IMG/VR virus record: IMGVR_UViG_3300014656_000029
From: a virus
Reading direction: 5' to 3' (one strand)
Length of the DNA stretch: 62,895 nucleotides
Shown: piece after piece, positions 1-62,895 of the stretch
Layout: each line of letters starts with the position of its first letter
Position numbering within the stretch: the stretch's first letter is position 1
Notes under the pieces: model-generated
The model's input: only the letters and a program-made list of their open reading frames with translations
What the model was told of the DNA's origin: nothing
The model's database searches: none
Program-made: the position numbers and the translations under genes

Positions 1-174
1 TACCGCAGGAACTGCGGGATCTAAAGCTTGTGGAGAAGATGTAAGACCTAAGACTGTTTACAGCCTTAGGCAAACTTCTATGAAGCAAGAAGCTATCGGG
101 TCTTTAGCCCGATAGTAGTTCACTTTGTAGAAGCCTTGTTGTAAGTTACTTTTAAAATACGTGCTGTTTGCCTT

Positions 175-603
175 GTGAGGTTCGCTATGACAATAACAGA
201 TTTGTGTAAAGACCCAAAATTTAAAAAAGCGTATAACGGTTTTTACAAGTTTGCTAAGGAATTACACGCAGGCAAACAACTGCTCGGTATTAATGAAGCA
301 GAGATACCGGGGGCTGAAGATATACTTTTTGTGCTACAGGAGATAATTTCAAAAAAAGTATATCTTAAAAATGATGCGTTTTTAAAATGTATTAGCTCCT
401 ATACGAAAAGTTTTAATTCTGAAATATCCAAATGCGCAATAAATTGTTTACTCAATTGCGGGGAGGCAAAAGGGCAAGAATTATTGCTGGAAGAATACAC
501 AAATCCGTCTCTAATAAAAGAGAAAAATACAATAGAACAAGCTCTTGCTATGGCCTCTTCTACCGTAGAAAATAACCCGGTAGGAAAACAGGCCATTTGC
601 TAA
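175..603 (+). CDS. hypothetical protein (helical, possibly HEAT-like)
   Basis: 142-aa ORF; ends in TAA; no recognisable motif. Confidence 0.4.
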   Translation: MRFAMTITDLCKDPKFKKAYNGFYKFAKELHAGKQLLGINEAEIPGAEDILFVLQEIISKKVYLKNDAFLKCISSYTKSFNSEISKCAINCLLNCGEAKGQELLLEEYTNPSLIKEKNTIEQALAMASSTVENNPVGKQAIC

Positions 604-610
604 TTTACGA

Positions 611-991
611 TTGCTGACCTCTAAAATGCTTACAGGTACCTTCCTAAAAAACTTAGAATCCTATTCCGAAAAAATGGATGAAAAAACTAAAGAGTTGATA
701 ATTCTATTCATTGTAACTATGCCCTACGATTTTGTTACTCCAATAGCGGAATTAGACAAGGATAAACTTTGCATTTCTTGGATTAAAGATGAGCATAACT
801 ACGTTAAAATGTACCTTCAGGGAAATGGGGATTTACGCTATAGGGTGTCTCGGAGCACAAAAGAGAAGAAAGTTAATATAAAAAAGAAAAAAACAGTTTT
901 CCTTAAAAATGTATTTCCAAAAAAGCTAATAAAAGAAATTTCTAAATTATACAATTTGAAAAAAGACTTATCTCCATGGTATGAGAGTTAA
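611..991 (+). CDS. hypothetical Lys-rich small protein
   Basis: 126-aa ORF immediately downstream of the previous gene on the same strand. Confidence 0.3.
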   Translation: MLTSKMLTGTFLKNLESYSEKMDEKTKELIILFIVTMPYDFVTPIAELDKDKLCISWIKDEHNYVKMYLQGNGDLRYRVSRSTKEKKVNIKKKKTVFLKNVFPKKLIKEISKLYNLKKDLSPWYES

Positions 992-1622
992 GCAAAACCA
1001 CACAACAGTATTAAGCAAACTTGCTCCATTGTTTCAGCACCTCGGAGTTATAGAATTAGAAAAAAAAATAGCTCCCCATTTAATTGCAGATATACTGATA
1101 ACTACAGGAGACGGAAAACACATAGTGGTGGAGTATCAGAACTCCTGTAGAGATTCACATTACATTATAGGAAAAACTACAAAGTATAGTCAGTACGGCT
1201 TATACTGTGGATGGATATTTAATACAGATTTATTGAGTACAAAACAAGTAACTGAGGTTTTTATAACCTACGGCGGGATAGCCTATTTTTATGACGTATC
1301 TAAAGATATACTAATGTGTAATGATAAAATACTACTTACACCCCAGCAGTATATGGAAAAGAAAATTGATGTAGAGGATAACTTGATCTACAACAAATAT
1401 TCCTATGAAGATGTAGTGGAGAGGGTTGCGGCGTCTCGCGGATTTCAGTATAACAGGGAAGATTTTATAGAACCTGAATTATCCTATGAGTATTCTAAAA
1501 TCATAGATGATTCTGCGGATATAATAATGACGCAGTATTCAAAAATAGCCCTCAGAACTGATATTGTTTCGTATTTAAATATTGGTTTAAAAAGAGCCTA
1601 CTTCTCATTAGCTACTAAGTAA
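981..1622 (+). CDS. hypothetical protein
   Basis: 213-aa ORF; its start overlaps the previous ORF and it converges on the next gene. Confidence 0.35.
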   Translation: MRVKQNHTTVLSKLAPLFQHLGVIELEKKIAPHLIADILITTGDGKHIVVEYQNSCRDSHYIIGKTTKYSQYGLYCGWIFNTDLLSTKQVTEVFITYGGIAYFYDVSKDILMCNDKILLTPQQYMEKKIDVEDNLIYNKYSYEDVVERVAASRGFQYNREDFIEPELSYEYSKIIDDSADIIMTQYSKIALRTDIVSYLNIGLKRAYFSLATK

Positions 1623-3010
1623 GTATCTAACTCTTTAGATATCTCTTTCAATATAGCAATAAATTCTTTTTCTTTTCCTTTTACCATAAACGAGTTATAC
1701 ATAGGAATATCAGCAAGCTCTTTAGTACACTTATTTTCTATATTATTTGCTATTTTTAAAATAGCGTCAGCCAGCATCATTCCTTGCCACGGGAGAGGTT
1801 TAGCTGTTTCTATTCTTAATTTGAGTGCGTGTTTTGCTATCTCTTCGGAGTAAGCAATAACATCCTCTACTGTTTTTACTTCGTAGCCTTCTAAGTGTAA
1901 ATTAGATAAGTTCCATAAATCAGATTGGTGCTTAAGTTCTTTTTTAAGCGTAATATACGAAGCCTCCATCCAATTTTTAGTGCTACCTTCTTCTGAGTCA
2001 AAACCTAAAAGAACAACAGGGCTTCCACCTAAAATAATACCCAAACTAAACGCCGTACAGTCTAATGATACTCCTGCGTCAAAAGAAAACTGCTCTTGTA
2101 AAGTATTAAAAATCCAATCTTTATACACGGAACGTAGCGGAGCAAAAGTAAATGTTTTGAGGAAAGGAAGCTTCTGTAATTTAGGGTACGCAGCGATAGG
2201 TGAAACTAAAGAAGTTTCTTTTATATCATTAGGTTTAAATTTAGTTAATACTTTTTTATTTCTATCTGCACTGATTACAAAATGTGGTTTAATGCCTGCT
2301 TCTATAACTTCCCCAAAAGACTCTTCCGTACAGATAAAGATTATACGTTCTTCCATTCCTTTAAAATTAGTAATATGTTCTTTCAAAGATTCCCCGCAGG
2401 AACAGACAACTACAGGTTTTTTAAAGCATAGATTATGTAAGCCATTTATATCGGGGTTTTGTGTGTGCTTAGGTAAATTTCTAAGAACATTTTCTGCTTC
2501 TTCTTTTAACAAGGATTGTACTTCTTGTCTCATAGAGTTTAAAAGTATATTAATTCTTCTTTGTAGTGTTTCGGCAAATTCCGTAAACGCTTCTTTAAAG
2601 TATGTGGTCCAGTTTGGAGCGGCATATACAGCTATCCCACAATTAGCATCTAATACGTAAGCGGCTTCAAACTGTGTTATAAATACATTTAAATTACTAG
2701 AAATATACACTTTCTCGTTTCTAAATAGATCATCCCTTTCAGGAACGCACATTGCAAAAATATCATCTGTGGGTTCGTATATAAAAAGTTTATCAATATC
2801 TGGGTGCAGTTTTAAAATAGCCTCTGCGGTGTACCCAAAATCGTGACCAAACAAAACAACATATTTTGTAGGGTTAGTTGTTTTGTTTTGTTTTATATAG
2901 TTATAACAGAATTTTACGGGGTCCACAAAATCCTGTATAGGATTACCGTTTACTGATAAAATGTAAGCCCCTGATTTAGCTTTTACTTTTGTTAATTCAA
3001 CAGACTCCAT
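1598..3010 (-). CDS. Maf/DUF115-like (motility accessory factor, MptE-like) putative nonulosonic-acid glycosyltransferase, paralog A
   Basis: Motifs FGHDFGYT..IYEP, SSNLNV, VVCSCGESL (compare CSAGPSL in paralog B), PHFVIS, LLGFDSE. Likely start is the ATG at 3010, preceded by AAAGGA; the track start at 3040 is a TTG. Confidence 0.5.
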   Translation of the reverse strand: MESVELTKVKAKSGAYILSVNGNPIQDFVDPVKFCYNYIKQNKTTNPTKYVVLFGHDFGYTAEAILKLHPDIDKLFIYEPTDDIFAMCVPERDDLFRNEKVYISSNLNVFITQFEAAYVLDANCGIAVYAAPNWTTYFKEAFTEFAETLQRRINILLNSMRQEVQSLLKEEAENVLRNLPKHTQNPDINGLHNLCFKKPVVVCSCGESLKEHITNFKGMEERIIFICTEESFGEVIEAGIKPHFVISADRNKKVLTKFKPNDIKETSLVSPIAAYPKLQKLPFLKTFTFAPLRSVYKDWIFNTLQEQFSFDAGVSLDCTAFSLGIILGGSPVVLLGFDSEEGSTKNWMEASYITLKKELKHQSDLWNLSNLHLEGYEVKTVEDVIAYSEEIAKHALKLRIETAKPLPWQGMMLADAILKIANNIENKCTKELADIPMYNSFMVKGKEKEFIAILKEISKELDTYLVANEK

Positions 3011-3143
3011 ATTTATAACATCCTTTATTATTAGGTTCAATTACTAAAAAACGTTATTTAATAATATAGGAAGTATTAAAAAAAGACAAGTAAAAAATTA
3101 TACTCGCTAACTAATTAACCTTTTGTATAAAAGGAGTATCATA

Positions 3144-4730
3144 ATGGCACTCGTAAAACCTCTCATAATTTCTGCGGAAGGATTTCCGCGCGAAGCTGCT
3201 TCTTCTACTGACTACTTGCTATTACAAGGAGGTTTAGTTGTAAGCTCTACAGCAGTAGTTAGTTTTGCTGGTGCTCGTTTACGTAGTGTTGGTGCGCCTA
3301 CTTCTGGCGGTGACGCTACAAATAAAACCTATGTTGATAACGTGGCATCTAACATTAAATGGACTAACCCTGCCCAGGTACTTAAAGTAATAGGCGATAC
3401 AAAAATAACTGCTCCGGGTACTCCTGTTTCTGGAGACGCTTGGGTACTTAGTGGTGCAGGTGTGGGGGCTTGGGCTGCTTGGGGAACTGGAGATATCGTT
3501 GAATACAATGGCTTACTTATTGGTTGGAAGCTAGTGTTATCTGCTGGTGATTACATTAATGATTCTACAAGAGTAGTAGTAAAAAGTACTAGTGGTGCAG
3601 GGTCTTTTGCTGGAGAAGAAAATAATATCTTACAGTGGACAGGTTCTGCTTGGGAAGTTGTAGTTAGTGCTGAAGATGGAAGAGCATTGCTAATAATTGG
3701 TAGCGACAGTATTTATGAGAACATAGGTTACGTTTACGATTCAGAGGGGGGTTCTACAGGTTGGGTTCAATTTACCGGTGCTGGACAAATAGTTGCAGGC
3801 GACGGTATGACTAAAGTTGGAAATACTTTAAATGTAGGTGGGGGAGCGGGTATTACTGTAAGCGCAGACGGGTTATATGTTAATGCCGGTGATGGTTTAA
3901 GTATAGATGGTATTAACTATGTTGTTGTTGTTGCCGATTCTGGTATCTCTGTAGGTGCGGGTGGTGTAGCTGTAAATGCTGGTAGCGGTATTGATTTTAA
4001 CGCTAGCGGTGCTGTTATGGTTGTTGCCGATTCTGGTATCTCTGTAGGTGCTGGCGGTGTAGCTGTAAATGCTGGTAGCGGTATTGATTTTGCTAGTGGT
4101 GCTGTTATTGTAGATACTGTAGGTAATGGTTTAGCGGCTACAGCTGCCGGTTTACATCTTATTGCTGGTACAGCTATAGATTTAAATGCAAGTGGTATTT
4201 CAGTTAAATATGATGATGTCACCTTAGGTATTAGTTCTGATGCCTTGACCGTTGTAGGTGTTCCTAGTAACTTTGAAATCAATGGTGTTGCAGTAGGAAA
4301 TACTGTTACTGCTGCTAACTTAGATACTTTAACAGATGGAAGTAATGCCGATCTTCTTCATTCACATAGCGGTATGTATCTAACATTATCTTCCGCCGAA
4401 GCTATTTCTAAAGGAGATCCTGTTTATGTACAGACTACTGATTTAGTTGGTCAAGGATGTGCTGCTTCTGGTAATATGTCCAGAATTATAGGTCTTGCTC
4501 TTACTGCTGCGGCTTCTAATGCCGCTTGTATTATAGTTAACAATGGTAGTATTGTTAGATCTTGTGTTACAGGGGCAACATATAATGCTCCATATTATTT
4601 AAATGCTGCTACCGCAGGTATTACAGCAACAATTCCAGCTGCTGCTGGTAGTAGGCTAATAATGGTAGGATATGCAATTAACACATCTGACATTTGTGTC
4701 CAGCTACGCGATTACGGACAGAAACTTTAA
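3144..4730 (+). CDS. Gly/Ala/Ser/Thr-rich fiber-like structural protein with internal tandem repeats (tail fiber or other surface fiber)
   Basis: SD AAGGAG 8 nt upstream of the ATG at 3144. Repeated VVVADSGISVGAGGVAVNAGSGIDF(N)ASGAV units. Beta-helix-like composition. Confidence 0.6.
   Translation: MALVKPLIISAEGFPREAASSTDYLLLQGGLVVSSTAVVSFAGARLRSVGAPTSGGDATNKTYVDNVASNIKWTNPAQVLKVIGDTKITAPGTPVSGDAWVLSGAGVGAWAAWGTGDIVEYNGLLIGWKLVLSAGDYINDSTRVVVKSTSGAGSFAGEENNILQWTGSAWEVVVSAEDGRALLIIGSDSIYENIGYVYDSEGGSTGWVQFTGAGQIVAGDGMTKVGNTLNVGGGAGITVSADGLYVNAGDGLSIDGINYVVVVADSGISVGAGGVAVNAGSGIDFNASGAVMVVADSGISVGAGGVAVNAGSGIDFASGAVIVDTVGNGLAATAAGLHLIAGTAIDLNASGISVKYDDVTLGISSDALTVVGVPSNFEINGVAVGNTVTAANLDTLTDGSNADLLHSHSGMYLTLSSAEAISKGDPVYVQTTDLVGQGCAASGNMSRIIGLALTAAASNAACIIVNNGSIVRSCVTGATYNAPYYLNAATAGITATIPAAAGSRLIMVGYAINTSDICVQLRDYGQKL
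3927..4110 (+). repeat. about 90-nt direct tandem repeat (2 copies) inside the fiber gene
   Basis: gttgttgccgattctggtatctctgtaggtgc..gctgtaaatgctggtagcggtattgatttt occurs twice in succession with few substitutions. Confidence 0.7.
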
Positions 4731-4815
4731 TTAAAACTAATACAAATATAAGTAAGGGGGGTTTTTGTTGAAAAAAATTTAAAATTGTTATATACTTCTG
4801 TAATAAGGAGTCGCT

Positions 4816-6474
4816 ATGACTACAGTAGGTTTAGAAGTAAAAGAAGCAGTTAGAACAAAAGATTTCTATTTCGTTATAGATGGAATTCCCATACAAAACC
4901 CTGAAGACCCTAAGGGGGAAACGCTAAAAGGTATTATGACAGCGGAACCTAAAGCTCCAGATAGTATAAAAATATTTATAATATTTGGTTTAGACTTTGG
5001 TTATACTATAGAAGCTACGAGAATGGTATATCCCAATTCTGTCATATTCTGCTATGAGCCAAGCGATCTTATTGTAGAAGAAGTAATGAGTAGGCGAGGT
5101 AAAGATTTAATGAAGATACCCAATCTGCTAATAACTTCCAATTTGAATGTATTAGTAAAAAGAATACATGATAAATATGGAAGTAGTGAGGCAGCTTATA
5201 TACTACCTTTGGACAAATGGGAAAAAATGTTTCCAAAGGAATTTGAAGAATTTTTAGAAAAGGTACAACGTATAGTTTTAACAAGAATGATGAGCAGAGT
5301 AACTAAAGAGATAAGATATAAACCTTGGGTAGATAATTTTCTTTTGAACTTACCTTTTTACCTTAATAGTAGTAATCATGGAGGAAAATTAATTAATTGT
5401 ATCCCCCCTAATACTCCCGTTATCATTTGTTCCGCAGGACCTTCCCTAAGTAAAAACGTAGAGCTATTAAAAGGGCTAGAAGATAAAGTAGTTATTGTTG
5501 CTGTGAACACTGCTTATCAATCCTTGAGGCATTATGGCATAGAGCCCCACATTGTAGCCTCTATAGAATCAGTGGACGGTTCCTCTATGCTCTCGGACTT
5601 TGAGAGCTTAAATACTACCTTAATGGCCCCTCTTGTTGTGCATCCTAATATGTTGAAGCTCCCCTTCAAGCAAAAAATTCTGTTTTCTAATTTTCCTTCT
5701 TTCTATTCTTCCTTGTTCAAATCTTTAGGGGAGAATGTTATGCTAGAACTAGGAGGGAGTGTCGCTTGTGCTGCTTTCGCTATAGGGTTTATGTTAGGTA
5801 GTTCTAATATCATATTAATAGGGCAGGATTTAGCTTTTGAAGATAAGGAAGAAATTGATTATTATTCAGAAGGAAGTAAATACAACAGCAAAAAAACAAT
5901 TATTGATAAACAAAAAAATCTAATTTACATTCCTTTTAAAAAAGAGATAGCTAAAGAAGATCCGCAGTTTCAATATTTGGGGGACGAAATACCAGATTAC
6001 GCAGCACTACCTTTAAAATATACAAAGGGATGGAATGGCGGAGATGAAAAAGTACCTACGCATAATCACTTTTTGTTCTTTATTAACTGGTTTGAATCTG
6101 CTTCTTTTAATCTTAGTAAAAGTAAAAATTTGTTTAACTGTACAGAGGGAGGAGCTTACTTAGAAGGCTTTATACACAAAACGCTACAAGAATCTTTAGA
6201 ACTGTGTCATGTTAATAAACTTAAGGACCATCATTTAAATAGTATTTTAGGATCGTTAGAAGCAAATCCATCTCTTAAAAAAACATTCAAAGAATATGCT
6301 GCTAATTTAATACATATGCTTAATGATGAGAAAACAACTATTGTAGAGCTAGAAAAGTATTCTGAATTATTTAATGCCTATACTATTGCTTGTAAAAATA
6401 ACAAAAGAGAAATGGTGGAAAAGTTTAAGGAATTTAAATCAAGATTTATACAAATGTATGAAGAGTTAAATTAG
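4816..6474 (+). CDS. Maf/DUF115-like putative glycosyltransferase, paralog B
   Basis: SD AAGGAG before the ATG. Motifs FGLDFGYT..CYEP, SNLNV, ICSAGPSL, PHIVAS, KLPF, LIGQDLAF. Clear paralog of 1598..3010. Confidence 0.55.
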   Translation: MTTVGLEVKEAVRTKDFYFVIDGIPIQNPEDPKGETLKGIMTAEPKAPDSIKIFIIFGLDFGYTIEATRMVYPNSVIFCYEPSDLIVEEVMSRRGKDLMKIPNLLITSNLNVLVKRIHDKYGSSEAAYILPLDKWEKMFPKEFEEFLEKVQRIVLTRMMSRVTKEIRYKPWVDNFLLNLPFYLNSSNHGGKLINCIPPNTPVIICSAGPSLSKNVELLKGLEDKVVIVAVNTAYQSLRHYGIEPHIVASIESVDGSSMLSDFESLNTTLMAPLVVHPNMLKLPFKQKILFSNFPSFYSSLFKSLGENVMLELGGSVACAAFAIGFMLGSSNIILIGQDLAFEDKEEIDYYSEGSKYNSKKTIIDKQKNLIYIPFKKEIAKEDPQFQYLGDEIPDYAALPLKYTKGWNGGDEKVPTHNHFLFFINWFESASFNLSKSKNLFNCTEGGAYLEGFIHKTLQESLELCHVNKLKDHHLNSILGSLEANPSLKKTFKEYAANLIHMLNDEKTTIVELEKYSELFNAYTIACKNNKREMVEKFKEFKSRFIQMYEELN

Positions 6475-6953
6475 ATTTTTGTTTTCTTGTCAATTCCGGT
6501 GAGGACTCCATTCACGTCATCAATAGCAACATTCTTTTTATCTATTTCGTAGTCCACTTCTATTCTATGAATAAAGACATTGTATTCAGCACCTTTTTTC
6601 TGCTGATCTGCATTCAAAGAATTTATGATAGTCTGGTACTCTTTTATTTTAGGATTTTTGTCTATCTCCACTTGCAGCAGAGTTTTATATTTGTCAATCT
6701 GATGTTTCAGCGAAGACAGCTCTGCCATGTGAAATTTCCACTCAAATAAATCACTTTTAATTAGCTGTTTATATTCCTTGTATATTTCTTCTTTAGGAAG
6801 CCTTTCTCCCTCAGGCTGCTTTAATTCTGGCTCAGGCAGAGCTTCCTCTGGAACTTCTTCTATAGCAGCAGAAACCTCTTCTACGGAAGCAGCTATTTTT
6901 TTTCTTTTTCTTTTTTTACTGTTAACTTCAGTTGTTTCTTTTGTATTTTTCAT
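6471..6953 (-). CDS. hypothetical basic coiled-coil protein
   Basis: KKRKRKK N-terminus; Glu/Lys-rich helical sequence. Confidence 0.4.
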   Translation of the reverse strand: MKNTKETTEVNSKKRKRKKIAASVEEVSAAIEEVPEEALPEPELKQPEGERLPKEEIYKEYKQLIKSDLFEWKFHMAELSSLKHQIDKYKTLLQVEIDKNPKIKEYQTIINSLNADQQKKGAEYNVFIHRIEVDYEIDKKNVAIDDVNGVLTGIDKKTKI

Positions 6954-6957
6954 GTTG

Positions 6958-7233
6958 TTATTCCAATATTTTTAAAAGTACATCATGCAAAAACACAGGT
7001 ACTAAGTCTTTGCTTAATTCTGTGTTTATAAACACTCCACTTTGATTAGAAATTATATTGTATTCCTTCCATGTTATCGTATAGAGATTATTGTATATGT
7101 CAAATATTTTTAGTACAAAACCATCTCCCTCTAAATAACCATCATAAGTTATGTTGTACAATACGGAATAGGTATTCACTATACTAGAGCAAGCATTTTT
7201 AAGATTATTATTAACAGGTACATTATATGGCAT
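6958..7233 (-). CDS. hypothetical protein
   Basis: 91-aa ORF in a co-directional gene string. Confidence 0.3.
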   Translation of the reverse strand: MPYNVPVNNNLKNACSSIVNTYSVLYNITYDGYLEGDGFVLKIFDIYNNLYTITWKEYNIISNQSGVFINTELSKDLVPVFLHDVLLKILE

Positions 7234-7292
7234 AAAAACTCCTTTCGTACCCCATTAGTATCTCATATTTTTACAGAAATTAAAAGAAAAAA

Positions 7293-7796
7293 TTAACGTA
7301 TTTTAAAAAATTCGGAATTAAGAATATTATAAATTTCTTGTTCTTGGGTATCACAAATAAAAGTTTCTATAGAACTTCTTGTTCCCGTGTAGTCCTTGTC
7401 TATGTTTTTATATGTTTGATTACTTATTGTTGGTATTTCAGGAGATAGTAAAATCCAAATATTTCCTTTAAAGAAAAGCAAATACCACCCAAGGGCTGGT
7501 TCGTGAGAATACGTTTTTAAAAAGGTACCAGACTCGAAATAAAAAACCCTGCTGCATTCTATGGCGTAATCTGCGGAATCCCATATCTTCTGTAAAGAAG
7601 GAACTTCTATGTTATTCGTTTTAAATATATTATTTATATATTTAACTGCTTTATTGATTTCGCTCTGTAGAAGTGTTTGGGGTACTTCAGTCATAGAGGA
7701 GATATAATAGTTTTGTGTTTTTTTCTGTGCTAACATAGATTGCTCAATAACCATTGAACCTTTGCTGTATTTAAAAACAATAAGATCCCTAATCAA
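7293..7796 (-). CDS. hypothetical protein
   Basis: 167-aa ORF. Confidence 0.4.
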   Translation of the reverse strand: MIRDLIVFKYSKGSMVIEQSMLAQKKTQNYYISSMTEVPQTLLQSEINKAVKYINNIFKTNNIEVPSLQKIWDSADYAIECSRVFYFESGTFLKTYSHEPALGWYLLFFKGNIWILLSPEIPTISNQTYKNIDKDYTGTRSSIETFICDTQEQEIYNILNSEFFKIR

Positions 7797-7820
7797 TTTA
7801 AGATATAGGTGTGTTATTCA

Positions 7821-8180
7821 CTATTCTATTTCTTCCCACGAACCCTCTGTATTACGTCCTTCTACCTTTATGTTATTGGGAGACATAGATTCCTCTACGC
7901 GCTGTTCTAAACTTTTTCCAGTATCTATTTCTTTTACTTGTTCTGCTAGCCACATTCTAAACCTAGCAGTCTTTACAAGCTTATGAAGGGCCAGTTTCTT
8001 ATTCATGTATTGGCTGCGTTCAGTACGGCTTTCTGCTGCTGCTCCAGAGGGGTTATGAATAATCCTGACACCGCTGTCCGTCTTGTTCTGTTTCTGGCCA
8101 CCTTTACCGCCTGCTCTAAAAGTTTGAACAGTAAAGTCATCTTTATATATAGTAAAAAGTTTTTCCTTCTCTTTTGCCAT
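7821..8180 (-). CDS. arfB: ArfB-like peptidyl-tRNA hydrolase (class I release factor GGQ domain)
   Basis: FRAGGKGGQKQNKTDSGVRIIH..ESRTERSQ..NKKLA motif. SD AAAGGAGGAG upstream of the ATG. Confidence 0.8.
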   Translation of the reverse strand: MAKEKEKLFTIYKDDFTVQTFRAGGKGGQKQNKTDSGVRIIHNPSGAAAESRTERSQYMNKKLALHKLVKTARFRMWLAEQVKEIDTGKSLEQRVEESMSPNNIKVEGRNTEGSWEEIE

Positions 8181-9211
8181 TACTCCTCCTTTAATATATT
8201 ATAAAAAGCGGACCACTCAGGATAACCATTATGGAAAGTAACAAAAATGTTTCCCTCAGACATATTGGAAAAAGTAGGATATCCCCCATTGTACCATTGG
8301 AAATCACCTTCGGGTAATTCAAGCTCAATACAATCTTTCCATGTTTTACCCCCATCTTTACTAATGGATATAAAGCACACAGAACTTTTATCGGGGTTTA
8401 CTTTTCTGTAACCAAATAATAAATTACCTTTAGGTGTTACATGCAGACAGGGTGTGGTTCCTCGGATGCCCATGTTTTTAGGCTTAGTCCAAAATTTACC
8501 TTCTGTGGTAGAAAAAGAAATGTAGAAGGGGTGTTTTCTGTGGTTCTTATCCCTATCCATAAAATTGTCTTTGTATCCTCTAATTACAGATACAAGTGAT
8601 CCATCAGGAAGCAAAACAGTAGAGGTTTCGTCTCCTTGATTTTTAGTTATTGTATAATAGTTTTCCCACGAAATTTCTGTTTTACTTTCAGAATACAGTG
8701 TCTGAACTTGCCAATTTCCTATACCAAAGTTATTGCAAGAGCCGCACACAGTTAGCATTAAGTAGTCTTCAAATTCTATAATTTTACCGTAAGGAAATGT
8801 TTCTATCATGGAAGAAACTAAAATGTCTACATTTTTCCACGTATATCCGTTGTCTTCCGACACAGCAGTACACATGTTTATGTGTCTGTTTATTTCGCCC
8901 TTTTTAATAAAATAACCATCTACAAAAGGCATTACCAATGTCCCATCTTTCAGACAAGTAATAGTGGTACTTGCTTCAATACCTCCCCTTTTGTACATTG
9001 ACTTAAATGAATATTCTCCCAGCTCCCATGTTTTCCCCGCGTCTTTAGACCTATAGTAGTAAACACCTTCATCCTCTGACAGGTCACAGGAGTTATGGCA
9101 AGAAACTAGTATATCCCCATTGGAACAAATTACATTTCCGGGAACCATAGCAGGAATAAACATTTTTCCTATAACACCCTTGCTTACAACGGCCATTCTA
9201 TTATTACTCAT
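8180..9211 (-). CDS. BNR/Asp-box repeat protein, sialidase (GH33)-like
   Basis: Three Asp-boxes: SKDAGKTW, SEDNGYTW, SKDGGKTW. The canonical FRIP arginine was not seen (MFIP instead). Confidence 0.6.
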   Translation of the reverse strand: MSNNRMAVVSKGVIGKMFIPAMVPGNVICSNGDILVSCHNSCDLSEDEGVYYYRSKDAGKTWELGEYSFKSMYKRGGIEASTTITCLKDGTLVMPFVDGYFIKKGEINRHINMCTAVSEDNGYTWKNVDILVSSMIETFPYGKIIEFEDYLMLTVCGSCNNFGIGNWQVQTLYSESKTEISWENYYTITKNQGDETSTVLLPDGSLVSVIRGYKDNFMDRDKNHRKHPFYISFSTTEGKFWTKPKNMGIRGTTPCLHVTPKGNLLFGYRKVNPDKSSVCFISISKDGGKTWKDCIELELPEGDFQWYNGGYPTFSNMSEGNIFVTFHNGYPEWSAFYNILKEE

Positions 9212-9771
9212 TTAGACACTCCGTAGACTACCACACCTGTTACTATAACTCCTGTAACTATACCAACACCTATACCAAACCAGAAACTGCTGTCTCTAAG
9301 TTTAGCCAGTAAAGACTTTGGTGCCTCAACTGCTATCTTCTCTAAAGAATCAATTTGTGTATTCTTTATTTTAATGATGTTTTCATATCTATCTTTTTGA
9401 TACTTTAATTCTAACTGTAAATCCTCTTTAGTATATTTTACAGTTTTATCACAATACAGTTTTGCATATTCAACTTTCTTATTACATATTTCTTCTGTAT
9501 GTTTTAGCTGCATAGCACATTGCAGTTTTCCAAATTTAATGTCTGCAAGCATACTTATAACAATAGACTCTTTAAGAAGCCTACCAGAAAAAGGTGCCTT
9601 AGCATTAGCCGCTAAAGAGATGGAGTTAATAATTTGTTTTTTTGCATCTTTGTCTAACACTTTCTTTTCTGCAGCGTAGGAAACACCACAAAAAATGTAT
9701 ATTAAACAAAATAACAGGGTACTTAAAAAATATTGTTTATTCACGGCACTCTGCTCCTTCTGCATAATCAT
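9208..9771 (-). CDS. membrane protein (N-terminal signal/anchor plus C-terminal TM segment); possible unimolecular-spanin-like
   Basis: Hydrophobic N-terminus with a Cys near the cleavage region. C-terminal WFGIGVGIVTGVIVTGVVVYG TM segment. Confidence 0.4.
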   Translation of the reverse strand: MIMQKEQSAVNKQYFLSTLLFCLIYIFCGVSYAAEKKVLDKDAKKQIINSISLAANAKAPFSGRLLKESIVISMLADIKFGKLQCAMQLKHTEEICNKKVEYAKLYCDKTVKYTKEDLQLELKYQKDRYENIIKIKNTQIDSLEKIAVEAPKSLLAKLRDSSFWFGIGVGIVTGVIVTGVVVYGVSK

Positions 9772-19278: not shown

Positions 19279-20118
19279 TCACAACAATTCTACTTTAACT
19301 ACTTGGTGTTTTAAACTGTGATTGATCTCCAGACATGAATCTAACAATATTTTCCAGTTTCCTGTTGGACTACTGGTACTGCTATAGAAACCATTCTCTC
19401 CGTGTACTTCATATTTTTTAAATATCTGAGTACAACTAAAACCATGATCAACAAAATAAGCACTGGGACACTCAGAAAAAACATAAAAGGAATAGGGCTG
19501 CAATAACTGTGAAGACCTATGAAAATCTAGCTCTTCGTCGTCGTAGACAACATTTAAACCACAAATTTCTGGGCTGTTGTCCGAATCTTCCTTAATAAAA
19601 TTTCTAGTAGTAATATCCTTTAAGAATGCCCTCTTTACTCCTTCTCCCAGTATGATTTTAACAGGATTATGAGCCATTTCGCTTATGTGATGTATAGCTT
19701 CCTGTAATGAATATAAAGTGCTTTCTTTGTTTCCTTTTATAGTTTCTATGGAACTTGTATTTAAGCGATGCATAAATAAAGATTCTTCTGTATTTATCAT
19801 GTAAGAGAATATGTCACAGAAAAGAAAATAAGCCTGCTCTAATATAACCTTGTCCGGGGAGAAGTCGTGGTTCCCTTCATCAATACTGCTTTCTTTTTTA
19901 GTAACTACAAGCGGTGTTCCTGTAATATCTCTAGGATCAAAAGGACGAACTCGGACAATTTGTCTTGGCAAGCTAAATTTGCTAAGTAATTCATATGCAA
20001 ATTTAGTGAATATAGGAACAAGGTAACTCAAGTTTTCTAATTTTACCTGTAGAAGTATTTTTAAAAATTCTTCAGTTCCAAATACTTTTTTATACTCTTC
20101 ATATACAGTAGTTTTCAT
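19279..20118 (-). CDS. hypothetical protein (weak metallophosphatase-like GNHD motif only)
   Basis: 279 aa. DEGNHDF is present, but no DxH or GDxxDRG motif was found. Confidence 0.4.
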   Translation of the reverse strand: MKTTVYEEYKKVFGTEEFLKILLQVKLENLSYLVPIFTKFAYELLSKFSLPRQIVRVRPFDPRDITGTPLVVTKKESSIDEGNHDFSPDKVILEQAYFLFCDIFSYMINTEESLFMHRLNTSSIETIKGNKESTLYSLQEAIHHISEMAHNPVKIILGEGVKRAFLKDITTRNFIKEDSDNSPEICGLNVVYDDEELDFHRSSQLLQPYSFYVFSECPSAYFVDHGFSCTQIFKKYEVHGENGFYSSTSSPTGNWKILLDSCLEINHSLKHQVVKVELL

Positions 20119-20175
20119 TATAGTTTATTGTCCTTTACTTACGTAGCAGTTGTTGTTTTAAAATTTAATTTTAAA

Positions 20176-20457
20176 TCAAAATTCGGGAAAACAAATACCC
20201 GGATTATAATTATCGTTGTTTTTTACATCCGGAACGACTACTTTATCTACAGCATTCCAAATGTCTACTACCTTTTGCGTAGAAGCTTCCTCTGGTCCTG
20301 TTACCCAGTCTGTCATCATACCACATTCGCATACAACTCGGTACGTATCGTATGCTTGTTCGGGATCATTACGCGAAGTTTTCCAGACACCAATTCTTGG
20401 AAACCTGTTGCATTGGCATCTATTTACTAGGAATTTATGTTTATCTTTTTTATCCAT
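20176..20457 (-). CDS. hypothetical Cys-containing small protein
   Basis: 93 aa; CQCNRF...CECG. Confidence 0.35.
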   Translation of the reverse strand: MDKKDKHKFLVNRCQCNRFPRIGVWKTSRNDPEQAYDTYRVVCECGMMTDWVTGPEEASTQKVVDIWNAVDKVVVPDVKNNDNYNPGICFPEF

Positions 20458-20508
20458 TAGGCATTCCTCAAAATTATATATACTATTCTATTTTACCCAT
20501 TATGTAGT

Positions 20509-21273
20509 TTAGTCTTCATAAATACCTGTAGTTGGCACGTTAAGGGCATTAACAAAATAAGGGTCGTTAAGTTTAGCTAGGTTTCCTTGATCACAGTAAA
20601 CATCTAAGTTATATTGTAAACTCTGATCCGAATATACAAGATTTGATTCATAACTAAACGGGGAATCGTAAGAGAAGCATTCTAATCGGTTAGGAAAGCA
20701 ATTACAATTAGAGTAATGATCTATCCAAATATTGAAACCATAATAGGTACCATTGCTTCCATTTCTAGATTCACTTATTACTTTTTCGTAAGTGCATGTA
20801 GGATAATATTTTTCAAAGCTGTGTTGATTTTTATTTAAGTAATCTATCCAGTTTTTTCCTAAAATAAGAACTGCATTTTTTGTACCTATTTTATCCAAAA
20901 CCTCATGTAAAACATCTTTAGAATATTCAGTATATCTAACAATATTAGGGTTAGGGGTACCGCTTTGTTCATTTACAATTCTATAAAAGGAAGATAGCTC
21001 ACTAGTATGCAGTAAGTCATATACTCGTGAAAAGTTAGCATCAATATCTGGATAGCACTGCTGGAGTAGCTCAACACTAAAATCATAAGTTTTCTTAATT
21101 GTGAATATCTTTTTTAAATCTTTTTTATCTTTGCCTGCTGTATCTAGAGTTTGCCTTAATATACTATTTTGTTTCAAAGAAGCAGTAAGCTCGTCTACAA
21201 TAACTTCAGCAAAAATAGGCCAGTTTTTTATAATAGATTCAATGGAGAATATATATTTCGTGTTAGTCTTCAT
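20509..21273 (-). CDS. hypothetical protein
   Basis: 254 aa. Confidence 0.45.
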   Translation of the reverse strand: MKTNTKYIFSIESIIKNWPIFAEVIVDELTASLKQNSILRQTLDTAGKDKKDLKKIFTIKKTYDFSVELLQQCYPDIDANFSRVYDLLHTSELSSFYRIVNEQSGTPNPNIVRYTEYSKDVLHEVLDKIGTKNAVLILGKNWIDYLNKNQHSFEKYYPTCTYEKVISESRNGSNGTYYGFNIWIDHYSNCNCFPNRLECFSYDSPFSYESNLVYSDQSLQYNLDVYCDQGNLAKLNDPYFVNALNVPTTGIYED

Positions 21274-21326
21274 TATACTTTAACTTTCTGTTTTAAACAT
21301 GTATTTGTAGGCACTTCTAATATTTT

Positions 21327-21650
21327 TTATGTTAAATATCTGTTCACTCCAGCTAAAACATCAAAAGCATACTTTAAAATATGTTTAGAAATTATAATAT
21401 CCATTTTTCCGGTAATACTATCTGCACGTACATAAATATCAGAAGGGGAAACATACCCGCACAGTATATCGCTAGCAAACTGTCTAACTTCGTAAAGTAA
21501 ATTATTACATATAACCTTGTATTGAACTTTCTGAAAAACAGTTAATTTAACAAACAATAAAAGTTTCTCGGGACTATCTAAATCCTTTGGTATTTCTGGA
21601 ATACTGCTGTAATAATTACTTTCTTTTTGGATAGAATTGTCTATTTTCAA
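21327..21650 (-). CDS. hypothetical protein
   Basis: 107 aa. Confidence 0.35.
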   Translation of the reverse strand: MKIDNSIQKESNYYSSIPEIPKDLDSPEKLLLFVKLTVFQKVQYKVICNNLLYEVRQFASDILCGYVSPSDIYVRADSITGKMDIIISKHILKYAFDVLAGVNRYLT

Positions 21651-21703
21651 ACAACAGCTTCCTTTCTACATATTTTATACCTTATTTATCTTTTTTGATA
21701 TAG

Positions 21704-22138
21704 TTACACTGAGCTTCCAAAGGGAATAGCTGCTTCTGATACAAGTTTAACATATTCAGAGCCGACAAGTACATTGTCAGTATAGTGATCGATCCCTCCG
21801 TGTAAAGTAATCGCTATAAGTGTTCCAAAATTTGCTGCAATTATTCCGGGTAAACCGCTATACAAGATAGCGTCTCCCTTTTTTAAATTGTGTTTGTTAT
21901 CTTTTTCGCTGGAAGTACCAGAATAGCCTGTAATCCTCAGGATTGGTTCTACTTCAAAAACTTCAAAACTATCAATTTCAGCATTTAATAGTTTTGCAGA
22001 CATCTCTATCTCTCCTTGTATCTCAGGAAGAGCATACAGGGTTGCTTTGTGCAAGCTATCTATAAAAGTATTACCTTTACAGGAATAGCAAAGGTATAAA
22101 CCTTTATTTTTTTCTCGTATAACGTATTTCTTTTCCAT
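21704..22138 (-). CDS. hypothetical protein (very weak dUTPase/dCTP-deaminase-like motif order)
   Basis: RITGYSGTSS ... GGIDHYTDN loosely resemble dUTPase motifs 2 and 3. Confidence 0.3.
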   Translation of the reverse strand: MEKKYVIREKNKGLYLCYSCKGNTFIDSLHKATLYALPEIQGEIEMSAKLLNAEIDSFEVFEVEPILRITGYSGTSSEKDNKHNLKKGDAILYSGLPGIIAANFGTLIAITLHGGIDHYTDNVLVGSEYVKLVSEAAIPFGSSV

Positions 22139-22139
22139 A

Positions 22140-22457
22140 CTATTTTTCCTTACTATATTTGTTATGCAATTCTGAAAGTCTGTTTTTGACTAACGCCCAT
22201 TCTTCTAGTAGAGAGTGTTCTCCTATATCGCCACTAAGCAAGTAATCAACATTGTGCAGCATAGTAGAAACAAGGTCGGTATAGTCTCTTGCTTCTTCCA
22301 GCAGAACTAATATAGCTTCAGGATATTCCCAAGTGTTTTCTTCTTCCAAATCATCATTTTCCAAATCACGTGTGTTTTTCTGTTTTACTATTCTGCCTAA
22401 CTCAGAGCAGATATCTAAAAGATAATATTTCCTATAATTTAAATGTCCGCCACTCAT
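22140..22457 (-). CDS. hypothetical acidic protein
   Basis: 105 aa. Confidence 0.35.
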   Translation of the reverse strand: MSGGHLNYRKYYLLDICSELGRIVKQKNTRDLENDDLEEENTWEYPEAILVLLEEARDYTDLVSTMLHNVDYLLSGDIGEHSLLEEWALVKNRLSELHNKYSKEK

Positions 22458-22470
22458 AACATTACTCCGG

Positions 22471-22977
22471 TTAAAATAGATACACAGTTACAGGTATTTC
22501 TTTAGAGCACAATTTTTCTATAATCATTTGTTCAATTTTGTTCCAATCTCCGCCAGCTAAATCTGACCCAAATTTAGGAGCATGTACATCCCCATTATTA
22601 TTCAAACAGTATTGGGCTACTTTTTCCAAGCCAGACTCCACAGCATTATATCGAATAGGTGGATTACCGTCTTTACTTTTCCAAATTGTGTGCTGCCCGA
22701 TTATATTTGCTATTACAATTTTACCGTTGCTAACAGTAACAAATTGAACATTACCCAGCTCAAAAGGTCCTGCTGCGGGATCACTTTGTTCCTTAAACCA
22801 TTTCTTGTATTCTAGCTCAGGCTCTTTCCAAGCACGAGAAAGCGCTAAAACAAAACCTTTTCCCCAGCCTCCAATGTCATTACAAATATGAGGTATGACA
22901 CAAACTCTACCTTCTTTTTGAATAGGTTTTGTAGCATCTCCTTTTATATATTTAATTGTAGTAGGCATTATAACCAC
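22471..22977 (-). CDS. macro-domain-like protein (ADP-ribose binding or processing)
   Basis: YIKGDATKP...VIPHICNDIGGWGKGFVLAL resembles the macro-domain VNAAN..GGGGV motif. Confidence 0.45.
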   Translation of the reverse strand: MVIMPTTIKYIKGDATKPIQKEGRVCVIPHICNDIGGWGKGFVLALSRAWKEPELEYKKWFKEQSDPAAGPFELGNVQFVTVSNGKIVIANIIGQHTIWKSKDGNPPIRYNAVESGLEKVAQYCLNNNGDVHAPKFGSDLAGGDWNKIEQMIIEKLCSKEIPVTVYLF

Positions 22978-23216
22978 ACTTGTTTTTCTTTTATAGGAAG
23001 TGCATAATCATAATAGTAGGAATCTACCAATTTAACAGCAGCTTCCAGACCATCTTTGTGATTAAGCATAAGCTTTCTTATAATATCTTTAAGCTCTTTA
23101 GAATAGGAACGCTCTATATCTAAAACTTTTCTAGTTCTGATTAAAGCTTTTTTTGTTGCGTTTCGGGTTTCTTCCAATTTATAAATACGTTCTATATATT
23201 TACGATGATTTGACAT
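22968..23216 (-). CDS. hypothetical protein
   Basis: 82 aa; basic. Confidence 0.35.
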   Translation of the reverse strand: MSNHRKYIERIYKLEETRNATKKALIRTRKVLDIERSYSKELKDIIRKLMLNHKDGLEAAVKLVDSYYYDYALPIKEKQVWL

Positions 23217-23228
23217 TATTATTTCTCC

Positions 23229-23834
23229 TTACTGATCCTTGTTTTCTTTCCAGTTATAGCCTACTCCTGAAAATTGAAAAGACACAGAACTTACTTGTGA
23301 ACAAGAATAAAAACCGCAATCATCAATAGCTATAAATTTTACTGTTTCTCCTCTAATTTCTTCTTGAGGACATATATCAATATTAAGATCTTCAGCCTCA
23401 GTACCCTTAGTAGAAAGTGATTTACACATAAATACTAAACTGGCGTCTAGCTCTGAATTCTTATACTCAGGCTCTTCTCCGTTTAACGGGGTAAAAGATT
23501 CTAAAACTAGATTAGCAATAGTTACACTATTGCTATCACCTGCTTTGGAAGACCACGAAATTTTAGCATCAGAAACATTCTCATCTAAGGGTATAATCAT
23601 CTGATACTCTATTTCGTATAAACAAATATCTACTACATGTTCAGTTTTTAAAATTTCAGGTAATAACTTGTTAGGCACTGTTGTAGTTATTATTTTTAAA
23701 AGAAAATCTGAAAAATACACAGCATTTTTTATTCCGCGTTTAAAGTACGTAAACTTCAGTTGATCCTCTGTTTCGTTGTCTGGAGCAAACTCGATAATAG
23801 TTTTACCGCACTGTACTGTTTTTGTTACTTTCAT
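23229..23834 (-). CDS. hypothetical protein
   Basis: 201 aa. Confidence 0.4.
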   Translation of the reverse strand: MKVTKTVQCGKTIIEFAPDNETEDQLKFTYFKRGIKNAVYFSDFLLKIITTTVPNKLLPEILKTEHVVDICLYEIEYQMIIPLDENVSDAKISWSSKAGDSNSVTIANLVLESFTPLNGEEPEYKNSELDASLVFMCKSLSTKGTEAEDLNIDICPQEEIRGETVKFIAIDDCGFYSCSQVSSVSFQFSGVGYNWKENKDQ

Positions 23835-23908
23835 AGGGATACCTCTAAAGTTGATAACAATAATCCTATCCCCTTTTACTACATTTTATTCAGAAGTGCA
23901 AGTTTATT

Positions 23909-24283
23909 TTAAGCCTGATTGTATTTAGCCGTAGGCTCTAAACAATCTTGGCATAAATAGATAGCAAAAGCGGCGCAGTCGTGTAGCCAATAACCTTCTC
24001 CCTTTGGATCATTTTTATGCATTGATGACAGATATTCCTCATAAGGTAATTTAGTATCTATTCCTTCGTGGGCCACAAATGCAATTCTAGCTTCGCCTTC
24101 GCAATGAACACACTTAACCGTTTCAGGAAATTTTTGTTGCCAAGATTTATCAAGACCATCTTCCCCAAAAGTAATGTCCATAGCAAGAACTTCGTTTAGT
24201 AGTTCTTTAGCATATATAGGATCGCTGGTTACATTAAGACTTGCTTCTGTTAATATCGCTTTTTGTAATGGGGACATTTCCAA
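23909..24283 (-). CDS. hypothetical protein
   Basis: 124 aa; CxxC..CxxC present. Confidence 0.4.
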   Translation of the reverse strand: MEMSPLQKAILTEASLNVTSDPIYAKELLNEVLAMDITFGEDGLDKSWQQKFPETVKCVHCEGEARIAFVAHEGIDTKLPYEEYLSSMHKNDPKGEGYWLHDCAAFAIYLCQDCLEPTAKYNQA

Positions 24284-24368
24284 AATACCTCGTAGAAAAA
24301 GTGTGAACTTAAATTAGAAATAACCCCCTTGGTTATAATTGTTCTGCTAAAAATATGTCTAAAAATAT

Positions 24369-26528
24369 TTACTTGGAGATTAAACCTACAAGTTCGTGCA
24401 GGTTATTTAAGGTGTACACTGTAGAGCCATCAGGAAGCCCCTCAGGACGTTCCATTCCGATATAGGTAACGGGGCCTCCATAAACTCTTTCGGGGTCGTA
24501 TTCAGCCACTTCCTCAGCGCCTTCCATCAAAATACCCAGTAGATCACCTATAGTAAAATAGGATTTAGCCATGATGTTTTTTGTTATTAAAGATAGTGAC
24601 TTGTTAGTAATTTCAATTCGATTAAACCAAGGATGTCCTGTCAGATACAGGTGAGTCCATTTAACATCCCATGTTCCATTTTCATTTTTTTCAAAAATAG
24701 CAGGAACAGAGGCTTTTCCTTTTCCCCTAACGTCAGATTTCATTCTGACAGCAGCTGGCTCGAAAGGTTTTCCTTTTTGTTCTTCGTCCATAAGCATGTA
24801 ACCAAAGTAGGACTCTTTAACCTCTTCAAAAGATTCCCCACTAAAAACATAAACCACAGGAACTATATACTTACAGTCTTTGTTTATTTTATCTATTTTA
24901 ACATCCATAAATTCCGTAGCGCCGTTTGGAGAAGATGTTATATCTCCACTATGAACAATACCAGAAGACTGCAAGCGGGTATAGGAAACATGTCCTACAC
25001 TTTCGAAATTTTCATCCAGCATTTGTAAAGAGAGATCAAAGTCTGTTCTGTTCCTTTTTTCTTTCCAATAACAGAAAAATCTAAGAGTATCAAAGTTTCC
25101 AAGATTTTGATAAGAGCCTCGTGGAACGACACTAAATCCGCCGGGATTACCTTTGTCGCTTAGCGGTAAAGCTAGTGTTTCCACCGCAGCACCATACACA
25201 ACAGTGGCTAACTTATCAGACACTCTGTTAGTTAACTCAGTATCCAAAGCTATAGAAAGATTAAAACATTCATCTGCATTTAAAGGTTTTCTGTTGTCGT
25301 CTGTGATCCAAGATTTTCCTTTTTTATTAATGAAGATTCTTTTAGCTGTTGTGTTTTCTGAAGTTCTTGTTCTCAAGTGCTCCAGTACAGATACGATAAC
25401 CCTAGATGAAACTGCGGGAGCTATTCTTTTTACAGTGCCTACTACTTTGTTAAAGGCTTCTGTACTATCTCCGCACATAGTCAAAATACGGTCAATATTC
25501 CTGAAAAAGATTCCGGGCTTTGTAAATAGTAAATTCAGCACTGCCGTCAAATCGTTTTTAGAAAAAGCATACTCTACTTTACCCGTAAAAGATTTCAACT
25601 TTTTATCGCTTCTAGCTACTGCAAAAACATCCTGAGCAAAAGAATATTTTTGGTATTCTTTAGGATGTACTTTTTCTCCCAGTTTTTTCCAAGCTTCTTT
25701 ATGTGCTAATACATCCTCTAGCTTGTTGGGATTTTGTACTAAAAGTTTGTCCAACGTAAGCATAAACAATTTTCTGGTTTTTCTGGGTATAGATTTAAAT
25801 ATTGTTTTTTCTAAAAGGGTTTCGTCTCCCCCGGAAATAACACAAGCCAGCCGAAGAACATCTGTTACGGTATCAACCAGCAAGTCTTTGTCATTTTCTA
25901 GTCTGATCATATTAATGATAGCTTTATTTTCTCTGGCGGGAATTTTCTCAGGCTGCTCTGAGTTTAGGCACAATTCTGCAACGTCTTTAAGCAAAACTCT
26001 GTCTTTGTCTTTAAGGGGAACATTACTGCCAGCTAAAGACAAATACAACTTGTGTACCTCGACAGCTAAGGTGTCCCCTAAATGTAAGATGGTCATTTTG
26101 TCTTTATTGGATCCGATAAATTCATCGTGGTACCGCAACATTTCTTCGTAGGTATGCTGATACCTGCCGTACTCATTAGTACCAGTTAAAAACCATTTAA
26201 CTATCTGCTCAACCCAAAAATCTAAAGTGTCGGGAACATTGTTAGGGAATTCTTTAAAATAAACATTATGCTCCACATCATCCCCTACCATTTCTCCAGC
26301 TGCTTGTAAAACAGTAGAGGCATAATCTGTTAATGTTATAGGATTGATGCTGCCGAAAAGATCAAGAAGATCCTTAGACATTTTAAAGCCTATAGACATA
26401 AGAGCAACATCTAACTGTTGGGCTAACTTTTTACCGTTTTCATCTTTTTGGGCATTTGAAAAATCAGGATTTGGAACCGTGTTGGTTCGTTTGATTACTT
26501 CTTTAAGCAGATTTGTAGATTTAAACAT
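24369..26528 (-). CDS. large protein with C-terminal TerD-like domain
   Basis: 719 aa. The C-terminal segment HSGDITSSPNGATEFMDVKIDKI...IVPVVYVF resembles the TerD SGDNxTGEGxGDDE..V.L motif. Confidence 0.45.
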   Translation of the reverse strand: MFKSTNLLKEVIKRTNTVPNPDFSNAQKDENGKKLAQQLDVALMSIGFKMSKDLLDLFGSINPITLTDYASTVLQAAGEMVGDDVEHNVYFKEFPNNVPDTLDFWVEQIVKWFLTGTNEYGRYQHTYEEMLRYHDEFIGSNKDKMTILHLGDTLAVEVHKLYLSLAGSNVPLKDKDRVLLKDVAELCLNSEQPEKIPARENKAIINMIRLENDKDLLVDTVTDVLRLACVISGGDETLLEKTIFKSIPRKTRKLFMLTLDKLLVQNPNKLEDVLAHKEAWKKLGEKVHPKEYQKYSFAQDVFAVARSDKKLKSFTGKVEYAFSKNDLTAVLNLLFTKPGIFFRNIDRILTMCGDSTEAFNKVVGTVKRIAPAVSSRVIVSVLEHLRTRTSENTTAKRIFINKKGKSWITDDNRKPLNADECFNLSIALDTELTNRVSDKLATVVYGAAVETLALPLSDKGNPGGFSVVPRGSYQNLGNFDTLRFFCYWKEKRNRTDFDLSLQMLDENFESVGHVSYTRLQSSGIVHSGDITSSPNGATEFMDVKIDKINKDCKYIVPVVYVFSGESFEEVKESYFGYMLMDEEQKGKPFEPAAVRMKSDVRGKGKASVPAIFEKNENGTWDVKWTHLYLTGHPWFNRIEITNKSLSLITKNIMAKSYFTIGDLLGILMEGAEEVAEYDPERVYGGPVTYIGMERPEGLPDGSTVYTLNNLHELVGLISK

Positions 26529-26842
26529 AATACAGCCTCCGTGTGGAAAAATAACAGGTAAGCGATTGTTCTAATTTTGGGATTCTGGGCCTTCCGGCCC
26601 GGACTAGTATATTAGAAGGAAGAACAATCTTAGCCTGTTTAAATTTTAAAACATATAGGAGGCTAGCGCAATTAAAATTTTATAACAGCACACGTTAGTT
26701 AGCGTGTGCTGTTATAAAAAAGAGGAAAGCGCTTAGACTAGAGTTTTTACCAAAAAAAGTTAGAAGTAAGTCTAAACATAGCCTCGTCTAAAGTCAATTG
26801 TAGTCGATTAAAACAAAAGTGTCAATAGCTAGTTTTAAAAAG

Positions 26843-28045
26843 TTAAAAAGATTTTAAAACAGCTTTAAGTCTACGAACTTCAAATTCAGCAGCATTAATC
26901 TTTTCTAAATCCCTAATAGGTGCAGCTTGCAATCTTTCATAATTTGCTTCTGCTTTAACTTTTTGCAAATAGAAATCTGCCTTTAAAACCTTCAGGGGAA
27001 AGGTTGTGTCAAACAACTTTGCCCAACTGTCTGGACACACTGTTGAATTTTGATACAAAGTTATCATCAGATCAGCAATCTCTTTGTAAACATCATTTTT
27101 ATATTCTTCTGAATCGGGATATAGGGAGCTTTTTATCACAGCTGCGGATAATTCAGCCGCTTCTTCTGCTATTTTTAAAAACTGTTTTTCCTTCCCGAAG
27201 TACTCAACAAAAGAGTCGCACATTTTTTTCTGCTTAGGGGTAAGAAAAAATTGAAAAGGTTCTATTGGCTTCTTACCACCATTCATCTCATACTGGTCTT
27301 TTAACTTATTAATGGTTTCTTCTGTGTGGAAAGGTTGGTAATTTGTTGTCCTGTTGTGTGGTATAAATACACTACCGGATTCCACAGAATCTAGTTTAAT
27401 ATAAACATCATTACCCCCAGTAGATGCTGTTGTGCATTCTACTTTCTCGGGTAATCCGTCTTCCTCAAAAAAATCCTTATCGGTATGAGCACTCATAGAA
27501 CATTTTGTATTAGGTGCAGTAACCGTTCTGGATAAATATTCTTCTGATAAATCAACTAGCGTATTAGACGGAGTTGTGATTTCAGATAATTTAAGATGAA
27601 AATCCTTTAAGCCTGCGGAGTTTCCTGTTACTGCATACTCACTTACAGGTAAAACCATTGTTAGCATACTGGGCAAATATTGCTGCAGAAAACAATCCTT
27701 AAAAGTAATGTTAACATTTTCCCAACTGTGATTAAGCCAATCAAGCGAAACCGTATAGCGGCTCTCGGGATTAACAGAAAAATTATCCATGTTTATATGT
27801 TTAAACAGGGTTAATTCTAAACTTTTGCATAGAAGACCATTTAACGTATAGGGTGAATCGATCTTATAGGGGCACGATACGGTGAACTTAGCAGAAAAGT
27901 GTTGTACCGTAATTTCTTCTGTTTTTCCATTTTGGGCAACTGATGTTATGGTTAAATAATCTTTTACTCGGTTATTAGTAAAGGATATAGTTACTTTATT
28001 CTCTTGGACATTTTTATTGTTTACTGCTGTAACAAGAAGTTCCAT
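26843..28045 (-). CDS. hypothetical protein with C-terminal MazG-like NTP pyrophosphohydrolase domain
   Basis: LKIAEEAAELSAAVIK...YKNDVYKEIADLMITLYQ resembles the MazG EE..EL..A.....E.GD.L..L motif. Confidence 0.4.
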   Translation of the reverse strand: MELLVTAVNNKNVQENKVTISFTNNRVKDYLTITSVAQNGKTEEITVQHFSAKFTVSCPYKIDSPYTLNGLLCKSLELTLFKHINMDNFSVNPESRYTVSLDWLNHSWENVNITFKDCFLQQYLPSMLTMVLPVSEYAVTGNSAGLKDFHLKLSEITTPSNTLVDLSEEYLSRTVTAPNTKCSMSAHTDKDFFEEDGLPEKVECTTASTGGNDVYIKLDSVESGSVFIPHNRTTNYQPFHTEETINKLKDQYEMNGGKKPIEPFQFFLTPKQKKMCDSFVEYFGKEKQFLKIAEEAAELSAAVIKSSLYPDSEEYKNDVYKEIADLMITLYQNSTVCPDSWAKLFDTTFPLKVLKADFYLQKVKAEANYERLQAAPIRDLEKINAAEFEVRRLKAVLKSF

Positions 28046-28201
28046 TTTTACCTCTTTACGAAAAGTATGTTCTACTCTTCTATGTTAAATCAATGTCTGA
28101 GCTAAAGGATCATCTTTAGCTTTCTGAAACACAATACAACAAAAAAATATGGGTGTAAAGTTTTTTCTTGCATTTAAAATAAAGTTGCTGTAGATTGAAA
28201 A

Positions 28202-29497
28202 ATGATTATAACGTACCTGTCTTTAAGAAAGAAGGTTTTTTTGAAAATACTGTTAGTTTATCCTCCTATATTTAGATCCGCCAATATTTACAGCACAACG
28301 CTTCCGCTTGGGTTGTTGCATGTTGCTACCTATTTACAAAATGAAGGAAATTCTGTAAGAGTATTAAATTTAGAAAATGGCGGAGAAATAAAAACAGTAT
28401 CTATAAAGGATCTTAGAACAGCTTACGCTGCTAACGATCCTAAACAATATGTGTTTAATGAGGAGTCTTCATACAGACAAGAATTTAAAAAAGCTGTTTT
28501 GGATTTTCAACCAGACTTAATAGGATTCTCTGTGGCAACAGAACAAATAGATGCGGCAAATGAAATGGCAAAAGATGCTAAAAAAATGTTTCCTAACGTT
28601 AAAATAGAAATGGGTAACATAAGAATTTCGCCTTCTGATTGGGTAAAGCAAGTATCTGCTGCGGCTTTAATGATAGAACCTGATTTAAGCTTCTTAGAAG
28701 GACAGAACACCGCAGAGAGTTTTGGTTCTGTAATGACCAGCATAGGCTGTCCTTTTTCTTGTGTGTACTGTGGAAGCCCCCAGCAATACAAGCGCAAGAT
28801 AACATATTTTGAAGAGGATTCCGTTAGAAGAAGATTACGTAACGGTAAAAATATGGGAGCAAAAGGATTCTATTTACTAGACGATACCATTACAATCAAC
28901 ATTAAAAGAGCGGAAAAAATAGCAGACATACTTTCTGAGTTTAATATGCCTTGGAGAATTCAAACTAGAGTTGAAAGTTTAGTAAATAATCTACATCTTA
29001 TTTCATATTTTAAAGATCGCGGTTGTGTTCAGATGAGCTTCGGCGTAGAAAGTGGCTCTACCAGAATCAGAAAACTGATGAAAAAGAATTTGAAAATAGA
29101 CGATGTATTAAAAGGAGTAGAGCTGCTGCGCCAGCATGATATGCCTTATACAGCAAATTTTATGATAGGCTTCCCTTCTGAAACAAATGATGATGTGGAT
29201 GACTCTATGGCTGTAATAAAAGCCATGAAACCAGAACGTATTTCTTGTGCTTCTATGGTTCCTTACCACGGAACAGAATTATACATTAAAAATCCTAAAT
29301 TTGTAGAAGCTGCAAACAACTGGAATTTCTGTCAATGGTCTCCATTCAACCCTACTTTTTTAACCGATAAAGAAGGCAACAGAATAGACGGACCTTCTTT
29401 TGATAAGATAAATCAAATATATGAAATGGTTGAAAACATTAATGATCACGTTTCTAGTAAAAAAACATTTAGTACTGTATTGAGTAATAGAAAATAG
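28202..29497 (+). CDS. B12-binding (class B) radical SAM enzyme
   Basis: N-terminal Rossmann-like B12-binding region (KILLVYPP...LPLGLLHVATYL) and a CPFSCVYC (Cx3Cx2C) cluster motif. Confidence 0.75.
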   Translation: MIITYLSLRKKVFLKILLVYPPIFRSANIYSTTLPLGLLHVATYLQNEGNSVRVLNLENGGEIKTVSIKDLRTAYAANDPKQYVFNEESSYRQEFKKAVLDFQPDLIGFSVATEQIDAANEMAKDAKKMFPNVKIEMGNIRISPSDWVKQVSAAALMIEPDLSFLEGQNTAESFGSVMTSIGCPFSCVYCGSPQQYKRKITYFEEDSVRRRLRNGKNMGAKGFYLLDDTITINIKRAEKIADILSEFNMPWRIQTRVESLVNNLHLISYFKDRGCVQMSFGVESGSTRIRKLMKKNLKIDDVLKGVELLRQHDMPYTANFMIGFPSETNDDVDDSMAVIKAMKPERISCASMVPYHGTELYIKNPKFVEAANNWNFCQWSPFNPTFLTDKEGNRIDGPSFDKINQIYEMVENINDHVSSKKTFSTVLSNRK

Positions 29498-29512
29498 AAA
29501 GGATAAAATAGC

Positions 29513-29950
29513 ATGTCATGTAATTATTATGTATTTGGGGCTGTGGGTTGCCTCATGAAACAAAAAGATTTAATTATTGAAGAGAAAACAAGTGTAAAGG
29601 GGTGCTCACACGACTTTAACAGAACAGACTTTACGTTCTGCCCATATTGTGGAGCAATAGAATCAAAAGTAGCACTAGAAAGAACTACTACTTTTGAAGA
29701 CCATTTCGTAGACAATTTAAACGATGATTTAGCTATCACATTCACTATACACCCTATCTACGATACTGATTATGTCGTTGTCAGTATTGCAGCAACTAGT
29801 ATGGTAGACCTTAGCTGCAGCGCTACTCCCTATACTGTTATACCTTTTGACGAAGACTACAAGCTAAAAGCAAAATCTATTTTAGAACCTGTTGGTTTGT
29901 GGAACGAAGACGCCTTCGGCTTCTATGCCGTAGGCAATGTAAGTTATTAA
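29513..29950 (+). CDS. hypothetical zinc-ribbon protein
   Basis: CSHDF...CPYCG. Confidence 0.4.
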   Translation: MSCNYYVFGAVGCLMKQKDLIIEEKTSVKGCSHDFNRTDFTFCPYCGAIESKVALERTTTFEDHFVDNLNDDLAITFTIHPIYDTDYVVVSIAATSMVDLSCSATPYTVIPFDEDYKLKAKSILEPVGLWNEDAFGFYAVGNVSY

Positions 29951-40194: not shown

Positions 40195-42009
40195 TTAAGA
40201 TGCTTTTACGCAGGCAACTGTCCACCAATTCGTTCCGTCCGAAATAGCCTGATAAAAATTAACGCCCGAGGCATTGTCATTAATACACACAGTAAAGCCT
40301 GCCCCAACTGCGGAGGGTGCTCCAAATTCTCCAGTAAGCTCTGCAACAGTGGGAGGATTAGAAACATTTAGCTCGGAAACTTTTATCTTTGTTACACTTT
40401 CAGGAGTGTACGTTGCGTATGTTGTTGCATTATAGTATAAAACAGAACCGCCCGAATCATTTTTAATAACTTTATTTGCGTGCATGTTAGCAAATGTTTC
40501 AGTATTGCCTTCGTCATCTATTAGAATGTCGTTAGTAGTACCAAGCGTATATACTTTTCCTGATTTAGAGGTCTGTATGTGTCCTCCCCCAAGATTTATA
40601 CATGTAACACAAGTATTAAAACACGTAGGGTAAGCAGCAGATCTTATTTCAAGCATAATAGTAGAGCAGGAACAATCAATAGCTATAGCACAAGAGTCAA
40701 ATAAATTTCTAACACCTAAGTCACAAATATTAGAACTAAATCCGCCAACACCAACTGCGTGATTAGATAATCTACATCCTCCCAAATAGGCAAAAGCATC
40801 CCCTTCTCCCCACCACCCATAAGTAGTTCCATCTCCTACTATAACCGCATTTGATAATACTAATTCTGAATTACTAGAGCACATTGTATAGCTGTAGTCT
40901 TTTAAAAATAATGCAATACGTCTACCTATCATTTTTCCATTGTGTAAAACAAAAGTTAAAGGAGAAGATGTGTTAGTAAATGTTACTGTTTTTGAGCATC
41001 CCTTGACTGCATATGGAGAATAATTTGTAGCAGTCTCCATATTCATCATATCTAAATTCTTAAACTCTACTTCAACATTGCACCCTGTTACACCGACACC
41101 AATTCCGTCCCAAGGGTAATCTATTAAAACAGTAGGCGCGGCCACTGTTGCTGCTTTAAGCTTAGCTCCTTCTAAAATAGAAACAACTGAGGTTAAACCT
41201 AGGAGGGGCAGGTCAAATGTTTCCAGCCTAGTTGCAGTATTGGATATAATGGGATACATAGTAGCTCCTGCTCCAGTACCAGAAGTAACTAATATAAATT
41301 TTCCTTTATAGGCATCTACAGTCCAAGTTTCTGCGGCAGCTTCTAAAAAAGATTTCTTAAGTGTACTAGCGTCTCCGTTGTCATAAGCAGTAACCAAAAT
41401 TCCTGTTGCTAACTCCGACATAACCCCCTCAACTGTAAGAGTACCCGTTCCGTAAAAGTTATCAACATTAATATGTGTGTCTACTGTTGTTGATAAAATA
41501 GTACCTCTACACAATACTACAACATTCGCATTTATTTCCCTGCTTAATTTATAAGAACTTCCGCTATACAAAAAATCAAATGTTTTAAAAGCAGTACCCC
41601 AAGACAAACCTGAATTGCTATCATCGCCAGTATCGCCATCTACATAAAAAATAGTATCTTGATAAATAGCACTAGAAGCTACTTGCCAACTATCCGTACT
41701 GGTATTCCAAACATACAATCTATTTAAATCGGTATCGTATATTAAAGTATTTTCGTCGATGTTGAGTAATCGTTCTGCTGTATTTTTGTACACAACACTA
41801 TTTTCTACATAATTGTTTTCGGAATCTGTACTGACATTATAAGAAATACATCCCTTACTTCTAAGGTCATTAAGCTCGGGTGTAGCTTCGTCAATTTCAG
41901 AATTTGTAAAACTTCCAGAATAGGATCCCAATTTAGGAAGCATTATCCCATTGAGTTTGCTTATACCTAATGTAGAATTTAGTCTGTTGTATATGTTAAT
42001 AGTGGGCAT
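40195..42009 (-). CDS. tail fiber / tailspike-like beta-helix protein
   Basis: 604 aa, rich in Gly/Thr/Asn/Ser, with pectate-lyase-like repetitive beta-strand composition. Confidence 0.45.
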   Translation of the reverse strand: MPTINIYNRLNSTLGISKLNGIMLPKLGSYSGSFTNSEIDEATPELNDLRSKGCISYNVSTDSENNYVENSVVYKNTAERLLNIDENTLIYDTDLNRLYVWNTSTDSWQVASSAIYQDTIFYVDGDTGDDSNSGLSWGTAFKTFDFLYSGSSYKLSREINANVVVLCRGTILSTTVDTHINVDNFYGTGTLTVEGVMSELATGILVTAYDNGDASTLKKSFLEAAAETWTVDAYKGKFILVTSGTGAGATMYPIISNTATRLETFDLPLLGLTSVVSILEGAKLKAATVAAPTVLIDYPWDGIGVGVTGCNVEVEFKNLDMMNMETATNYSPYAVKGCSKTVTFTNTSSPLTFVLHNGKMIGRRIALFLKDYSYTMCSSNSELVLSNAVIVGDGTTYGWWGEGDAFAYLGGCRLSNHAVGVGGFSSNICDLGVRNLFDSCAIAIDCSCSTIMLEIRSAAYPTCFNTCVTCINLGGGHIQTSKSGKVYTLGTTNDILIDDEGNTETFANMHANKVIKNDSGGSVLYYNATTYATYTPESVTKIKVSELNVSNPPTVAELTGEFGAPSAVGAGFTVCINDNASGVNFYQAISDGTNWWTVACVKAS

Positions 42010-42112
42010 GGGGACTCCTTAAAGTGAATATAAAAATACTACATAAAATATAACATTCCGCCCAAAGTTATTTATATTTTTAAGATTGCTAAAGGAGTTA
42101 CTGTTCAGTAAG

Positions 42113-42185
42113 CAGGCGGCAAGGGAGTCGAACCCTCATCTTACAATTTTGGAGATTGTTGCTCTGCCAATTAAGCTAACCGCCT
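42113..42185 (-). tRNA. tRNA-Trp(CCA)
   Basis: Cloverleaf read by eye. Anticodon stem ACAAT/ATTGT, loop CTCCAAA. Confidence 0.7.
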
Positions 42186-42222
42186 AAAATACCCCTATAG
42201 AACTAAATGTGTTATATTTTTG

Positions 42223-42483
42223 TTAGTATCGGTTAGCCTTGAACCAATCACCATTAGAGTCCATGAGTAATTTCTTTCCACATGTTATACACGTAGAAGT
42301 CATACTTAGACCATCAAAACCTTTCTTGCTTTTAGGGTGGTGCCAGTCCAGACAATTACAATGCCACTTTGTGGGTCGGAAAATAAAAAGTATCCTTGCC
42401 GTAAATATGAGCAAAGCAAATAAAATAAACAGTACTGAAAATACCATAATAATTATAAATATTGGTAACGGTGGTGTATTCAT
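42223..42483 (-). CDS. small membrane protein
   Basis: 86 aa; strongly hydrophobic N-terminal half. Confidence 0.35.
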   Translation of the reverse strand: MNTPPLPIFIIIMVFSVLFILFALLIFTARILFIFRPTKWHCNCLDWHHPKSKKGFDGLSMTSTCITCGKKLLMDSNGDWFKANRY

Positions 42484-42488
42484 TCTTC

Positions 42489-42788
42489 TTATCCTGCTGT
42501 GTACCTTTCTACAAATTCAGCAAAATCCTCTACTGATAAATTATATCTTTCTCTATAAAAATACAATGTTGGGCCACTATAGCAGTCGCTTTCGAAATTA
42601 ACCTCAACAACATCTCCTCCATCATCATAATAACGTAGGTTTATGTCTTCAATATTATAGCCGGTTACATCATAGCCCCACTTTTCCGCTAAACGCCTTA
42701 TAAGTTCATTTCTAGGAGCCAGCCAATCTTTAAGTTCTTTTTCAATTTCATTTTGCATGTTAAGCAATTCTTCAAATTTTTTTGTCAT
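42489..42788 (-). CDS. hypothetical protein
   Basis: 99 aa. Confidence 0.4.
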   Translation of the reverse strand: MTKKFEELLNMQNEIEKELKDWLAPRNELIRRLAEKWGYDVTGYNIEDINLRYYDDGGDVVEVNFESDCYSGPTLYFYRERYNLSVEDFAEFVERYTAG

Positions 42789-43234
42789 TTATGTTTCATT
42801 TCAAAAGTAATATCTATATTCTCAAATTCCTTTTTAAGTTGGTTGTATAGCTCTCTTCGTTTTTCTTTTTCTTTTTGTTGTTTTTTAATTTGTTTATCCC
42901 GTACTAATTGTGCTTTTTCTTCTTCATGTTTCTTAAATTCGTAATACTCCATAGCCAGCTCAGAATAGGAATAATTTTCAGTAACATAGAAATAAGGGTC
43001 TGCATTTACATCATTCAAATAGTAATTACTATTCTCGCATTGTATTTCAATCTCAATTCCGCTGTCATTAAATTTAAAACCATAAACTGTCTGTTCAGGA
43101 TAAAGCAATTCTCTTACATCCATCCACCCTCTAATGTCATCCAGCATAACATAATTTATATGCTCATTTAGTTCTTTCTTTTCTAATAGAGGCATGTTGT
43201 CTATTTCTGTAAGTATTGTTTGTGATAGGGTCAT
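42785..43234 (-). CDS. hypothetical protein
   Basis: 149 aa; its stop overlaps the downstream start. Confidence 0.4.
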   Translation of the reverse strand: MTLSQTILTEIDNMPLLEKKELNEHINYVMLDDIRGWMDVRELLYPEQTVYGFKFNDSGIEIEIQCENSNYYLNDVNADPYFYVTENYSYSELAMEYYEFKKHEEEKAQLVRDKQIKKQQKEKEKRRELYNQLKKEFENIDITFEMKHK

Positions 43235-43250
43235 GCTTACTTCCTATGCC

Positions 43251-43793
43251 TTAACTATGCTGTTTATCTTTAAGTTTATTTAAAATACCCCTCATAGTAA
43301 GAGCTGCGCCTGTTACGCATACTATCTCTTTTTCCAAAGAAAAATCATCAAGGGAATTGTCCAACCATTCATTAATTTCCTCTGTAATATTATTAAAAAA
43401 TTTTTTTATTGGTTTAGAGTAGAGTAGAGAGGAGTCCCGTATAACTGTATGTTTAGGAATGTCCTTAAATTGCTCGTATATTTTATCAGAAACAGACATA
43501 GGATTCTTTTCCGAAATAATGTGTATCTTACGTACTGTTATATAATCTGTAATCCACAAGCTAGGTATGTATTTAAAACTTCCAAAAATATCCTTTTTAG
43601 GAGATTTAGTACTATTCCAAGTTTTACTGGGGTACGTAGAATAAAATTCAAAATAGTAAACTCCGTGCTCGGTGTCTACAACCCTATTAATTTTTACTTT
43701 GTTGTTTTTTGCCATAGAAAATAATTTTCTAAAAAACATTTTGATACTTTTCACTTTTCTTAATTGCAGCGGAGTTAATTCTGATTTAGTCAT
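43251..43793 (-). CDS. hypothetical protein
   Basis: 180 aa. Confidence 0.4.
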   Translation of the reverse strand: MTKSELTPLQLRKVKSIKMFFRKLFSMAKNNKVKINRVVDTEHGVYYFEFYSTYPSKTWNSTKSPKKDIFGSFKYIPSLWITDYITVRKIHIISEKNPMSVSDKIYEQFKDIPKHTVIRDSSLLYSKPIKKFFNNITEEINEWLDNSLDDFSLEKEIVCVTGAALTMRGILNKLKDKQHS

Positions 43794-44272
43794 TTGTGTT
43801 TTCTCTTTTTACCGTATTGATTTCTCAAACCGGGTATTGGTGGTTTATCTTTAGTTTGGAGTTTAATATGATCTTGTTTTTTAGGAATACCTATGTCATC
43901 AAGTAGTTTACCAAATTCTTCGATATCCTTACTTAACTCATGTCTTCTTTGCTCTACTTGCAGCAATTCTTTTTCCCTATAATATTGTCTTATTCTTTTT
44001 TTTATCTCAAAAGAATCTTGCTGAGAATCAGTAGTAGAAATTTCTGAACAGTGGCACATAGCATCAGGATGAGCAGCGAAAGCACTGGAAAAAGAATCCT
44101 CATAGGGGGAAGAGAATACATCTAAAATTCCCCCACAGACAGAACACCTAACTATAGTTAAAGCTACTGTCTCAGAAGATGTTCCTACAAATTTATTCTC
44201 GGAAAAAATTAGATTCTCTGTAACAATATTGGTGTCACTAGAAGAAGGACGGCTGTTTCTATTTCCGCTCAT
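43790..44272 (-). CDS. hypothetical protein
   Basis: 160 aa; overlapping stop and start. Confidence 0.4.
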   Translation of the reverse strand: MSGNRNSRPSSSDTNIVTENLIFSENKFVGTSSETVALTIVRCSVCGGILDVFSSPYEDSFSSAFAAHPDAMCHCSEISTTDSQQDSFEIKKRIRQYYREKELLQVEQRRHELSKDIEEFGKLLDDIGIPKKQDHIKLQTKDKPPIPGLRNQYGKKRKHK

Positions 44273-44529
44273 TGTTTTGTTACCTTGTCAATAGAAGATA
44301 ATATGGCCTTAGGTCCTCTTCGGAGTAAAACATCTGAGTTAAAACCTTCCCCTAATTTATCCCTAACTTCTGTAACAGTGTCTCCATAAGCCACTACTTC
44401 TTTTCCCTTTAAAGCAACCCATTTTCCGCCATATTCCTCAGGAGACAGTATGACATTAGCAGCATCTATATGCTCTTGTGTCTGGGTAGCTTTAGCTCCT
44501 AGGGTTATTTTAACTTCTGTGTTACTCAT
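44269..44529 (-). CDS. hypothetical protein
   Basis: 86 aa. Confidence 0.4.
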   Translation of the reverse strand: MSNTEVKITLGAKATQTQEHIDAANVILSPEEYGGKWVALKGKEVVAYGDTVTEVRDKLGEGFNSDVLLRRGPKAILSSIDKVTKQ

Positions 44530-44564
44530 ATTAGTATATATCTTTCTTAAATTATAGAGTTTTA

Positions 44565-45227
44565 CTAAAACGCGCGTTCCCCTTTACTGAAATGTCTACC
44601 ACATTTAACACAATATTGGGTCTTTTTATCCATCATGTAACCGCAAGGACAGGACCACCTTATTCCGTTTTCCATAACAAGATCTTCTAGTTCCACATTA
44701 TTAAAGAAACTATTTAATGCTGCTTTATTAATATGGTCAAAGCTTAAAGCTTGCTCTTCTATATCTTTTAAACAATAATCTGGAACACCTGACATCTCTG
44801 ACATCTTTTCTATGCTTATCCCAAGAACATTTTTTCTAAACTCTTTAATAAAGTTAGATAGCTCGTATTCGTGTTTTAACTCAAACAGAAAATTTAAAGC
44901 GAAACGTGACTTCTTCTCTATCCACTCATACTTGTACATATCTACAACACTAGAACATTTGTTTTCGGGTACTTCTTTTAATGCATCTCTTGACAAAAAA
45001 GTGTGTTGCTTTTCGCATGTATCACAACCGTTAAGTCGCCTTTCTCTGCTCACAGAAGGGGAAAAACAAATAGGACAGAACCCATAAGGCTTGACTGACA
45101 GTGTGTCCTCTTTATAATTCTTATGACCATTTATACAAGCGTGCCACCCCCGATCAAGATCAGGGAAGCTAACAATTAGTTCTCCGCAAATAGGACAATA
45201 TTTACTTTCGTTGTTTTCTTGCATCAA
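44565..45227 (-). CDS. multi-zinc-ribbon protein with central XRE-like HTH segment
   Basis: CPICGE, CPICF, CDTC and CVKCG zinc-ribbon pairs; central LGISIEKMSEMSGVPDYCLKDIE. Confidence 0.4.
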   Translation of the reverse strand: MMQENNESKYCPICGELIVSFPDLDRGWHACINGHKNYKEDTLSVKPYGFCPICFSPSVSRERRLNGCDTCEKQHTFLSRDALKEVPENKCSSVVDMYKYEWIEKKSRFALNFLFELKHEYELSNFIKEFRKNVLGISIEKMSEMSGVPDYCLKDIEEQALSFDHINKAALNSFFNNVELEDLVMENGIRWSCPCGYMMDKKTQYCVKCGRHFSKGERAF

Positions 45228-45349
45228 TTATTCTCCATGTTAAATAGAAGTATTTGTTTAAATACTTTAATAACAAAATAAGTGTTGATTTTTGTAACTT
45301 GCATTACCTCAAAAGAATAGTATTCAAGAAGAGTAGCTATCTCTAAATG

Positions 45350-45604
45350 TTATTTACACCTAGGCCATTTCATTCCATCGGGGAAAAATTCAATTACATT
45401 ACCACACCAATCTTCTGCTTCCCACCCGTTTGATGGGGTTGTTCCTTGTTCCGGCGCATAATCTTTAAATGCCTCAGGAAACTGATCACGGTGCCACGGA
45501 GAAGTTCCACGAACATACTTATGAATAGTTCCCCCCCTAATATCAAATGGTGGATGAAAATCTGGGCCAATTACGGTAAAATCTTGCTGTTGGTTTTTAT
45601 TCAT
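45350..45604 (-). CDS. hypothetical protein
   Basis: 84 aa. Confidence 0.35.
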   Translation of the reverse strand: MNKNQQQDFTVIGPDFHPPFDIRGGTIHKYVRGTSPWHRDQFPEAFKDYAPEQGTTPSNGWEAEDWCGNVIEFFPDGMKWPRCK

Positions 45605-45762
45605 TTTTGATTTACTTTCAATTTAATTAGTAATGCCTATATTTTTCTGTTTGAACGCTGCAAGCATTATTTTCTCGCTATTGTTTTTAAATTCCATTTA
45701 AATCTCCTCTAGCAGCAATATACCTCAATTAAAACCCTTATGTCAAGATTTTTTTATTTCAG

Positions 45763-45835
45763 CCCCTCGGGTTGGTTCCGCCCCAACGACACCGCGATTT
45801 TCAGTCGCGTGCTCTACTACCTGAGCTACCGAGGG
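45763..45835 (-). tRNA. tRNA-Phe(GAA), atypical T-loop
   Basis: Acceptor CCCTCGG/CCGAGGG, D-arm GCTCAGGTAGTAGAGC, anticodon arm CGCGA-CTGAAAA-TCGCG. The T-loop reads GGCGGAA, which is non-canonical. Confidence 0.55.
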
Positions 45836-45842
45836 AAAATTG

Positions 45843-45925
45843 TGAACGGAGAGGGATTCGAACCCTCGAAGGACTACCGAGAGATTAAAAGTCTCTTGCC
45901 TTTGACCTGACTTGGCTATCCGTTC
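45843..45925 (-). tRNA. tRNA with Ser-like type II scaffold (12-nt variable arm) but anticodon loop CTTTTAA (UUU)
   Basis: Acceptor GAACGGA/TCCGTTC, D-arm GCC-AAGTCAGGTCAAA-GGC, T-arm GAGGG-TTCGAAT-CCCTC, discriminator A. Confidence 0.5.
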
Positions 45926-45929
45926 AAGA

Positions 45930-47036
45930 TTAATACGCAATTTTTCTTTCACTACAGTGCCGCTTAAGCGTTTTTAAAGCTACTCCAATGATATCTGCAA
46001 CTTCATAAAGGGGTTTACTTTGCACTAATTTTTGTAATTCTGTAGAGGATGGCCATGTTACTTTCTTTCCTCTACTCCAGTGTCCCGCAGGGGGAGTTTC
46101 AATATTATATTTTTTACACCAATACCTTACTGTTTCTGTATTTACCGAAAAATCTCTTGCAATTTTAGGTATGGATTTTTCCCAAATAAGTTTTTTCAAA
46201 TCTTCTTTAGAGGGCCACAGGATATTACCCTTATGCGTGTCAGGATACTTTTTATTTTTAGATTTAGTTTTAGCCCAATATCCTCTAGGAGGCTTTTCTA
46301 TTCCGTGCTTCTTGCAACGTTTTTCTATAGCTTTACTAGAAACACCTAACTGCTTTGCTAATTGTACTGTGGACATTTCCCAAACTAATTTTTCTAACTC
46401 CTCGTTAGAGGGCCACTTAGCATCGTAATGTTCTGTGTTTTTACAACTAGTAGAACAGTATTTTCTAGTGCTTCGGCCTGTGGGGTAAAACACTTTTTTA
46501 CACACAGGACAAATAATTTCTTCTTTTTTACGACAATGGTCTCTAGTGTGTGTAGACTTGTCAGTAATTTTTAAATTAAGAGAAACATTATTACTCCGAT
46601 CCTCATCTTTGTGGTGAACTAATTCTGTTTCCTCTAAATATCTTCCTAAAACATTTTCCATAACAAGGCGGTGTACGTACACACTACCATTAACCCACGA
46701 ACGGGGATGGTTAGGGATGTACCCAGCAAGATATCCATTAACATTAAAAATAGGTATATTATCAATATCATGTTTTTGAAAAGGAGAATTTAATTTTTGT
46801 TTCTTCTCGCACTCCTTGTGTTCTCTTTTTCCATTCTTATATTCTACTGTAGTTAAAGTTAAGTCCTTATTACATATAGAACATTTTAATGTAACGGTTC
46901 TAGGTTTGGGAATATAATACTTCTTTACTCTTTCTCTATTGTATTCCTTATAACACAGTTCGCATCTGTTTCTTGCATATATTCCTTTTTTACCACAATA
47001 CATACAATATCTTTCCTCTTTTGTTTTTCTGGGCAT
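45930..47036 (-). CDS. HNH homing endonuclease with triplicated C-terminal DNA-binding module
   Basis: VHRLVMENVLG...VHHKDEDRSNN...H HNH motif. Three copies of WPSxEELxKLVWExS..LAKxLGVSxKAIEKRCKKHGIEKPPRGYW. The start is probably the ATG at 47036 (GGAG SD); the track start at 47102 would overlap a tRNA. Confidence 0.75.
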   Translation of the reverse strand: MPRKTKEERYCMYCGKKGIYARNRCELCYKEYNRERVKKYYIPKPRTVTLKCSICNKDLTLTTVEYKNGKREHKECEKKQKLNSPFQKHDIDNIPIFNVNGYLAGYIPNHPRSWVNGSVYVHRLVMENVLGRYLEETELVHHKDEDRSNNVSLNLKITDKSTHTRDHCRKKEEIICPVCKKVFYPTGRSTRKYCSTSCKNTEHYDAKWPSNEELEKLVWEMSTVQLAKQLGVSSKAIEKRCKKHGIEKPPRGYWAKTKSKNKKYPDTHKGNILWPSKEDLKKLIWEKSIPKIARDFSVNTETVRYWCKKYNIETPPAGHWSRGKKVTWPSSTELQKLVQSKPLYEVADIIGVALKTLKRHCSERKIAY

Positions 47037-47124
47037 TACGTATTCTCCACGAATATTAAAGTGCTCATAAACACTATATGTTAAAGAAATAAGTAAAGTC
47101 AACTATTATTTTTAGTAGCCACGG

Positions 47125-47198
47125 TGCCTCTAACAGAAGTCGAATCTGTAATCCTCCAATTTTAAGTCGAAGAGCGATACCAATTTGCTTATAGAGGC
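47125..47198 (-). tRNA. tRNA with anticodon UAA (Leu-type anticodon) on a type I (5-nt variable arm) scaffold
   Basis: Acceptor GCCTCTA/TAGAGGC, anticodon arm TTCGA-CTTAAAA-TTGGA, variable GGATT, T-arm ACAGA-TTCGACT-TCTGT. Confidence 0.55.
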
Positions 47199-47199
47199 G

Positions 47200-47287
47200 T
47201 GGTGCCCAAAGTGAGACTCGAACTCACACGCCTAGCTAAGGCAGTGGCTTTTGAAACCACCTTGTCTACCAATTCCAGCATTTGGGC
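47200..47287 (-). tRNA. tRNA-Leu(CAA), type II, CCA encoded
   Basis: Acceptor GCCCAAA/TTTGGGC, loop TTCAAAA, 16-nt variable arm, T-arm GTGAG-TTCGAGT-CTCAC, 3' ACCA. Confidence 0.75.
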
Positions 47288-47290
47288 ATG

Positions 47291-48079
47291 TTATATTTTT
47301 CCTGCTCTTTTCTTATTCCAATATCCTCTTGGAGGTTTTTGGATTCCGTACTTCTTACAACGCTTCTCTACAGCCTTATCAGAAACTCCAAGTTTCTTAG
47401 CTAACTGTACTGTAGACATCTCCCACACAAGTTTCTCTAGTTTCTCTTTAGTGGGCCAGTCTATTTTTTCTCTTGATTCTTTAGCACATTCTGTTGAGCA
47501 GTATTTACTTTTTTTATTTTGTGTTTTAAACGTATTGTCACAAACTAAACATATCTTTGTAAAAGTATTCTTACTTTTTCTCATTCTACAGGTGTACTTA
47601 TTTTTTCTTTTGCGCTTCTTAGTCTTTCTGTCTAACATATGCATAATGGTATGACAGTTTGGGCAAAGGATCTGGAGATTACATAATCTATTATCAATAT
47701 TATTTCCGTTTTTATGATGTAACTCTAAGGGAATACAATAGTGTAACCATTTTGTTTTATGGCACTTCTCACAAATATTTTCCTTTAACCCATAATATAC
47801 TATTTTTTCTCTTACTTTAGAGGATTTTATAAGAGACTCTTGGGTTAAATGGAGCTTTATAAATTCCTCTTTTGAAAGTTTAGGTCCAAGGGATGTTTCC
47901 TTATGTATCCCCTGTCCTTTAAAATATGAAATATCTATACCGTAATATACTATTAGTTTCTTAATACGTCTATAGTTTCCGCCAGAAGGAGTCAAGCCTA
48001 AAGCTATTAAGGTGCTGCGTATAGATAAAGTTTCTTTTACTGCATTCTCTAATATTTCTTTTGTGTACTTTGTGTTCAT
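47291..48079 (-). CDS. HNH homing endonuclease
   Basis: N-terminal KYTKEILENAVKE domain; CEKCH...HHKNGNNIDN...CPNCH HNH/zinc motif; C-terminal WPTKEKLEKLVWEMS...KPPRGYW module. Confidence 0.75.
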   Translation of the reverse strand: MNTKYTKEILENAVKETLSIRSTLIALGLTPSGGNYRRIKKLIVYYGIDISYFKGQGIHKETSLGPKLSKEEFIKLHLTQESLIKSSKVREKIVYYGLKENICEKCHKTKWLHYCIPLELHHKNGNNIDNRLCNLQILCPNCHTIMHMLDRKTKKRKRKNKYTCRMRKSKNTFTKICLVCDNTFKTQNKKSKYCSTECAKESREKIDWPTKEKLEKLVWEMSTVQLAKKLGVSDKAVEKRCKKYGIQKPPRGYWNKKRAGKI

Positions 48080-48123
48080 AACACTACTAATAGTGATATA
48101 TATCATACTTGTCAAATATAACT

Positions 48124-48200
48124 TGGTGCCTCTGAGAGAACTCGAATCTCCAACGTCCTGAGCCTAAATCAGGTCCCTCTACCAATTGGGGTACAGAGGC
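48124..48200 (-). tRNA. tRNA with anticodon UAG (Leu-type anticodon) on a type I scaffold, CCA encoded
   Basis: Acceptor GCCTCTG/CAGAGGC, anticodon arm CCTGA-TTTAGGC-TCAGG, variable ACGTT, T-loop TTCGAGT. Confidence 0.55.
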
Positions 48201-48205
48201 GTGTG

Positions 48206-48291
48206 TGTCCAAAGGGAGGGTCGAACTCCCACGCCCATCAAGGGCACTAGAACCTCAATCTAGTGTGTCTACCAAATTCCACCACTTGGAC
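48206..48291 (-). tRNA. tRNA-Leu(GAG), type II
   Basis: Acceptor GTCCAAG/TTTGGAC, anticodon arm CTAGA-TTGAGGT-TCTAG, 16-nt variable arm, T-arm GGGAG-TTCGACC-CTCCC. Confidence 0.75.
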
Positions 48292-48346
48292 ATTAAATTA
48301 TTTAAAGAACTTTACCTAATAGCTGGGGGTACAACTACATTTATTT

Positions 48347-48775
48347 TTATCTAAGTCTAAGTCCTTTGGTAATATGAACGGAATTTGGTTTATCGGGATC
48401 ATCTAAGTAAAACATTACACCATAGGGATATGTGCCTTTATACCAAACAGTCTCATCATCACCAAACCTTGTTACGCGATGTGTAAACCCTTTATCTACC
48501 AAATAGGATTTAATTTCTGAAAGAAATTCATCCTTAGTAACACCCTTACGGAGATCAATGTCTACAAAGTAAGAATTAGGGGGATTATAATATTCTAAAT
48601 CCGGGTGATCTACTTTTACAACATCTACCCATTGTTTCATGGTATCTATTACTTCGTCTCTAAGTGTAGTGAACTCATCGTCCTGTATTATGTTTTCTAC
48701 CTGAGCTAATGCCAATTTAGGATCAGAGGATATAAGTTTTATTACATCTTTCAATTTATTTTTTAAATTTAACAT
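48347..48775 (-). CDS. hypothetical protein
   Basis: 142 aa, lying between tRNA and HNH genes. Confidence 0.45.
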   Translation of the reverse strand: MLNLKNKLKDVIKLISSDPKLALAQVENIIQDDEFTTLRDEVIDTMKQWVDVVKVDHPDLEYYNPPNSYFVDIDLRKGVTKDEFLSEIKSYLVDKGFTHRVTRFGDDETVWYKGTYPYGVMFYLDDPDKPNSVHITKGLRLR

Positions 48776-48856
48776 ATTTAAATCTCCTTATACATTATAG
48801 TAAATAATATAATTTAGGAGGTAGTAGACGCCACGCATCCACGCAAAGGACATTTT

Positions 48857-49051
48857 TCAGAAATCTAATTTTTCGGCTTGTTTATTGAGCCACGCTATTT
48901 TTCTTTTTAGCAGGTTTGCCGCTTCAGCATCCTCTGCTTTCTTTTTAAGAACTTCTTCTGGAACAACATTATCGCTAGGAGTATCTTCTGATTTTTCTAC
49001 TTCTGAATCATTATGTTCTTTGGGTTTAAATTCTATAATTTTTCCTTCCAT
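48857..49051 (-). CDS. hypothetical small acidic protein
   Basis: 64 aa. Confidence 0.35.
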   Translation of the reverse strand: MEGKIIEFKPKEHNDSEVEKSEDTPSDNVVPEEVLKKKAEDAEAANLLKRKIAWLNKQAEKLDF

Positions 49052-49089
49052 AATACACTCCTATTTTTTATTCTAAATAGAATTTTTAG

Positions 49090-49162
49090 TAGGGACTACC
49101 CGGATCGAACGGGCGACAACTGCCGTGTAAAGACAGGGCTCTACCAACTGAGCTAAGTCCCT
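49090..49162 (-). tRNA. tRNA-Val(TAC)
   Basis: Acceptor AGGGACT/AGTCCCT, anticodon arm CTGTC-TTTACAC-GGCAG, T-arm GCCCG-TTCGATC-CGGGT. Confidence 0.7.
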
Positions 49163-49170
49163 AAAAAACG

Positions 49171-49250
49171 TACCAACAGGGTTAGATTCGAACTAACCGC
49201 CCACCCCCGACTCCGGAGGCAGCTCTCACCACTGAGCTTACACGTCGGTA
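49171..49250 (-). pseudogene. degenerate tRNA-like element
   Basis: Good D-arm (AGCT-CAGTGGTGAG-AGCT) and T-arm (GTTAG-TTCGAAT-CTAAC), but extra nucleotides at the junctions and no canonical anticodon arm. Confidence 0.4.
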
Positions 49251-49390
49251 CTAAGTATGCTTTTACCCTTTTTCCTTAAACAGGTAGTGCTATGATCACT
49301 TGCACTACTGCGGATTTTAGGGTTCCAACACAATACAAAATAGATAGTAGCATAACTATATGTTAAAGTAAAGAACAAAAAACATCCATG

Positions 49391-49460
49391 TGACTAGATT
49401 CGAACTGGAACTGACCCGACACTACCTCGGCGCTCTACCGCTTGGAGCTACACACGGATG
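49391..49460 (-). pseudogene. degenerate tRNA-like element
   Basis: Acceptor CCGTGTG/CACATGG and D-arm GCTC-CAAGCGGTA-GAGC are recognisable. The anticodon stem and T-stem are mispaired. Confidence 0.35.
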
Positions 49461-49543
49461 CACAACACTTTACCGTCAAAATTAATAAATTTTTAACTGC
49501 CCTCATACTTATAGTTAATAAACATAAAAGGGAGGTGTTGCGG

Positions 49544-49616
49544 AGCGGGTGACGGGTGACGATCCCGCAACAATTAGATTGGAAATCTAAGGCTCTACCA
49601 GTTGAGCTACACCCGC
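49544..49616 (-). tRNA. tRNA-Gly(TCC)
   Basis: Acceptor GCGGGTG/CACCCGC, anticodon arm TTAGA-TTTCCAA-TCTAA. The T-loop is atypical (ATCGTCA). Confidence 0.6.
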
Positions 49617-49623
49617 AAAAGTG

Positions 49624-50163
49624 TTATTTACTATATATTTTTTTGGTCCAGTAACCTCTAGGCGGCTTTTCTATTCCATATTTTTTGCATCTTTTCTCCA
49701 CAGCTTTATCTGATACACCTAACTCTTTAGCAATATGTGTTGTGGGATTTTTCCACACAAGTATTTCTAAATCTTCTTTCGTAGGCCATACAGTTTTTTC
49801 CTTATGTTTATAGCTGCATTCTGTAGAACAGTACACCCTTAGATTACTGTGGGGGTAGAAACTTTTGTTACAGCCGGGACACACAATACTCCCAACAAAT
49901 CCTCCCTTATGTAAAGCAGAATGTTCGGAGGCAGTCATTAATTCTAAATTATAAGGATCATTATTTAGTTTATCTGCATCTTTATGGTGGACTTGCTCTC
50001 CATTATTTAAATATCTACAAATTTTATTCTCCATTACCAGTCGATGTATTCTAACACAGCCATTATGTTTTGCATTAGGATGTTCAGGATAGTAACAATA
50101 TAAATATCCTTTATCGTCAATTAACGTGCTTTTTAAATACTTTGCTGTATGGGAGCAAAACAT
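49624..50163 (-). CDS. HNH homing endonuclease (short form)
   Basis: IHRLVMEN...VHHKDADKLNN...H motif plus one C-terminal WPTKEDLEILVWK...KPPRGYW module. Confidence 0.75.
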   Translation of the reverse strand: MFCSHTAKYLKSTLIDDKGYLYCYYPEHPNAKHNGCVRIHRLVMENKICRYLNNGEQVHHKDADKLNNDPYNLELMTASEHSALHKGGFVGSIVCPGCNKSFYPHSNLRVYCSTECSYKHKEKTVWPTKEDLEILVWKNPTTHIAKELGVSDKAVEKRCKKYGIEKPPRGYWTKKIYSK

Positions 50164-50195
50164 ACAATTACCTCATGTAATAAAAAAGATAACAA

Positions 50196-50270
50196 AGAGA
50201 ACCAGATTCGAACTGATAATCGCTAAACTATGGCACCGCTACGCTAAAGTGCCTTCAAAGTAGGGAGCCG
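50196..50270 (-). pseudogene. tRNA 3'-fragment-like remnant (T-arm only)
   Basis: ATCAG-TTCGAAT-CTGGT T-arm with no pairing 5' acceptor strand. Confidence 0.3.
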
Positions 50271-50304
50271 ACTTACCTAATTAGTCGCACCCCAATGTTA
50301 TCTG

Positions 50305-50377
50305 AGCGGGATACGAGGCTCGAACTCGTAACATCAACCTCGGCAAGGTTGCACTCTACCAATTGAGTTAATCCCGC
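50305..50377 (-). tRNA. tRNA-Gly(GCC)
   Basis: Acceptor GCGGGAT/ATCCCGC, anticodon arm CAACC-TTGCCGA-GGTTG, T-arm ACGAG-TTCGAGC-CTCGT. Confidence 0.8.
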
Positions 50378-50394
50378 GAATTTAACGCTTACTC

Positions 50395-50548
50395 CAATAC
50401 CCATGGGGTGGTAATTTAATAGCATATTCTTTACATTGTTTCCACCGTGTACCACCAAACCAAGATCTCTAAGAACATCACTTCTGGTTATATTTTCTTT
50501 AACTGCTTTTTCTAGTATTTCTTTTGTATATTTTTTTGAAGTAACCAT
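50395..50548 (-). pseudogene. truncated HNH-endonuclease N-terminal domain fragment running into tRNA-Gly
   Basis: MVTSKKYTKEILEKAVKENITRSDVLRDLGLVVHGGNNVKNML matches the N-terminus of the 47291..48079 HNH. The reading frame continues straight into the tRNA sequence. Confidence 0.4.
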
Positions 50549-50592
50549 ACTAAAAGTGTATAATACAAAATTACAAAATGTCAAACATATTA

Positions 50593-50667
50593 TGGTGGAC
50601 AGAACGTGACTCGAACACGCACGTAATACCTTGCAAAGGTATCTTTCTCCCATTGAATTACCTGCCC
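50593..50667 (-). tRNA. tRNA-Ala(TGC), second copy, CCA encoded
   Basis: Acceptor GGGCAGG/TCTGTCC with G3:U70, anticodon arm ATACC-TTTGCAA-GGTAT, 3' ACCA. Confidence 0.7.
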
Positions 50668-51001
50668 AAATCAAAAAGTAGAAAGGAAAAGGTTTTTGGC
50701 TGCAAGGACTTCAACCTTGGTACGACCTAAAAGTAACCAAAACTATTTAGAACTACTACTAGGGCCAAACTTGCAACGTTTGTCTACTTAGCATTCCTAA
50801 ACAATAAACGGTTGCTTTCGCTTGTCGTGTCTTTTACATGTTAAACGACAACCTACTAACCCTGACCTACCTGTACTATTAATATTATGCGCTGTAACAG
50901 GTTATAGGTCCTAAAGCAAGCGGTGTAAAAACTTGCTTCTGTTCCAACTACAAATTCATTCTACCTTAATTAAAAAAACAATTCAAGTAAAAAATAACTG
51001 G

Positions 51002-51076
51002 TGGGGTGACATATCGGGATTGAACCGACATCTACTTGGGCCACAACCAAGGGCTCTACATTAAGCTAATGTCACC
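51002..51076 (-). tRNA. tRNA-His(GTG) with encoded G-1, CCA encoded
   Basis: Extra 5' G opposite C73, anticodon arm CTTGG-TTGTGGC-CCAAG, T-loop TTCAATC. Confidence 0.7.
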
Positions 51077-51282
51077 ATAAAACACATCTAGTTCTATTAA
51101 GTTGTCAAAGATCGAACTGTAAAGGATTACTTGATAGTTGGGTTTAATACCATAAATAATGTAACAAAAACAGGGTAGTTTTTGTTACAAATTCGGTCTA
51201 AGGTTTTTAAAATTTCCTTAGTGTTTTCTTCAGATTACTTATGTTTTTTATTTATAGTAGGGGGTCTGAAGAAAACTTAAAC

Positions 51283-51468
51283 TTACTTGCGTAAGCCGTG
51301 CTTTTTCAGACCGAGACCAAAGAAGAAACAATGGGCTTGGTCGGCAAGCCATAGTGCTCCTTCTAAGGCAAAGGCTACTGCTGCAAGCCCGACTACTATG
51401 ATTACAACAGATGCACTATTGGCAGACAAATCAATGCCGCTTCTTGTGCTTTCAGTAATCGTAGTCAT
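51283..51468 (-). CDS. small membrane protein
   Basis: 61 aa with one TM helix (VVIIVVGLAAVAFALEGALWL); GGAG SD. Confidence 0.35.
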   Translation of the reverse strand: MTTITESTRSGIDLSANSASVVIIVVGLAAVAFALEGALWLADQAHCFFFGLGLKKHGLRK

Positions 51469-51712
51469 AATGGACTCCAGTAGTTAAGAGGACAGTCTGT
51501 GAAAAACTCACTAACCGATAAGGAATGTTATAGGCTATAACTTTTACAATTGCAACAGTAAATTTTAAAAAATTCTAAAGAATATAAAAAATCTTTTTAA
51601 TTCTTAGTAGTTATATGTAAAAAAATTTAGGAGGCTACGTACTTTTTGAAAAACTTTTTTCATTGAAAAATCCTTTATTTTATACAGTGCCTGTCATTAA
51701 TTTTGCTTACTA

Positions 51713-52198
51713 CTAATCATCTGAGGTGTTGCTTTCTGCTATTAACTTCAGAGCTTGCTCATAGATTAATTTGTACTTTTTAAGATCTTTACCCTCTTGT
51801 AAATCCAAATTAGAACAACCTTCACCTCCACCTTCTGCTTGACAGAAGCGGTCTAAACAATAATCTTTTCCTTTACATTCAGAATAGTAATCTTCGTCAC
51901 AGCCACAAAAATCTCTATATACGGTATACGGATTTAGTACATCGTAGGCGCAAGAGTCACACAATGTAATATTACAATCCAACCCATCTCCAAATTTACT
52001 ACCATATCCGCCTATAAAGTTGTGTATAAACATTTCTTCAGTTTGGTCAGCAGGTATTACCGAACAACATTTATGGCAAACTTTACCTACTTCTTTGGAT
52101 ACTGTTACTTCTTTAGTCTCAGTTTTAAAAATTCTAGTCATTATCAAAATCCTTTCGTAGAGGATATAACTTTTTTTATGATACCCGTTTCTAAACAA
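51713..52198 (-). CDS. Cys-rich hypothetical protein
   Basis: 161 aa with about 20 Cys. Confidence 0.45.
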   Translation of the reverse strand: MFRNGYHKKSYILYERILIMTRIFKTETKEVTVSKEVGKVCHKCCSVIPADQTEEMFIHNFIGGYGSKFGDGLDCNITLCDSCAYDVLNPYTVYRDFCGCDEDYYSECKGKDYCLDRFCQAEGGGEGCSNLDLQEGKDLKKYKLIYEQALKLIAESNTSDD

Positions 52199-52402
52199 AT
52201 GTCAAAACATATATGACATCAGGGTTTTAATACTATTTAATCTATTGTTTTAATTTGCTTAATTTCTTCTTTAAAAATACTTCACATTTTAATTGTGTTA
52301 ATTTTTGCAATGTGTTATTTACGACTAGTAGATTACTGTTTGCTTCCTGAAATTATTACTTTTATGCACAGTAGAAATGTGCCTTTTGAAGGAGAAATGT
52401 AA

Positions 52403-53491
52403 ATGAACATTGCGCTTGTACACAACCTCTGCCCATCATCCAGATCAAATGATGATGACCAACCTCCCTCGGAACCGGATCCTTGTAAAAATTCTGACCT
52501 TTATGCAGAATGGGATGACCCCCAAACAATTTCAGCAGTAGCGGAAGCCTTAAGCGCAAAGCATACTGTTACTTTAATTGATGCAGATTTAGATGCTTAT
52601 TCTAAATTACGATATTTAAAACCAGATTTAGTTTTCAATATGGCAGAGGGTTTATATGGAGCTGGAAGAGAAGCCCAGATACCTGCAATGCTTGATATGC
52701 TATCTATTCCTTATACAGGAAGTGATCCCGTTACTTTAGGTATCTGTTTAGACAAGCAGAGAACAAAAGAAATATTATCGTGGCATAAAATACCTACGCC
52801 TAAATTTTATGTTGTTTCCGCTATAAAAGATTTACCACAAAGACCACATTATCCACTTATGGTAAAACCTTTGTTTGAAGGATCTTCTAAAGGTATTACA
52901 AATAAGTCTTTAGTTTTTAATAGGGTAGAATTAAAAAGACAGGTAGAATTTGTTTTCTCTAATTACGGAGAGAGTGTTTTAATTGAAGAATTTTTACCGG
53001 GGAGAGAATTTACAGTAGCTCTCTTGGGTAACGGTTCCTCTCTTACAGTGTTACCTATCGTAGAATTAGATTTTAAAGTTTTACCTTTGGGTGCTTTACC
53101 TATTTATTCCTATGAGGCTAAATGGGAATGGGACAAAGAAGAGGACCCTTTGCAAATTTTTAGTTGTCCCGCTGTGTTAAATGATATACTGGAAAAGAAA
53201 ATTGCAGACATGTGTATCCATACATTTAATGTTTTTAAATGTAGAGACTGGTGTAGGATAGATGTTCGCTTGGACGAGCAGGGAACACCAAACATAATAG
53301 AGTTAAATCCTCTTCCCGGAATACTACCTCGCCCCGAACAAAATAGTTGTTTCCCAAAGGCAGCAAGAGCGGCTGGTTTAAACTATACAGATATGATTCT
53401 AAGTGTAGTTAATGCTGCTCAGAGTAGAATGAATTTAAAGCAAGAAAAAATAGAAGCTGCTTGGACTAATAAAGCGGGTCAGGCAATTTAG
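52403..53491 (+). CDS. ddl: ATP-grasp enzyme, D-alanine--D-alanine ligase family
   Basis: AAGGAG SD. Ddl-like N-domain (DLVFNMAEGLYGAGREAQIPAMLDMLSIPYTGSDP), central KHTV/KPLFEGSSKGI segment, C-terminal ATP-grasp region. Confidence 0.75.
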   Translation: MNIALVHNLCPSSRSNDDDQPPSEPDPCKNSDLYAEWDDPQTISAVAEALSAKHTVTLIDADLDAYSKLRYLKPDLVFNMAEGLYGAGREAQIPAMLDMLSIPYTGSDPVTLGICLDKQRTKEILSWHKIPTPKFYVVSAIKDLPQRPHYPLMVKPLFEGSSKGITNKSLVFNRVELKRQVEFVFSNYGESVLIEEFLPGREFTVALLGNGSSLTVLPIVELDFKVLPLGALPIYSYEAKWEWDKEEDPLQIFSCPAVLNDILEKKIADMCIHTFNVFKCRDWCRIDVRLDEQGTPNIIELNPLPGILPRPEQNSCFPKAARAAGLNYTDMILSVVNAAQSRMNLKQEKIEAAWTNKAGQAI

Positions 53492-53825
53492 GGAAATTTA
53501 AGTCTGCATCCTTTGGTTTATTCCTTTTTTCTTCTTCCTCTAGTTTTTTAAAATGCTCAGGAGGTTTTGTTGCTACATCATGTAGTACCTCTTCTACTAT
53601 ACCGCTTTTTTCAATTTCTTCTGCGTAGTCAGGGAGAGGTGTTACATCTGTTGCTAATTCAATTTGATGTATAGTTTTTCTAACTATGTGGGGAGCGGTA
53701 ACAGCTATCATATGCTTGTAATCAGAATAACCACAAAGGGGACATTCTGGCGCTACCAGATCTCCTACATCTATATGTTCCCACCTTCTATAGCACCTGT
53801 TACATTTTAAATCATATATAGGCAT
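53466..53825 (-). CDS. FmdB-family zinc-ribbon protein
   Basis: MPIYDLKCNRC...CPLCG. Confidence 0.5.
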   Translation of the reverse strand: MPIYDLKCNRCYRRWEHIDVGDLVAPECPLCGYSDYKHMIAVTAPHIVRKTIHQIELATDVTPLPDYAEEIEKSGIVEEVLHDVATKPPEHFKKLEEEEKRNKPKDADLNFPKLPDPLY

Positions 53826-54094
53826 TATTTTTTAATAGCTTTTTTGTTAGGTTTCTTGGGAGCCGTAGCTTTACTATACCCATCTGCATACCATCCATTT
53901 CCTTTTAAAGAAAAAGAAGCAGCGGATACTTGTTTCTCTGCATTTTCAGAACCGCACTCTGGACAAATAGGAATTTCATCCTCTGTTAAGATTAGAAATT
54001 CATAACTTGTTTTGCATTCCAGACATATGTATTCAAATATAGGCATTCTATTTTTCCTTGTACTTTTCAATGTACTTTTTAATTGCAGAAACAA
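53825..54094 (-). CDS. FmdB-family zinc-ribbon protein
   Basis: MPIFEYICLEC...CPECG. Confidence 0.5.
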   Translation of the reverse strand: MFLQLKSTLKSTRKNRMPIFEYICLECKTSYEFLILTEDEIPICPECGSENAEKQVSAASFSLKGNGWYADGYSKATAPKKPNKKAIKK

Positions 54095-54569
54095 AAAACT
54101 TTCCAGCTTCTGTTTTTTCTGGGAAAGAAACCTGATTATCTAAGGATGTAATTTTTCCATTATTAACCATAAAAGAGCCGTTTGTTCTAAAAGGACATTT
54201 ACAATACTCTAGGGTTTCATAATCTTTTTCTTCTAGGTATTTATAATCAGGGTCTTTGTTTGCAGCTTTTCTTTCGAGGTAATATTTCATTACACTATAT
54301 TTCAAAACAGCATCACTTAAATAGCAATCTCCCCAACAACCAGCACACCCATCACATGCATTATCTAACCAGTCTTGAATTAAATGATGTTCAGGGCAAA
54401 AGCACTCCTCGTTTTCTAAACAATCAACGTGCATTTTCCACAATGCTGGAATTTTAACTGCTGTACTAAATTTATTCCCACAAAAACAACAGTAAAGCGC
54501 TATTTCCACATCCCTCATTTCACTGTTTTGTTTTGTTTTATCTGAAGAAGTAAGACTTTCGATAACCAT
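54048..54569 (-). CDS. Cys-rich hypothetical protein
   Basis: 173 aa with multiple CxxC pairs. Confidence 0.45.
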   Translation of the reverse strand: MVIESLTSSDKTKQNSEMRDVEIALYCCFCGNKFSTAVKIPALWKMHVDCLENEECFCPEHHLIQDWLDNACDGCAGCWGDCYLSDAVLKYSVMKYYLERKAANKDPDYKYLEEKDYETLEYCKCPFRTNGSFMVNNGKITSLDNQVSFPEKTEAGKFFVSAIKKYIEKYKEK

Positions 54570-54710
54570 GTTAGTTCCTTTTTATGTAATATGGTACTTG
54601 ATGCTCTTTTCTCATGATATCGTTTTTGTAGAAATTTACAATAGCTTTTTTAAATTTTTGTAAAATAGATTTAATCATCTTTTTTTCCTCTTTTGCTACT
54701 TTTTATTTTT

Positions 54711-54974
54711 TTAATTCTGTTCGGAACAATTCTTACGGCAGGTATAGTAACTTTGGTGTTCCATGCGGGGAACGTTGTAGCTTGAGTGTTTTATACAACA
54801 TTTTTTAATATACATTTCGTCCTTACTTTGTTTATTGTTTTCCTCCTCATTAGGTATTTGTACGGTTAACATGAACCATGCTACAATAAGAAGCATGACT
54901 ACAAATGCGGGTACTACTAAAAATAATACTTTGTCTGACCGTAAAAAGGTCTGTATTTTTTTAAGCGTTTTCAT
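54711..54974 (-). CDS. small membrane protein
   Basis: TM helix LFLVVPAFVVMLLIVAWFMLTV. Confidence 0.4.
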   Translation of the reverse strand: MKTLKKIQTFLRSDKVLFLVVPAFVVMLLIVAWFMLTVQIPNEEENNKQSKDEMYIKKCCIKHSSYNVPRMEHQSYYTCRKNCSEQN

Positions 54975-55036
54975 TTAAGATAAATAACACATCTAAAAAG
55001 AAAAAGCTACTACTTTTTTTGTTTTACAGCGAGTAG

Positions 55037-55109
55037 TACCCCCGGATGGGCTCGAACCACCTCACACAGGGTCAAAGCCTGTTGCCCTAACCAGTTAGGC
55101 TACGAGGGT
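55037..55109 (-). tRNA. tRNA-Gln(TTG)
   Basis: Acceptor ACCCTCG/CGGGGGT, anticodon arm ACAGG-CTTTGAC-CCTGT, T-arm GGTGG-TTCGAGC-CCATC. Confidence 0.7.
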
Positions 55110-55116
55110 AAAATTA

Positions 55117-55332
55117 TCAAATACATTGCAGCAACACAAAAAAAATCAAAGAAGACAAAATTAGCGCAATAGGTCCAGCAGCAAGTAAAAATCTATAGGC
55201 TATTCCTTTTTGTAACCTATAGACTTTGGAATCTATGAACACCAGAGTAAAAATAAAAGAAACCAAAACAGCAAAAGATAACAAGACTATAAGCAAGTTT
55301 AAAAGTATAGTATGTATAAAAAAATATAGCAT
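55117..55332 (-). CDS. small hydrophobic membrane protein
   Basis: 71 aa with two TM segments. Confidence 0.35.
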   Translation of the reverse strand: MLYFFIHTILLNLLIVLLSFAVLVSFIFTLVFIDSKVYRLQKGIAYRFLLAAGPIALILSSLIFFVLLQCI

Positions 55333-55418
55333 AACACTAACTTTCGAAAGGAGTACAGAACAAGACTAAAGTATTACTATCATAAATAATAACACTTTTA
55401 TCTTACTTTTAACATTTG

Positions 55419-55489
55419 CGGAGCATACGGGAATTGAACCCGTGGATTTTGATAGACAGTCAAAAATGTTACCACTACATCAATGCTCC
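55419..55489 (-). tRNA. tRNA-Asp(GTC)
   Basis: Acceptor GGAGCAT/ATGCTCC, anticodon arm TTTGA-CTGTCTA-TCAAA, T-arm ACGGG-TTCAATT-CCCGT. Confidence 0.7.
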
Positions 55490-55553
55490 AAGACTGAAGC
55501 CGTACTACAAGAATACGACTTCGGAACTTTTTCTACACATGGTAGATAAGCTG

Positions 55554-55626
55554 TGACGCAGACGAGGATCGAACTCGTACTCTACGGCTTGAAGGGCCGT
55601 TGCATTACCAATTATGCTACTGCGCC
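55554..55626 (-). tRNA. tRNA-Glu(TTC), with C at position 33
   Basis: Acceptor GGCGCAG/CTGCGTC, anticodon arm ACGGC-CCTTCAA-GCCGT, T-arm ACGAG-TTCGATC-CTCGT. Confidence 0.6.
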
Positions 55627-55741
55627 AAAAATGTGCCATGACAACCACAGCACACCCGCCTGATTAAACAGACTTCCCTACGTAGGAGTCACATGTAGCT
55701 TGGCCCGATAGAAAGCTACAATATCTACATAGGGCAAAAAG

Positions 55742-55813
55742 TAGCGGAGAGCAGGATCGAACTGCCGATTACCGGCGTATGAAGCCGGAGCCTTACCGCT
55801 TGGCTACTCCGCA
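55742..55813 (-). tRNA. tRNA-Met(CAT) with 1:72 mismatch (initiator-like)
   Basis: Acceptor TGCGGAG/CTCCGCT with a T1:T72 mismatch; anticodon arm CCGGC-TTCATAC-GCCGG. Confidence 0.6.
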
Positions 55814-55820
55814 ATATATC

Positions 55821-56312
55821 TTATATAGGCTTAACAGTTAAACACTGTCTTAATATGCATTCTCCGTTTATGTCTACCCAAACACGGTCAGATATAAGTT
55901 TTGCCATGTCTGAAACAAAATTATTTATTTCTTCAGGCGATCTTGTTTTCTCTCGCTCAACAGGTTCTAACTTAGCAGAGCACCTTCCCATGTAAGCTGC
56001 AAATTCTATAAGTATTTCGTTATCCGGCCCAATAGCCAGCCAACCTGCATCGTACTGTTCACTTCTGTCTTCCCAGAATTTTGCTGCGGCAACAAGGGAA
56101 ATACTGATACCCAGTTGTTCCTTTATAACATTCTGTATTCTACGAGAATCTTCATAGTAAAAAGAATCACTGGTGTACTCTAGATCATACAGTAGCAACA
56201 TTGTATCTTCATAATTTTTTTGAGTAATGTTTTTCATAATACTATTCCTTAAAGTTGTTAATAACGTCTTGGAGGATTCTGTCATCCTCTTCAGCACAAA
56301 TACCATCAGCAA
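55821..56312 (-). CDS. hypothetical protein
   Basis: 163 aa. Confidence 0.4.
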   Translation of the reverse strand: MLMVFVLKRMTESSKTLLTTLRNSIMKNITQKNYEDTMLLLYDLEYTSDSFYYEDSRRIQNVIKEQLGISISLVAAAKFWEDRSEQYDAGWLAIGPDNEILIEFAAYMGRCSAKLEPVEREKTRSPEEINNFVSDMAKLISDRVWVDINGECILRQCLTVKPI

Positions 56313-56508
56313 TTACTTGAATCTCAGGGTCATCTAATTTAGGATCGCAGTCCATAAGATCTATAGACTGTTTTATTTCATGGTATTTTTTACTGTCAGA
56401 AATCCAAGCATGAATATAGAGATTCCACGATTCACTGATACACAATTCAGGCTTCGATTTTTTCTGTTCTCTTTCATACTCTAAAATACATATTGTGTCA
56501 TACGGCAT
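56242..56508 (-). CDS. hypothetical protein (partly overlaps the downstream gene in another frame)
   Basis: 88 aa. Confidence 0.3.
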   Translation of the reverse strand: MPYDTICILEYEREQKKSKPELCISESWNLYIHAWISDSKKYHEIKQSIDLMDCDPKLDDPEIQVIADGICAEEDDRILQDVINNFKE

Positions 56509-56523
56509 TTTTTATTCCTATTG

Positions 56524-56597
56524 TTGGGTGAGAGAGGATTGAACTCTCGAACCTCCTGTTTATCAGACAGGCGCTCTACCAACTGAGCTACCACCCA
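56524..56597 (-). tRNA. tRNA-Ile(GAT)
   Basis: Acceptor TGGGTGG/TCACCCA, anticodon arm CCTGT-CTGATAA-ACAGG, T-arm GAGAG-TTCAATC-CTCTC. Confidence 0.7.
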
Positions 56598-56604
56598 AAG
56601 ATAG

Positions 56605-56687
56605 AGACTACGGTGGGATTTGAACCCACGAGGTTTTCACCCAACGGTTTTGCAGACCGCATCCTTAAACCACTCGGACACGTAGTC
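56605..56687 (-). tRNA. tRNA with anticodon GCA (Cys) and U73, but Ser/Tyr-like D-arm and 14-nt variable arm
   Basis: Acceptor GACTACG/CGTAGTC, D-arm TCC-GAGTGGTTTAA-GGA, anticodon arm GCGGT-CTGCAAA-ACCGT, T-arm GTGGG-TTCAAAT-CCCAC. Confidence 0.5.
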
Positions 56688-56709
56688 ATGCGTATATGGT
56701 ATTGTGTTG

Positions 56710-57027
56710 TTATTTAATTACATCAGCGATAAGCTTGTGGTATTCCTCTTTGTGTTTCAATCCTGTGCTGTTAGCTACCATTTTTCCTTTATTGAAAATA
56801 AGAACAGTAGGGACAGACATTATTCTGTACTTATTTGCTGTAGTACAGGATTCCTGCACATCTATTGTTACAAATTTAATTTTGTTTGTGTATTTTTCTT
56901 CTACAGAAACTAATAAACTTTTTAACATTTTACATGGTTGGCACCATTTACTGCTAAATATTACAAAAACAGGAACAGATGAATTTTCAATTTCATCAAC
57001 AAAAGTATCTGATTTAACTGTAACCAT
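56710..57027 (-). CDS. trx: thioredoxin
   Basis: WCQPC active site. AAGGAG SD. 105 aa. Confidence 0.85.
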   Translation of the reverse strand: MVTVKSDTFVDEIENSSVPVFVIFSSKWCQPCKMLKSLLVSVEEKYTNKIKFVTIDVQESCTTANKYRIMSVPTVLIFNKGKMVANSTGLKHKEEYHKLIADVIK

Positions 57028-57208
57028 AAACGTCTCCTTGCGTTATAAAATTTCAAGATACTATACTTCAAAACTATTAAATTTTCAATGAACTTTTTTA
57101 CGAGTTTTTAACGGCTTAATAACTAAAAGTTTTTCAGCCTTTTAAAACCCCTTTACCTGCTGTGACGAAGAAAGGGGAAGTTAAGTAATGTCCTGTTCAC
57201 AATCATTT

Positions 57209-57232
57209 TGCATGATTGTGTCAGTGATTTGC
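57209..57232. other. perfect 10-bp inverted repeat (cacaatcatg-tttg-catgattgtg)
   Basis: Read directly from the sequence, in the intergenic region between the thioredoxin gene and 57352..58458. Confidence 0.5.
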
Positions 57233-57351
57233 TGTTGTTCAATAATAATTCTACGCATAATAAAAATCCTAATTAGCTTTTCTTGAAAGCCTGTAAATGT
57301 AGTCAATTACTGGTATAGGGTAAAAGTGAAAACATGTCAACATTTTTTTCA

Positions 57352-58458
57352 CTATTTTACATTTTTCCATTTTTCATTTTTAAATAAATCTTTATTTTCT
57401 TTTGAAAACCCCCGAGTATTATTACTGTTATCAGCATATCCTGCTGGTACTGTTACAATTTTTCCGCCGTACTTTTCGGCTAATTGCTGTGCTCTCTTTT
57501 GAATATCCCAGAAATTTTCTGTTTCGTAATTTAAAAACTTTCGAATATAGGCTATCCCTAAAAGTTCATAAAATTCCTCCTGTGGTCCTCCAGAATAAGC
57601 ACCGTCTTTTAAAAACTTTCCTAAATTTGAAGCTAAGAACGCATAGCTATCGGGTCTGAGGTAAATAACATCATCTGCTATTTTAGCTTTAAATCCTTTT
57701 TTACCTGCAAATTCTTTTTTTATTAGCTTCAGTAAACTTGGGGAATCGTAAGAGTTTATACTTTCAAAGGTATATCTTTGAAAGTGCTTGTCTGATTTTA
57801 AAAGTTTTAAACATTGAGAATATTTGCCTTCTCCTAGTTGTCTATAAAAAGAACTACCTCCACTAAGTTGAACATAGTGCTCTGGAACATATCCTGATAT
57901 GTTAAATTTAATGCTAGGATATTCTTCCTGTAGTTTATAGGGGTCTATATCCGTATTTGGGGGATGCGACATAGGAATCTTTATGTCTATTTGTTTTATG
58001 TAGGAGGAAAGATTTTTAAGATCACCTTCAATAAGCTCTTCGTGTTCTGTAAACCTAGAATTTTCTTCAGGAGTGCCAAAATCAGAAATAGGTCTAATTT
58101 TGTAACTGTTTGAGATTTTGTTACCGTCTAAAACTATACGTACTGCAAGCAAACCAAAACTACCCCCAATACCCATATAATCTCTTGTGGTAGATACTCC
58201 AGAAAATCCCGCTTTTCTTTTTTGTCTTTCTATGCTTCTTGTTCGGTCTTCTGCTACTTTTTTGAGCATATCATTTTCTAGTATATCGGGAAGATGTTTT
58301 AACTGGGTAAAGTGATAAAGAGTTCCTATATTCTTTCCGCTTAATGTGCGTTCTTCTTCTCCCAAGACAGCTTCTAGGGAAGAGATAGCCTCTGTGTATT
58401 TATTTTTTTCTACAAGATATTTTATATTTCTTATAAGTAAACTGGTTTTTCCGGACAT
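57352..58458 (-). CDS. hypothetical protein
   Basis: 368 aa. Confidence 0.45.
   Translation of the reverse strand: MSGKTSLLIRNIKYLVEKNKYTEAISSLEAVLGEEERTLSGKNIGTLYHFTQLKHLPDILENDMLKKVAEDRTRSIERQKRKAGFSGVSTTRDYMGIGGSFGLLAVRIVLDGNKISNSYKIRPISDFGTPEENSRFTEHEELIEGDLKNLSSYIKQIDIKIPMSHPPNTDIDPYKLQEEYPSIKFNISGYVPEHYVQLSGGSSFYRQLGEGKYSQCLKLLKSDKHFQRYTFESINSYDSPSLLKLIKKEFAGKKGFKAKIADDVIYLRPDSYAFLASNLGKFLKDGAYSGGPQEEFYELLGIAYIRKFLNYETENFWDIQKRAQQLAEKYGGKIVTVPAGYADNSNNTRGFSKENKDLFKNEKWKNVK

Positions 58459-62895: not shown

Follow-up and report, generated by a model that had tools for sequence, protein, structure and literature searches.

What would a bacteriophage do with two Maf-type glycosyltransferases whose genes stand on either side of a fiber gene? 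Bacterial Maf proteins work in the cytoplasm; their GT-A-like fold is related to that of sialyltransferases, and they move nonulosonic acids (pseudaminic, legionaminic, sialic acid, or Kdo) from CMP-sugars to Ser/Thr residues of flagellin. To our knowledge, they have so far been studied only as flagellin modifiers; flagellin is the sole natural acceptor that we know to have been demonstrated by experiment, with no other on record.

The locus lies in a window of 62,895 nucleotides (the whole stretch of DNA analysed here), which makes up one end of a contig of 121 kb. We infer that the window is viral and that its source is a large uncultivated tailed phage: 21 tRNAs with HNH endonucleases interspersed, PHROG families and Shine-Dalgarno sites are present, and a tail-collar gene is located just outside the window, within which no capsid, portal or terminase genes were found. 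The initial annotation described two paralogs on opposite strands bracketing a fiber gene, and the coordinates of all three open reading frames were confirmed, namely 1598..3040 (-), 480 aa; 3123..4730 (+), 535 aa; and 4816..6474 (+), 552 aa. Shorter versions of the first two genes, here called MafA and the fiber, are favoured by gene callers and Shine-Dalgarno sites, and their starts are most likely the ATG codons given in Table 1; the ATG of the third gene, MafB, is likewise preceded by AAGGAG. The fiber gene diverges from MafA across a gap of 133 bp and runs in the same direction as MafB. Promoter-like hexamers on both strands of the divergent intergenic region are no commoner than in shuffled sequence, and the spacer upstream of MafB contains no convincing terminator (fold z=-1.6, not significant). 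Both Maf reading frames are intact, and gene calls in two independent assemblies include them.

Table 1. Features of the MafA-fiber-MafB locus and of one neighbouring gene (positions in the window)
Feature	Position	Strand	Description
MafA	1598..3010	-	470 aa from ATG at 3010; ORF up to TTG at 3040 is 480 aa
MafA PF01973 domain	about 1997-2491	-	Pfam
MafA-fiber intergenic region	3011..3143		AT-rich, divergent; AAGGAG 8 nt upstream of fiber ATG; read directly from sequence
Virion fiber	3144..4730	+	528 aa; ATG at 3144 after AAGGAG
Fiber N-terminal module	at the N-terminus	+	DUF2793-like
Fiber beta domain	about 3360-3767	+	confident in AF2 model
Fiber repeat shaft	about 3768-4382	+	Gly/Ala/Val-rich, low-confidence in AF2 model
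Fiber C-terminal beta domain	about 4383-4727	+	confident in AF2 model
Fiber-MafB spacer	4731..4815	+	85 bp; one promoter-like site TTGAAA-17-TATACT at 4768-4796
MafB	4816..6474	+	552 aa; canonical Maf-family paralog
MafB PF01973 domain	about 5335-5844	+	Pfam
BNR/Asp-box beta-propeller protein	8180..9211	-	343 aa, sialidase-like; BNR_2 51.7 bits

Sequence comparisons of both flanking proteins and a structural model of MafA place the two in the Maf family, as had been proposed from their motifs. Both score well above the Pfam gathering cutoff of 34.6 bits for PF01973 (DUF115), MafA with 80.8 bits and MafB with 119.5 bits, and MafA additionally shows a weak Maf_flag10_N match. The best NCBIfam match for both is the flagellin-modification protein PseD (28 bits for MafA, 116 bits for MafB); since neither reaches the equivalog cutoff of 670 bits, this similarity is at the domain level only, and the proteins are family members rather than PseD orthologs. 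MafB has 3,737 homologs, of which those with a name are all called 'motility associated factor glycosyltransferase', and its closest solved relative in a PDB sequence search is the Maf protein 5MU5 (E=1.3e-5). The same M. magneticum protein is the top fold match of the MafA AF2 model (pLDDT 85), to which it aligns across all domains (E=8.4e-15, 613 alignment columns). Mutagenesis has identified residues essential for Maf proteins, E324 and D415 of MmMaf and a conserved Ser, S334 of CbMaf (bioRxiv 10.1101/2020.06.03.131540); the corresponding positions are E251, S315 and D338 in MafB and D259, S325 and D348 in MafA. The two proteins share 30% identity over 350 aa (BLASTP, E=2e-43), a paralogy well outside what chance would give, and all of the motifs listed in the initial annotation as common to them (FGxDFGYT, YEP, SNLNV, CS(C/A)G(E/P)SL, PH(F/I)V, KLPF and L(L/I)G(F/Q)D) fall within that alignment. 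MptE-like 6-hydroxymethylpterin diphosphokinases were considered as another identity and fit poorly: such kinases have one domain and about 215 aa and belong to a methanopterin/folate context, against 470-552 aa and three domains here, and the HPPK 8sd5/MptE match covers the central domain only, 5MU5 being better by nine orders of magnitude.

The paralogs are not equivalent in sequence, a point that the initial annotation had passed over. The active transferase is most likely MafB, which carries all of the near-invariant motifs of the family, SAGPSL, (N/G)TA, GQDLA and TEGG, in the form of SAGPSL, VNTA, GQDLA and TEGGA. In MafA, A is replaced by C and P by E in SAGPSL, NTA by EES, and Q by F, L by S and A by E in GQDLA; seven otherwise conserved positions are substituted and the TEGG segment is missing, the sole such case among 12 aligned sequences. 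Because MafA has lost donor-site motifs and about 100 residues but kept the three mutation-validated ones, it is probably an enzyme of altered specificity or a non-catalytic partner.

The product of the middle gene is a virion protein, a fiber, as judged from its homologs and its model. Among its 95 homologs, some have DUF2793, YadA_stalk or adenovirus-fibre Pfam matches, and one (P0128, L208) is encoded downstream of portal, protease and major capsid genes, six genes past the last of these. Foldseek matches in the PDB are capsid decoration or cement proteins and the phi29 head-fiber base (HFTV1 8qsy, E=2e-4; TW1 5wk1_K; Pam3 8hdt_G; BB1 8pkh; phi29 6qyy; lambda 8xqb), with TM values to the target of 0.4-0.56 and output that does not specify the aligned fiber domain. 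One confidently modelled domain is predicted to have a capsid-decoration fold, and there is a weak PHROG 'head decoration' match; BFVD matches are named both tail-fiber-like and capsid-decoration. A fiber identity, as initially annotated, is thus supported; two other parts of that description are not. The protein was called Gly/Ser/Thr-rich, yet its Ser+Thr content of 16.4% is ordinary for the fiber family (median 17.2%, range 13.6-20.1), and it is rather Gly/Ala/Val-rich (G 14.4%, A 13.5%, V 11.2%), with a 93-bp (31-aa) tandem repeat at 3920-4108. It was also suggested to mimic flagellin, and a domain search revealed no flagellin-like domain in it.

The phage proteins differ from the cellular ones in sequence, length and genomic context. 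No cellular Maf in the 185,579 species genomes searched is more than 30% identical to the phage Mafs, which by their sequences make up a distinct, phage-specific clade. The phage Mafs are compact (470-552 aa vs about 600-680 aa in cellular Mafs), and so the long C-terminal region is absent. This region binds flagellin in Maf-1 (bioRxiv 10.1101/2023.12.03.569772); the C-terminal regions of MafA and MafB are only short and helical, of about 90 aa, with a weak TPR-like match (E=0.08). For Maf-2 the flagellin-binding module is a GlfM protein encoded in cis, of which no recognisable counterpart was identified here. The genomic context differs as well, as 37 of 80 cellular Maf genes have a flagellin gene no more than 6 kb away, vs none of the 39 viral Maf loci, and no flagellin gene was found in the 62.9-kb window, in L001 or in L007.

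As for the supply of the sugar, nonulosonic-acid biosynthesis genes were found neither in the window nor in about 10 kb beyond it. A search of about 73 kb of the main contig and of a 24.6-kb contig showed no NeuB or NeuA-type gene. A contig from the same sample, a probable sister of the main one, encodes a third Maf paralog (P0001, 38% identical to MafB), whose neighbours are only small unannotated genes, as well as a NeuC/LegG equivalog, an epimerase. Closer to the locus, the BNR protein listed in Table 1 has GH33 sialidases as its best PDB matches (E about 1e-6) and contains three Asp-boxes, with the catalytic 'RIP' motif replaced by 'FIP'; it is possibly tied to nonulosonic-acid biology.

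Elsewhere among phages, neither the 50,697 deposited genomes nor PHROGs contain a Maf. About 30 IMG/VR contigs, by comparison, carry Maf beside NeuB/PseB/PseC-like genes together with terminase and portal genes; in other true phages Maf adjoins NeuB-, PseB-, PseC- and PseH-like genes, with the terminase, portal and protease genes immediately downstream. Since Maf was not found in the deposited genomes or in PHROGs, this combination of a phage Maf with a nonulosonic-acid pathway appears to be a previously undescribed module. The pairing of Maf with a fiber is not repeated at other loci. No Maf was found within 10 kb of any of about 160 fiber-family loci fetched (of which about 20 represent full-length homologs for which flanks were available), a fiber of the present family occurs at 0 of the 39 viral Maf loci, and the nearest Maf relative, the third paralog, has no fiber neighbour. 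Nor is the fiber richer in Ser/Thr than its relatives that lack a Maf. The initial proposal that the Mafs decorate the fiber between them is therefore uncorroborated, and adjacency in one genome is what speaks for it; glycosylation of the fiber is plausible but unproven.

Maf glycosylation takes place in the cytoplasm with soluble CMP-sugars as donors, and the enzymes recognise no acceptor sequon and are promiscuous for the donor (PMC11339370); CbMaf refuses even non-cognate flagellins. Since Mafs act on folded proteins in the cytoplasm, where virions are assembled, the most likely role of the phage enzymes would be O-glycosylation of a virion protein. In the explanation that we prefer, with a confidence falling a little short of even, a nonulosonic acid would be placed on such a protein in the cytoplasm ahead of assembly, the adjacent fiber being the prime candidate. 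MafB would act as the transferase and MafA as its partner or as a second enzyme of different specificity, and the host would supply all or part of the sugar donor, possibly with help from a phage epimerase of the NeuC/LegG type. A more specific version is offered tentatively: a large phage would use phage-specific Mafs to coat its head fibers with a nonulosonic acid resembling sialic acid, MafA being a degenerate paralog that serves as an adaptor or has a second specificity, as one case of a wider, undescribed phage habit of keeping Maf and Pse/Leg pathways beside morphogenesis genes.

The strongest competing explanation, which we regard as unlikely though deserving of serious attention, is that the Mafs modify a host protein, most obviously flagellin, or else a pilin or an S-layer protein, and thereby alter the surface of the infected or lysogenic cell. 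Superinfection by flagellum-dependent phages could be blocked in this way, or progeny could be kept from adhering to flagella left by lysed cells, in analogy to phage-encoded O-antigen modification, and the place of the fiber would be either incidental or explained by its binding to glycosylated flagella. The experimental record of Maf acceptors, confined to flagellin, agrees with this, as do the lack of conserved adjacency to the fiber, the position of the Maf and sugar cluster of IMG/VR phages upstream of terminase, which is typical of a 'moron', and the existence of phage proteins that recognise Pse-glycosylated flagella (PMC7099621). However, the low identity of the phage clade to cellular Mafs is unlike a recent capture of a host gene still recognising host flagellin, the long flagellin-binding region of Maf-1-type enzymes appears to be missing, and the presence of two to three diverged paralogs in a single phage suggests a phage-specific specialisation.

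Still less probable, in our estimate, is that the Mafs are active nonulosonic-acid transferases whose acceptor is neither the fiber nor flagellin, and is instead another virion protein (capsid or tail tube, as in mycobacteriophages) or a glycan chain. PF01973 Pse/Leg transferases of Tannerella forsythia do cap a protein-linked oligosaccharide (PMC5420450), other phages have Maf next to head-morphogenesis genes where the present fiber is lacking, and the third paralog has nothing but unannotated small genes around it; on the other hand, no further recognisable structural gene or glycosyltransferase was found near the Mafs in the window, and it would have to be a coincidence that the fiber gene is so tightly bracketed. 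Finally, we give very little credence to the proteins being something other than nonulosonic-acid transferases (MptE-like pyrophosphokinases, enzymes using a different donor, or inactive relics) and to the locus having no meaning for glycosylation: the Pfam name of PF01973 is 'MptE-like', archaeal HPPK/MptE proteins are the second-best fold matches of MafA, which has lost several conserved motifs, and a complete donor pathway was not found, but the best NCBIfam match and every named homolog point to Maf glycosyltransferases, MafB retains all conserved motifs with the three essential residues, and both reading frames are undamaged.

What is new here is a phage variant of a known enzyme family. 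A compact Maf clade that lives apart from flagellin amounts to a natural experiment in the re-targeting of an acceptor, and Mafs are being explored for the direct sialylation of therapeutic proteins (PMC11339370). Should the coating of head fibers prove true, it would be the first case of a Maf whose natural protein acceptor is not flagellin, and likewise the first of a phage particle decorated with nonulosonic acid. Virions that carry sialic-acid-like sugars could be recognised differently by hosts, defence systems and animal immune systems, and such a coat would bear on both phage ecology and phage therapy.

Compared with the flagellin glycosyltransferases, the phage proteins share the PF01973 central domain and the overall multi-domain fold, the SAGPSL, GQDLA and TEGG motifs in MafB and the three mutation-validated residues in both paralogs, and the presence of several diverged paralogs, as in Campylobacter and Shewanella loci. 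They differ in being phage-encoded, outside a flagellar gene cluster and away from flagellin, in their distant sequences and the degenerate donor-site motifs of MafA, and in being shorter at both ends, which apparently leaves them without the TPR-type flagellin-binding domain of Maf-1. The fiber resembles phi29 gp8.5 and the lambda gpD/TW1 gp56 type of decoration proteins in the predicted capsid-anchoring decoration/cement fold of one domain, and phi29 gp8.5-type head fibers in that its remainder is a repeat-rich extended shaft; unlike them, it has no detectable sequence similarity to these proteins, and its BFVD neighbours are also called tail fibers. The IMG/VR phages with Maf clusters (e.g., L016 and L019) likewise have a phage-borne Maf with no flagellin nearby, and theirs adjoins virion-morphogenesis genes; in contrast, their Mafs are full-length (about 610 aa) and of a different clade (26-33% identity), they have their own sugar-biosynthesis genes, and the present fiber family is not nearby. 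Phage-encoded virion glycosylation has been described in mycobacteriophages, where capsid and tail-tube subunits are modified (Freeman 2023, PMC10527164, cited in PMC12619734). According to that account, the enzymes there do not belong to PF01973, the sugars are not nonulosonic acids, and mass spectrometry takes the place of the inference made here; yet in both systems phage-encoded cytoplasmic glycosyltransferases are found near structural genes, and the proposed outcome is the same, a glycan-coated virion with changed recognition of the particle.

Two paralogous proteins of the motility-associated factor (Maf) family, the nonulosonic-acid transferases of flagellin, are encoded on either side of a fiber gene and are referred to here as MafA and MafB. 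The three open reading frames (ORFs) were found exactly where the initial annotation had placed them, and every motif quoted there is present in the BLASTP alignment of MafA with MafB, which are 30% identical over 350 residues (E=2e-43). Gene calling on the source contig, together with Shine-Dalgarno sequences, makes the ATG at 3010 the most likely start of MafA (470 aa) and the ATG at 3144 that of the fiber (528 aa). The fiber gene diverges from MafA, with 133 bp between them; the fiber gene and MafB run in the same direction, 85 bp apart and with no terminator between them. Scanning the locus for promoters and terminators gave nothing exceeding shuffled expectation, and we therefore claim no operon.

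Coordinates of features in the window and on other contigs
Feature	Contig	Position	Strand	Remarks
Shared structured element	window; L001	1-93; 21194-21290		inverted
MafA ORF	window	1598..3040	-	480 aa
MafA N-terminal Maf domain	window	~2621-2995	-	residues ~16-140
Fiber ORF	window	3123..4730	+	535 aa
MafB ORF	window	4816..6474	+	552 aa
RF-1-domain protein	window	7821-8180	-	119 aa; ArfB-like peptidyl-tRNA hydrolase/ribosome-rescue type
BNR/Asp-box propeller protein	window	8180-9211	-	343 aa
Duplicated two-gene unit	window	13661-15729	-	13661-14137 ~ 14699-15154 (41% identity); 14140-14694 ~ 15157-15729 (54%); no family match for any of the four ORFs
Ferritin/rubrerythrin-like protein	window	17728-18243	-	
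B12-binding radical SAM enzyme	window	28202-29497	+	
Major-vault/SPFH protein	window	30021-32495	+	824 aa
Second radical SAM protein	window	39290-40075	-	QueE-like
tRNA genes, about 20	window	42112-60860	-	interleaved with HNH endonuclease genes
HNH endonuclease gene	window	45930-47102		RWP-RK-like HTH
HNH endonuclease gene	window	47291-48115		
HNH endonuclease gene	window	49624-50163		
D-Ala-D-Ala ligase	window	52403-53491	+	host-like
Thioredoxin	window	56710-57027	-	host-like
DnaJ, full-length	window	59041-60195	+	host-like
tRNA-like gene	window	60698-60779		anticodon unassignable by ARAGORN
Third Maf, NeuC/LegG etc.	k141_1319388 (L001/L291)	L291 4637-9060 and 13222-14838		
Internally repeated DNA	L001	14588-15398; 16536-16854; 17484-18332; 19546-20268		common to several adjacent ORFs
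Maf module	L019	5065-15890		GNAT, formyltransferase, NeuB, HNH, Maf, terminase, HNH, portal
Maf module	L016	5105-14427		NeuB, PseB, Maf, terminase-like ORF, portal, prohead protease

The assignment of both flanking proteins to the Maf family, as proposed in the initial annotation, is strongly supported. Profile searches with PF01973 gave 80.8 bits for MafA and 119.5 bits for MafB, far over the gathering score of 34.6, and the sole NCBIfam match of each protein, at the domain level, is the flagellin-modification protein PseD. In a PDB sequence search, the only significant solved relative of MafB was the Maf of Magnetospirillum magneticum (MmMaf, 5MU5); among 5.8 billion proteins searched, 3,737 MafB homologs were found, and all those with names are called “motility associated factor glycosyltransferase” or DUF115 protein. 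As MafA had no sequence match in PDB, its structure was predicted (pLDDT 85, pTM 0.75), and the top fold match of the model is again 5MU5, with all domains aligned (E=8.4e-15). The archaeal MptE kinase, from which the current Pfam name of PF01973 derives, covers only the central domain of the model in the fold comparison. MmMaf residues E324 and D415, as well as a conserved Ser, are required for Maf activity (bioRxiv 10.1101/2020.06.03.131540), and HMMER and MAFFT alignments place their equivalents at E251, S315 and D338 in MafB and at D259, S325 and D348 in MafA. The result named in the initial annotation as refuting, that neither paralog would match a DUF115 or sialyltransferase-like profile, did not occur, and the family assignment stands. 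The N-terminal Maf domain of MafA, which holds the invariant FGxG...YEP motifs, has further fold matches to spermidine synthases and class-I methyltransferases (ranks 7-50), suggesting a Rossmann-type nucleotide-binding ancestry.

An alignment of 12 sequences shows that MafA and MafB are not equivalent. MafB retains all near-invariant motifs (SAGPSL, VNTA, GQDLA and TEGGA). MafA carries changes unique among the aligned sequences, namely A to C and P to E in SAGPSL, EES in place of (N/G)TA, Q to F, L to S and A to E in GQDLA, and a deletion of about 100 residues that takes out the TEGG segment. Given these changes, MafA would be either a transferase with altered specificity or a non-catalytic partner. 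It is normal for a bacterial locus to hold several diverged Mafs, and certain Mafs require a separate specificity factor (bioRxiv 10.1101/2023.12.03.569772).

The product of the bracketed gene is a virion fiber. Its description as Gly/Ser/Thr-rich held for glycine but not for serine and threonine: the protein is Gly/Ala/Val-rich, its Ser+Thr content of 16.4% is typical of the family (median 17.2%), and there is no Ser/Thr enrichment relative to its Maf-less relatives. Some of its 95 homologs have DUF2793, YadA-stalk or adenovirus-fibre Pfam matches, and its N-terminal module is common among viral contigs. The AlphaFold model contains confident beta domains at residues ~80-215 and 420-535, with a low-confidence repeat shaft between them. 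Among solved structures it best matches capsid decoration or cement proteins (including HFTV1, TW1 gp56, Pam3, BB1 and lambda gpD) and the base by which the phi29 head fiber binds the capsid; among predicted viral structures, its neighbours carry tail-fiber as well as capsid-decoration annotations. In a related phage, a homolog is located in the structural module, downstream of the portal, protease and major capsid genes. These homolog and fold matches, together with that structural-module position, identify a virion fiber, which the modeled fold suggests is possibly a head fiber. No flagellin-like domain was found in it, and the earlier proposal of flagellin mimicry is unsupported.

At 62.9 kb, the window makes up one end of a contig of 121,228 bp assembled from a metagenome (ENA ERZ27247128 k141_1754741). 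Several features point to a large phage: the genes are mostly ORFans, with a GC content of ~35%; a few PHROG families are matched; 21 tRNA genes are interspersed with HNH endonucleases; and a gene with a tail-collar domain lies just past the window. A large phage as the source is thus well supported but not demonstrated, because the window contains neither capsid nor portal nor terminase genes. No DNA match of the locus to deposited phages was found. The 824-aa protein combines major-vault-protein shoulder and repeat domains with an SPFH/Band-7 domain, which is unusual in a phage, and has no PHROG match.

A same-sample contig, L001 (ENA ERZ27247128 k141_1319388), has the GC content of the window and shares with it Maf paralogs as the only common genes. 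The two contig ends also share an element of 93-97 bp (~97% identical) that folds into three hairpins (z=-5.7 versus shuffles) and has no match in Rfam. Two independent assemblies of the same run (SRR6514274) both break at this element, so the linkage stays unproven; L001 probably derives from the genome to which the window belongs. Repeats in L001 are ~65-78% identical, at offsets in multiples of 66 bp, which suggests a family of repeat proteins.

For the donor sugar, neither NeuB/PseI/LegI, NeuA/PseF/LegF nor other pathway genes are found in the window or in the next ~10 kb. A third Maf paralog, P0001, is encoded on L001 (24.6 kb) together with a NeuC/NnaA equivalog (340 bits, cutoff 236), relatives of which, at ~50% identity, carry the annotation hydrolysing GDP/UDP-diacetylbacillosamine 2-epimerase (LegG). 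The same contig encodes an ATP-grasp enzyme (591 aa), TylF-type and class-I methyltransferases, an IS605 TnpB and an NAD-dependent DNA ligase; the rest of it holds a DnaJ-like gene and unknowns only, with no NeuB or NeuA. In the window, 1.7 kb from MafB, the sialidase-like BNR protein has three canonical Asp-boxes and GH33 sialidases as its best PDB matches; its catalytic ‘RIP’ arginine motif is replaced by ‘FIP’, and it could be a hydrolase or a binder for nonulosonic acids.

A tblastn search of 50,697 deposited phage genomes with MafB returned nothing, no PHROG family matched either paralog, and a full-text literature search found no report of a phage-encoded Maf. A hint at the host from a close cellular relative or prophage copy was also sought, and no relative above 30% identity exists among 185,579 bacterial and archaeal species genomes (GTDB). 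Clear Mafs are present on about 30 IMG/VR contigs (26-33% identity, typically ~610 aa). A Pfam scan of 81 ORFs near them detected NeuB (8), PseB-like dehydratase (5), DegT aminotransferase (3) and GNAT (4), as well as portal (7), Mu-F (7) and T7-type terminase (4). In these uncultivated phages (L008-L038), genes of the NeuB-, PseB-, PseC- and PseH-like kinds and formyltransferase genes accompany Maf, and terminase, portal/Mu-F and prohead protease genes follow directly downstream, with no flagellin gene nearby. Of the 80 cellular Maf genes examined, 37 have flagellin within 6 kb; near the 39 viral Maf genes there is none. Maf modules uncoupled from flagellin thus recur in phages and, it appears, have not been described before. 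Within them, the clade of the window (MafA, MafB, P0001 and P0002) forms a branch that is compact and strongly diverged.

The reaction catalysed by Maf enzymes takes place in the cytoplasm, with soluble CMP-sugars as donors and folded proteins as substrates, a chemistry suited to modifying virion subunits before assembly; the enzymes recognize no sequon and need a dedicated acceptor-binding module. We tentatively propose, at somewhat less than an even chance, that MafB attaches a nonulosonic acid by O-glycosylation to a virion protein of the phage, with MafA as its modifier or partner and the bracketed fiber as the prime candidate acceptor. Mycobacteriophages offer a precedent for phage-encoded virion glycosylation (PMC10527164, cited in PMC12619734).

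It is less likely that the Mafs act on a host target, either flagellin, the acceptor known for the family, or some other protein of the host surface. The phage Mafs appear not to have the long C-terminal region that binds flagellin, and they stand far from every cellular Maf, which argues for a new acceptor over a recently borrowed host function. Less probable still is that the acceptor is another phage protein or a glycan, and very improbable that the proteins have no nonulosonic-acid transferase activity at all.

Profile HMMs of the two families were run, in both directions, over 80 viral and 80 metagenomic loci of fiber relatives (~20 with a full-length homolog and flanks reaching 10 kb) and over 39 viral loci of Maf relatives; Maf and fiber occur together in the window only. 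The nearest Maf relative, P0001 (38% identical to MafB), is surrounded by small unannotated genes and a DNA ligase, with no fiber. The functional link thus rests on adjacency in one genome, and the initial idea that the Mafs decorate their own fiber keeps that adjacency but gains no corroboration at other loci, which leaves the proposed target and purpose plausible and uncorroborated.

The enzyme family itself is known, and what is new is its presence in a phage outside a flagellin context: compared with cellular Mafs, those of the window are phage-encoded, have no flagellin nearby and appear to lack the C-terminal extension that binds it.

Follow-up and report, generated by a model that had tools for sequence, protein, structure and literature searches.

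The window analysed here, a 62,895-nt stretch of virus DNA (IMG/VR record IMGVR_UViG_3300014656_000029), carries an array on its minus strand between positions 45762 and 51075 in which ARAGORN and Rfam concordantly identified 11 tRNA genes (His, Ala, Gly(GCC), Gly(UCC), Val, Leu(GAG), Leu(UAG), Leu(CAA), Leu(UAA), Lys(UUU) and Phe), with Rfam scores of 45–64 bits against a gathering score of 29. The array also holds three intact HNH endonuclease genes (HNH-A, HNH-B and HNH-C), one internally deleted HNH gene and three tRNA relics. This content supports an assignment of the region as the tRNA array of a large uncultured phage, interleaved with homing-type HNH genes and with relics of both genes and tRNAs. 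The original prediction had placed at least 13 tRNA or tRNA-like genes here, in agreement with 11 tRNAs plus three relics, and ARAGORN recovered the loci; the three HNH genes predicted among them were likewise borne out by Pfam HNH_3 and PHROG matches. The features are as follows.

51002–51075, minus strand: tRNA-His(GUG); ARAGORN, Rfam 56.1 bits; upstream end of the colonised stretch
50694–50769, minus strand: R1, a weak and doubtful tRNA-like stretch; ARAGORN at 85% thresholds only; poor cloverleaf
50593–50667, minus strand: tRNA-Ala(UGC); ARAGORN, Rfam; divergent second copy, G3:U70 kept
50382–50548, minus strand: internally deleted HNH-B-type pseudogene; BLASTP, DNA repeat D3, hmmsearch, translation/alignment
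50304–50377, minus strand: tRNA-Gly(GCC); ARAGORN, Rfam 63.7 bits
about 50195–50265, minus strand: R2, tRNA relic; motif match at 50205–50213; poor cloverleaf
49624–50163, minus strand: HNH-C, 179 aa; Pfam HNH_3 42.8 bits; PHROG 15471, E 1.9e-32
49542–49616, minus strand: tRNA-Gly(UCC); ARAGORN, Rfam; unusual T loop (AUCGUCA)
49384–49458, minus strand: R3, tRNA pseudogene; Rfam 23.5 bits (below the gathering score of 29); ARAGORN at relaxed thresholds; T-loop box
49172–49248, minus strand: R4, tRNA pseudogene; ARAGORN at 85% thresholds; T-loop box
49089–49162, minus strand: tRNA-Val(UAC); ARAGORN, Rfam 57.8 bits
48347–49051, minus strand: two ORFs of 64 aa and 142 aa, from the ORF list
48205–48291, minus strand: tRNA-Leu(GAG); ARAGORN, Rfam 46.6 bits; normal long-armed type II body
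48124–48200, minus strand: tRNA with Leu anticodon UAG; ARAGORN, Rfam 54.1 bits; short-armed type I body, A73
47291–48079, minus strand: HNH-B, 262 aa; PHROG 10822, E 2.1e-39; family alignment A2
47200–47287, minus strand: tRNA-Leu(CAA); ARAGORN, Rfam 45 bits; type II body
47123–47198, minus strand: tRNA with Leu anticodon UAA; ARAGORN, Rfam 48.6 bits; type I body, A73
45930–47036, minus strand: HNH-A, 368 aa; Pfam HNH_3 32.4 bits (cut-off 24.8); RWP-RK 38 bits
45842–45925, minus strand: tRNA with Lys anticodon UUU; ARAGORN, Rfam 61.2 bits; A73, long variable arm (type II-like body)
45762–45835, minus strand: tRNA-Phe(GAA); ARAGORN, Rfam 48 bits; unusual T loop (GGCGGAA)

Where two Leu tRNAs had been predicted, four tRNAs carry Leu anticodons, two of them on a short type I body, and one of the tRNAs described as atypical proved to be the long-armed Lys(UUU), the body of which resembles tRNA-Leu and tRNA-Tyr of other viruses. 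The UAG tRNA lies 4 nt past tRNA-Leu(GAG), and the UAA tRNA, 71% identical to it, lies 1 nt past tRNA-Leu(CAA). tRNA-Gly(UCC) shares 84% identity with a tRNA-Gly located 312 nt after an HNH-C homologue at locus L185. A second, more canonical tRNA-Ala(UGC) gene lies at 11062–11136. No Pfam or PHROG match was obtained for the 64-aa and 142-aa ORFs.

HNH-A and HNH-C are I-HmuI-like HNH_3 paralogues, with 51% identity over 162 aa (E 3e-51). In HNH-C the HNH_3 nuclease, which resembles I-HmuI, is followed by a Zn ribbon and a single helix-turn-helix module with KPPRGYW at its end. HNH-A has N-terminal CxxC pairs ahead of its HNH_3 nuclease and Zn ribbon, and then three modules in tandem (repeat E-values of 3e-51, 1e-14 and 2e-5, with hmmsearch also used), the third of which is without the PPRGYW tail. 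An AlphaFold2 model of HNH-C (pLDDT 89.8) had I-HmuI (1u3e, probability 1.0) as its top PDB match, and its predicted C-terminus resembles Fis/NarL-type helix-turn-helix domains. The HNH-B nuclease belongs to a lineage unrelated to HNH_3: an N-terminal helix-turn-helix-like domain is followed by a Cys4-type HNH (CxxC...HH...N...CxxCH), a Zn ribbon and one KPPRGYW module. HNH-B has 377 homologues, and C103, C106, H122, N134, C139, C142 and H143 are invariant across the 35 relatives in family alignment A2. The proposal that the HNH proteins are related to each other thus holds for the DNA-binding module, which alignment found in all three, and for the HNH-A/HNH-C pair, but not for the HNH-B nuclease.

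The Zn ribbon plus helix-turn-helix module ending in KPPRGYW is present three times in HNH-A and once each in HNH-B and HNH-C, confirming the predicted copy numbers. The copies share only 73–78% DNA identity over 146 nt and are therefore old, so that recent movement within the genome is unsupported. The first copy of HNH-A matches HNH-B at 39 of 47 residues, compared with 33 of 47 for HNH-C, which has the same nuclease lineage. In one protein (P0002) an HNH-B-type nuclease is fused to a triple-module array like that of HNH-A, and elsewhere the module is fused to PD-(D/E)XK nucleases; overall it was found in 5927 clusters of protein representatives, in up to six tandem copies. The module is shared and shuffled between nucleases, and two unrelated HNH lineages carry one and the same portable unit for DNA binding, made of a Zn ribbon with one to three modules. 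The presence of one to three helix-turn-helix modules per protein could also mean that they are regulators or RNA-processing factors working on the tRNA operon or on transcripts from it, rather than DNA homing enzymes, and the HNH genes are probably co-transcribed with the tRNAs, given the shared strand and very short gaps. We find this scarcely credible, since hundreds of relatives conserve the HNH catalytic residues and those that bind Zn, the module occurs on DNA nucleases of three different folds, the closest solved structure to the model is a DNA homing endonuclease, and presence/absence variation exists (loci L006 and L007, below).

The cassettes start 44–86 nt past the upstream tRNA and stop 3–7 nt ahead of the next. 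HNH-A has a promoter-like TTGACT-18-TATAGT at 47102–47073 and stops 4 nt ahead of tRNA-Lys; HNH-B starts 44 nt past the preceding tRNA, with a TTGACA box between, and stops 3 nt ahead of tRNA-Leu(CAA); HNH-C, the start of which is preceded by a relic and lies 140 nt past the last intact tRNA, stops 7 nt ahead of tRNA-Gly(UCC). Each cassette would thus consist of a promoter-like box and one ORF wedged between two tRNA genes, the promoter-like matches in the region (27) being not clearly above the shuffled expectation (19.7 ± 4.7).

Decay within the array, as had been proposed, is directly visible in the internally deleted HNH-B-type gene, which keeps both ends in place, and in tRNA relics without U33. 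The fragment at 50395–50548, originally described as a truncated HNH N-terminus, does match the N-terminus of HNH-B (BLASTP 47% over 47 aa, E 1e-9), but has an internal deletion rather than a 3′ truncation: some 34 codons of the N-terminus (50548 to about 50447) run, with a change of frame, into the last 19 or so codons of the C-terminal module (about 50446–50382). The apparent read-through into tRNA-Gly is a frame artefact, because the module tail lies in another frame (50382–50446), which encodes '...KQCKEYAIKLPPHGYWSKR*' with its own stop 4 nt ahead of tRNA-Gly. The assignment of the pseudogene is further supported by DNA repeat D3 (76% over 70 nt) and hmmsearch (E 2.7e-5 against A3 and 1e-4 against A2), and a TTGACA box (50584) and a spacing of 44 nt from tRNA-Ala repeat the arrangement upstream of intact HNH-B. 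The degenerate tRNA-like stretches reported earlier are real in the case of R2, R3 and R4, whilst R1 is weak and had no Rfam match. R2, 31 nt upstream of HNH-C, is degraded except for the T-arm AGTTCGAATCT and an acceptor-like 3′ end, and the same T-arm box is common to R3 and R4. In R3 the cloverleaf is preserved, with G instead of U at position 33 and T-stem mismatches; R4, apparently paralogous to R3, also has G33, and its mismatches fall in the acceptor stem. Across the whole window the T-loop pattern GTTCRANYC occurs 21 times against 4.9 expected, 20 of these on the minus strand.

We consider it probable that the HNH genes are homing endonuclease cassettes, free-standing and directed at tRNA-gene DNA, which have repeatedly colonised the array and decay in place. 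Here we infer the nuclease activity, the actual target site and the homing of the array's own HNH copies. Once fixed, a cassette would lose selection and decay, and imprecise repair and recombination might leave duplicated, divergent and broken tRNA genes. An adaptive role resembling that of SegB is compatible with this selfish-cassette explanation: domesticated nucleases would break the array, amplifying or reshuffling tRNA genes and so escaping tRNA-cleaving host defences. SegB offers a parallel: it overcomes Septu by amplifying a segment with tRNA-Tyr, and its co-location with tRNAs is widespread (PMC13096335). In favour of domestication, each of the three nuclease ORFs is uninterrupted and has its catalytic residues, tRNA-Ala(UGC) is present twice in the window, some tRNAs have unusual bodies, and two paralogous units run from a type II Leu tRNA through a type I Leu tRNA to an HNH gene. 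These duplicated units are, however, only about 70% identical and hence not recent amplifications, and one cassette has decayed in place, which fits a selfish cycle; we regard domestication as unlikely.

Passive accumulation, in which nucleases without tRNA-gene specificity collect in arrays that are tolerant, non-essential and rich in spacers, can be weighed against the neighbourhoods of related genes. We surveyed about 160 IMG/VR loci, which are not phylogenetically independent, covering both nuclease lineages and the module alone. A tRNA lay within 4 kb of HNH-B family genes at 73 of 80 loci, in 46 cases within 350 nt upstream, and at 30 of 31 HNH-C family loci (24 within 350 nt upstream); module-alone loci had tRNAs in 45 of 49 cases. 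The arrangement is also seen in the cultured phages 7t3 and SOVA965. Tolerance alone would be consistent with the two unrelated ORFs at 48347–49051 and with the further small ORFs in the other phages' arrays examined. Against it, a dozen HNH-C relatives directly follow the sole tRNA in 8 kb (eight of them tRNA-Cys, in seven different sequences), the median gap to the upstream tRNA is 64 nt (154 loci) with gene and tRNA on one strand in 76 of 89 cases, and 30 of 152 loci have their stop within 10 nt of the following tRNA. In addition, 23 of the 46 tRNAs within 350 nt upstream of HNH-B relatives are tRNA-Leu (background 16%, p 9e-8), and one cassette sits within a tRNA gene (L006). Passive accumulation is accordingly very improbable in our judgement. 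The canonical T-loop box was not depleted in nuclease-adjacent tRNAs (80.1% vs 80.5%, p 0.91), which gives no support to a T-loop target from which neighbours have escaped.

Two near-identical phage contigs differ at a tRNA-Arg(UCU) gene: it is intact in L007, and in L006, with flanks 96–99.5% identical, positions 12–65 of this tRNA are replaced by an 885-bp cassette carrying a module-bearing nuclease; this nuclease is a PD-(D/E)XK enzyme of another phage, not an HNH. A search for close relatives of the array's phage for synteny comparison found none, so that none of the three cassettes can be paired with an empty-site allele and mobility-driven turnover is something we infer for the array, backed by the tRNA-adjacent placement elsewhere and the L006/L007 case.

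The cassettes can be compared with several known systems. T4 SegB is encoded among clustered tRNA genes, recognises the T-psi-C box that such genes carry and spreads along with adjacent tRNA genes (PMC2330249), and like the genes described here it is a free-standing nuclease gene between phage tRNA genes (PMC2330249; PMC13096335). SegB targets tRNA-gene DNA, and its co-location with tRNAs across phages is statistically strong. SegB differs in its GIY-YIG fold, whereas the array genes are HNH enzymes of two lineages, in a DNA-binding part unlike the Zn ribbon and KPPRGYW helix-turn-helix module, and in having no isotype preference, whilst HNH-B relatives favour tRNA-Leu neighbours.

Among solved structures, I-HmuI, an HNH nicking homing endonuclease from Bacillus phage SPO1, matches the modelled HNH-C nuclease domain best and shares with it a Pfam HNH_3-type motif and the order of nuclease followed by C-terminal DNA-binding helices. 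Its gene lies within a group I intron that interrupts a DNA polymerase gene and, unlike those of the array's HNHs, is not free-standing among tRNA genes; only about 80 residues of the protein align with HNH-C, at 26% identity, and I-HmuI has neither Zn ribbon nor KPPRGYW module. Against RWP-RK (PF02042; cut-off 29.3) the first HNH-A module reaches 38 bits, and in both a short basic tail comes after the helix-turn-helix, but HNH-B and HNH-C attain only about 19 bits and the module tail is KPPRGYW; a literature search found no paper linking RWP-RK to homing endonucleases. PHROG 15471 (HNH-A and HNH-C) and PHROG 10822 (HNH-B) give nearly full-length matches and have homologues in cultured phages, e.g. 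Salmonella 7t3, Stenotrophomonas SOVA965 and Pseudomonas jumbo phages; both are annotated 'HNH endonuclease', an annotation silent on the tRNA association and the modular C-terminus.

The tRNA clusters of phage T5 also contain HNH endonuclease genes. In mycobacteriophages, HNH endonuclease genes are interspersed in tRNA arrays, as here, and have been proposed as a source of tRNA repertoire diversity; the accounts consulted, summarised in PMC6409571, are at the level of annotation and describe no shared tRNA-associated DNA-binding module, isotype preference or in-place relics. T4 SegB and these mycobacteriophage clusters already illustrate the principle, and the array represents a clear but ordinary case of homing endonucleases among phage tRNA genes.

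The predicted array of tRNA genes interleaved with HNH genes was recovered on the minus strand of 45762-51075, where ARAGORN and Rfam gave 11 tRNA genes alongside three HNH genes. We took as a tRNA gene any locus that scored above the gathering threshold of Rfam RF00005 (29 bits) and folded into a cloverleaf whose anticodon loop has 7 nt and includes U33; the 11 array genes scored 45-64 bits against this threshold and ARAGORN concurred. Across the whole window ARAGORN called 21 tRNA genes, every one on the minus strand. Three intact nuclease genes (HNH-A, HNH-B and HNH-C), a nuclease-gene relic and four tRNA-like stretches (R1-R4) lie amongst the array tRNAs in the following order.

Features of the array, listed 5' to 3' along the minus strand of 45762-51075
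1: tRNA-His
2: R1, weak tRNA-like stretch
3: tRNA-Ala(UGC)
4: nuclease-gene relic
5: tRNA-Gly(GCC)
6: R2, tRNA relic
7: 49624-50163, minus strand, HNH-C
8: tRNA-Gly(UCC)
9: R3 and R4, tRNA relics
10: tRNA-Val
11: two ORFs, function unassigned
12: tRNA-Leu(GAG)
13: 48124-48200, minus strand, short-armed tRNA with anticodon UAG
14: 47291-48079, minus strand, HNH-B
15: tRNA-Leu(CAA)
16: 47123-47198, minus strand, short-armed tRNA with anticodon UAA
17: 45930-47036, minus strand, HNH-A
18: 45842-45925, minus strand, long-armed tRNA with anticodon UUU
19: tRNA-Phe

The expectation of three HNH genes held, the genes falling into an HNH_3 lineage (HNH-A and HNH-C) and a Cys4 lineage (HNH-B). HNH-A (368 aa, its start codon placed with protein cluster P0065) and HNH-C (179 aa) matched Pfam HNH_3 (PF13392) with 32.4 and 42.8 bits respectively against a cut-off of 24.8, both carry VHHKD...NN...NL...H (an HH...N...N...H motif), and the two proteins share 51% identity across 162 residues (E 3e-51). 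The AlphaFold2 model of HNH-C (pLDDT 89.8) had I-HmuI (1u3e) as its top Foldseek match in the PDB (probability 1.0, E 0.017, 80 columns), with a whole-protein TM-score of 0.30 that is low because the nuclease domain alone aligns, and its C-terminus resembles Fis/NarL-type helix-turn-helix domains. By sequence and modelled fold HNH-A and HNH-C are members of the I-HmuI-like HNH_3 group. HNH-B (262 aa) combines a helix-turn-helix-like domain at its N-terminus with a downstream Cys4-type HNH, in which C103, C106, H122, N134, C139, C142 and H143 are invariant across 35 relatives (CxxC...HH...N...N...CxxCH). Its profile weakly matched McrA and a group II intron maturase HNH in the PDB (E 0.006-0.03), the window protein itself had no Pfam HNH match at E 0.01 or better, and searching solved structures by sequence yielded no decisive result; its residue pattern marks HNH-B as a Cys4 HNH, a different enzyme from HNH-A and HNH-C. 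Amongst PHROG families annotated ‘HNH endonuclease’, HNH-A and HNH-C fall in PHROG 15471 and HNH-B matches PHROG 10822 (E 2e-39).

All three proteins end in a CxxC...YCSxxC zinc ribbon and a WPxKEELEKLVW...GVSDKAVEKRCKKxGIxKPPRGYW helix-turn-helix module. Protein comparison and profile search agreed with the original prediction that this module is present in every HNH gene and three times in HNH-A, whose tandem copies gave E values of 3e-51, 1e-14 and 2e-5 against HNH-C; no further nuclease genes or module copies were found elsewhere in the window. At the DNA level the copies are 73-78% identical, and module 1 of HNH-A shares 39 of 47 residues with HNH-B, which has the other nuclease, versus 33 of 47 with HNH-C, which has the same one. 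In P0002, a protein from metagenomic data, an HNH-B-type nuclease is fused to the triple-module array of HNH-A. Taken together, the shared tails, their DNA identity, the closeness of HNH-A module 1 to HNH-B and the P0002 fusion point to modules having been exchanged between nuclease lineages. HNH-A also matched RWP-RK (PF02042, gathering threshold 29.3 bits) with 38 bits, with HNH-B (19.6 bits) and HNH-C (19.1 bits) both below threshold; a literature search returned no paper connecting RWP-RK with the KPPRGYW module. In a representative library of 1.84 billion proteins the module occurred in 5927 clusters, in up to six tandem copies, and no description of the joint zinc ribbon and KPPRGYW module was found in the literature searched.

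Each HNH ORF stands between two tRNA genes rather than in an intron or intein; the upstream gaps measure 44-140 nt and the downstream ones 3-7 nt, the stops of HNH-A, HNH-B and HNH-C lying 4, 3 and 7 nt ahead of the next tRNA. The nuclease-gene relic repeats this layout. Its N-terminal part resembles the N-terminus of HNH-B (47% over 47 aa, E 1e-9), and in both the preceding tRNA is followed by a 44-nt leader that contains a TTGACA box. A six-frame profile search also recovered the tail of a module, encoded in another frame (50446-50382, ‘...KQCKEYAIKLPPHGYWSKR*’), with its stop 4 nt ahead of tRNA-Gly(GCC). Since an N-terminal piece is followed by an out-of-frame module tail with its own stop, the relic is an internally deleted gene that has lost ~620 nt, and because both of its ends lie where those of an intact cassette would be it is direct evidence of decay in place. 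The original prediction was therefore right in seeing an HNH N-terminal relic, though what it called a truncated fragment is the product of internal deletion. Its wider expectation of remnants within the tRNA island holds for this gutted nuclease gene and for tRNA relics with G33 and mismatched stems.

Those tRNA relics were recognisable by the T-loop pattern GTTCRANYC, of which the window contains 21 instances (4.9 expected), 20 of them on the minus strand, 17 inside called tRNAs and three in R2, R3 and R4, all of which carry AGTTCGAATCT. A cloverleaf can still be drawn for R3 and R4, but position 33 is G, not U, and the stems are mismatched. With R3 scoring 23.5 bits (Rfam RF00005), under the 29-bit threshold, and both having G33, the two are treated as relics and are best read as pseudogenes; the R3-R4 region had no match in phage records. 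The four window tRNAs without GTTCRANYC are all beside or near HNH genes. Loss of the box in nuclease-adjacent tRNAs as an escape from cleavage was considered and rejected, the box being present in 80.1% of adjacent tRNAs versus 80.5% of those away (p 0.91, 853 tRNAs), so that depletion in neighbouring tRNAs, an indirect test of the T-loop as target, gave no signal. Unusual tRNA bodies made up 18% of tRNAs next to nuclease genes versus 10% away (odds ratio 2.0, p 0.008), a clustering weakened by its confounding with tRNA-Leu enrichment, as short-armed Leu tRNAs are common.

Two such bodies, at 47123-47198 and 48124-48200 (minus strand), are well-formed tRNAs with Leu anticodons (UAA and UAG), A73 and a short 5-nt variable loop (type I body), and each begins 1-4 nt past a normal long-armed tRNA-Leu. 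Of the 89 tRNAs with Leu anticodons at the first ~85 phage loci fetched and in the window, 33 measured ≤79 nt. Short-armed tRNA-Leu was rejected as a novelty, being annotated as tRNA-Leu in many cultured phages (e.g. phiEa21-4 and Streptomyces phage Comrade), and a literature search found no paper discussing it. Conversely built tRNAs, with a long variable arm and often GAAA-type loop closing, have anticodons for Lys, Cys, Asn, Ile(UAU), Met, Thr, Gln and others; they occur in the window (45842-45925 and 56604-56687, minus strand) and at many loci on other phage contigs (e.g. L002 7694-7776, L016 134-224 and L192 4569-4650). Because the discriminator base, where read, suits the amino acid of the anticodon (U73 for Cys, G73 for Asn, A73 for Lys and Met), they resemble ordinary isoacceptors bearing an extra arm rather than mutated Leu/Ser tRNAs; a literature search on long-armed non-Leu/Ser phage tRNAs found none. 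A long-armed tRNA-Tyr-like gene at 60698-60779 (minus strand) has an anticodon loop of only 6 nt (CUGUAA) and is 84% identical to a normal tRNA-Tyr(GUA) at L247, whose loop has the usual 7 nt; it may represent a pseudogene, an error of assembly or an unusual decoder. Suppressor-type tRNAs were seen in other nuclease carriers, namely L006 (13006-13078, anticodon UUA) and Salmonella phage 7t3 (L254 2395-2476, ‘tRNA-TERM’).

Relatives of the nuclease genes also sit beside tRNA genes. The HNH-B family has 377 detectable homologues, and a tRNA lies within 4 kb at 73 of its best 80 IMG/VR loci and ≤350 nt upstream at 46; this upstream tRNA is Leu in 23 of 46 cases versus 16% of all tRNAs at the same loci (binomial p 9e-8, to be read loosely, as all our p-values are, since locus counts are phylogenetically non-independent and have no formal genome-wide control). 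For the HNH-C family (261 homologues) a tRNA was present at 30 of 31 full-length loci, ≤350 nt upstream in 24, and in a dozen loci the upstream tRNA is the sole tRNA within 8 kb; in eight loci the gene lies 118-203 nt past tRNA-Cys, involving seven distinct tRNA-Cys sequences. Loci in which the module accompanies other N-terminal domains had tRNAs in 45 of 49 cases. Spacing from upstream tRNA to ORF start had a median of 64 nt (154 loci), 76 of 89 upstream tRNAs were on the strand of the ORF, and the stop lay ≤10 nt from, or overlapped, the next tRNA in 30 of 152 loci. Cultured examples include Salmonella jumbo phage 7t3, with a homologue 16 nt after a lone tRNA, and Stenotrophomonas phage SOVA965, with one annotated ‘HNH homing endonuclease’ 53 nt past a four-tRNA cluster. 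Neither the near-exclusive tRNA neighbourhood of the module across three nuclease folds nor the tRNA-Leu preference of the HNH-B family was described in the literature searched. At L253 the ORF of an HNH-B homologue (4001-4810) contains a bona fide tRNA-Leu gene in antisense (4485-4571, Rfam 50.5 bits), which falls within the linker between nuclease and zinc ribbon and is translated as ‘...GPEGLEPPVAISAAALE...’; the feature recurs at L198 3916-3999 and L202 3906-3992 and is shared by at least five protein clusters (P0020, P0022, P0033, P0038 and P0040).

L006 and L007, two phage contigs recovered from separate samples, share 96-99.5% identity in the surroundings of an HNH-B homologue and differ by an insertion. 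In L007 tRNA-Arg(UCU) is intact, whilst L006 has an 885-bp insert in place of positions 12-65 of that tRNA (L006 6643-7740 versus L007 7477-7740). The insert encodes a PD-(D/E)XK nuclease ending in the module (‘...KPPRGYWAKQRASS’), with a stop codon directly against nucleotide 11 of the disrupted tRNA. It further contains a duplicated promoter-like box and a tRNA-like gene, divergent and long-armed, that likewise has the anticodon UCU (27.6 bits against the tRNA model, below threshold). This pair shows that module-carrying elements move into tRNA genes, and that such insertions leave tRNA end-fragments and odd tRNAs of the kind found in the window; the polymorphism concerns a PD-(D/E)XK nuclease with the module in the wider family. 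A search for an empty-site allele beside the tRNA-Cys of L173 found only two contigs, both already with the nuclease gene. L006 also carries a Ro60/TROVE protein gene (13889-15391).

The AT-rich window (~35% GC) belongs to a 121-kb metagenomic contig (ENA ERZ27247128 k141_1754741), and the same genes are present on the Logan contig of SRR6514274 that covers the locus. Several window ORFs matched PHROG families, including RNase H (E 6e-54), and no capsid or terminase gene was found within the window. We infer that it is a piece of a large uncultured phage, because the nuclease-gene relatives retrieved from IMG/VR are all on viral contigs. By blastn no close match existed amongst 50,697 phage records, with tRNA-sized matches only; IMG/VR yielded no relative of a flanking 220-aa protein and zero matches to an exact 25-nt tRNA pattern. 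Adjoining the array is a D-Ala-D-Ala-ligase-like ATP-grasp (Ddl-like) gene (52403-53491, plus strand). A metagenome scan with this gene gave 80 loci, none having even two tRNA genes, which look bacterial rather than like relatives of the phage; its best metagenomic relatives (≤66% identity) lie on contigs of bacterial appearance without tRNA arrays, which suggests capture from a host. Other genes of the window include a full-length DnaJ chaperone with J, CXXCXGXG and C-terminal domains between tRNA genes (59041-60195, plus strand) and an 824-aa ORF (30021-32495, plus strand) similar to the major vault protein shoulder domain (E 1.6e-25), the vault repeat and the SPFH/Band 7 family, which is unusual for a phage-like contig. 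Five further genes (1598-3040, 4816-6474, 8180-9211, 28202-29497 and 39290-40075) may constitute a set for modifying sugars or cofactors; they encode two MptE-like (Maf-type) proteins, a BNR/sialidase-like protein and two radical SAM enzymes, one of them B12-binding.

Phage tRNA genes are now viewed as counter-measures against tRNA-cutting host defences, and so their gain, loss and diversification are of current interest. Taken alone the window is a well-documented, unsurprising case of a known phenomenon, and it offers a compact natural record of tRNA-gene turnover in which intact cassettes, a gutted one and broken tRNA copies stand together. The survey suggests a very large group of tRNA-adjacent elements, marked by one portable DNA-binding module that several nuclease types share. 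Tentatively, and with the odds against it, the zinc ribbon and KPPRGYW (RWP-RK-like) unit could be a dedicated reader of tRNA-gene DNA, joined to at least three nuclease folds (HNH_3, Cys4-HNH and PD-(D/E)XK) in a very large undescribed superfamily of tRNA-gene-targeting homing elements that tracks particular isoacceptor genes (e.g. Leu and Cys), lands inside tRNA genes and brings odd replacement tRNAs with the same anticodon. Given such tracking and such replacement tRNAs, module elements may be a main driver of unusual phage tRNA bodies (short-armed Leu; long-armed Lys, Cys, Asn, Ile and Met). If the module truly reads tRNA-gene DNA, this would explain mosaic tRNA arrays and would provide a source of programmable nucleases recognising tRNA genes.

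The locus itself presents the gene anatomy, intact catalytic motifs, a shared and shuffled DNA-binding unit and decay in place; its relatives present tight, recurrent placement beside tRNA genes and one insertion polymorphism in the wider family. Free-standing homing endonuclease cassettes are the best-supported reading of HNH-A, HNH-B and HNH-C, and the original view of a tRNA island with homing-type HNH genes and remnants is supported with two refinements, the two lineages and the internal deletion. The three would work in the manner of T4 SegB: the nucleases would be enzymatically active, the module would read tRNA-gene DNA, the nucleases would cleave at their cut site and gene conversion would spread the cassettes. 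HNH genes inside phage tRNA clusters are already on record and have been tied to tRNA-repertoire diversity (PMC6409571). SegB, the worked-out functional analogue, lies in the T4 tRNA cluster, has a recognition site of 27 bp that includes the T-psi-C box and, together with neighbouring tRNA genes, shows ~100% inheritance in crosses with T2L (PMC2330249); it is also able to amplify tRNA segments, defeating a tRNA-cleaving defence (PMC13096335). Its catalytic domain is GIY-YIG, whereas the window nucleases have HNH domains only and are therefore not members of the SegB family, although they may work like it.

Follow-up and report, generated by a model that had tools for sequence, protein, structure and literature searches.

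A long variable arm is, by the rule given in reviews, confined to tRNAs for leucine, serine and, in bacteria, tyrosine, and leucine and serine tRNAs are armed everywhere outside animal mitochondria (PMC9976931). Several described tRNAs depart from this rule. Streptomyces coelicolor possesses a tRNA-Leu(CAA) of bacterial type with a short variable loop, which coexists in one cell with long-arm leucine isoacceptors, and a single LeuRS charges them all (Fan et al. 2019, PMC6614811). The nematode nev-tRNAs carry the anticodons of class I amino acids on class II scaffolds; they are derived from tRNA-Leu, carry leucine, decode rare codons and show weak expression (Hamashima et al. 2012, PMC3333845). 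Allo-tRNAs and selC*-like tRNA-Cys, from bacteria and phages, are long-arm tRNAs with a mismatch between anticodon and scaffold, a Cys species included (Mukai et al. 2017, PMC5389517). Phages also encode altered yet translation-competent copies of tRNAs that host nucleases target, such as the T5 tRNA-Lys(UUU), Thr(UGU) and Asn(GUU) that resist the AriB nuclease of PARIS (PMC11464382, PMC12409363) and anticodon-loop variants (PMC10264068). No description of a type II tRNA-Lys or a type I tRNA-Leu in phages was found in the literature searched.

Both kinds are present in a tRNA island of a huge phage (IMG/VR record IMGVR_UViG_3300014656_000029). The window, the whole stretch of DNA that was analysed, has a length of 62,895 nucleotides and encodes a tRNA with the anticodon UUU on a type II, five-arm scaffold, together with two type I leucine tRNAs with the anticodons UAA and UAG. 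We read the three as working cognate tRNAs with a remodelled arm, which may serve to evade tRNA-cutting nucleases of the host, and give this reading as a whole a probability of about 0.55. Cognate identity and function of the three tRNAs are the firmer part and look likely from structure, conservation, identity elements and genomic context; evasion of nucleases as the motive is put forward tentatively, with the odds somewhat against it. Only the variable arm would have been remodelled, with the amino-acid identity staying with the anticodon in all three tRNAs. Both odd kinds recur in many phages and break the textbook long-arm rule in both directions.

Scaffolds and anticodons in the tRNA island

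The initial annotation had claimed that the scaffold class of these three tRNAs conflicts with their anticodons, and that the same island encodes normal type II Leu(CAA) and Leu(GAG). Both claims were borne out by ARAGORN and the Rfam tRNA model, which agree on every gene concerned, with all three odd tRNAs on the minus strand (Table 1). No other register gives a different anticodon. The standard 7/5 cloverleaf and the 7-nt anticodon loops found by ARAGORN and the covariance model rule out an intron-containing tRNA, a shifted anticodon register and an 8/4 geometry. The 7/5 acceptor/T arrangement is common to the three tRNAs and to a type II tRNA-Cys of the island.

Table 1. Positions of the odd tRNAs and their neighbours in the window
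Feature	Position	Strand	Evidence	Remark
tRNA-Phe(GAA)	45762..45835	minus	ARAGORN, Rfam tRNA model	6 nt downstream of the UUU tRNA
Type II (five-arm) tRNA, anticodon UUU	45843..45925	minus	ARAGORN, Rfam tRNA model, five-arm minimum-free-energy fold, subfamily covariation	
HNH endonuclease ORF with C-terminal helix-turn-helix (HTH)	45930..47102	minus	Pfam HNH_3 and RWP-RK-like HTH	between tRNA pairs
Type I tRNA-Leu(UAA)	47123..47198	minus	ARAGORN, Rfam (48.6 bits), identity-element tally	
Type II tRNA-Leu(CAA), ordinary	47200..47287	minus	ARAGORN, Rfam tRNA model	CCA encoded
Second ORF with the same C-terminal HTH	47291..48115	minus	Pfam HTH_50 and RWP-RK, both under curated cut-offs	between the two Leu pairs
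Type I tRNA-Leu(UAG)	48124..48200	minus	ARAGORN, Rfam (54.1 bits), identity elements, CR3 likeness	
Type II tRNA-Leu(GAG), ordinary	48205..48291	minus	ARAGORN, Rfam tRNA model	
Type II tRNA-Cys(GCA)	56604..56687	minus	ARAGORN, covariance model (55.6 bits), fold	
Tyr-like tRNA with 6-nt anticodon loop	60698-60779			same island

The UUU tRNA scores 61.2 bits (E 3.4e-12) with the Rfam tRNA covariance model, and its minimum-free-energy fold is the five-arm cloverleaf. It possesses an acceptor stem of 7 bp and a T stem of 5 bp (ARAGORN and the Rfam tRNA model), a D stem of 3 bp with a long D loop, and a variable region of 12 nt (CGGUAGUCCUUC, 45879-45868), which forms a stem of just 2 bp followed by a 3-nt UUC tail. 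The anticodon loop CUUUUAA occupies 45891-45885, with the anticodon at 45889-45887. The T loop is UUCGAAU, U33 and A37 flank the anticodon, the Levitt pair is G15-C48 and not A15-U48, the discriminator is A73, and CCA is not encoded. The 12-nt variable arm and the lysine loop were correctly recognised at first, and only the description of the scaffold as Ser-like had to be given up: A73 instead of G73, the 2-bp variable stem and the UUC tail form the architecture of bacterial tRNA-Tyr. Bacterial tRNA-Ser combines G73 and a Ser anticodon with a long variable stem whose tail has 1-2 nt, and these features are absent.

The likeness to bacterial tRNA-Tyr comprises the 3-bp D stem, a short variable hairpin whose 3' tail has 3 nt, A73, U35 and G1-C72. 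A73, U35, G1-C72 and the long arm are published elements of bacterial TyrRS recognition; the tRNA-Tyr set is incomplete, as U stands at positions 34 and 36 in place of G34 and A36, giving the anticodon UUU and not GUA. The identity of bacterial tRNA-Lys lies in the anticodon and A73 (PMC9976931), and this set (UUU with all three bases, plus A73) is complete in the UUU tRNA. The class I Lys scaffold, with a variable loop of 4-5 nt and a 4-bp D stem, is absent.

Leu(UAA) has the anticodon loop CUUAAAA (anticodon 47164-47162) and a variable region of 4-5 nt at about 47154-47150. Leu(UAG) has the loop UUUAGGC (anticodon 48166-48164) with G37, a 5-nt variable region at 48156-48152 and an encoded CCA; over 36 nt it is 89% identical to its type I counterpart in Cronobacter phage CR3. 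The 48.6 bits of Leu(UAA) refer to 47125-47198 and the 54.1 bits of Leu(UAG) to 48127-48200. A73, U8, A14, A15 and U48 are present in both genes, the D stem measures 3 bp, and the D loop AAUUGGUA(G/U), with G18G19, measures 11 nt; the E. coli-type leucine identity set is hence complete except for the long variable arm. They are arrayed in tandem with their ordinary partners, Leu(CAA) lying 1 nt upstream of Leu(UAA) and Leu(GAG) 4 nt upstream of Leu(UAG).

The HNH ORF beside the UUU tRNA probably encodes a homing endonuclease and is mobile. Pfam and PHROGs, applied to about 40 window ORFs, revealed no gene for an aminoacyl-tRNA synthetase or for tRNA repair or modification that could account for the odd tRNAs. 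ARAGORN reports odd T loops or end pairs in many tRNAs of the island, and an independent assembly carries an identical sequence over the overlapping part of it. Two further odd tRNAs had escaped the initial annotation, namely the type II tRNA-Cys(GCA) and the Tyr-like tRNA. The variable arm of the former consists of a 4-bp stem and a GAAA loop, its discriminator is U73 and its acceptor stem classifies as Cys; it is the same arm phenomenon in a third isotype. The Tyr-like tRNA appears defective, and no other tRNA of Tyr type was seen in the island. The adjacency of type II Lys and Phe recurs in three related arrays (L383, L384 and L391), and homologous type II Cys tRNAs adjoin type II Lys tRNAs in L383, L389 and L397.

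Identity elements and recurrence in other phages

A total of 42 unique phage type I Leu tRNAs were tallied. A15-U48, A14 and A73 are each found in 38 of them, and the commonest D arm (23/42) is the one seen in the window, a 3-bp stem with an 11-nt loop. Of the other type I tRNAs just 34% possess A15-U48, and their D stems have 4 bp. Two cultured phages, Cronobacter phage CR3 and Ruegeria phage V10, encode type I Leu tRNAs. Leu(UAA) and Leu(UAG) would be leucine tRNAs that lost the long arm and kept the elements read by bacterial LeuRS. Since A73, U8-A14, A15-U48, G18G19 and the D arm are kept, the two are probably leucylated, reading UUA/UUG and CUN; TTA is the top leucine codon of the phage. 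The mischarging or recoding that had been proposed is unlikely for them, as A73, U8-A14, A15-U48 and the Leu-type D arm all agree with the anticodon. The long arm is dispensable for E. coli LeuRS identity (PMC9976931). The type I tRNA-Leu of S. coelicolor is charged by its own LeuRS, but E. coli LeuRS could not charge it (PMC6614811), so the host LeuRS may refuse the window tRNAs.

Type II tRNAs with the anticodon UUU were found at least 98 times in viral contigs among the matches listed (84-86 unique sequences, confirmed by ARAGORN); the family count is 96-98 depending on the cut-off in length or variable region, drawn from at least 120 viral loci. Among the matches listed, the discriminator is A in 74, U in 23 and G, as in Ser, once, and Lys tRNAs, with 46 neighbour records, predominate among the tRNAs lying within 300 nt, where Tyr never occurs. 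A phage may have a common acceptor stem in its type I and type II Lys tRNAs (L052, Ruegeria phage V10). A naive-Bayes classifier on acceptor stem and discriminator, only 57-64% accurate over 20 classes, called Lys for 42 of 84 family members among the matches listed, compared with 3/33 true Tyr and 1/51 true Ser tRNAs. The window UUU tRNA belongs to a subfamily with a short variable arm, in which 99.7% of cells are paired and 19 of 22 pairs show compensatory changes. In 14 diverged members the variable hairpin and the CUUC tail either stay the same or change in a compensated way.

Type II Lys tRNAs were also found in cultured phages of Caulobacter (CcrBL9), Xanthomonas (XacN1) and Ruegeria (V10), where the anticodon is CUU, and a related chromosomal type II tRNA-Lys(UUU) occurs in Actinomycetota. 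They form a minority class, because none of the 17 phage Lys(UUU) tRNAs in a sample not selected for type II belongs to it. A control scan for a Phe anticodon in type II geometry returned at least 120 matches, mostly of a tRNA-Ser(UGA) family with C33; with this dominance and at least 120 matches in either scan, absolute frequencies are not comparable between the two.

Isotype agreement was complete for the Leu tRNAs and extends largely to the UUU family; the acceptor stem of the window UUU tRNA itself scores -19.9 for Lys and -20.5 for Tyr, which are not separable, with Ser as the least likely call. Mischarging or recoding by the UUU tRNA is unlikely, largely at the level of the family, given A73, Lys-like acceptor stems, Lys neighbours, the anticodons UUU or CUU, and AAA codons at conserved lysines of the J-domain. 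AAA is the commonest codon of the phage with 7.3% of all codons. CUU in the three cultured phages and UUU in the window, whose AT-richness alone entered the comparison, suggest that the type II Lys anticodon follows the lysine codon preference. The UUU tRNA would be a lysine tRNA whose five-arm scaffold includes a mini variable hairpin, probably carrying lysine and reading AAA. It is the sole Lys tRNA in the 73 kb examined, in an array that spans about 16 amino acids; an ordinary Lys tRNA may sit in the remaining 48 kb of the source contig, k141_1754741 of ENA ERZ27247128.

The comparison with relatives was made at the level of the family and not of the lineage, because searches for close relatives gave no usable orthologues. 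Megablast of the island against phages gave no match, back-translated patterns of a Ddl-like protein gave none in viral contigs, and a homologue search with a 220-aa neighbour protein returned only itself. The best relative is LR745208, with 43% amino-acid identity in one protein; over the 200 kb of it that were scanned, every Leu, Lys and Cys tRNA is canonical.

Two separate samples agree on the small set of isotypes that gain arms (Lys, Asn, Thr, Ile-UAU, Trp, Met, His and Cys). Arm-gaining isotypes keep their own discriminator: G in 9/10 Asn and 9/9 Trp, U in 2/2 Cys, and C in 2/2 His. Phages commonly break the long-arm rule, in a reproducible set of isotypes, and identity and scaffold class appear separable in nature because the discriminator follows the anticodon.

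Drift, mischarging and other readings

The most serious competitor, which we hold to be appreciably less probable than the reading above, is that gain and loss of the arm are neutral. The tRNAs would be cognate and functional, drifting or recombining within the tolerance of the synthetases, and the isotype bias would reflect synthetases that ignore the variable region. This conforms to the patchiness of the class switches, which are absent in LR745208 and from the 17 unselected Lys(UUU) tRNAs, to the absence of the arm from the LeuRS and LysRS identity sets (PMC9976931), to a nuclease cut site without signature, and to the odd T loops and end pairs in the island, which suggest generally relaxed constraint. 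However, drift would hardly keep a variable hairpin and tail invariant or compensated in 14 diverged members, nor give arms to the same isotypes in two separate samples. In 27 of 93 loci among the matches listed, the type II copy is accompanied by an ordinary Lys(UUU), which looks like maintained specialisation.

It is unlikely that the scaffold leads TyrRS (or LeuRS or SerRS) to charge the UUU tRNA, with a wrong residue then placed at AAA/AAG as statistical recoding or sabotage of the host. The combination of A73, U35, G1-C72 and a Tyr-style variable arm would suit such charging. The nearest annotated relatives by BLAST are tRNA-Leu and tRNA-Tyr genes, the one tRNA of Tyr type that the island was seen to contain has a defective 6-nt anticodon loop, and nev-tRNAs (PMC3333845) and allo-tRNAs (PMC5389517) provide precedents. 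However, the TyrRS contact G34 is missing, G15-C48 speaks against LeuRS, and A73 with a 2-bp variable stem against SerRS. The codon affected would be the commonest one and stand at conserved lysines, whereas nev-tRNAs read rare codons (PMC3333845). The location of the family in Lys gene clusters, the acceptor stems common with type I Lys tRNAs, and the discriminators of the other arm-gaining isotypes, which are those of the anticodon's isotype, also argue against mischarging.

A role outside translation, as a decoy or sponge for host nucleases or as an aminoacyl donor or primer kept off the ribosome, is more improbable still. The 27 loci with a normal Lys(UUU) would leave the type II copy free for such a role, and tRNA-dependent non-ribosomal uses are known in phages (PMC13219725). 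However, the window UUU tRNA is the only Lys tRNA of its examined array, its EF-Tu and ribosome elements look normal, and the anticodon appears to track lysine codon preference. Decay into pseudogenes in an island churned by homing endonucleases is largely refuted: the flanking HNH ORFs, the Leu(UAA) cloverleaf that is not the minimum-free-energy structure and the defective neighbouring anticodon loop would fit it, yet the three tRNAs score 48-61 bits against a threshold of 29 in the Rfam tRNA model, every stem is intact, tertiary pairs are conserved, compensatory change is family-wide, the sequence is identical in an independent assembly over the part that overlaps, and cultured phages as well as hundreds of phage contigs contain such tRNAs.

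Nuclease targets and known systems

The altered shape beside the anticodon stem may make these working cognate tRNAs poor substrates for host tRNA-cleaving nucleases, with synthetases and ribosomes still accepting them. tRNA-Lys(UUU) is the target of PrrC. PARIS targets tRNA-Lys(UUU), Thr(UGU) and Asn(GUU) and cuts at 40|41, beside the variable region (PMC12409363), and a bacterial Schlafen cleaves the anticodon arm of tRNA-Lys(UUU) (PMC13056530). The UUU tRNA is the phage copy of the tRNA type that all three attack. It keeps U36-A-A-U39-C40, with U instead of A at position 41; the AriB site 39-41 does not set phage Lys tRNAs of type II clearly apart from those of type I. Arm-gaining isotypes are enriched for the set of nuclease targets (Lys UUU, Thr UGU, Asn GUU), with an odds ratio of about 4 on non-independent data among the matches listed. 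In the initial annotation the tRNAs were possible decoys for anticodon nucleases; a link to nucleases survives as a suggestion, and the decoy role gives way to tRNAs that look working and are possibly nuclease-resistant.

More speculatively, and rather improbably at present, phage arrays might uncouple class I/II from identity in a directed way. Arms would be added to isotypes that nucleases cut (Lys, Thr-UGU and Asn; also Cys, Trp, Met and His) and removed from Leu, as a camouflage against tRNases that read shape, with synthetase recognition kept. Class II LysRS comes at the tRNA from the variable-loop side, so the long arm of the UUU tRNA might hinder it. Camouflage may be possible only where the host LysRS tolerates the arm. 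Ruegeria is alphaproteobacterial. Class I LysRS is found in most alphaproteobacteria, including Caulobacter, and in Streptomyces (PMC1475646). Cultured phages with odd tRNAs of these kinds exist in Caulobacter CcrBL9, Xanthomonas XacN1, Ruegeria V10 and Cronobacter CR3. If the arm changes do confer resistance to tRNA-cutting immunity, such tRNAs would provide natural ready-made scaffolds for orthogonal or nuclease-proof tRNA engineering.

The S. coelicolor type I tRNA-Leu is chromosomal, concerns a single isoacceptor and needs a specialised LeuRS domain (PMC6614811). The leucine tRNAs of the window are, in contrast, phage-borne, concern UAA and UAG, and each form a tandem with a type II partner; their family is broad among phages and includes a member from a phage of an enterobacterial host genus (Cronobacter phage CR3). 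Unlike nev-tRNAs, the UUU tRNA has no Leu core (G15-C48), would read the commonest codon and possesses Lys-type identity elements, with Lys gene neighbours at the level of the family. Those neighbours, not Tyr genes, and the anticodon also separate it from bacterial tRNA-Tyr. Allo-tRNAs have an 8/4 or 9/3 geometry and Ser or Ala identity (PMC5389517), whereas 7/5 and the discriminator expected from the anticodon are found here. The known escapes from tRNA-cutting immunity are point substitutions in the anticodon stem-loop (PMC11464382, PMC12409363, PMC10264068); here a whole arm is gained or lost, with putative resistance, and if arm changes do resist such immunity they would constitute a new, structural kind of counter-defence in addition to the point mutations already described.

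The tRNA island and its surroundings

The window, with a GC content of 35% and dense, short ORFs mostly in one orientation, is a piece of a large uncultured phage, from the 121-kb contig ENA ERZ27247128 k141_1754741. Among relatives the best is LR745208, an uncultured phage of 485 kb, with a 719-aa protein at 43% amino-acid identity. ARAGORN predicted 21 tRNA genes in the window, every one of them in minus-strand orientation, and the same genes were recovered with the Rfam tRNA model. Both methods bear out the description of three of them in the initial annotation, namely a type II tRNA-UUU, whose variable arm is long, and two type I leucine tRNAs, whose variable loop is short. The preferred reading of these genes is that they are functional tRNAs for Lys and Leu in which the variable arm has been remodelled. 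An ordinary type II Leu tRNA precedes each of the type I Leu tRNAs, which lie 1-4 nt downstream of it; this tandem layout suggests dimeric precursors. ORFs with a common helix-turn-helix stand between tRNA pairs, one of them with an HNH domain, and the three interleaved ORFs of this kind probably encode homing endonucleases through which the island is reshuffled.

Within the island, no Tyr tRNA of orthodox form came to light. One Tyr-like tRNA of type II received no ARAGORN assignment and its minimum-free-energy fold is not a cloverleaf; an identical copy is present in an independent assembly (Logan SRR6514274). The odd features of tRNA-Phe(GAA) and tRNA-Gly(UCC) show that several island tRNAs depart from universal tRNA features. 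Among the protein-coding genes, the 824-aa ORF possesses major-vault-protein shoulder, vault repeat and Band 7/SPFH domains, a vault-type product unusual in a phage; Xanthomonas phage XacN1 likewise encodes a Band 7 protein, beside its own Lys and Tyr tRNAs. Five other ORFs encode two MptE/Maf-like proteins, a B12-binding radical SAM enzyme, a second radical SAM protein and a D-Ala-D-Ala-ligase-like ATP-grasp enzyme, the last located within the tRNA island.

Features of the window and compared loci (L-numbers denote fetched loci)
Feature	Location	Strand	Remarks
tRNA-UUU, type II	45843-45925	-	ARAGORN; Rfam tRNA model 61.2 bits, E 3.4e-12
tRNA-Leu(UAA), type I	47125-47198	-	Rfam 48.6 bits; variable region 4-5 nt
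tRNA-Leu(UAG), type I	48127-48200	-	Rfam 54.1 bits; G37; variable region 5 nt
tRNA-Leu(CAA), ordinary type II	47200-47287	-	partner of Leu(UAA)
tRNA-Leu(GAG), ordinary type II	48205-48291	-	partner of Leu(UAG)
tRNA-Cys(GCA), type II	56604-56687	-	4-bp variable stem, GAAA loop; U73; standard 7/5 (acceptor/T-stem bp)
Tyr-like type II tRNA, anticodon GUA	60698-60779	-	6-nt anticodon loop CUGUAA
tRNA-Phe(GAA)	45762-45835	-	C1-G72, G73; T loop GGCGGAA without U54-U55
tRNA-Gly(UCC)	49542-49616	-	T loop AUCGUCA
ORFs among tRNA genes, C-terminal RWP-RK-like helix-turn-helix	45930-47102, 47291-48115, 49624-50163	-	HNH_3 endonuclease domain additionally in first and third
824-aa vault-type ORF	30021-32495	+
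Five further ORFs	1598-3040 (-), 4816-6474 (+), 28202-29497 (+), 39290-40075 (-), 52403-53491 (+)
Probable type I tRNA-Lys of LR745208	L126 42332-42406
Cultured-phage oddities	L399 3001-3087; L400 3001-3089; L401 2990-3077 and 5417-5492; L123 60-136 and 2495-2572; L124 4367-4449
Actinomycetota type II tRNA-Lys(UUU)	L309 5179-5263; L319 2977-3061; L320; L364; L367

Identity of the type II UUU tRNA

The UUU tRNA, of 83 nt, combines an acceptor stem of 7 bp and a D stem of 3 bp with anticodon loop CUUUUAA, the variable region CGGUAGUCCUUC (12 nt), a normal T arm and A73; a five-arm cloverleaf is its fold of minimum free energy. Its scaffold had been taken for Ser-like; A73, the 2-bp variable hairpin and the 3-nt UUC tail correspond instead to bacterial tRNA-Tyr architecture. 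The lysine identity set consists of the anticodon and A73 (PMC9976931), and both are found in this tRNA. The bacterial TyrRS determinants A73, U35, G1-C72 and the long arm are likewise present, and the acceptor-stem score of the window tRNA alone does not separate Lys from Tyr. AAA is the commonest codon of the window (7.3% of 16,850 codons), where Lys and Tyr make up 9.4% and 4.7% of residues, and AAA codons occupy conserved Lys/Arg positions of a DnaJ J domain. Over the 63-kb window and a further 10 kb beyond it, no Lys tRNA other than the UUU tRNA is present, and missense decoding of the codon in heaviest use would come at a very high cost.

Viral contigs were scanned for CUUUUAA in type II geometry and the loci confirmed by ARAGORN, which gave at least 96-98 type II UUU tRNAs, depending on the cut-off, with at least 84-86 unique sequences. 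Among the matches listed, 74 have A as discriminator, 23 have U and one has G, and the near absence of the G expected of Ser favours Lys over Ser. Neighbours within 300 nt, again among the matches listed, are in their great majority Lys genes, with type I Lys(CUU) (19) and Lys(UUU) (16) and type II UUU (6) and CUU (5) tRNAs, and no Tyr gene; type I and type II Lys(UUU) occur together in 27 of 93 listed loci. The two types share a GGACCG acceptor stem and U73 in viral locus L052, and a GC(G/A)CCGG stem and A73 in Ruegeria phage V10. A four-way acceptor-stem classifier called Lys for 42/84 of the listed type II UUU tRNAs, for 3/33 true Tyr and for 1/51 true Ser tRNAs. This family evidence favours a Lys identity.

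The window tRNA belongs to a short-variable-arm subfamily from 27 metagenome contigs, with the consensus GGACGGG..CGC-NNNN-GC-UUC..CCCGUUCA. In an alignment of 14 members, 99.7% of cells are paired and both-sided changes occur in 19 of 22 pairs, while loop CUUUUAA, the CUUC tail, A14, G15 and G18G19 are invariant; the variable mini-stem is maintained in the window tRNA through a CG-to-GC swap. The local module of the window, type II Lys beside Phe with a type II Cys nearby, recurs in related arrays (L383, L384, L389, L391, L397); in three of these metagenomic arrays (L383, L389, L397) a type II Cys tRNA like that of the window adjoins type II Lys. For the probable type I tRNA-Lys of LR745208, ARAGORN reports a 4-base anticodon 'ttta', corresponding to a loop of 8 nt or to mispairing in the stem.

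Arm loss and arm gain in phages and cellular genomes

According to a review of identity rules, recognition by E. coli LeuRS depends on A73, on A14, on the Levitt pair A15-U48 and on D-loop G18G19 (PMC9976931; elements also in PMC6614811); anticodon and long arm are not read, and arm-less variants are still active (PMC9976931). Both window type I Leu tRNAs possess U8, A14, A15-U48 and A73, and their D arm, a 3-bp stem with the 11-nt loop AAUUGGUA(G/U), is the same as that of their type II Leu neighbours. Isotype features thus agree with the anticodons, and the mischarging suggested for these two genes is unlikely by the criterion that the initial annotation itself set. Among 42 unique type I Leu tRNAs listed from fetched phage loci, A15-U48, A14 and A73 are each found in 38, and the 3-bp/11-nt D arm is the commonest form (23/42); in the remaining type I tRNAs the A15-U48 pair has a frequency of only 34%, and their D stems are of 4 bp. 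Type I makes up 6 of the 41 Leu tRNAs in a sample drawn without regard to Leu or Lys. In S. coelicolor, the bacterium's own LeuRS charges the type I tRNA-Leu(CAA), and the E. coli enzyme does not (PMC6614811), so leucylation in the host of the window phage is not to be assumed.

Long arms were also found in other class I isotypes of the same arrays, namely Asn(GUU), Thr(UGU), Lys(CUU), Trp, Met, Ile(UAU), His, Cys and Gly. These keep the discriminator typical of the anticodon (Asn G 9/10, Trp G 9/9, Cys U 2/2, His C 2/2), which argues that identity would follow the anticodon, with the arm as an add-on. The window type II Cys tRNA, with U73 and an acceptor stem that classifies as Cys, fits this pattern. 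No arm-bearing Phe, Asp, Ala or Thr(GGU), and almost no Val or Pro, appeared among the matches listed, and the isotype bias recurs in a second sample chosen by another criterion. As an observation apart, a large phage tRNA-Ser(UGA) family with loop CCUGAAA has C33, not the near-universal U33, and makes up 60 of the 120 control-scan loci listed (L133, L135-L138, L141 and some 55 others).

The same peculiarities occur in cultured phages. Type I Leu(CAA) and Leu(UAG) are encoded by Cronobacter phage CR3, whose Leu(UAG) has 89% identity over 36 nt to that of the window, and Ruegeria phage V10 has type I Leu(CAA). Type II Lys occurs in the jumbo phages Caulobacter CcrBL9 and relatives, Xanthomonas XacN1 and Ruegeria V10, and type II tRNA-Thr(UGU) in Vibrio phage 2.275.O; the records carry no remark on odd tRNA arms. 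In CcrBL9, XacN1 and V10 these genes are labelled plain tRNA-Lys and have anticodon CUU, whereas the AT-rich window has UUU, which suggests a Lys decoder that may follow codon preference (GC was measured for the window alone). A scan of bacterial and archaeal genomes gave 14 type II UUU tRNAs, about half within dense tRNA arrays that probably stem from prophages or from phage sequence binned wrongly. A conserved single type II tRNA-Lys(UUU) is present in five Actinomycetota assemblies outside any array, in an ordinary chromosomal setting beside PPK2 and DsbA or thiolase and ADH, with no integrase among the flanking ORFs scanned. Its variable arm has the main phage class form of stem, GAAA loop and CAUC tail.

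Proposed nuclease escape, possible drift and known exceptions

tRNA-Lys(UUU) is a favourite target of bacterial tRNA-cutting defences. PARIS AriB cuts the tRNAs Lys(UUU), Thr(UGU) and Asn(GUU) at a site, 40|41, that adjoins the point where the variable arm emerges, and T5 escapes PARIS by variant tRNAs (PMC12409363). A bacterial Schlafen cleaves the anticodon arm of tRNA-Lys(UUU) (PMC13056530), and type II tRNAs are, according to a citation in that paper, the specific substrate of human SLFN11, which gives a mirror-image rationale for Leu tRNAs without the arm. The proposal is that gain or loss of the arm would provide structural escape from such nucleases. Among the matches listed, arms are enriched in decoders of A-starting codons (odds ratio 3.3) and in the PARIS target set Asn(GUU), Thr(UGU) and Thr(CGU) (odds ratio 4.2), with P values that are optimistic for both, since the sequences are non-independent. 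Positions 39-41 show no clear difference between type I and type II Lys tRNAs.

The main rival to nuclease escape is neutral drift of the arm inside synthetase tolerance. Class I LysRS leaves the variable side of the tRNA towards solvent, and type II Lys tRNAs may be linked to the LysRS class of the host. Class I LysRS is found in Caulobacter, most alphaproteobacteria and Streptomyces (PMC1475646), and Ruegeria, the host genus of V10, belongs to the alphaproteobacteria; Xanthomonas, whose LysRS is of class II, runs counter to such a link.

In the full-text literature searched, neither type II tRNA-Lys with the standard 7/5 geometry nor type I tRNA-Leu was found described as a recurrent phage family, and the class rule broken by the window tRNAs is still stated in a 2023 review (PMC9976931). 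Known exceptions to the rule are S. coelicolor tRNA-Leu, nev-tRNAs and allo-tRNAs. S. coelicolor tRNA-Leu(CAA) is the known bacterial precedent for the type I Leu tRNAs of the window, whereas nematode nev-tRNAs concern rare codons (PMC3333845) and the UUU tRNA concerns the commonest codon, AAA.

Follow-up and report, generated by a model that had tools for sequence, protein, structure and literature searches.

In the textbook view, the long variable arm of bacterial tRNAs is confined to tRNA-Leu, tRNA-Ser, tRNA-Tyr and tRNA-Sec. The closest described relative of the tRNA analyzed here is the selC* tRNA-Cys of anaerobic bacteria, which likewise combines a long arm with U73 and the anticodon GCA (or UCA), and which is cysteinylated by CysRS (Mukai et al. 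2017, Nucleic Acids Res 45:2776, PMC5389517). The two molecules differ in architecture and setting: selC* resembles tRNA-Sec, with a bulged 8/4 acceptor/T branch and long stems in the anticodon and acceptor arms, and is linked to selB*/cysS* genes on bacterial chromosomes, whereas in the tRNA described below the branch is 7/5 and the D stem, of 3 bp, closes an 11-nt loop; this tRNA is encoded by a phage within a tRNA array. The class II shape is also combined with the anticodons of short-arm isotypes in the nematode nev-tRNAs (Hamashima et al. 2012, PMC3333845) and in allo-tRNAs (Mukai et al. 2017), but in these molecules the body dictates the amino acid (Leu or Ser), so that the anticodon is mistranslated, and the allo-tRNAs have 8/4 or 9/3 branches. 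No such recoding is implied for the phage tRNA, because its discriminator and acceptor stem agree with its anticodon. In the open-access papers that we searched, no description of a 7/5 long-arm tRNA-Cys in phages was found.

Among the canonical tRNAs, type I tRNA-Cys of bacteria and phages shares with the phage molecule U73, GCA, mostly G1:C72, free 2:71 and 3:70 pairs and the anticodon stem-loop GGUCUGCAAAACC; it often has the same 3-bp/11-nt D arm and provides the best isotype HMM match, but its variable region is 2-7 nt long (mode 4) rather than a 14-nt hairpin. Bacterial and phage tRNA-Ser(UGA) have an identical D arm, anticodon and T stems that are identical or nearly so, and, like the phage tRNA, a variable hairpin with a GNRA loop, but differ in the anticodon UGA, in G73, G2:C71 and A3:U70, and in the variable stem, which is 4-7 bp long and has roughly double the stability. 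Bacterial tRNA-Tyr also belongs to class II, the stem of its variable arm is short, and one base separates its anticodon loop, CUGUAAA, from that of the phage tRNA; it differs in A73, U35 and a G-rich acceptor stem, and is the weakest HMM match, with a core identity of at most 0.82.

The gene lies in the window, by which we mean the whole 62,895-nt stretch of viral DNA that was analyzed. ARAGORN predicts a tRNA-Cys(GCA) on the minus strand at 56604-56687, and Rfam RF00005 matches 56605-56687 on the same strand over the full model with 55.6 bits, compared with a gathering score of 29 (E=2.9e-9); in the Rfam clan competition for this interval, the tRNA model was retained and no tRNA-Sec model won. 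The initial annotation, made from the letters alone, had placed a tRNA with a Cys anticodon (GCA) and U73 at these positions without giving the strand, and ARAGORN, Rfam and the sequence itself bear this out, as the sequence does for the reported D arm flanked by TCC and GGA (Table 1). At minimum energy the 83 nt fold into a cloverleaf that carries a fifth hairpin (-28.8 kcal/mol, z=-2.67), a genuine class II shape and not the normal type I fold against which the initial annotation had set its reading. Every stem is intact and free of mismatches, a single pair being G-U, the acceptor/T branch is 7/5, U8 and G9 stand between the acceptor and D stems, the D stem contains C11:G24, and the universal positions U8, A14, G18 G19 and the T-loop UUCAAAU are all present. 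An assignment to tRNA-Sec-like, selC* or allo-tRNA forms, which are recognized by a 13-bp (8/5, 9/4) or a 12-bp 8/4 or 9/3 branch and by a long D stem with a small loop, was rejected on the grounds of the 7-bp acceptor stem, the 5-bp T stem and the 3-bp D stem with its 11-nt loop.

Table 1. The phage tRNA-Cys gene, its structural elements and homologues in GenBank phages (window positions unless an accession is given)
Feature	Position	Strand	Remarks
Whole tRNA gene, class II-shaped tRNA-Cys(GCA)	56605..56687	-	83 nt through discriminator; ARAGORN, Rfam RF00005, minimum-energy fold, class model R1
Acceptor stem, 5' strand GACUACG	56681..56687	-	Pairs with 56606-56612; G1:C72, A2:U71, C3:G70
D arm UCC-GAGUGGUUUAA-GGA	56662..56678	-	3-bp stem, 11-nt loop; G13/A22 unpaired, G15, G18 G19
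Anticodon arm GCGGU-CUGCAAA-ACCGU	56644..56660	-	Sequence and fold
Anticodon GCA, reads UGC/UGU	56651..56653	-	ARAGORN: tRNA position 35; plus strand = TGC
Variable arm U-GGGU-GAAA-ACCU-C	56630..56643	-	14 nt; GNRA tetraloop on a 4-bp stem, one pair being G-U
T arm GUGGG-UUCAAAU-CCCAC	56613..56629	-	5-bp stem; sequence and fold
Acceptor stem, 3' strand CGUAGUC	56606..56612	-	7-bp stem; sequence and fold
Discriminator U73	56605..56605	-	Plus-strand base = A; CCA not encoded
Annotated tRNA-Cys, Caulobacter phage CcrColossus	JX100810 132216-132302		87 nt, U73-CCA
Annotated tRNA-Cys, Caulobacter phage CcrPW	MH588545 140602-140686		85 nt, U73-CCA
Unannotated homologue, Prevotella megaphage Lak-B1	MK250020 422353-422435		

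The window DNA is AT-rich and phage-like (~35% GC), and ARAGORN identified 21 tRNA genes in it, all on the minus strand, with HNH endonuclease genes scattered among them; the tRNA-Cys is the sole Cys decoder of this set. On its upstream side, 22 nt away, is a thioredoxin gene (minus strand, 56710-57027), and a tRNA-Ile(GAU) gene (56523-56597) lies 7 nt downstream. A scan of the region 56300-57500 revealed no terminator-like site, and the only nearby promoter-like matches were at chance level; PHROG and Pfam scans of the flanking ORFs detected no synthetase or tRNA-modifying enzyme near the gene. The best match to the tRNA-Cys among the other tRNAs of the window is 64% identical, so the gene is not a recent copy or switch within this genome, and recent duplication of a co-resident tRNA was rejected. 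A Tyr-like tRNA at 60698-60779, 58% identical to the tRNA-Cys, has a 6-nt anticodon loop. Megablast of the 55-61 kb region against GenBank phages returned no close relatives of the phage; among viral contigs, a neighbouring 368-aa ORF used as a probe gave zero matches and a neighbouring DnaJ-like ORF matched distant giant-virus bins only, and an exact 22-nt T-arm/acceptor probe had 0 matches in JGI metagenomes.

IMG/VR viral contigs were scanned for CTGCAAA followed, after a gap of 18-30 nt, by GGTTCRAATCC, and ARAGORN was run on the matching loci, of which there were at least 120. Among the 120 matches listed, 86 are GCA tRNAs whose variable region spans 9-21 nt, and the long-arm GCA set among these matches comprises 77 unique sequences falling into 53 clusters at 85% identity. 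A second viral scan, with gaps of 9-30 nt in the same database order so that short and long forms were sampled together, yielded 101 unique tRNA-Cys among the matches listed, with a variable region of at least 9 nt in 14 and of at least 11 nt in 13; the long-arm share of phage tRNA-Cys genes, estimated among the matches listed, is roughly 13%. When the long-form pattern was applied to 185,579 cellular genomes, which gave at least 120 matches, long-arm GCA tRNAs accounted for 6 of the 120 listed. The class is thus strongly enriched in phages, although the ratio of 86/120 to 6/120 among the matches listed is approximate. Several of the six cellular matches are located on short, tRNA-rich MAG contigs, and one is identical to a phage contig.

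Blastn with the class consensus against GenBank phages retrieved the Caulobacter phages CcrColossus and CcrPW and the Prevotella phage Lak-B1 (Table 1), whereas megablast with 37 class II Cys representatives gave one match there, an unannotated faecal phage fragment. All three copies in the named phages have GCA, U73, the class II shape with a 7/5 branch, and a variable hairpin that is short or has a GNRA loop, but they are ~75-80% identical to the consensus query and belong to unrelated phages, and the Caulobacter copies encode CCA. GenBank labels both Caulobacter phage copies "tRNA-Cys" without comment, and no paper on their shape was found. We define phage class II tRNA-Cys operationally by a 7/5 cloverleaf, GCA, U73, a variable region of at least 9 nt forming a hairpin, and a full-length match to R1, a covariance model built from 23 class II Cys tRNAs with the window sequence left out. 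The window tRNA has every one of these features, its variable-stem register being one base off the class consensus; it matches R1 over model positions 1-83 with 87.1 bits (E=4.5e-22), and the next R1 matches in the window, at 55.0 and 54.6 bits, are an odd tRNA-Lys and the Tyr-like tRNA, respectively. Overall, the window tRNA is one member of a widespread and diverse phage class and no private accident of one genome.

The variable region of the window tRNA, UGGGUGAAAACCUC, forms over its 14 nt a 4-bp stem with a GAAA loop. The initial annotation had reported an arm of this length, and in the minimum-energy fold the arm is indeed a hairpin, with an energy of -3.5 kcal/mol compared with -0.37 +/- 0.73 for shuffled sequences. 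In an RNAalifold analysis of 34 diverse class II Cys tRNAs, including that of the window, the cloverleaf was recovered together with a 3-bp variable stem, each pair of which shows compensatory changes in 10-16 of the 34 sequences. Furthermore, a GNRA tetraloop closed by at least three pairs of varied sequence is present in 35 of 75 class members, where a rough estimate of the chance expectation is ~1%. The variable stem of the class is a real helix. The commonest geometry in class II tRNA-Cys includes a 3-nt 3' tail on the variable arm; compared with the class consensus, the stem in the window tRNA is one pair longer and the tail two bases shorter, with the total length equal.

The identity elements of the window tRNA were compared with those of tRNA-Cys, tRNA-Ser, tRNA-Tyr and tRNA-Leu. 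Discriminator bases were counted for calls with a 7-bp acceptor stem only, many apparent U73 tRNA-Ser being ARAGORN miscalls with an 8-bp acceptor. U73 is present in 78 of the 79 unique class II GCA tRNAs among the matches listed in viral contigs and, in these phage contigs, in 105/107 type I tRNA-Cys, 13/182 tRNA-Ser (~7%, with G73 in 163), 1/168 tRNA-Leu (A73 in 166) and 0/84 tRNA-Tyr (A73 in all 84). Each isotype in these contigs keeps almost strictly to one discriminator base. The near-fixation of U73 in class II GCA tRNAs points to selection for this base at the level of the class. The major determinants of cysteine identity are U73 and GCA, and for minihelices U73 by itself is enough to direct charging with Cys (PMC9976931); the window tRNA has both U73 and G34-C35-A36. 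In contrast to the A73 and GUA (U35) of tRNA-Tyr, it has U73 and C35. Of the serine features, it has the long variable arm, whereas the anticodon is GCA rather than NGA or GCU, and U73, A2:U71 and C3:G70 take the place of G73, G2:C71 and A3:U70. In phage tRNA-Ser, G2:C71 was found in 100 of 105 and A3:U70 in 88 of 105 sequences, whereas the 2:71 and 3:70 pairs are unconstrained in both class II and type I tRNA-Cys. Normanly et al. reportedly found in 1992 that G2:C71 and A3:U70 are required to make a long-arm tRNA a serine acceptor. The G15:G48 core pair of the E. coli/Haemophilus type is replaced by G15:C48 in the window tRNA; because a C precedes the T stem in most phage tRNA-Cys (72/80 class II and 80/101 type I), G15:G48 is not a general Cys element.

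For comparison of the tRNA bodies, isotype profile HMMs were built from phage tRNAs from which the anticodon, variable arm and discriminator had been removed, with at most 40 training sequences per class. On held-out sequences, the balanced models for Cys_I, Ser_II, Tyr_II, Leu_II and Gly_I were 80-95% accurate, and those for the two control classes Thr_I and Leu_I 67-76%. They score the window tRNA at 46.2 bits as Cys_I, 39.5 as Ser_II and 26.6 as Tyr_II, and among 79 sequences (78 class II Cys cores and the window tRNA), 61 score best as Cys and 6 as Ser; models from unbalanced training favoured Ser and were discounted in favour of the balanced set. Once the acceptor stem is taken out as well, Cys and Ser come out almost level: over the D, anticodon and T arms, the best identity of the window tRNA is 0.90 to tRNA-Ser, 0.88 to class II tRNA-Cys, 0.86 to type I tRNA-Cys and 0.82 to tRNA-Tyr, and across the class Cys is the nearer isotype for 38 sequences and Ser for 16, with 15 equally near to both. 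In viral contigs, the 17-nt D arm of the window tRNA recurs unchanged in 112 tRNA-Ser, 5 tRNA-Tyr and 1 type I tRNA-Cys, so that, of the Ser/Tyr likeness initially ascribed to it, the serine half holds and the tyrosine half, with tRNA-Tyr also the poorest match overall, is not supported. The 3-bp/11-nt D-arm architecture is more frequent in class II (61/79) than in type I phage tRNA-Cys (41/91; Fisher p=2e-5), but it is not exclusive to class II because those 41 type I molecules have it as well; the D arm and long arm had together been described as type II features, which is correct for the fold and its long arm and too narrow for the D arm.

As judged from these sequence comparisons, tRNA-Cys and tRNA-Ser share a scaffold, and the D, anticodon and T arms of the window tRNA are serine/cysteine-like rather than tyrosine-like. 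The class may have originated by a Ser-to-Cys identity switch or by the gain of an arm in tRNA-Cys. An origin from tRNA-Tyr was rejected in view of the lowest HMM score (26.6 bits), a best core identity of 82%, and U73 instead of A73. The suggestion that the gene is an anticodon-switched Tyr/Ser scaffold therefore survives in part: the arms are Ser-like and the fold is class II, but the Tyr score is low, the Ser and Tyr identity marks are absent, and U73 characterizes 78 of 79 class members.

We infer, as the likely reading of the locus, a functional phage tRNA-Cys that is expressed, charged by the host CysRS, and equipped with an extra arm that the enzyme tolerates. This reading draws on the combination of U73 and GCA, the selC* precedent, the conserved motifs encoded with UGY and the position of the gene as sole Cys decoder. 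In particular, TGT and TGC encode the conserved Cys residues of the phage thioredoxin WCQPC motif, four DnaJ CxxCxGxG-type repeats, a radical-SAM CxxxCxxC motif and a zinc ribbon, so that a tRNA inserting another amino acid at UGY would damage the phage. The host CysRS would charge the tRNA with cysteine through U73 and G34-C35-A36, and the tRNA would decode UGU and UGC, with the 14-nt variable hairpin being an add-on that the enzyme presumably neither needs nor rejects. Class I synthetases bind the tRNA face away from the variable region, and CysRS, a class I enzyme, would approach from that side. Moreover, the tRNA-Cys core, with its 3-bp D stem, long D loop and unpaired G13/A22, appears to be already a core of the arm-holding class II type; a long arm would fit because this core is the one that class II tRNAs use to hold theirs. 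The tRNA is probably co-transcribed with the thioredoxin gene and tRNA-Ile, with subsequent RNase P/Z processing and CCA addition. For CysRS charging of a long-arm tRNA as such, selC* tRNA-Cys is the precedent (PMC5389517).

The behaviour of the arm in other phage tRNAs fits the view that CysRS tolerates it. In phage contigs, with rates estimated among the matches listed, the arm is missing from 68 of 184 tRNA-Leu (~37%), 3 of 216 tRNA-Ser and 0 of 89 tRNA-Tyr. Bacterial LeuRS is not known to need the long arm, which is an identity element for tRNA-Ser and tRNA-Tyr. Conversely, many other phage isotypes, normally short-armed, also carry a long arm, mostly with their usual discriminators, and such extra arms are three times as frequent in contigs with class II tRNA-Cys (9% vs. 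2.9%, p=4e-7). In phages, tRNAs gain the variable arm freely (Cys ~13%; 3-9% in other isotypes) and lose it as freely (~37% of tRNA-Leu), the exceptions being Ser and Tyr, whose synthetases depend on it. The co-occurrence of extra arms could reflect either lineage drift or shared selection, such as protection from tRNA-cleaving defences.

Selection of this kind is the substance of one alternative, in which the molecule is again a tRNA-Cys and the arm is adaptive, either blocking host tRNA-cleaving defence nucleases or labelling the tRNA as one of phage origin, which would let the tRNA escape phage enzymes that deplete those of the host. It differs from the tolerated-arm reading solely in why the arm is kept. 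The strong enrichment of the class in phage contigs (86/120 vs. 6/120 cellular, among the matches listed) and the co-occurrence just described are in its favour, and nucleases cutting tRNA variable or anticodon loops are documented phage defences, for instance Septu, for which cleavage of tRNA-Tyr is reported (PMC13096335). No tRNA-Cys-specific nuclease is linked to the phage or its host, however, and the arm varies so widely in length (9-21 nt) and sequence that drift fits as well as selection; we regard this explanation as unlikely. In a broader form, the long arm on the window tRNA and on many phage tRNAs would be an adaptive handle that confers resistance to, or distinction from the targets of, tRNA-cleaving nucleases in phage-host conflict, a tentative proposal that is rather doubtful at present but that, if true, would mean that phages depart systematically, and for the sake of function, from the textbook division between class I and class II tRNAs; the gain and loss of the arm described above show a weaker form of it directly.

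A second alternative, which we consider distinctly improbable, is that of a serine-accepting missense tRNA. Because SerRS binds the long arm and ignores the anticodon, such a molecule would place Ser at Cys codons, either alone or in competition with CysRS (dual identity), in the manner of allo-tRNAs and nev-tRNAs. The body of the window tRNA lends itself to this idea, given that phage tRNA-Ser(UGA) with the identical D arm reach up to 96% identity over the D, anticodon and T arms, that nearly all tRNAs with exactly this D arm are tRNA-Ser, that C11:G24 is present, and that one unpaired base flanks the variable stem on either side, the commonest geometry in phage tRNA-Ser. Some seryl charging is also possible because ~7% of phage tRNA-Ser have U73 and because Mukai et al. 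regard U73 as SerRS-compatible (PMC5389517). Against this, the acceptor stem has neither G2:C71 nor A3:U70, both close to invariant among phage tRNA-Ser, and the variable stem counts 4 bp at -3.5 kcal/mol, whereas those of tRNA-Ser have 4-7 bp and average -6.2 kcal/mol; the mean for class II tRNA-Cys (-2.3 kcal/mol) is close to that for tRNA-Tyr (-2.2 kcal/mol). Furthermore, U73 in 78 of 79 class members, among the matches listed, is not what SerRS charging would select, and serine in place of cysteine at UGY would ruin the phage's CxxC, zinc-finger and radical-SAM motifs.

We give very little credence to a decaying or non-functional tRNA-like gene: odd genes do occur in phage tRNA arrays, as the 6-nt anticodon loop of the Tyr-like tRNA illustrates, but the tRNA-Cys gene has intact stems, the universal positions and 87 bits against the class model, and is the sole Cys decoder in the array. 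Least credible, with next to no chance of being correct, is a recent anticodon switch from GUA to GCA in a tRNA-Tyr still recognized by TyrRS, for although CUGCAAA is, as had been pointed out initially, one base from the CUGUAAA loop found in 28 of 33 phage tRNA-Tyr, and the short variable stem is Tyr-like in stability, phage tRNA-Tyr invariably has A73 (84/84) where the window tRNA has U73, position 35 is C whereas U35 is a major TyrRS determinant, the Tyr HMM score of 26.6 bits is the lowest of the three candidates, and the identity to the Tyr-like tRNA that the phage itself encodes at 60698-60779 is no more than 58%.

Approximately one in eight phage tRNA-Cys genes, estimated among the matches listed, combines a long arm with a complete Cys identity set and thereby departs from the class I/class II rule. 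If confirmed, this would provide a rule for annotation, namely that a long-arm tRNA with GCA and U73 is to be called Cys rather than mis-called Ser or Tyr, as well as a natural test of which synthetases tolerate the arm and, for tRNA engineering, a source of Cys scaffolds with a long arm; a tractable system for asking whether the arm protects phage tRNAs would then be available in the Caulobacter phages CcrColossus and CcrPW. For the window alone the significance is modest: the phage appears to bring its own Cys decoder for a cysteine-rich proteome, cysteine accounting for 1.92% of its codons.

An enlarged variable region was found on a second normally short-arm isotype of the same phage, tRNA-Lys(UUU), in addition to tRNA-Cys. 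Its D arm consists of a 3-bp stem and a 13-nt loop, and its variable region measures 12 nt. The gene scores 61.2 bits against the Rfam tRNA model and 55 against the class II Cys model, a covariance model built from other phage tRNA-Cys(GCA) with long variable arms. Among the matches listed, variable regions of at least 11 nt were also observed on phage tRNAs for Val, Thr, Asn, Lys, Asp, Glu, Pro, Ile, Met, Trp, Arg, and Gly (loci L001-L120 and L249-L478), where many of these regions form GNRA hairpins and the usual discriminator of the isotype is mostly retained. One form of Val(UAC), carrying an insert of 16 nt, was seen repeatedly, in several viral contigs.

The converse arrangement is found in tRNA-Leu. 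In the window, tRNA-Leu(UAA) and tRNA-Leu(UAG) have variable loops of only 4-5 nt and thus lack the long arm, while carrying Leu-type D arms and A73-CC(A), and their neighbours Leu(CAA) and Leu(GAG) have the normal long arm. With filters relaxed, each of these four tRNA-Leu exceeds the Rfam threshold (45-54 bits). Among the matches listed from the phage contigs retrieved, the arm is absent in 68 of 184 unique tRNA-Leu.

Discriminator variation was observed as well. Counting clean 7-bp acceptor calls only, U73 replaces G73 in ~7% of phage tRNA-Ser (13/182; loci L001-L478, among the matches listed), with G2:C71 and A3:U70 kept in these 13; many more apparent U73 tRNA-Ser were rejected as ARAGORN miscalls with an 8-bp acceptor. 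In the cultured Caulobacter phages CcrPW, CcrColossus, and CcrBL9, class II-shaped tRNAs annotated as Met(CAU) and Lys(CUU) both carry U73 and encoded CCA; U73 is not known as the usual discriminator of tRNA-Met or tRNA-Lys.

In the Tyr-like class II tRNA, the anticodon loop comprises just 6 nt (CUGUAA), or alternatively 8 nt if the stem is read as shorter. Between tRNA-Val and tRNA-Gly, the class II Cys model yielded two weak matches (11-13 bits, E 0.2-0.7) for which neither ARAGORN nor Rfam (E<=0.01) called a tRNA; these may be either remnants of tRNAs or chance similarities.

Features of the window and of the Caulobacter phage loci
Feature	Location	Strand	Basis or context
tRNA-Lys(UUU), 84 nt, A73	45842-45925	-	ARAGORN, Rfam tRNA
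tRNA-Leu(UAA), 76-77 nt	47123-47198	-	sequence; Rfam
tRNA-Leu(UAG), 76-77 nt	48124-48200	-	sequence; Rfam
Weak tRNA-like match	49173-49247	-	class II Cys model
Weak tRNA-like match	49385-49457	-	class II Cys model
Tyr-like class II tRNA, GUA, A73, long arm	60698-60779	-	ARAGORN 'tRNA-???'; Rfam tRNA, 45.9 bits
Class II-shaped tRNA, 87 nt	L353 (CcrPW) 2763-2849		annotated Met(CAU) or Lys(CUU)
Class II-shaped tRNA, 87 nt	L354 (CcrColossus) 2817-2903		as above
Class II-shaped tRNA, 87 nt	L355 (CcrBL9) 1495-1581		as above
HNH homing-endonuclease-like gene	45930-47102	-	domain matches
HNH homing-endonuclease-like gene	47291-48115	-	domain matches
D-Ala-D-Ala-ligase-like gene	52403-53491		within tRNA region
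Thioredoxin gene, active site WCQPC	56710-57027	-	
DnaJ-like gene, four zinc-finger repeats	59041-60195		within tRNA region
824-aa protein gene	30021-32495	+	domain matches
MptE/Maf-like protein	1598-3040		
MptE/Maf-like protein	4816-6474		
B12-binding radical SAM protein	28202-29497		

Among the protein genes, the thioredoxin gene has its end 22 nt before the start of the tRNA-Cys gene, and the two HNH genes are inserted between tRNA genes of the array, with further HNH_3 matches elsewhere along the same contig. Domain matches in the 824-aa protein, unusual for a phage, are to the shoulder domain of the major vault protein (E=1.6e-25), to a vault repeat, and to SPFH/Band 7; the two MptE/Maf-like proteins and the B12-binding radical SAM protein are encoded near this gene.
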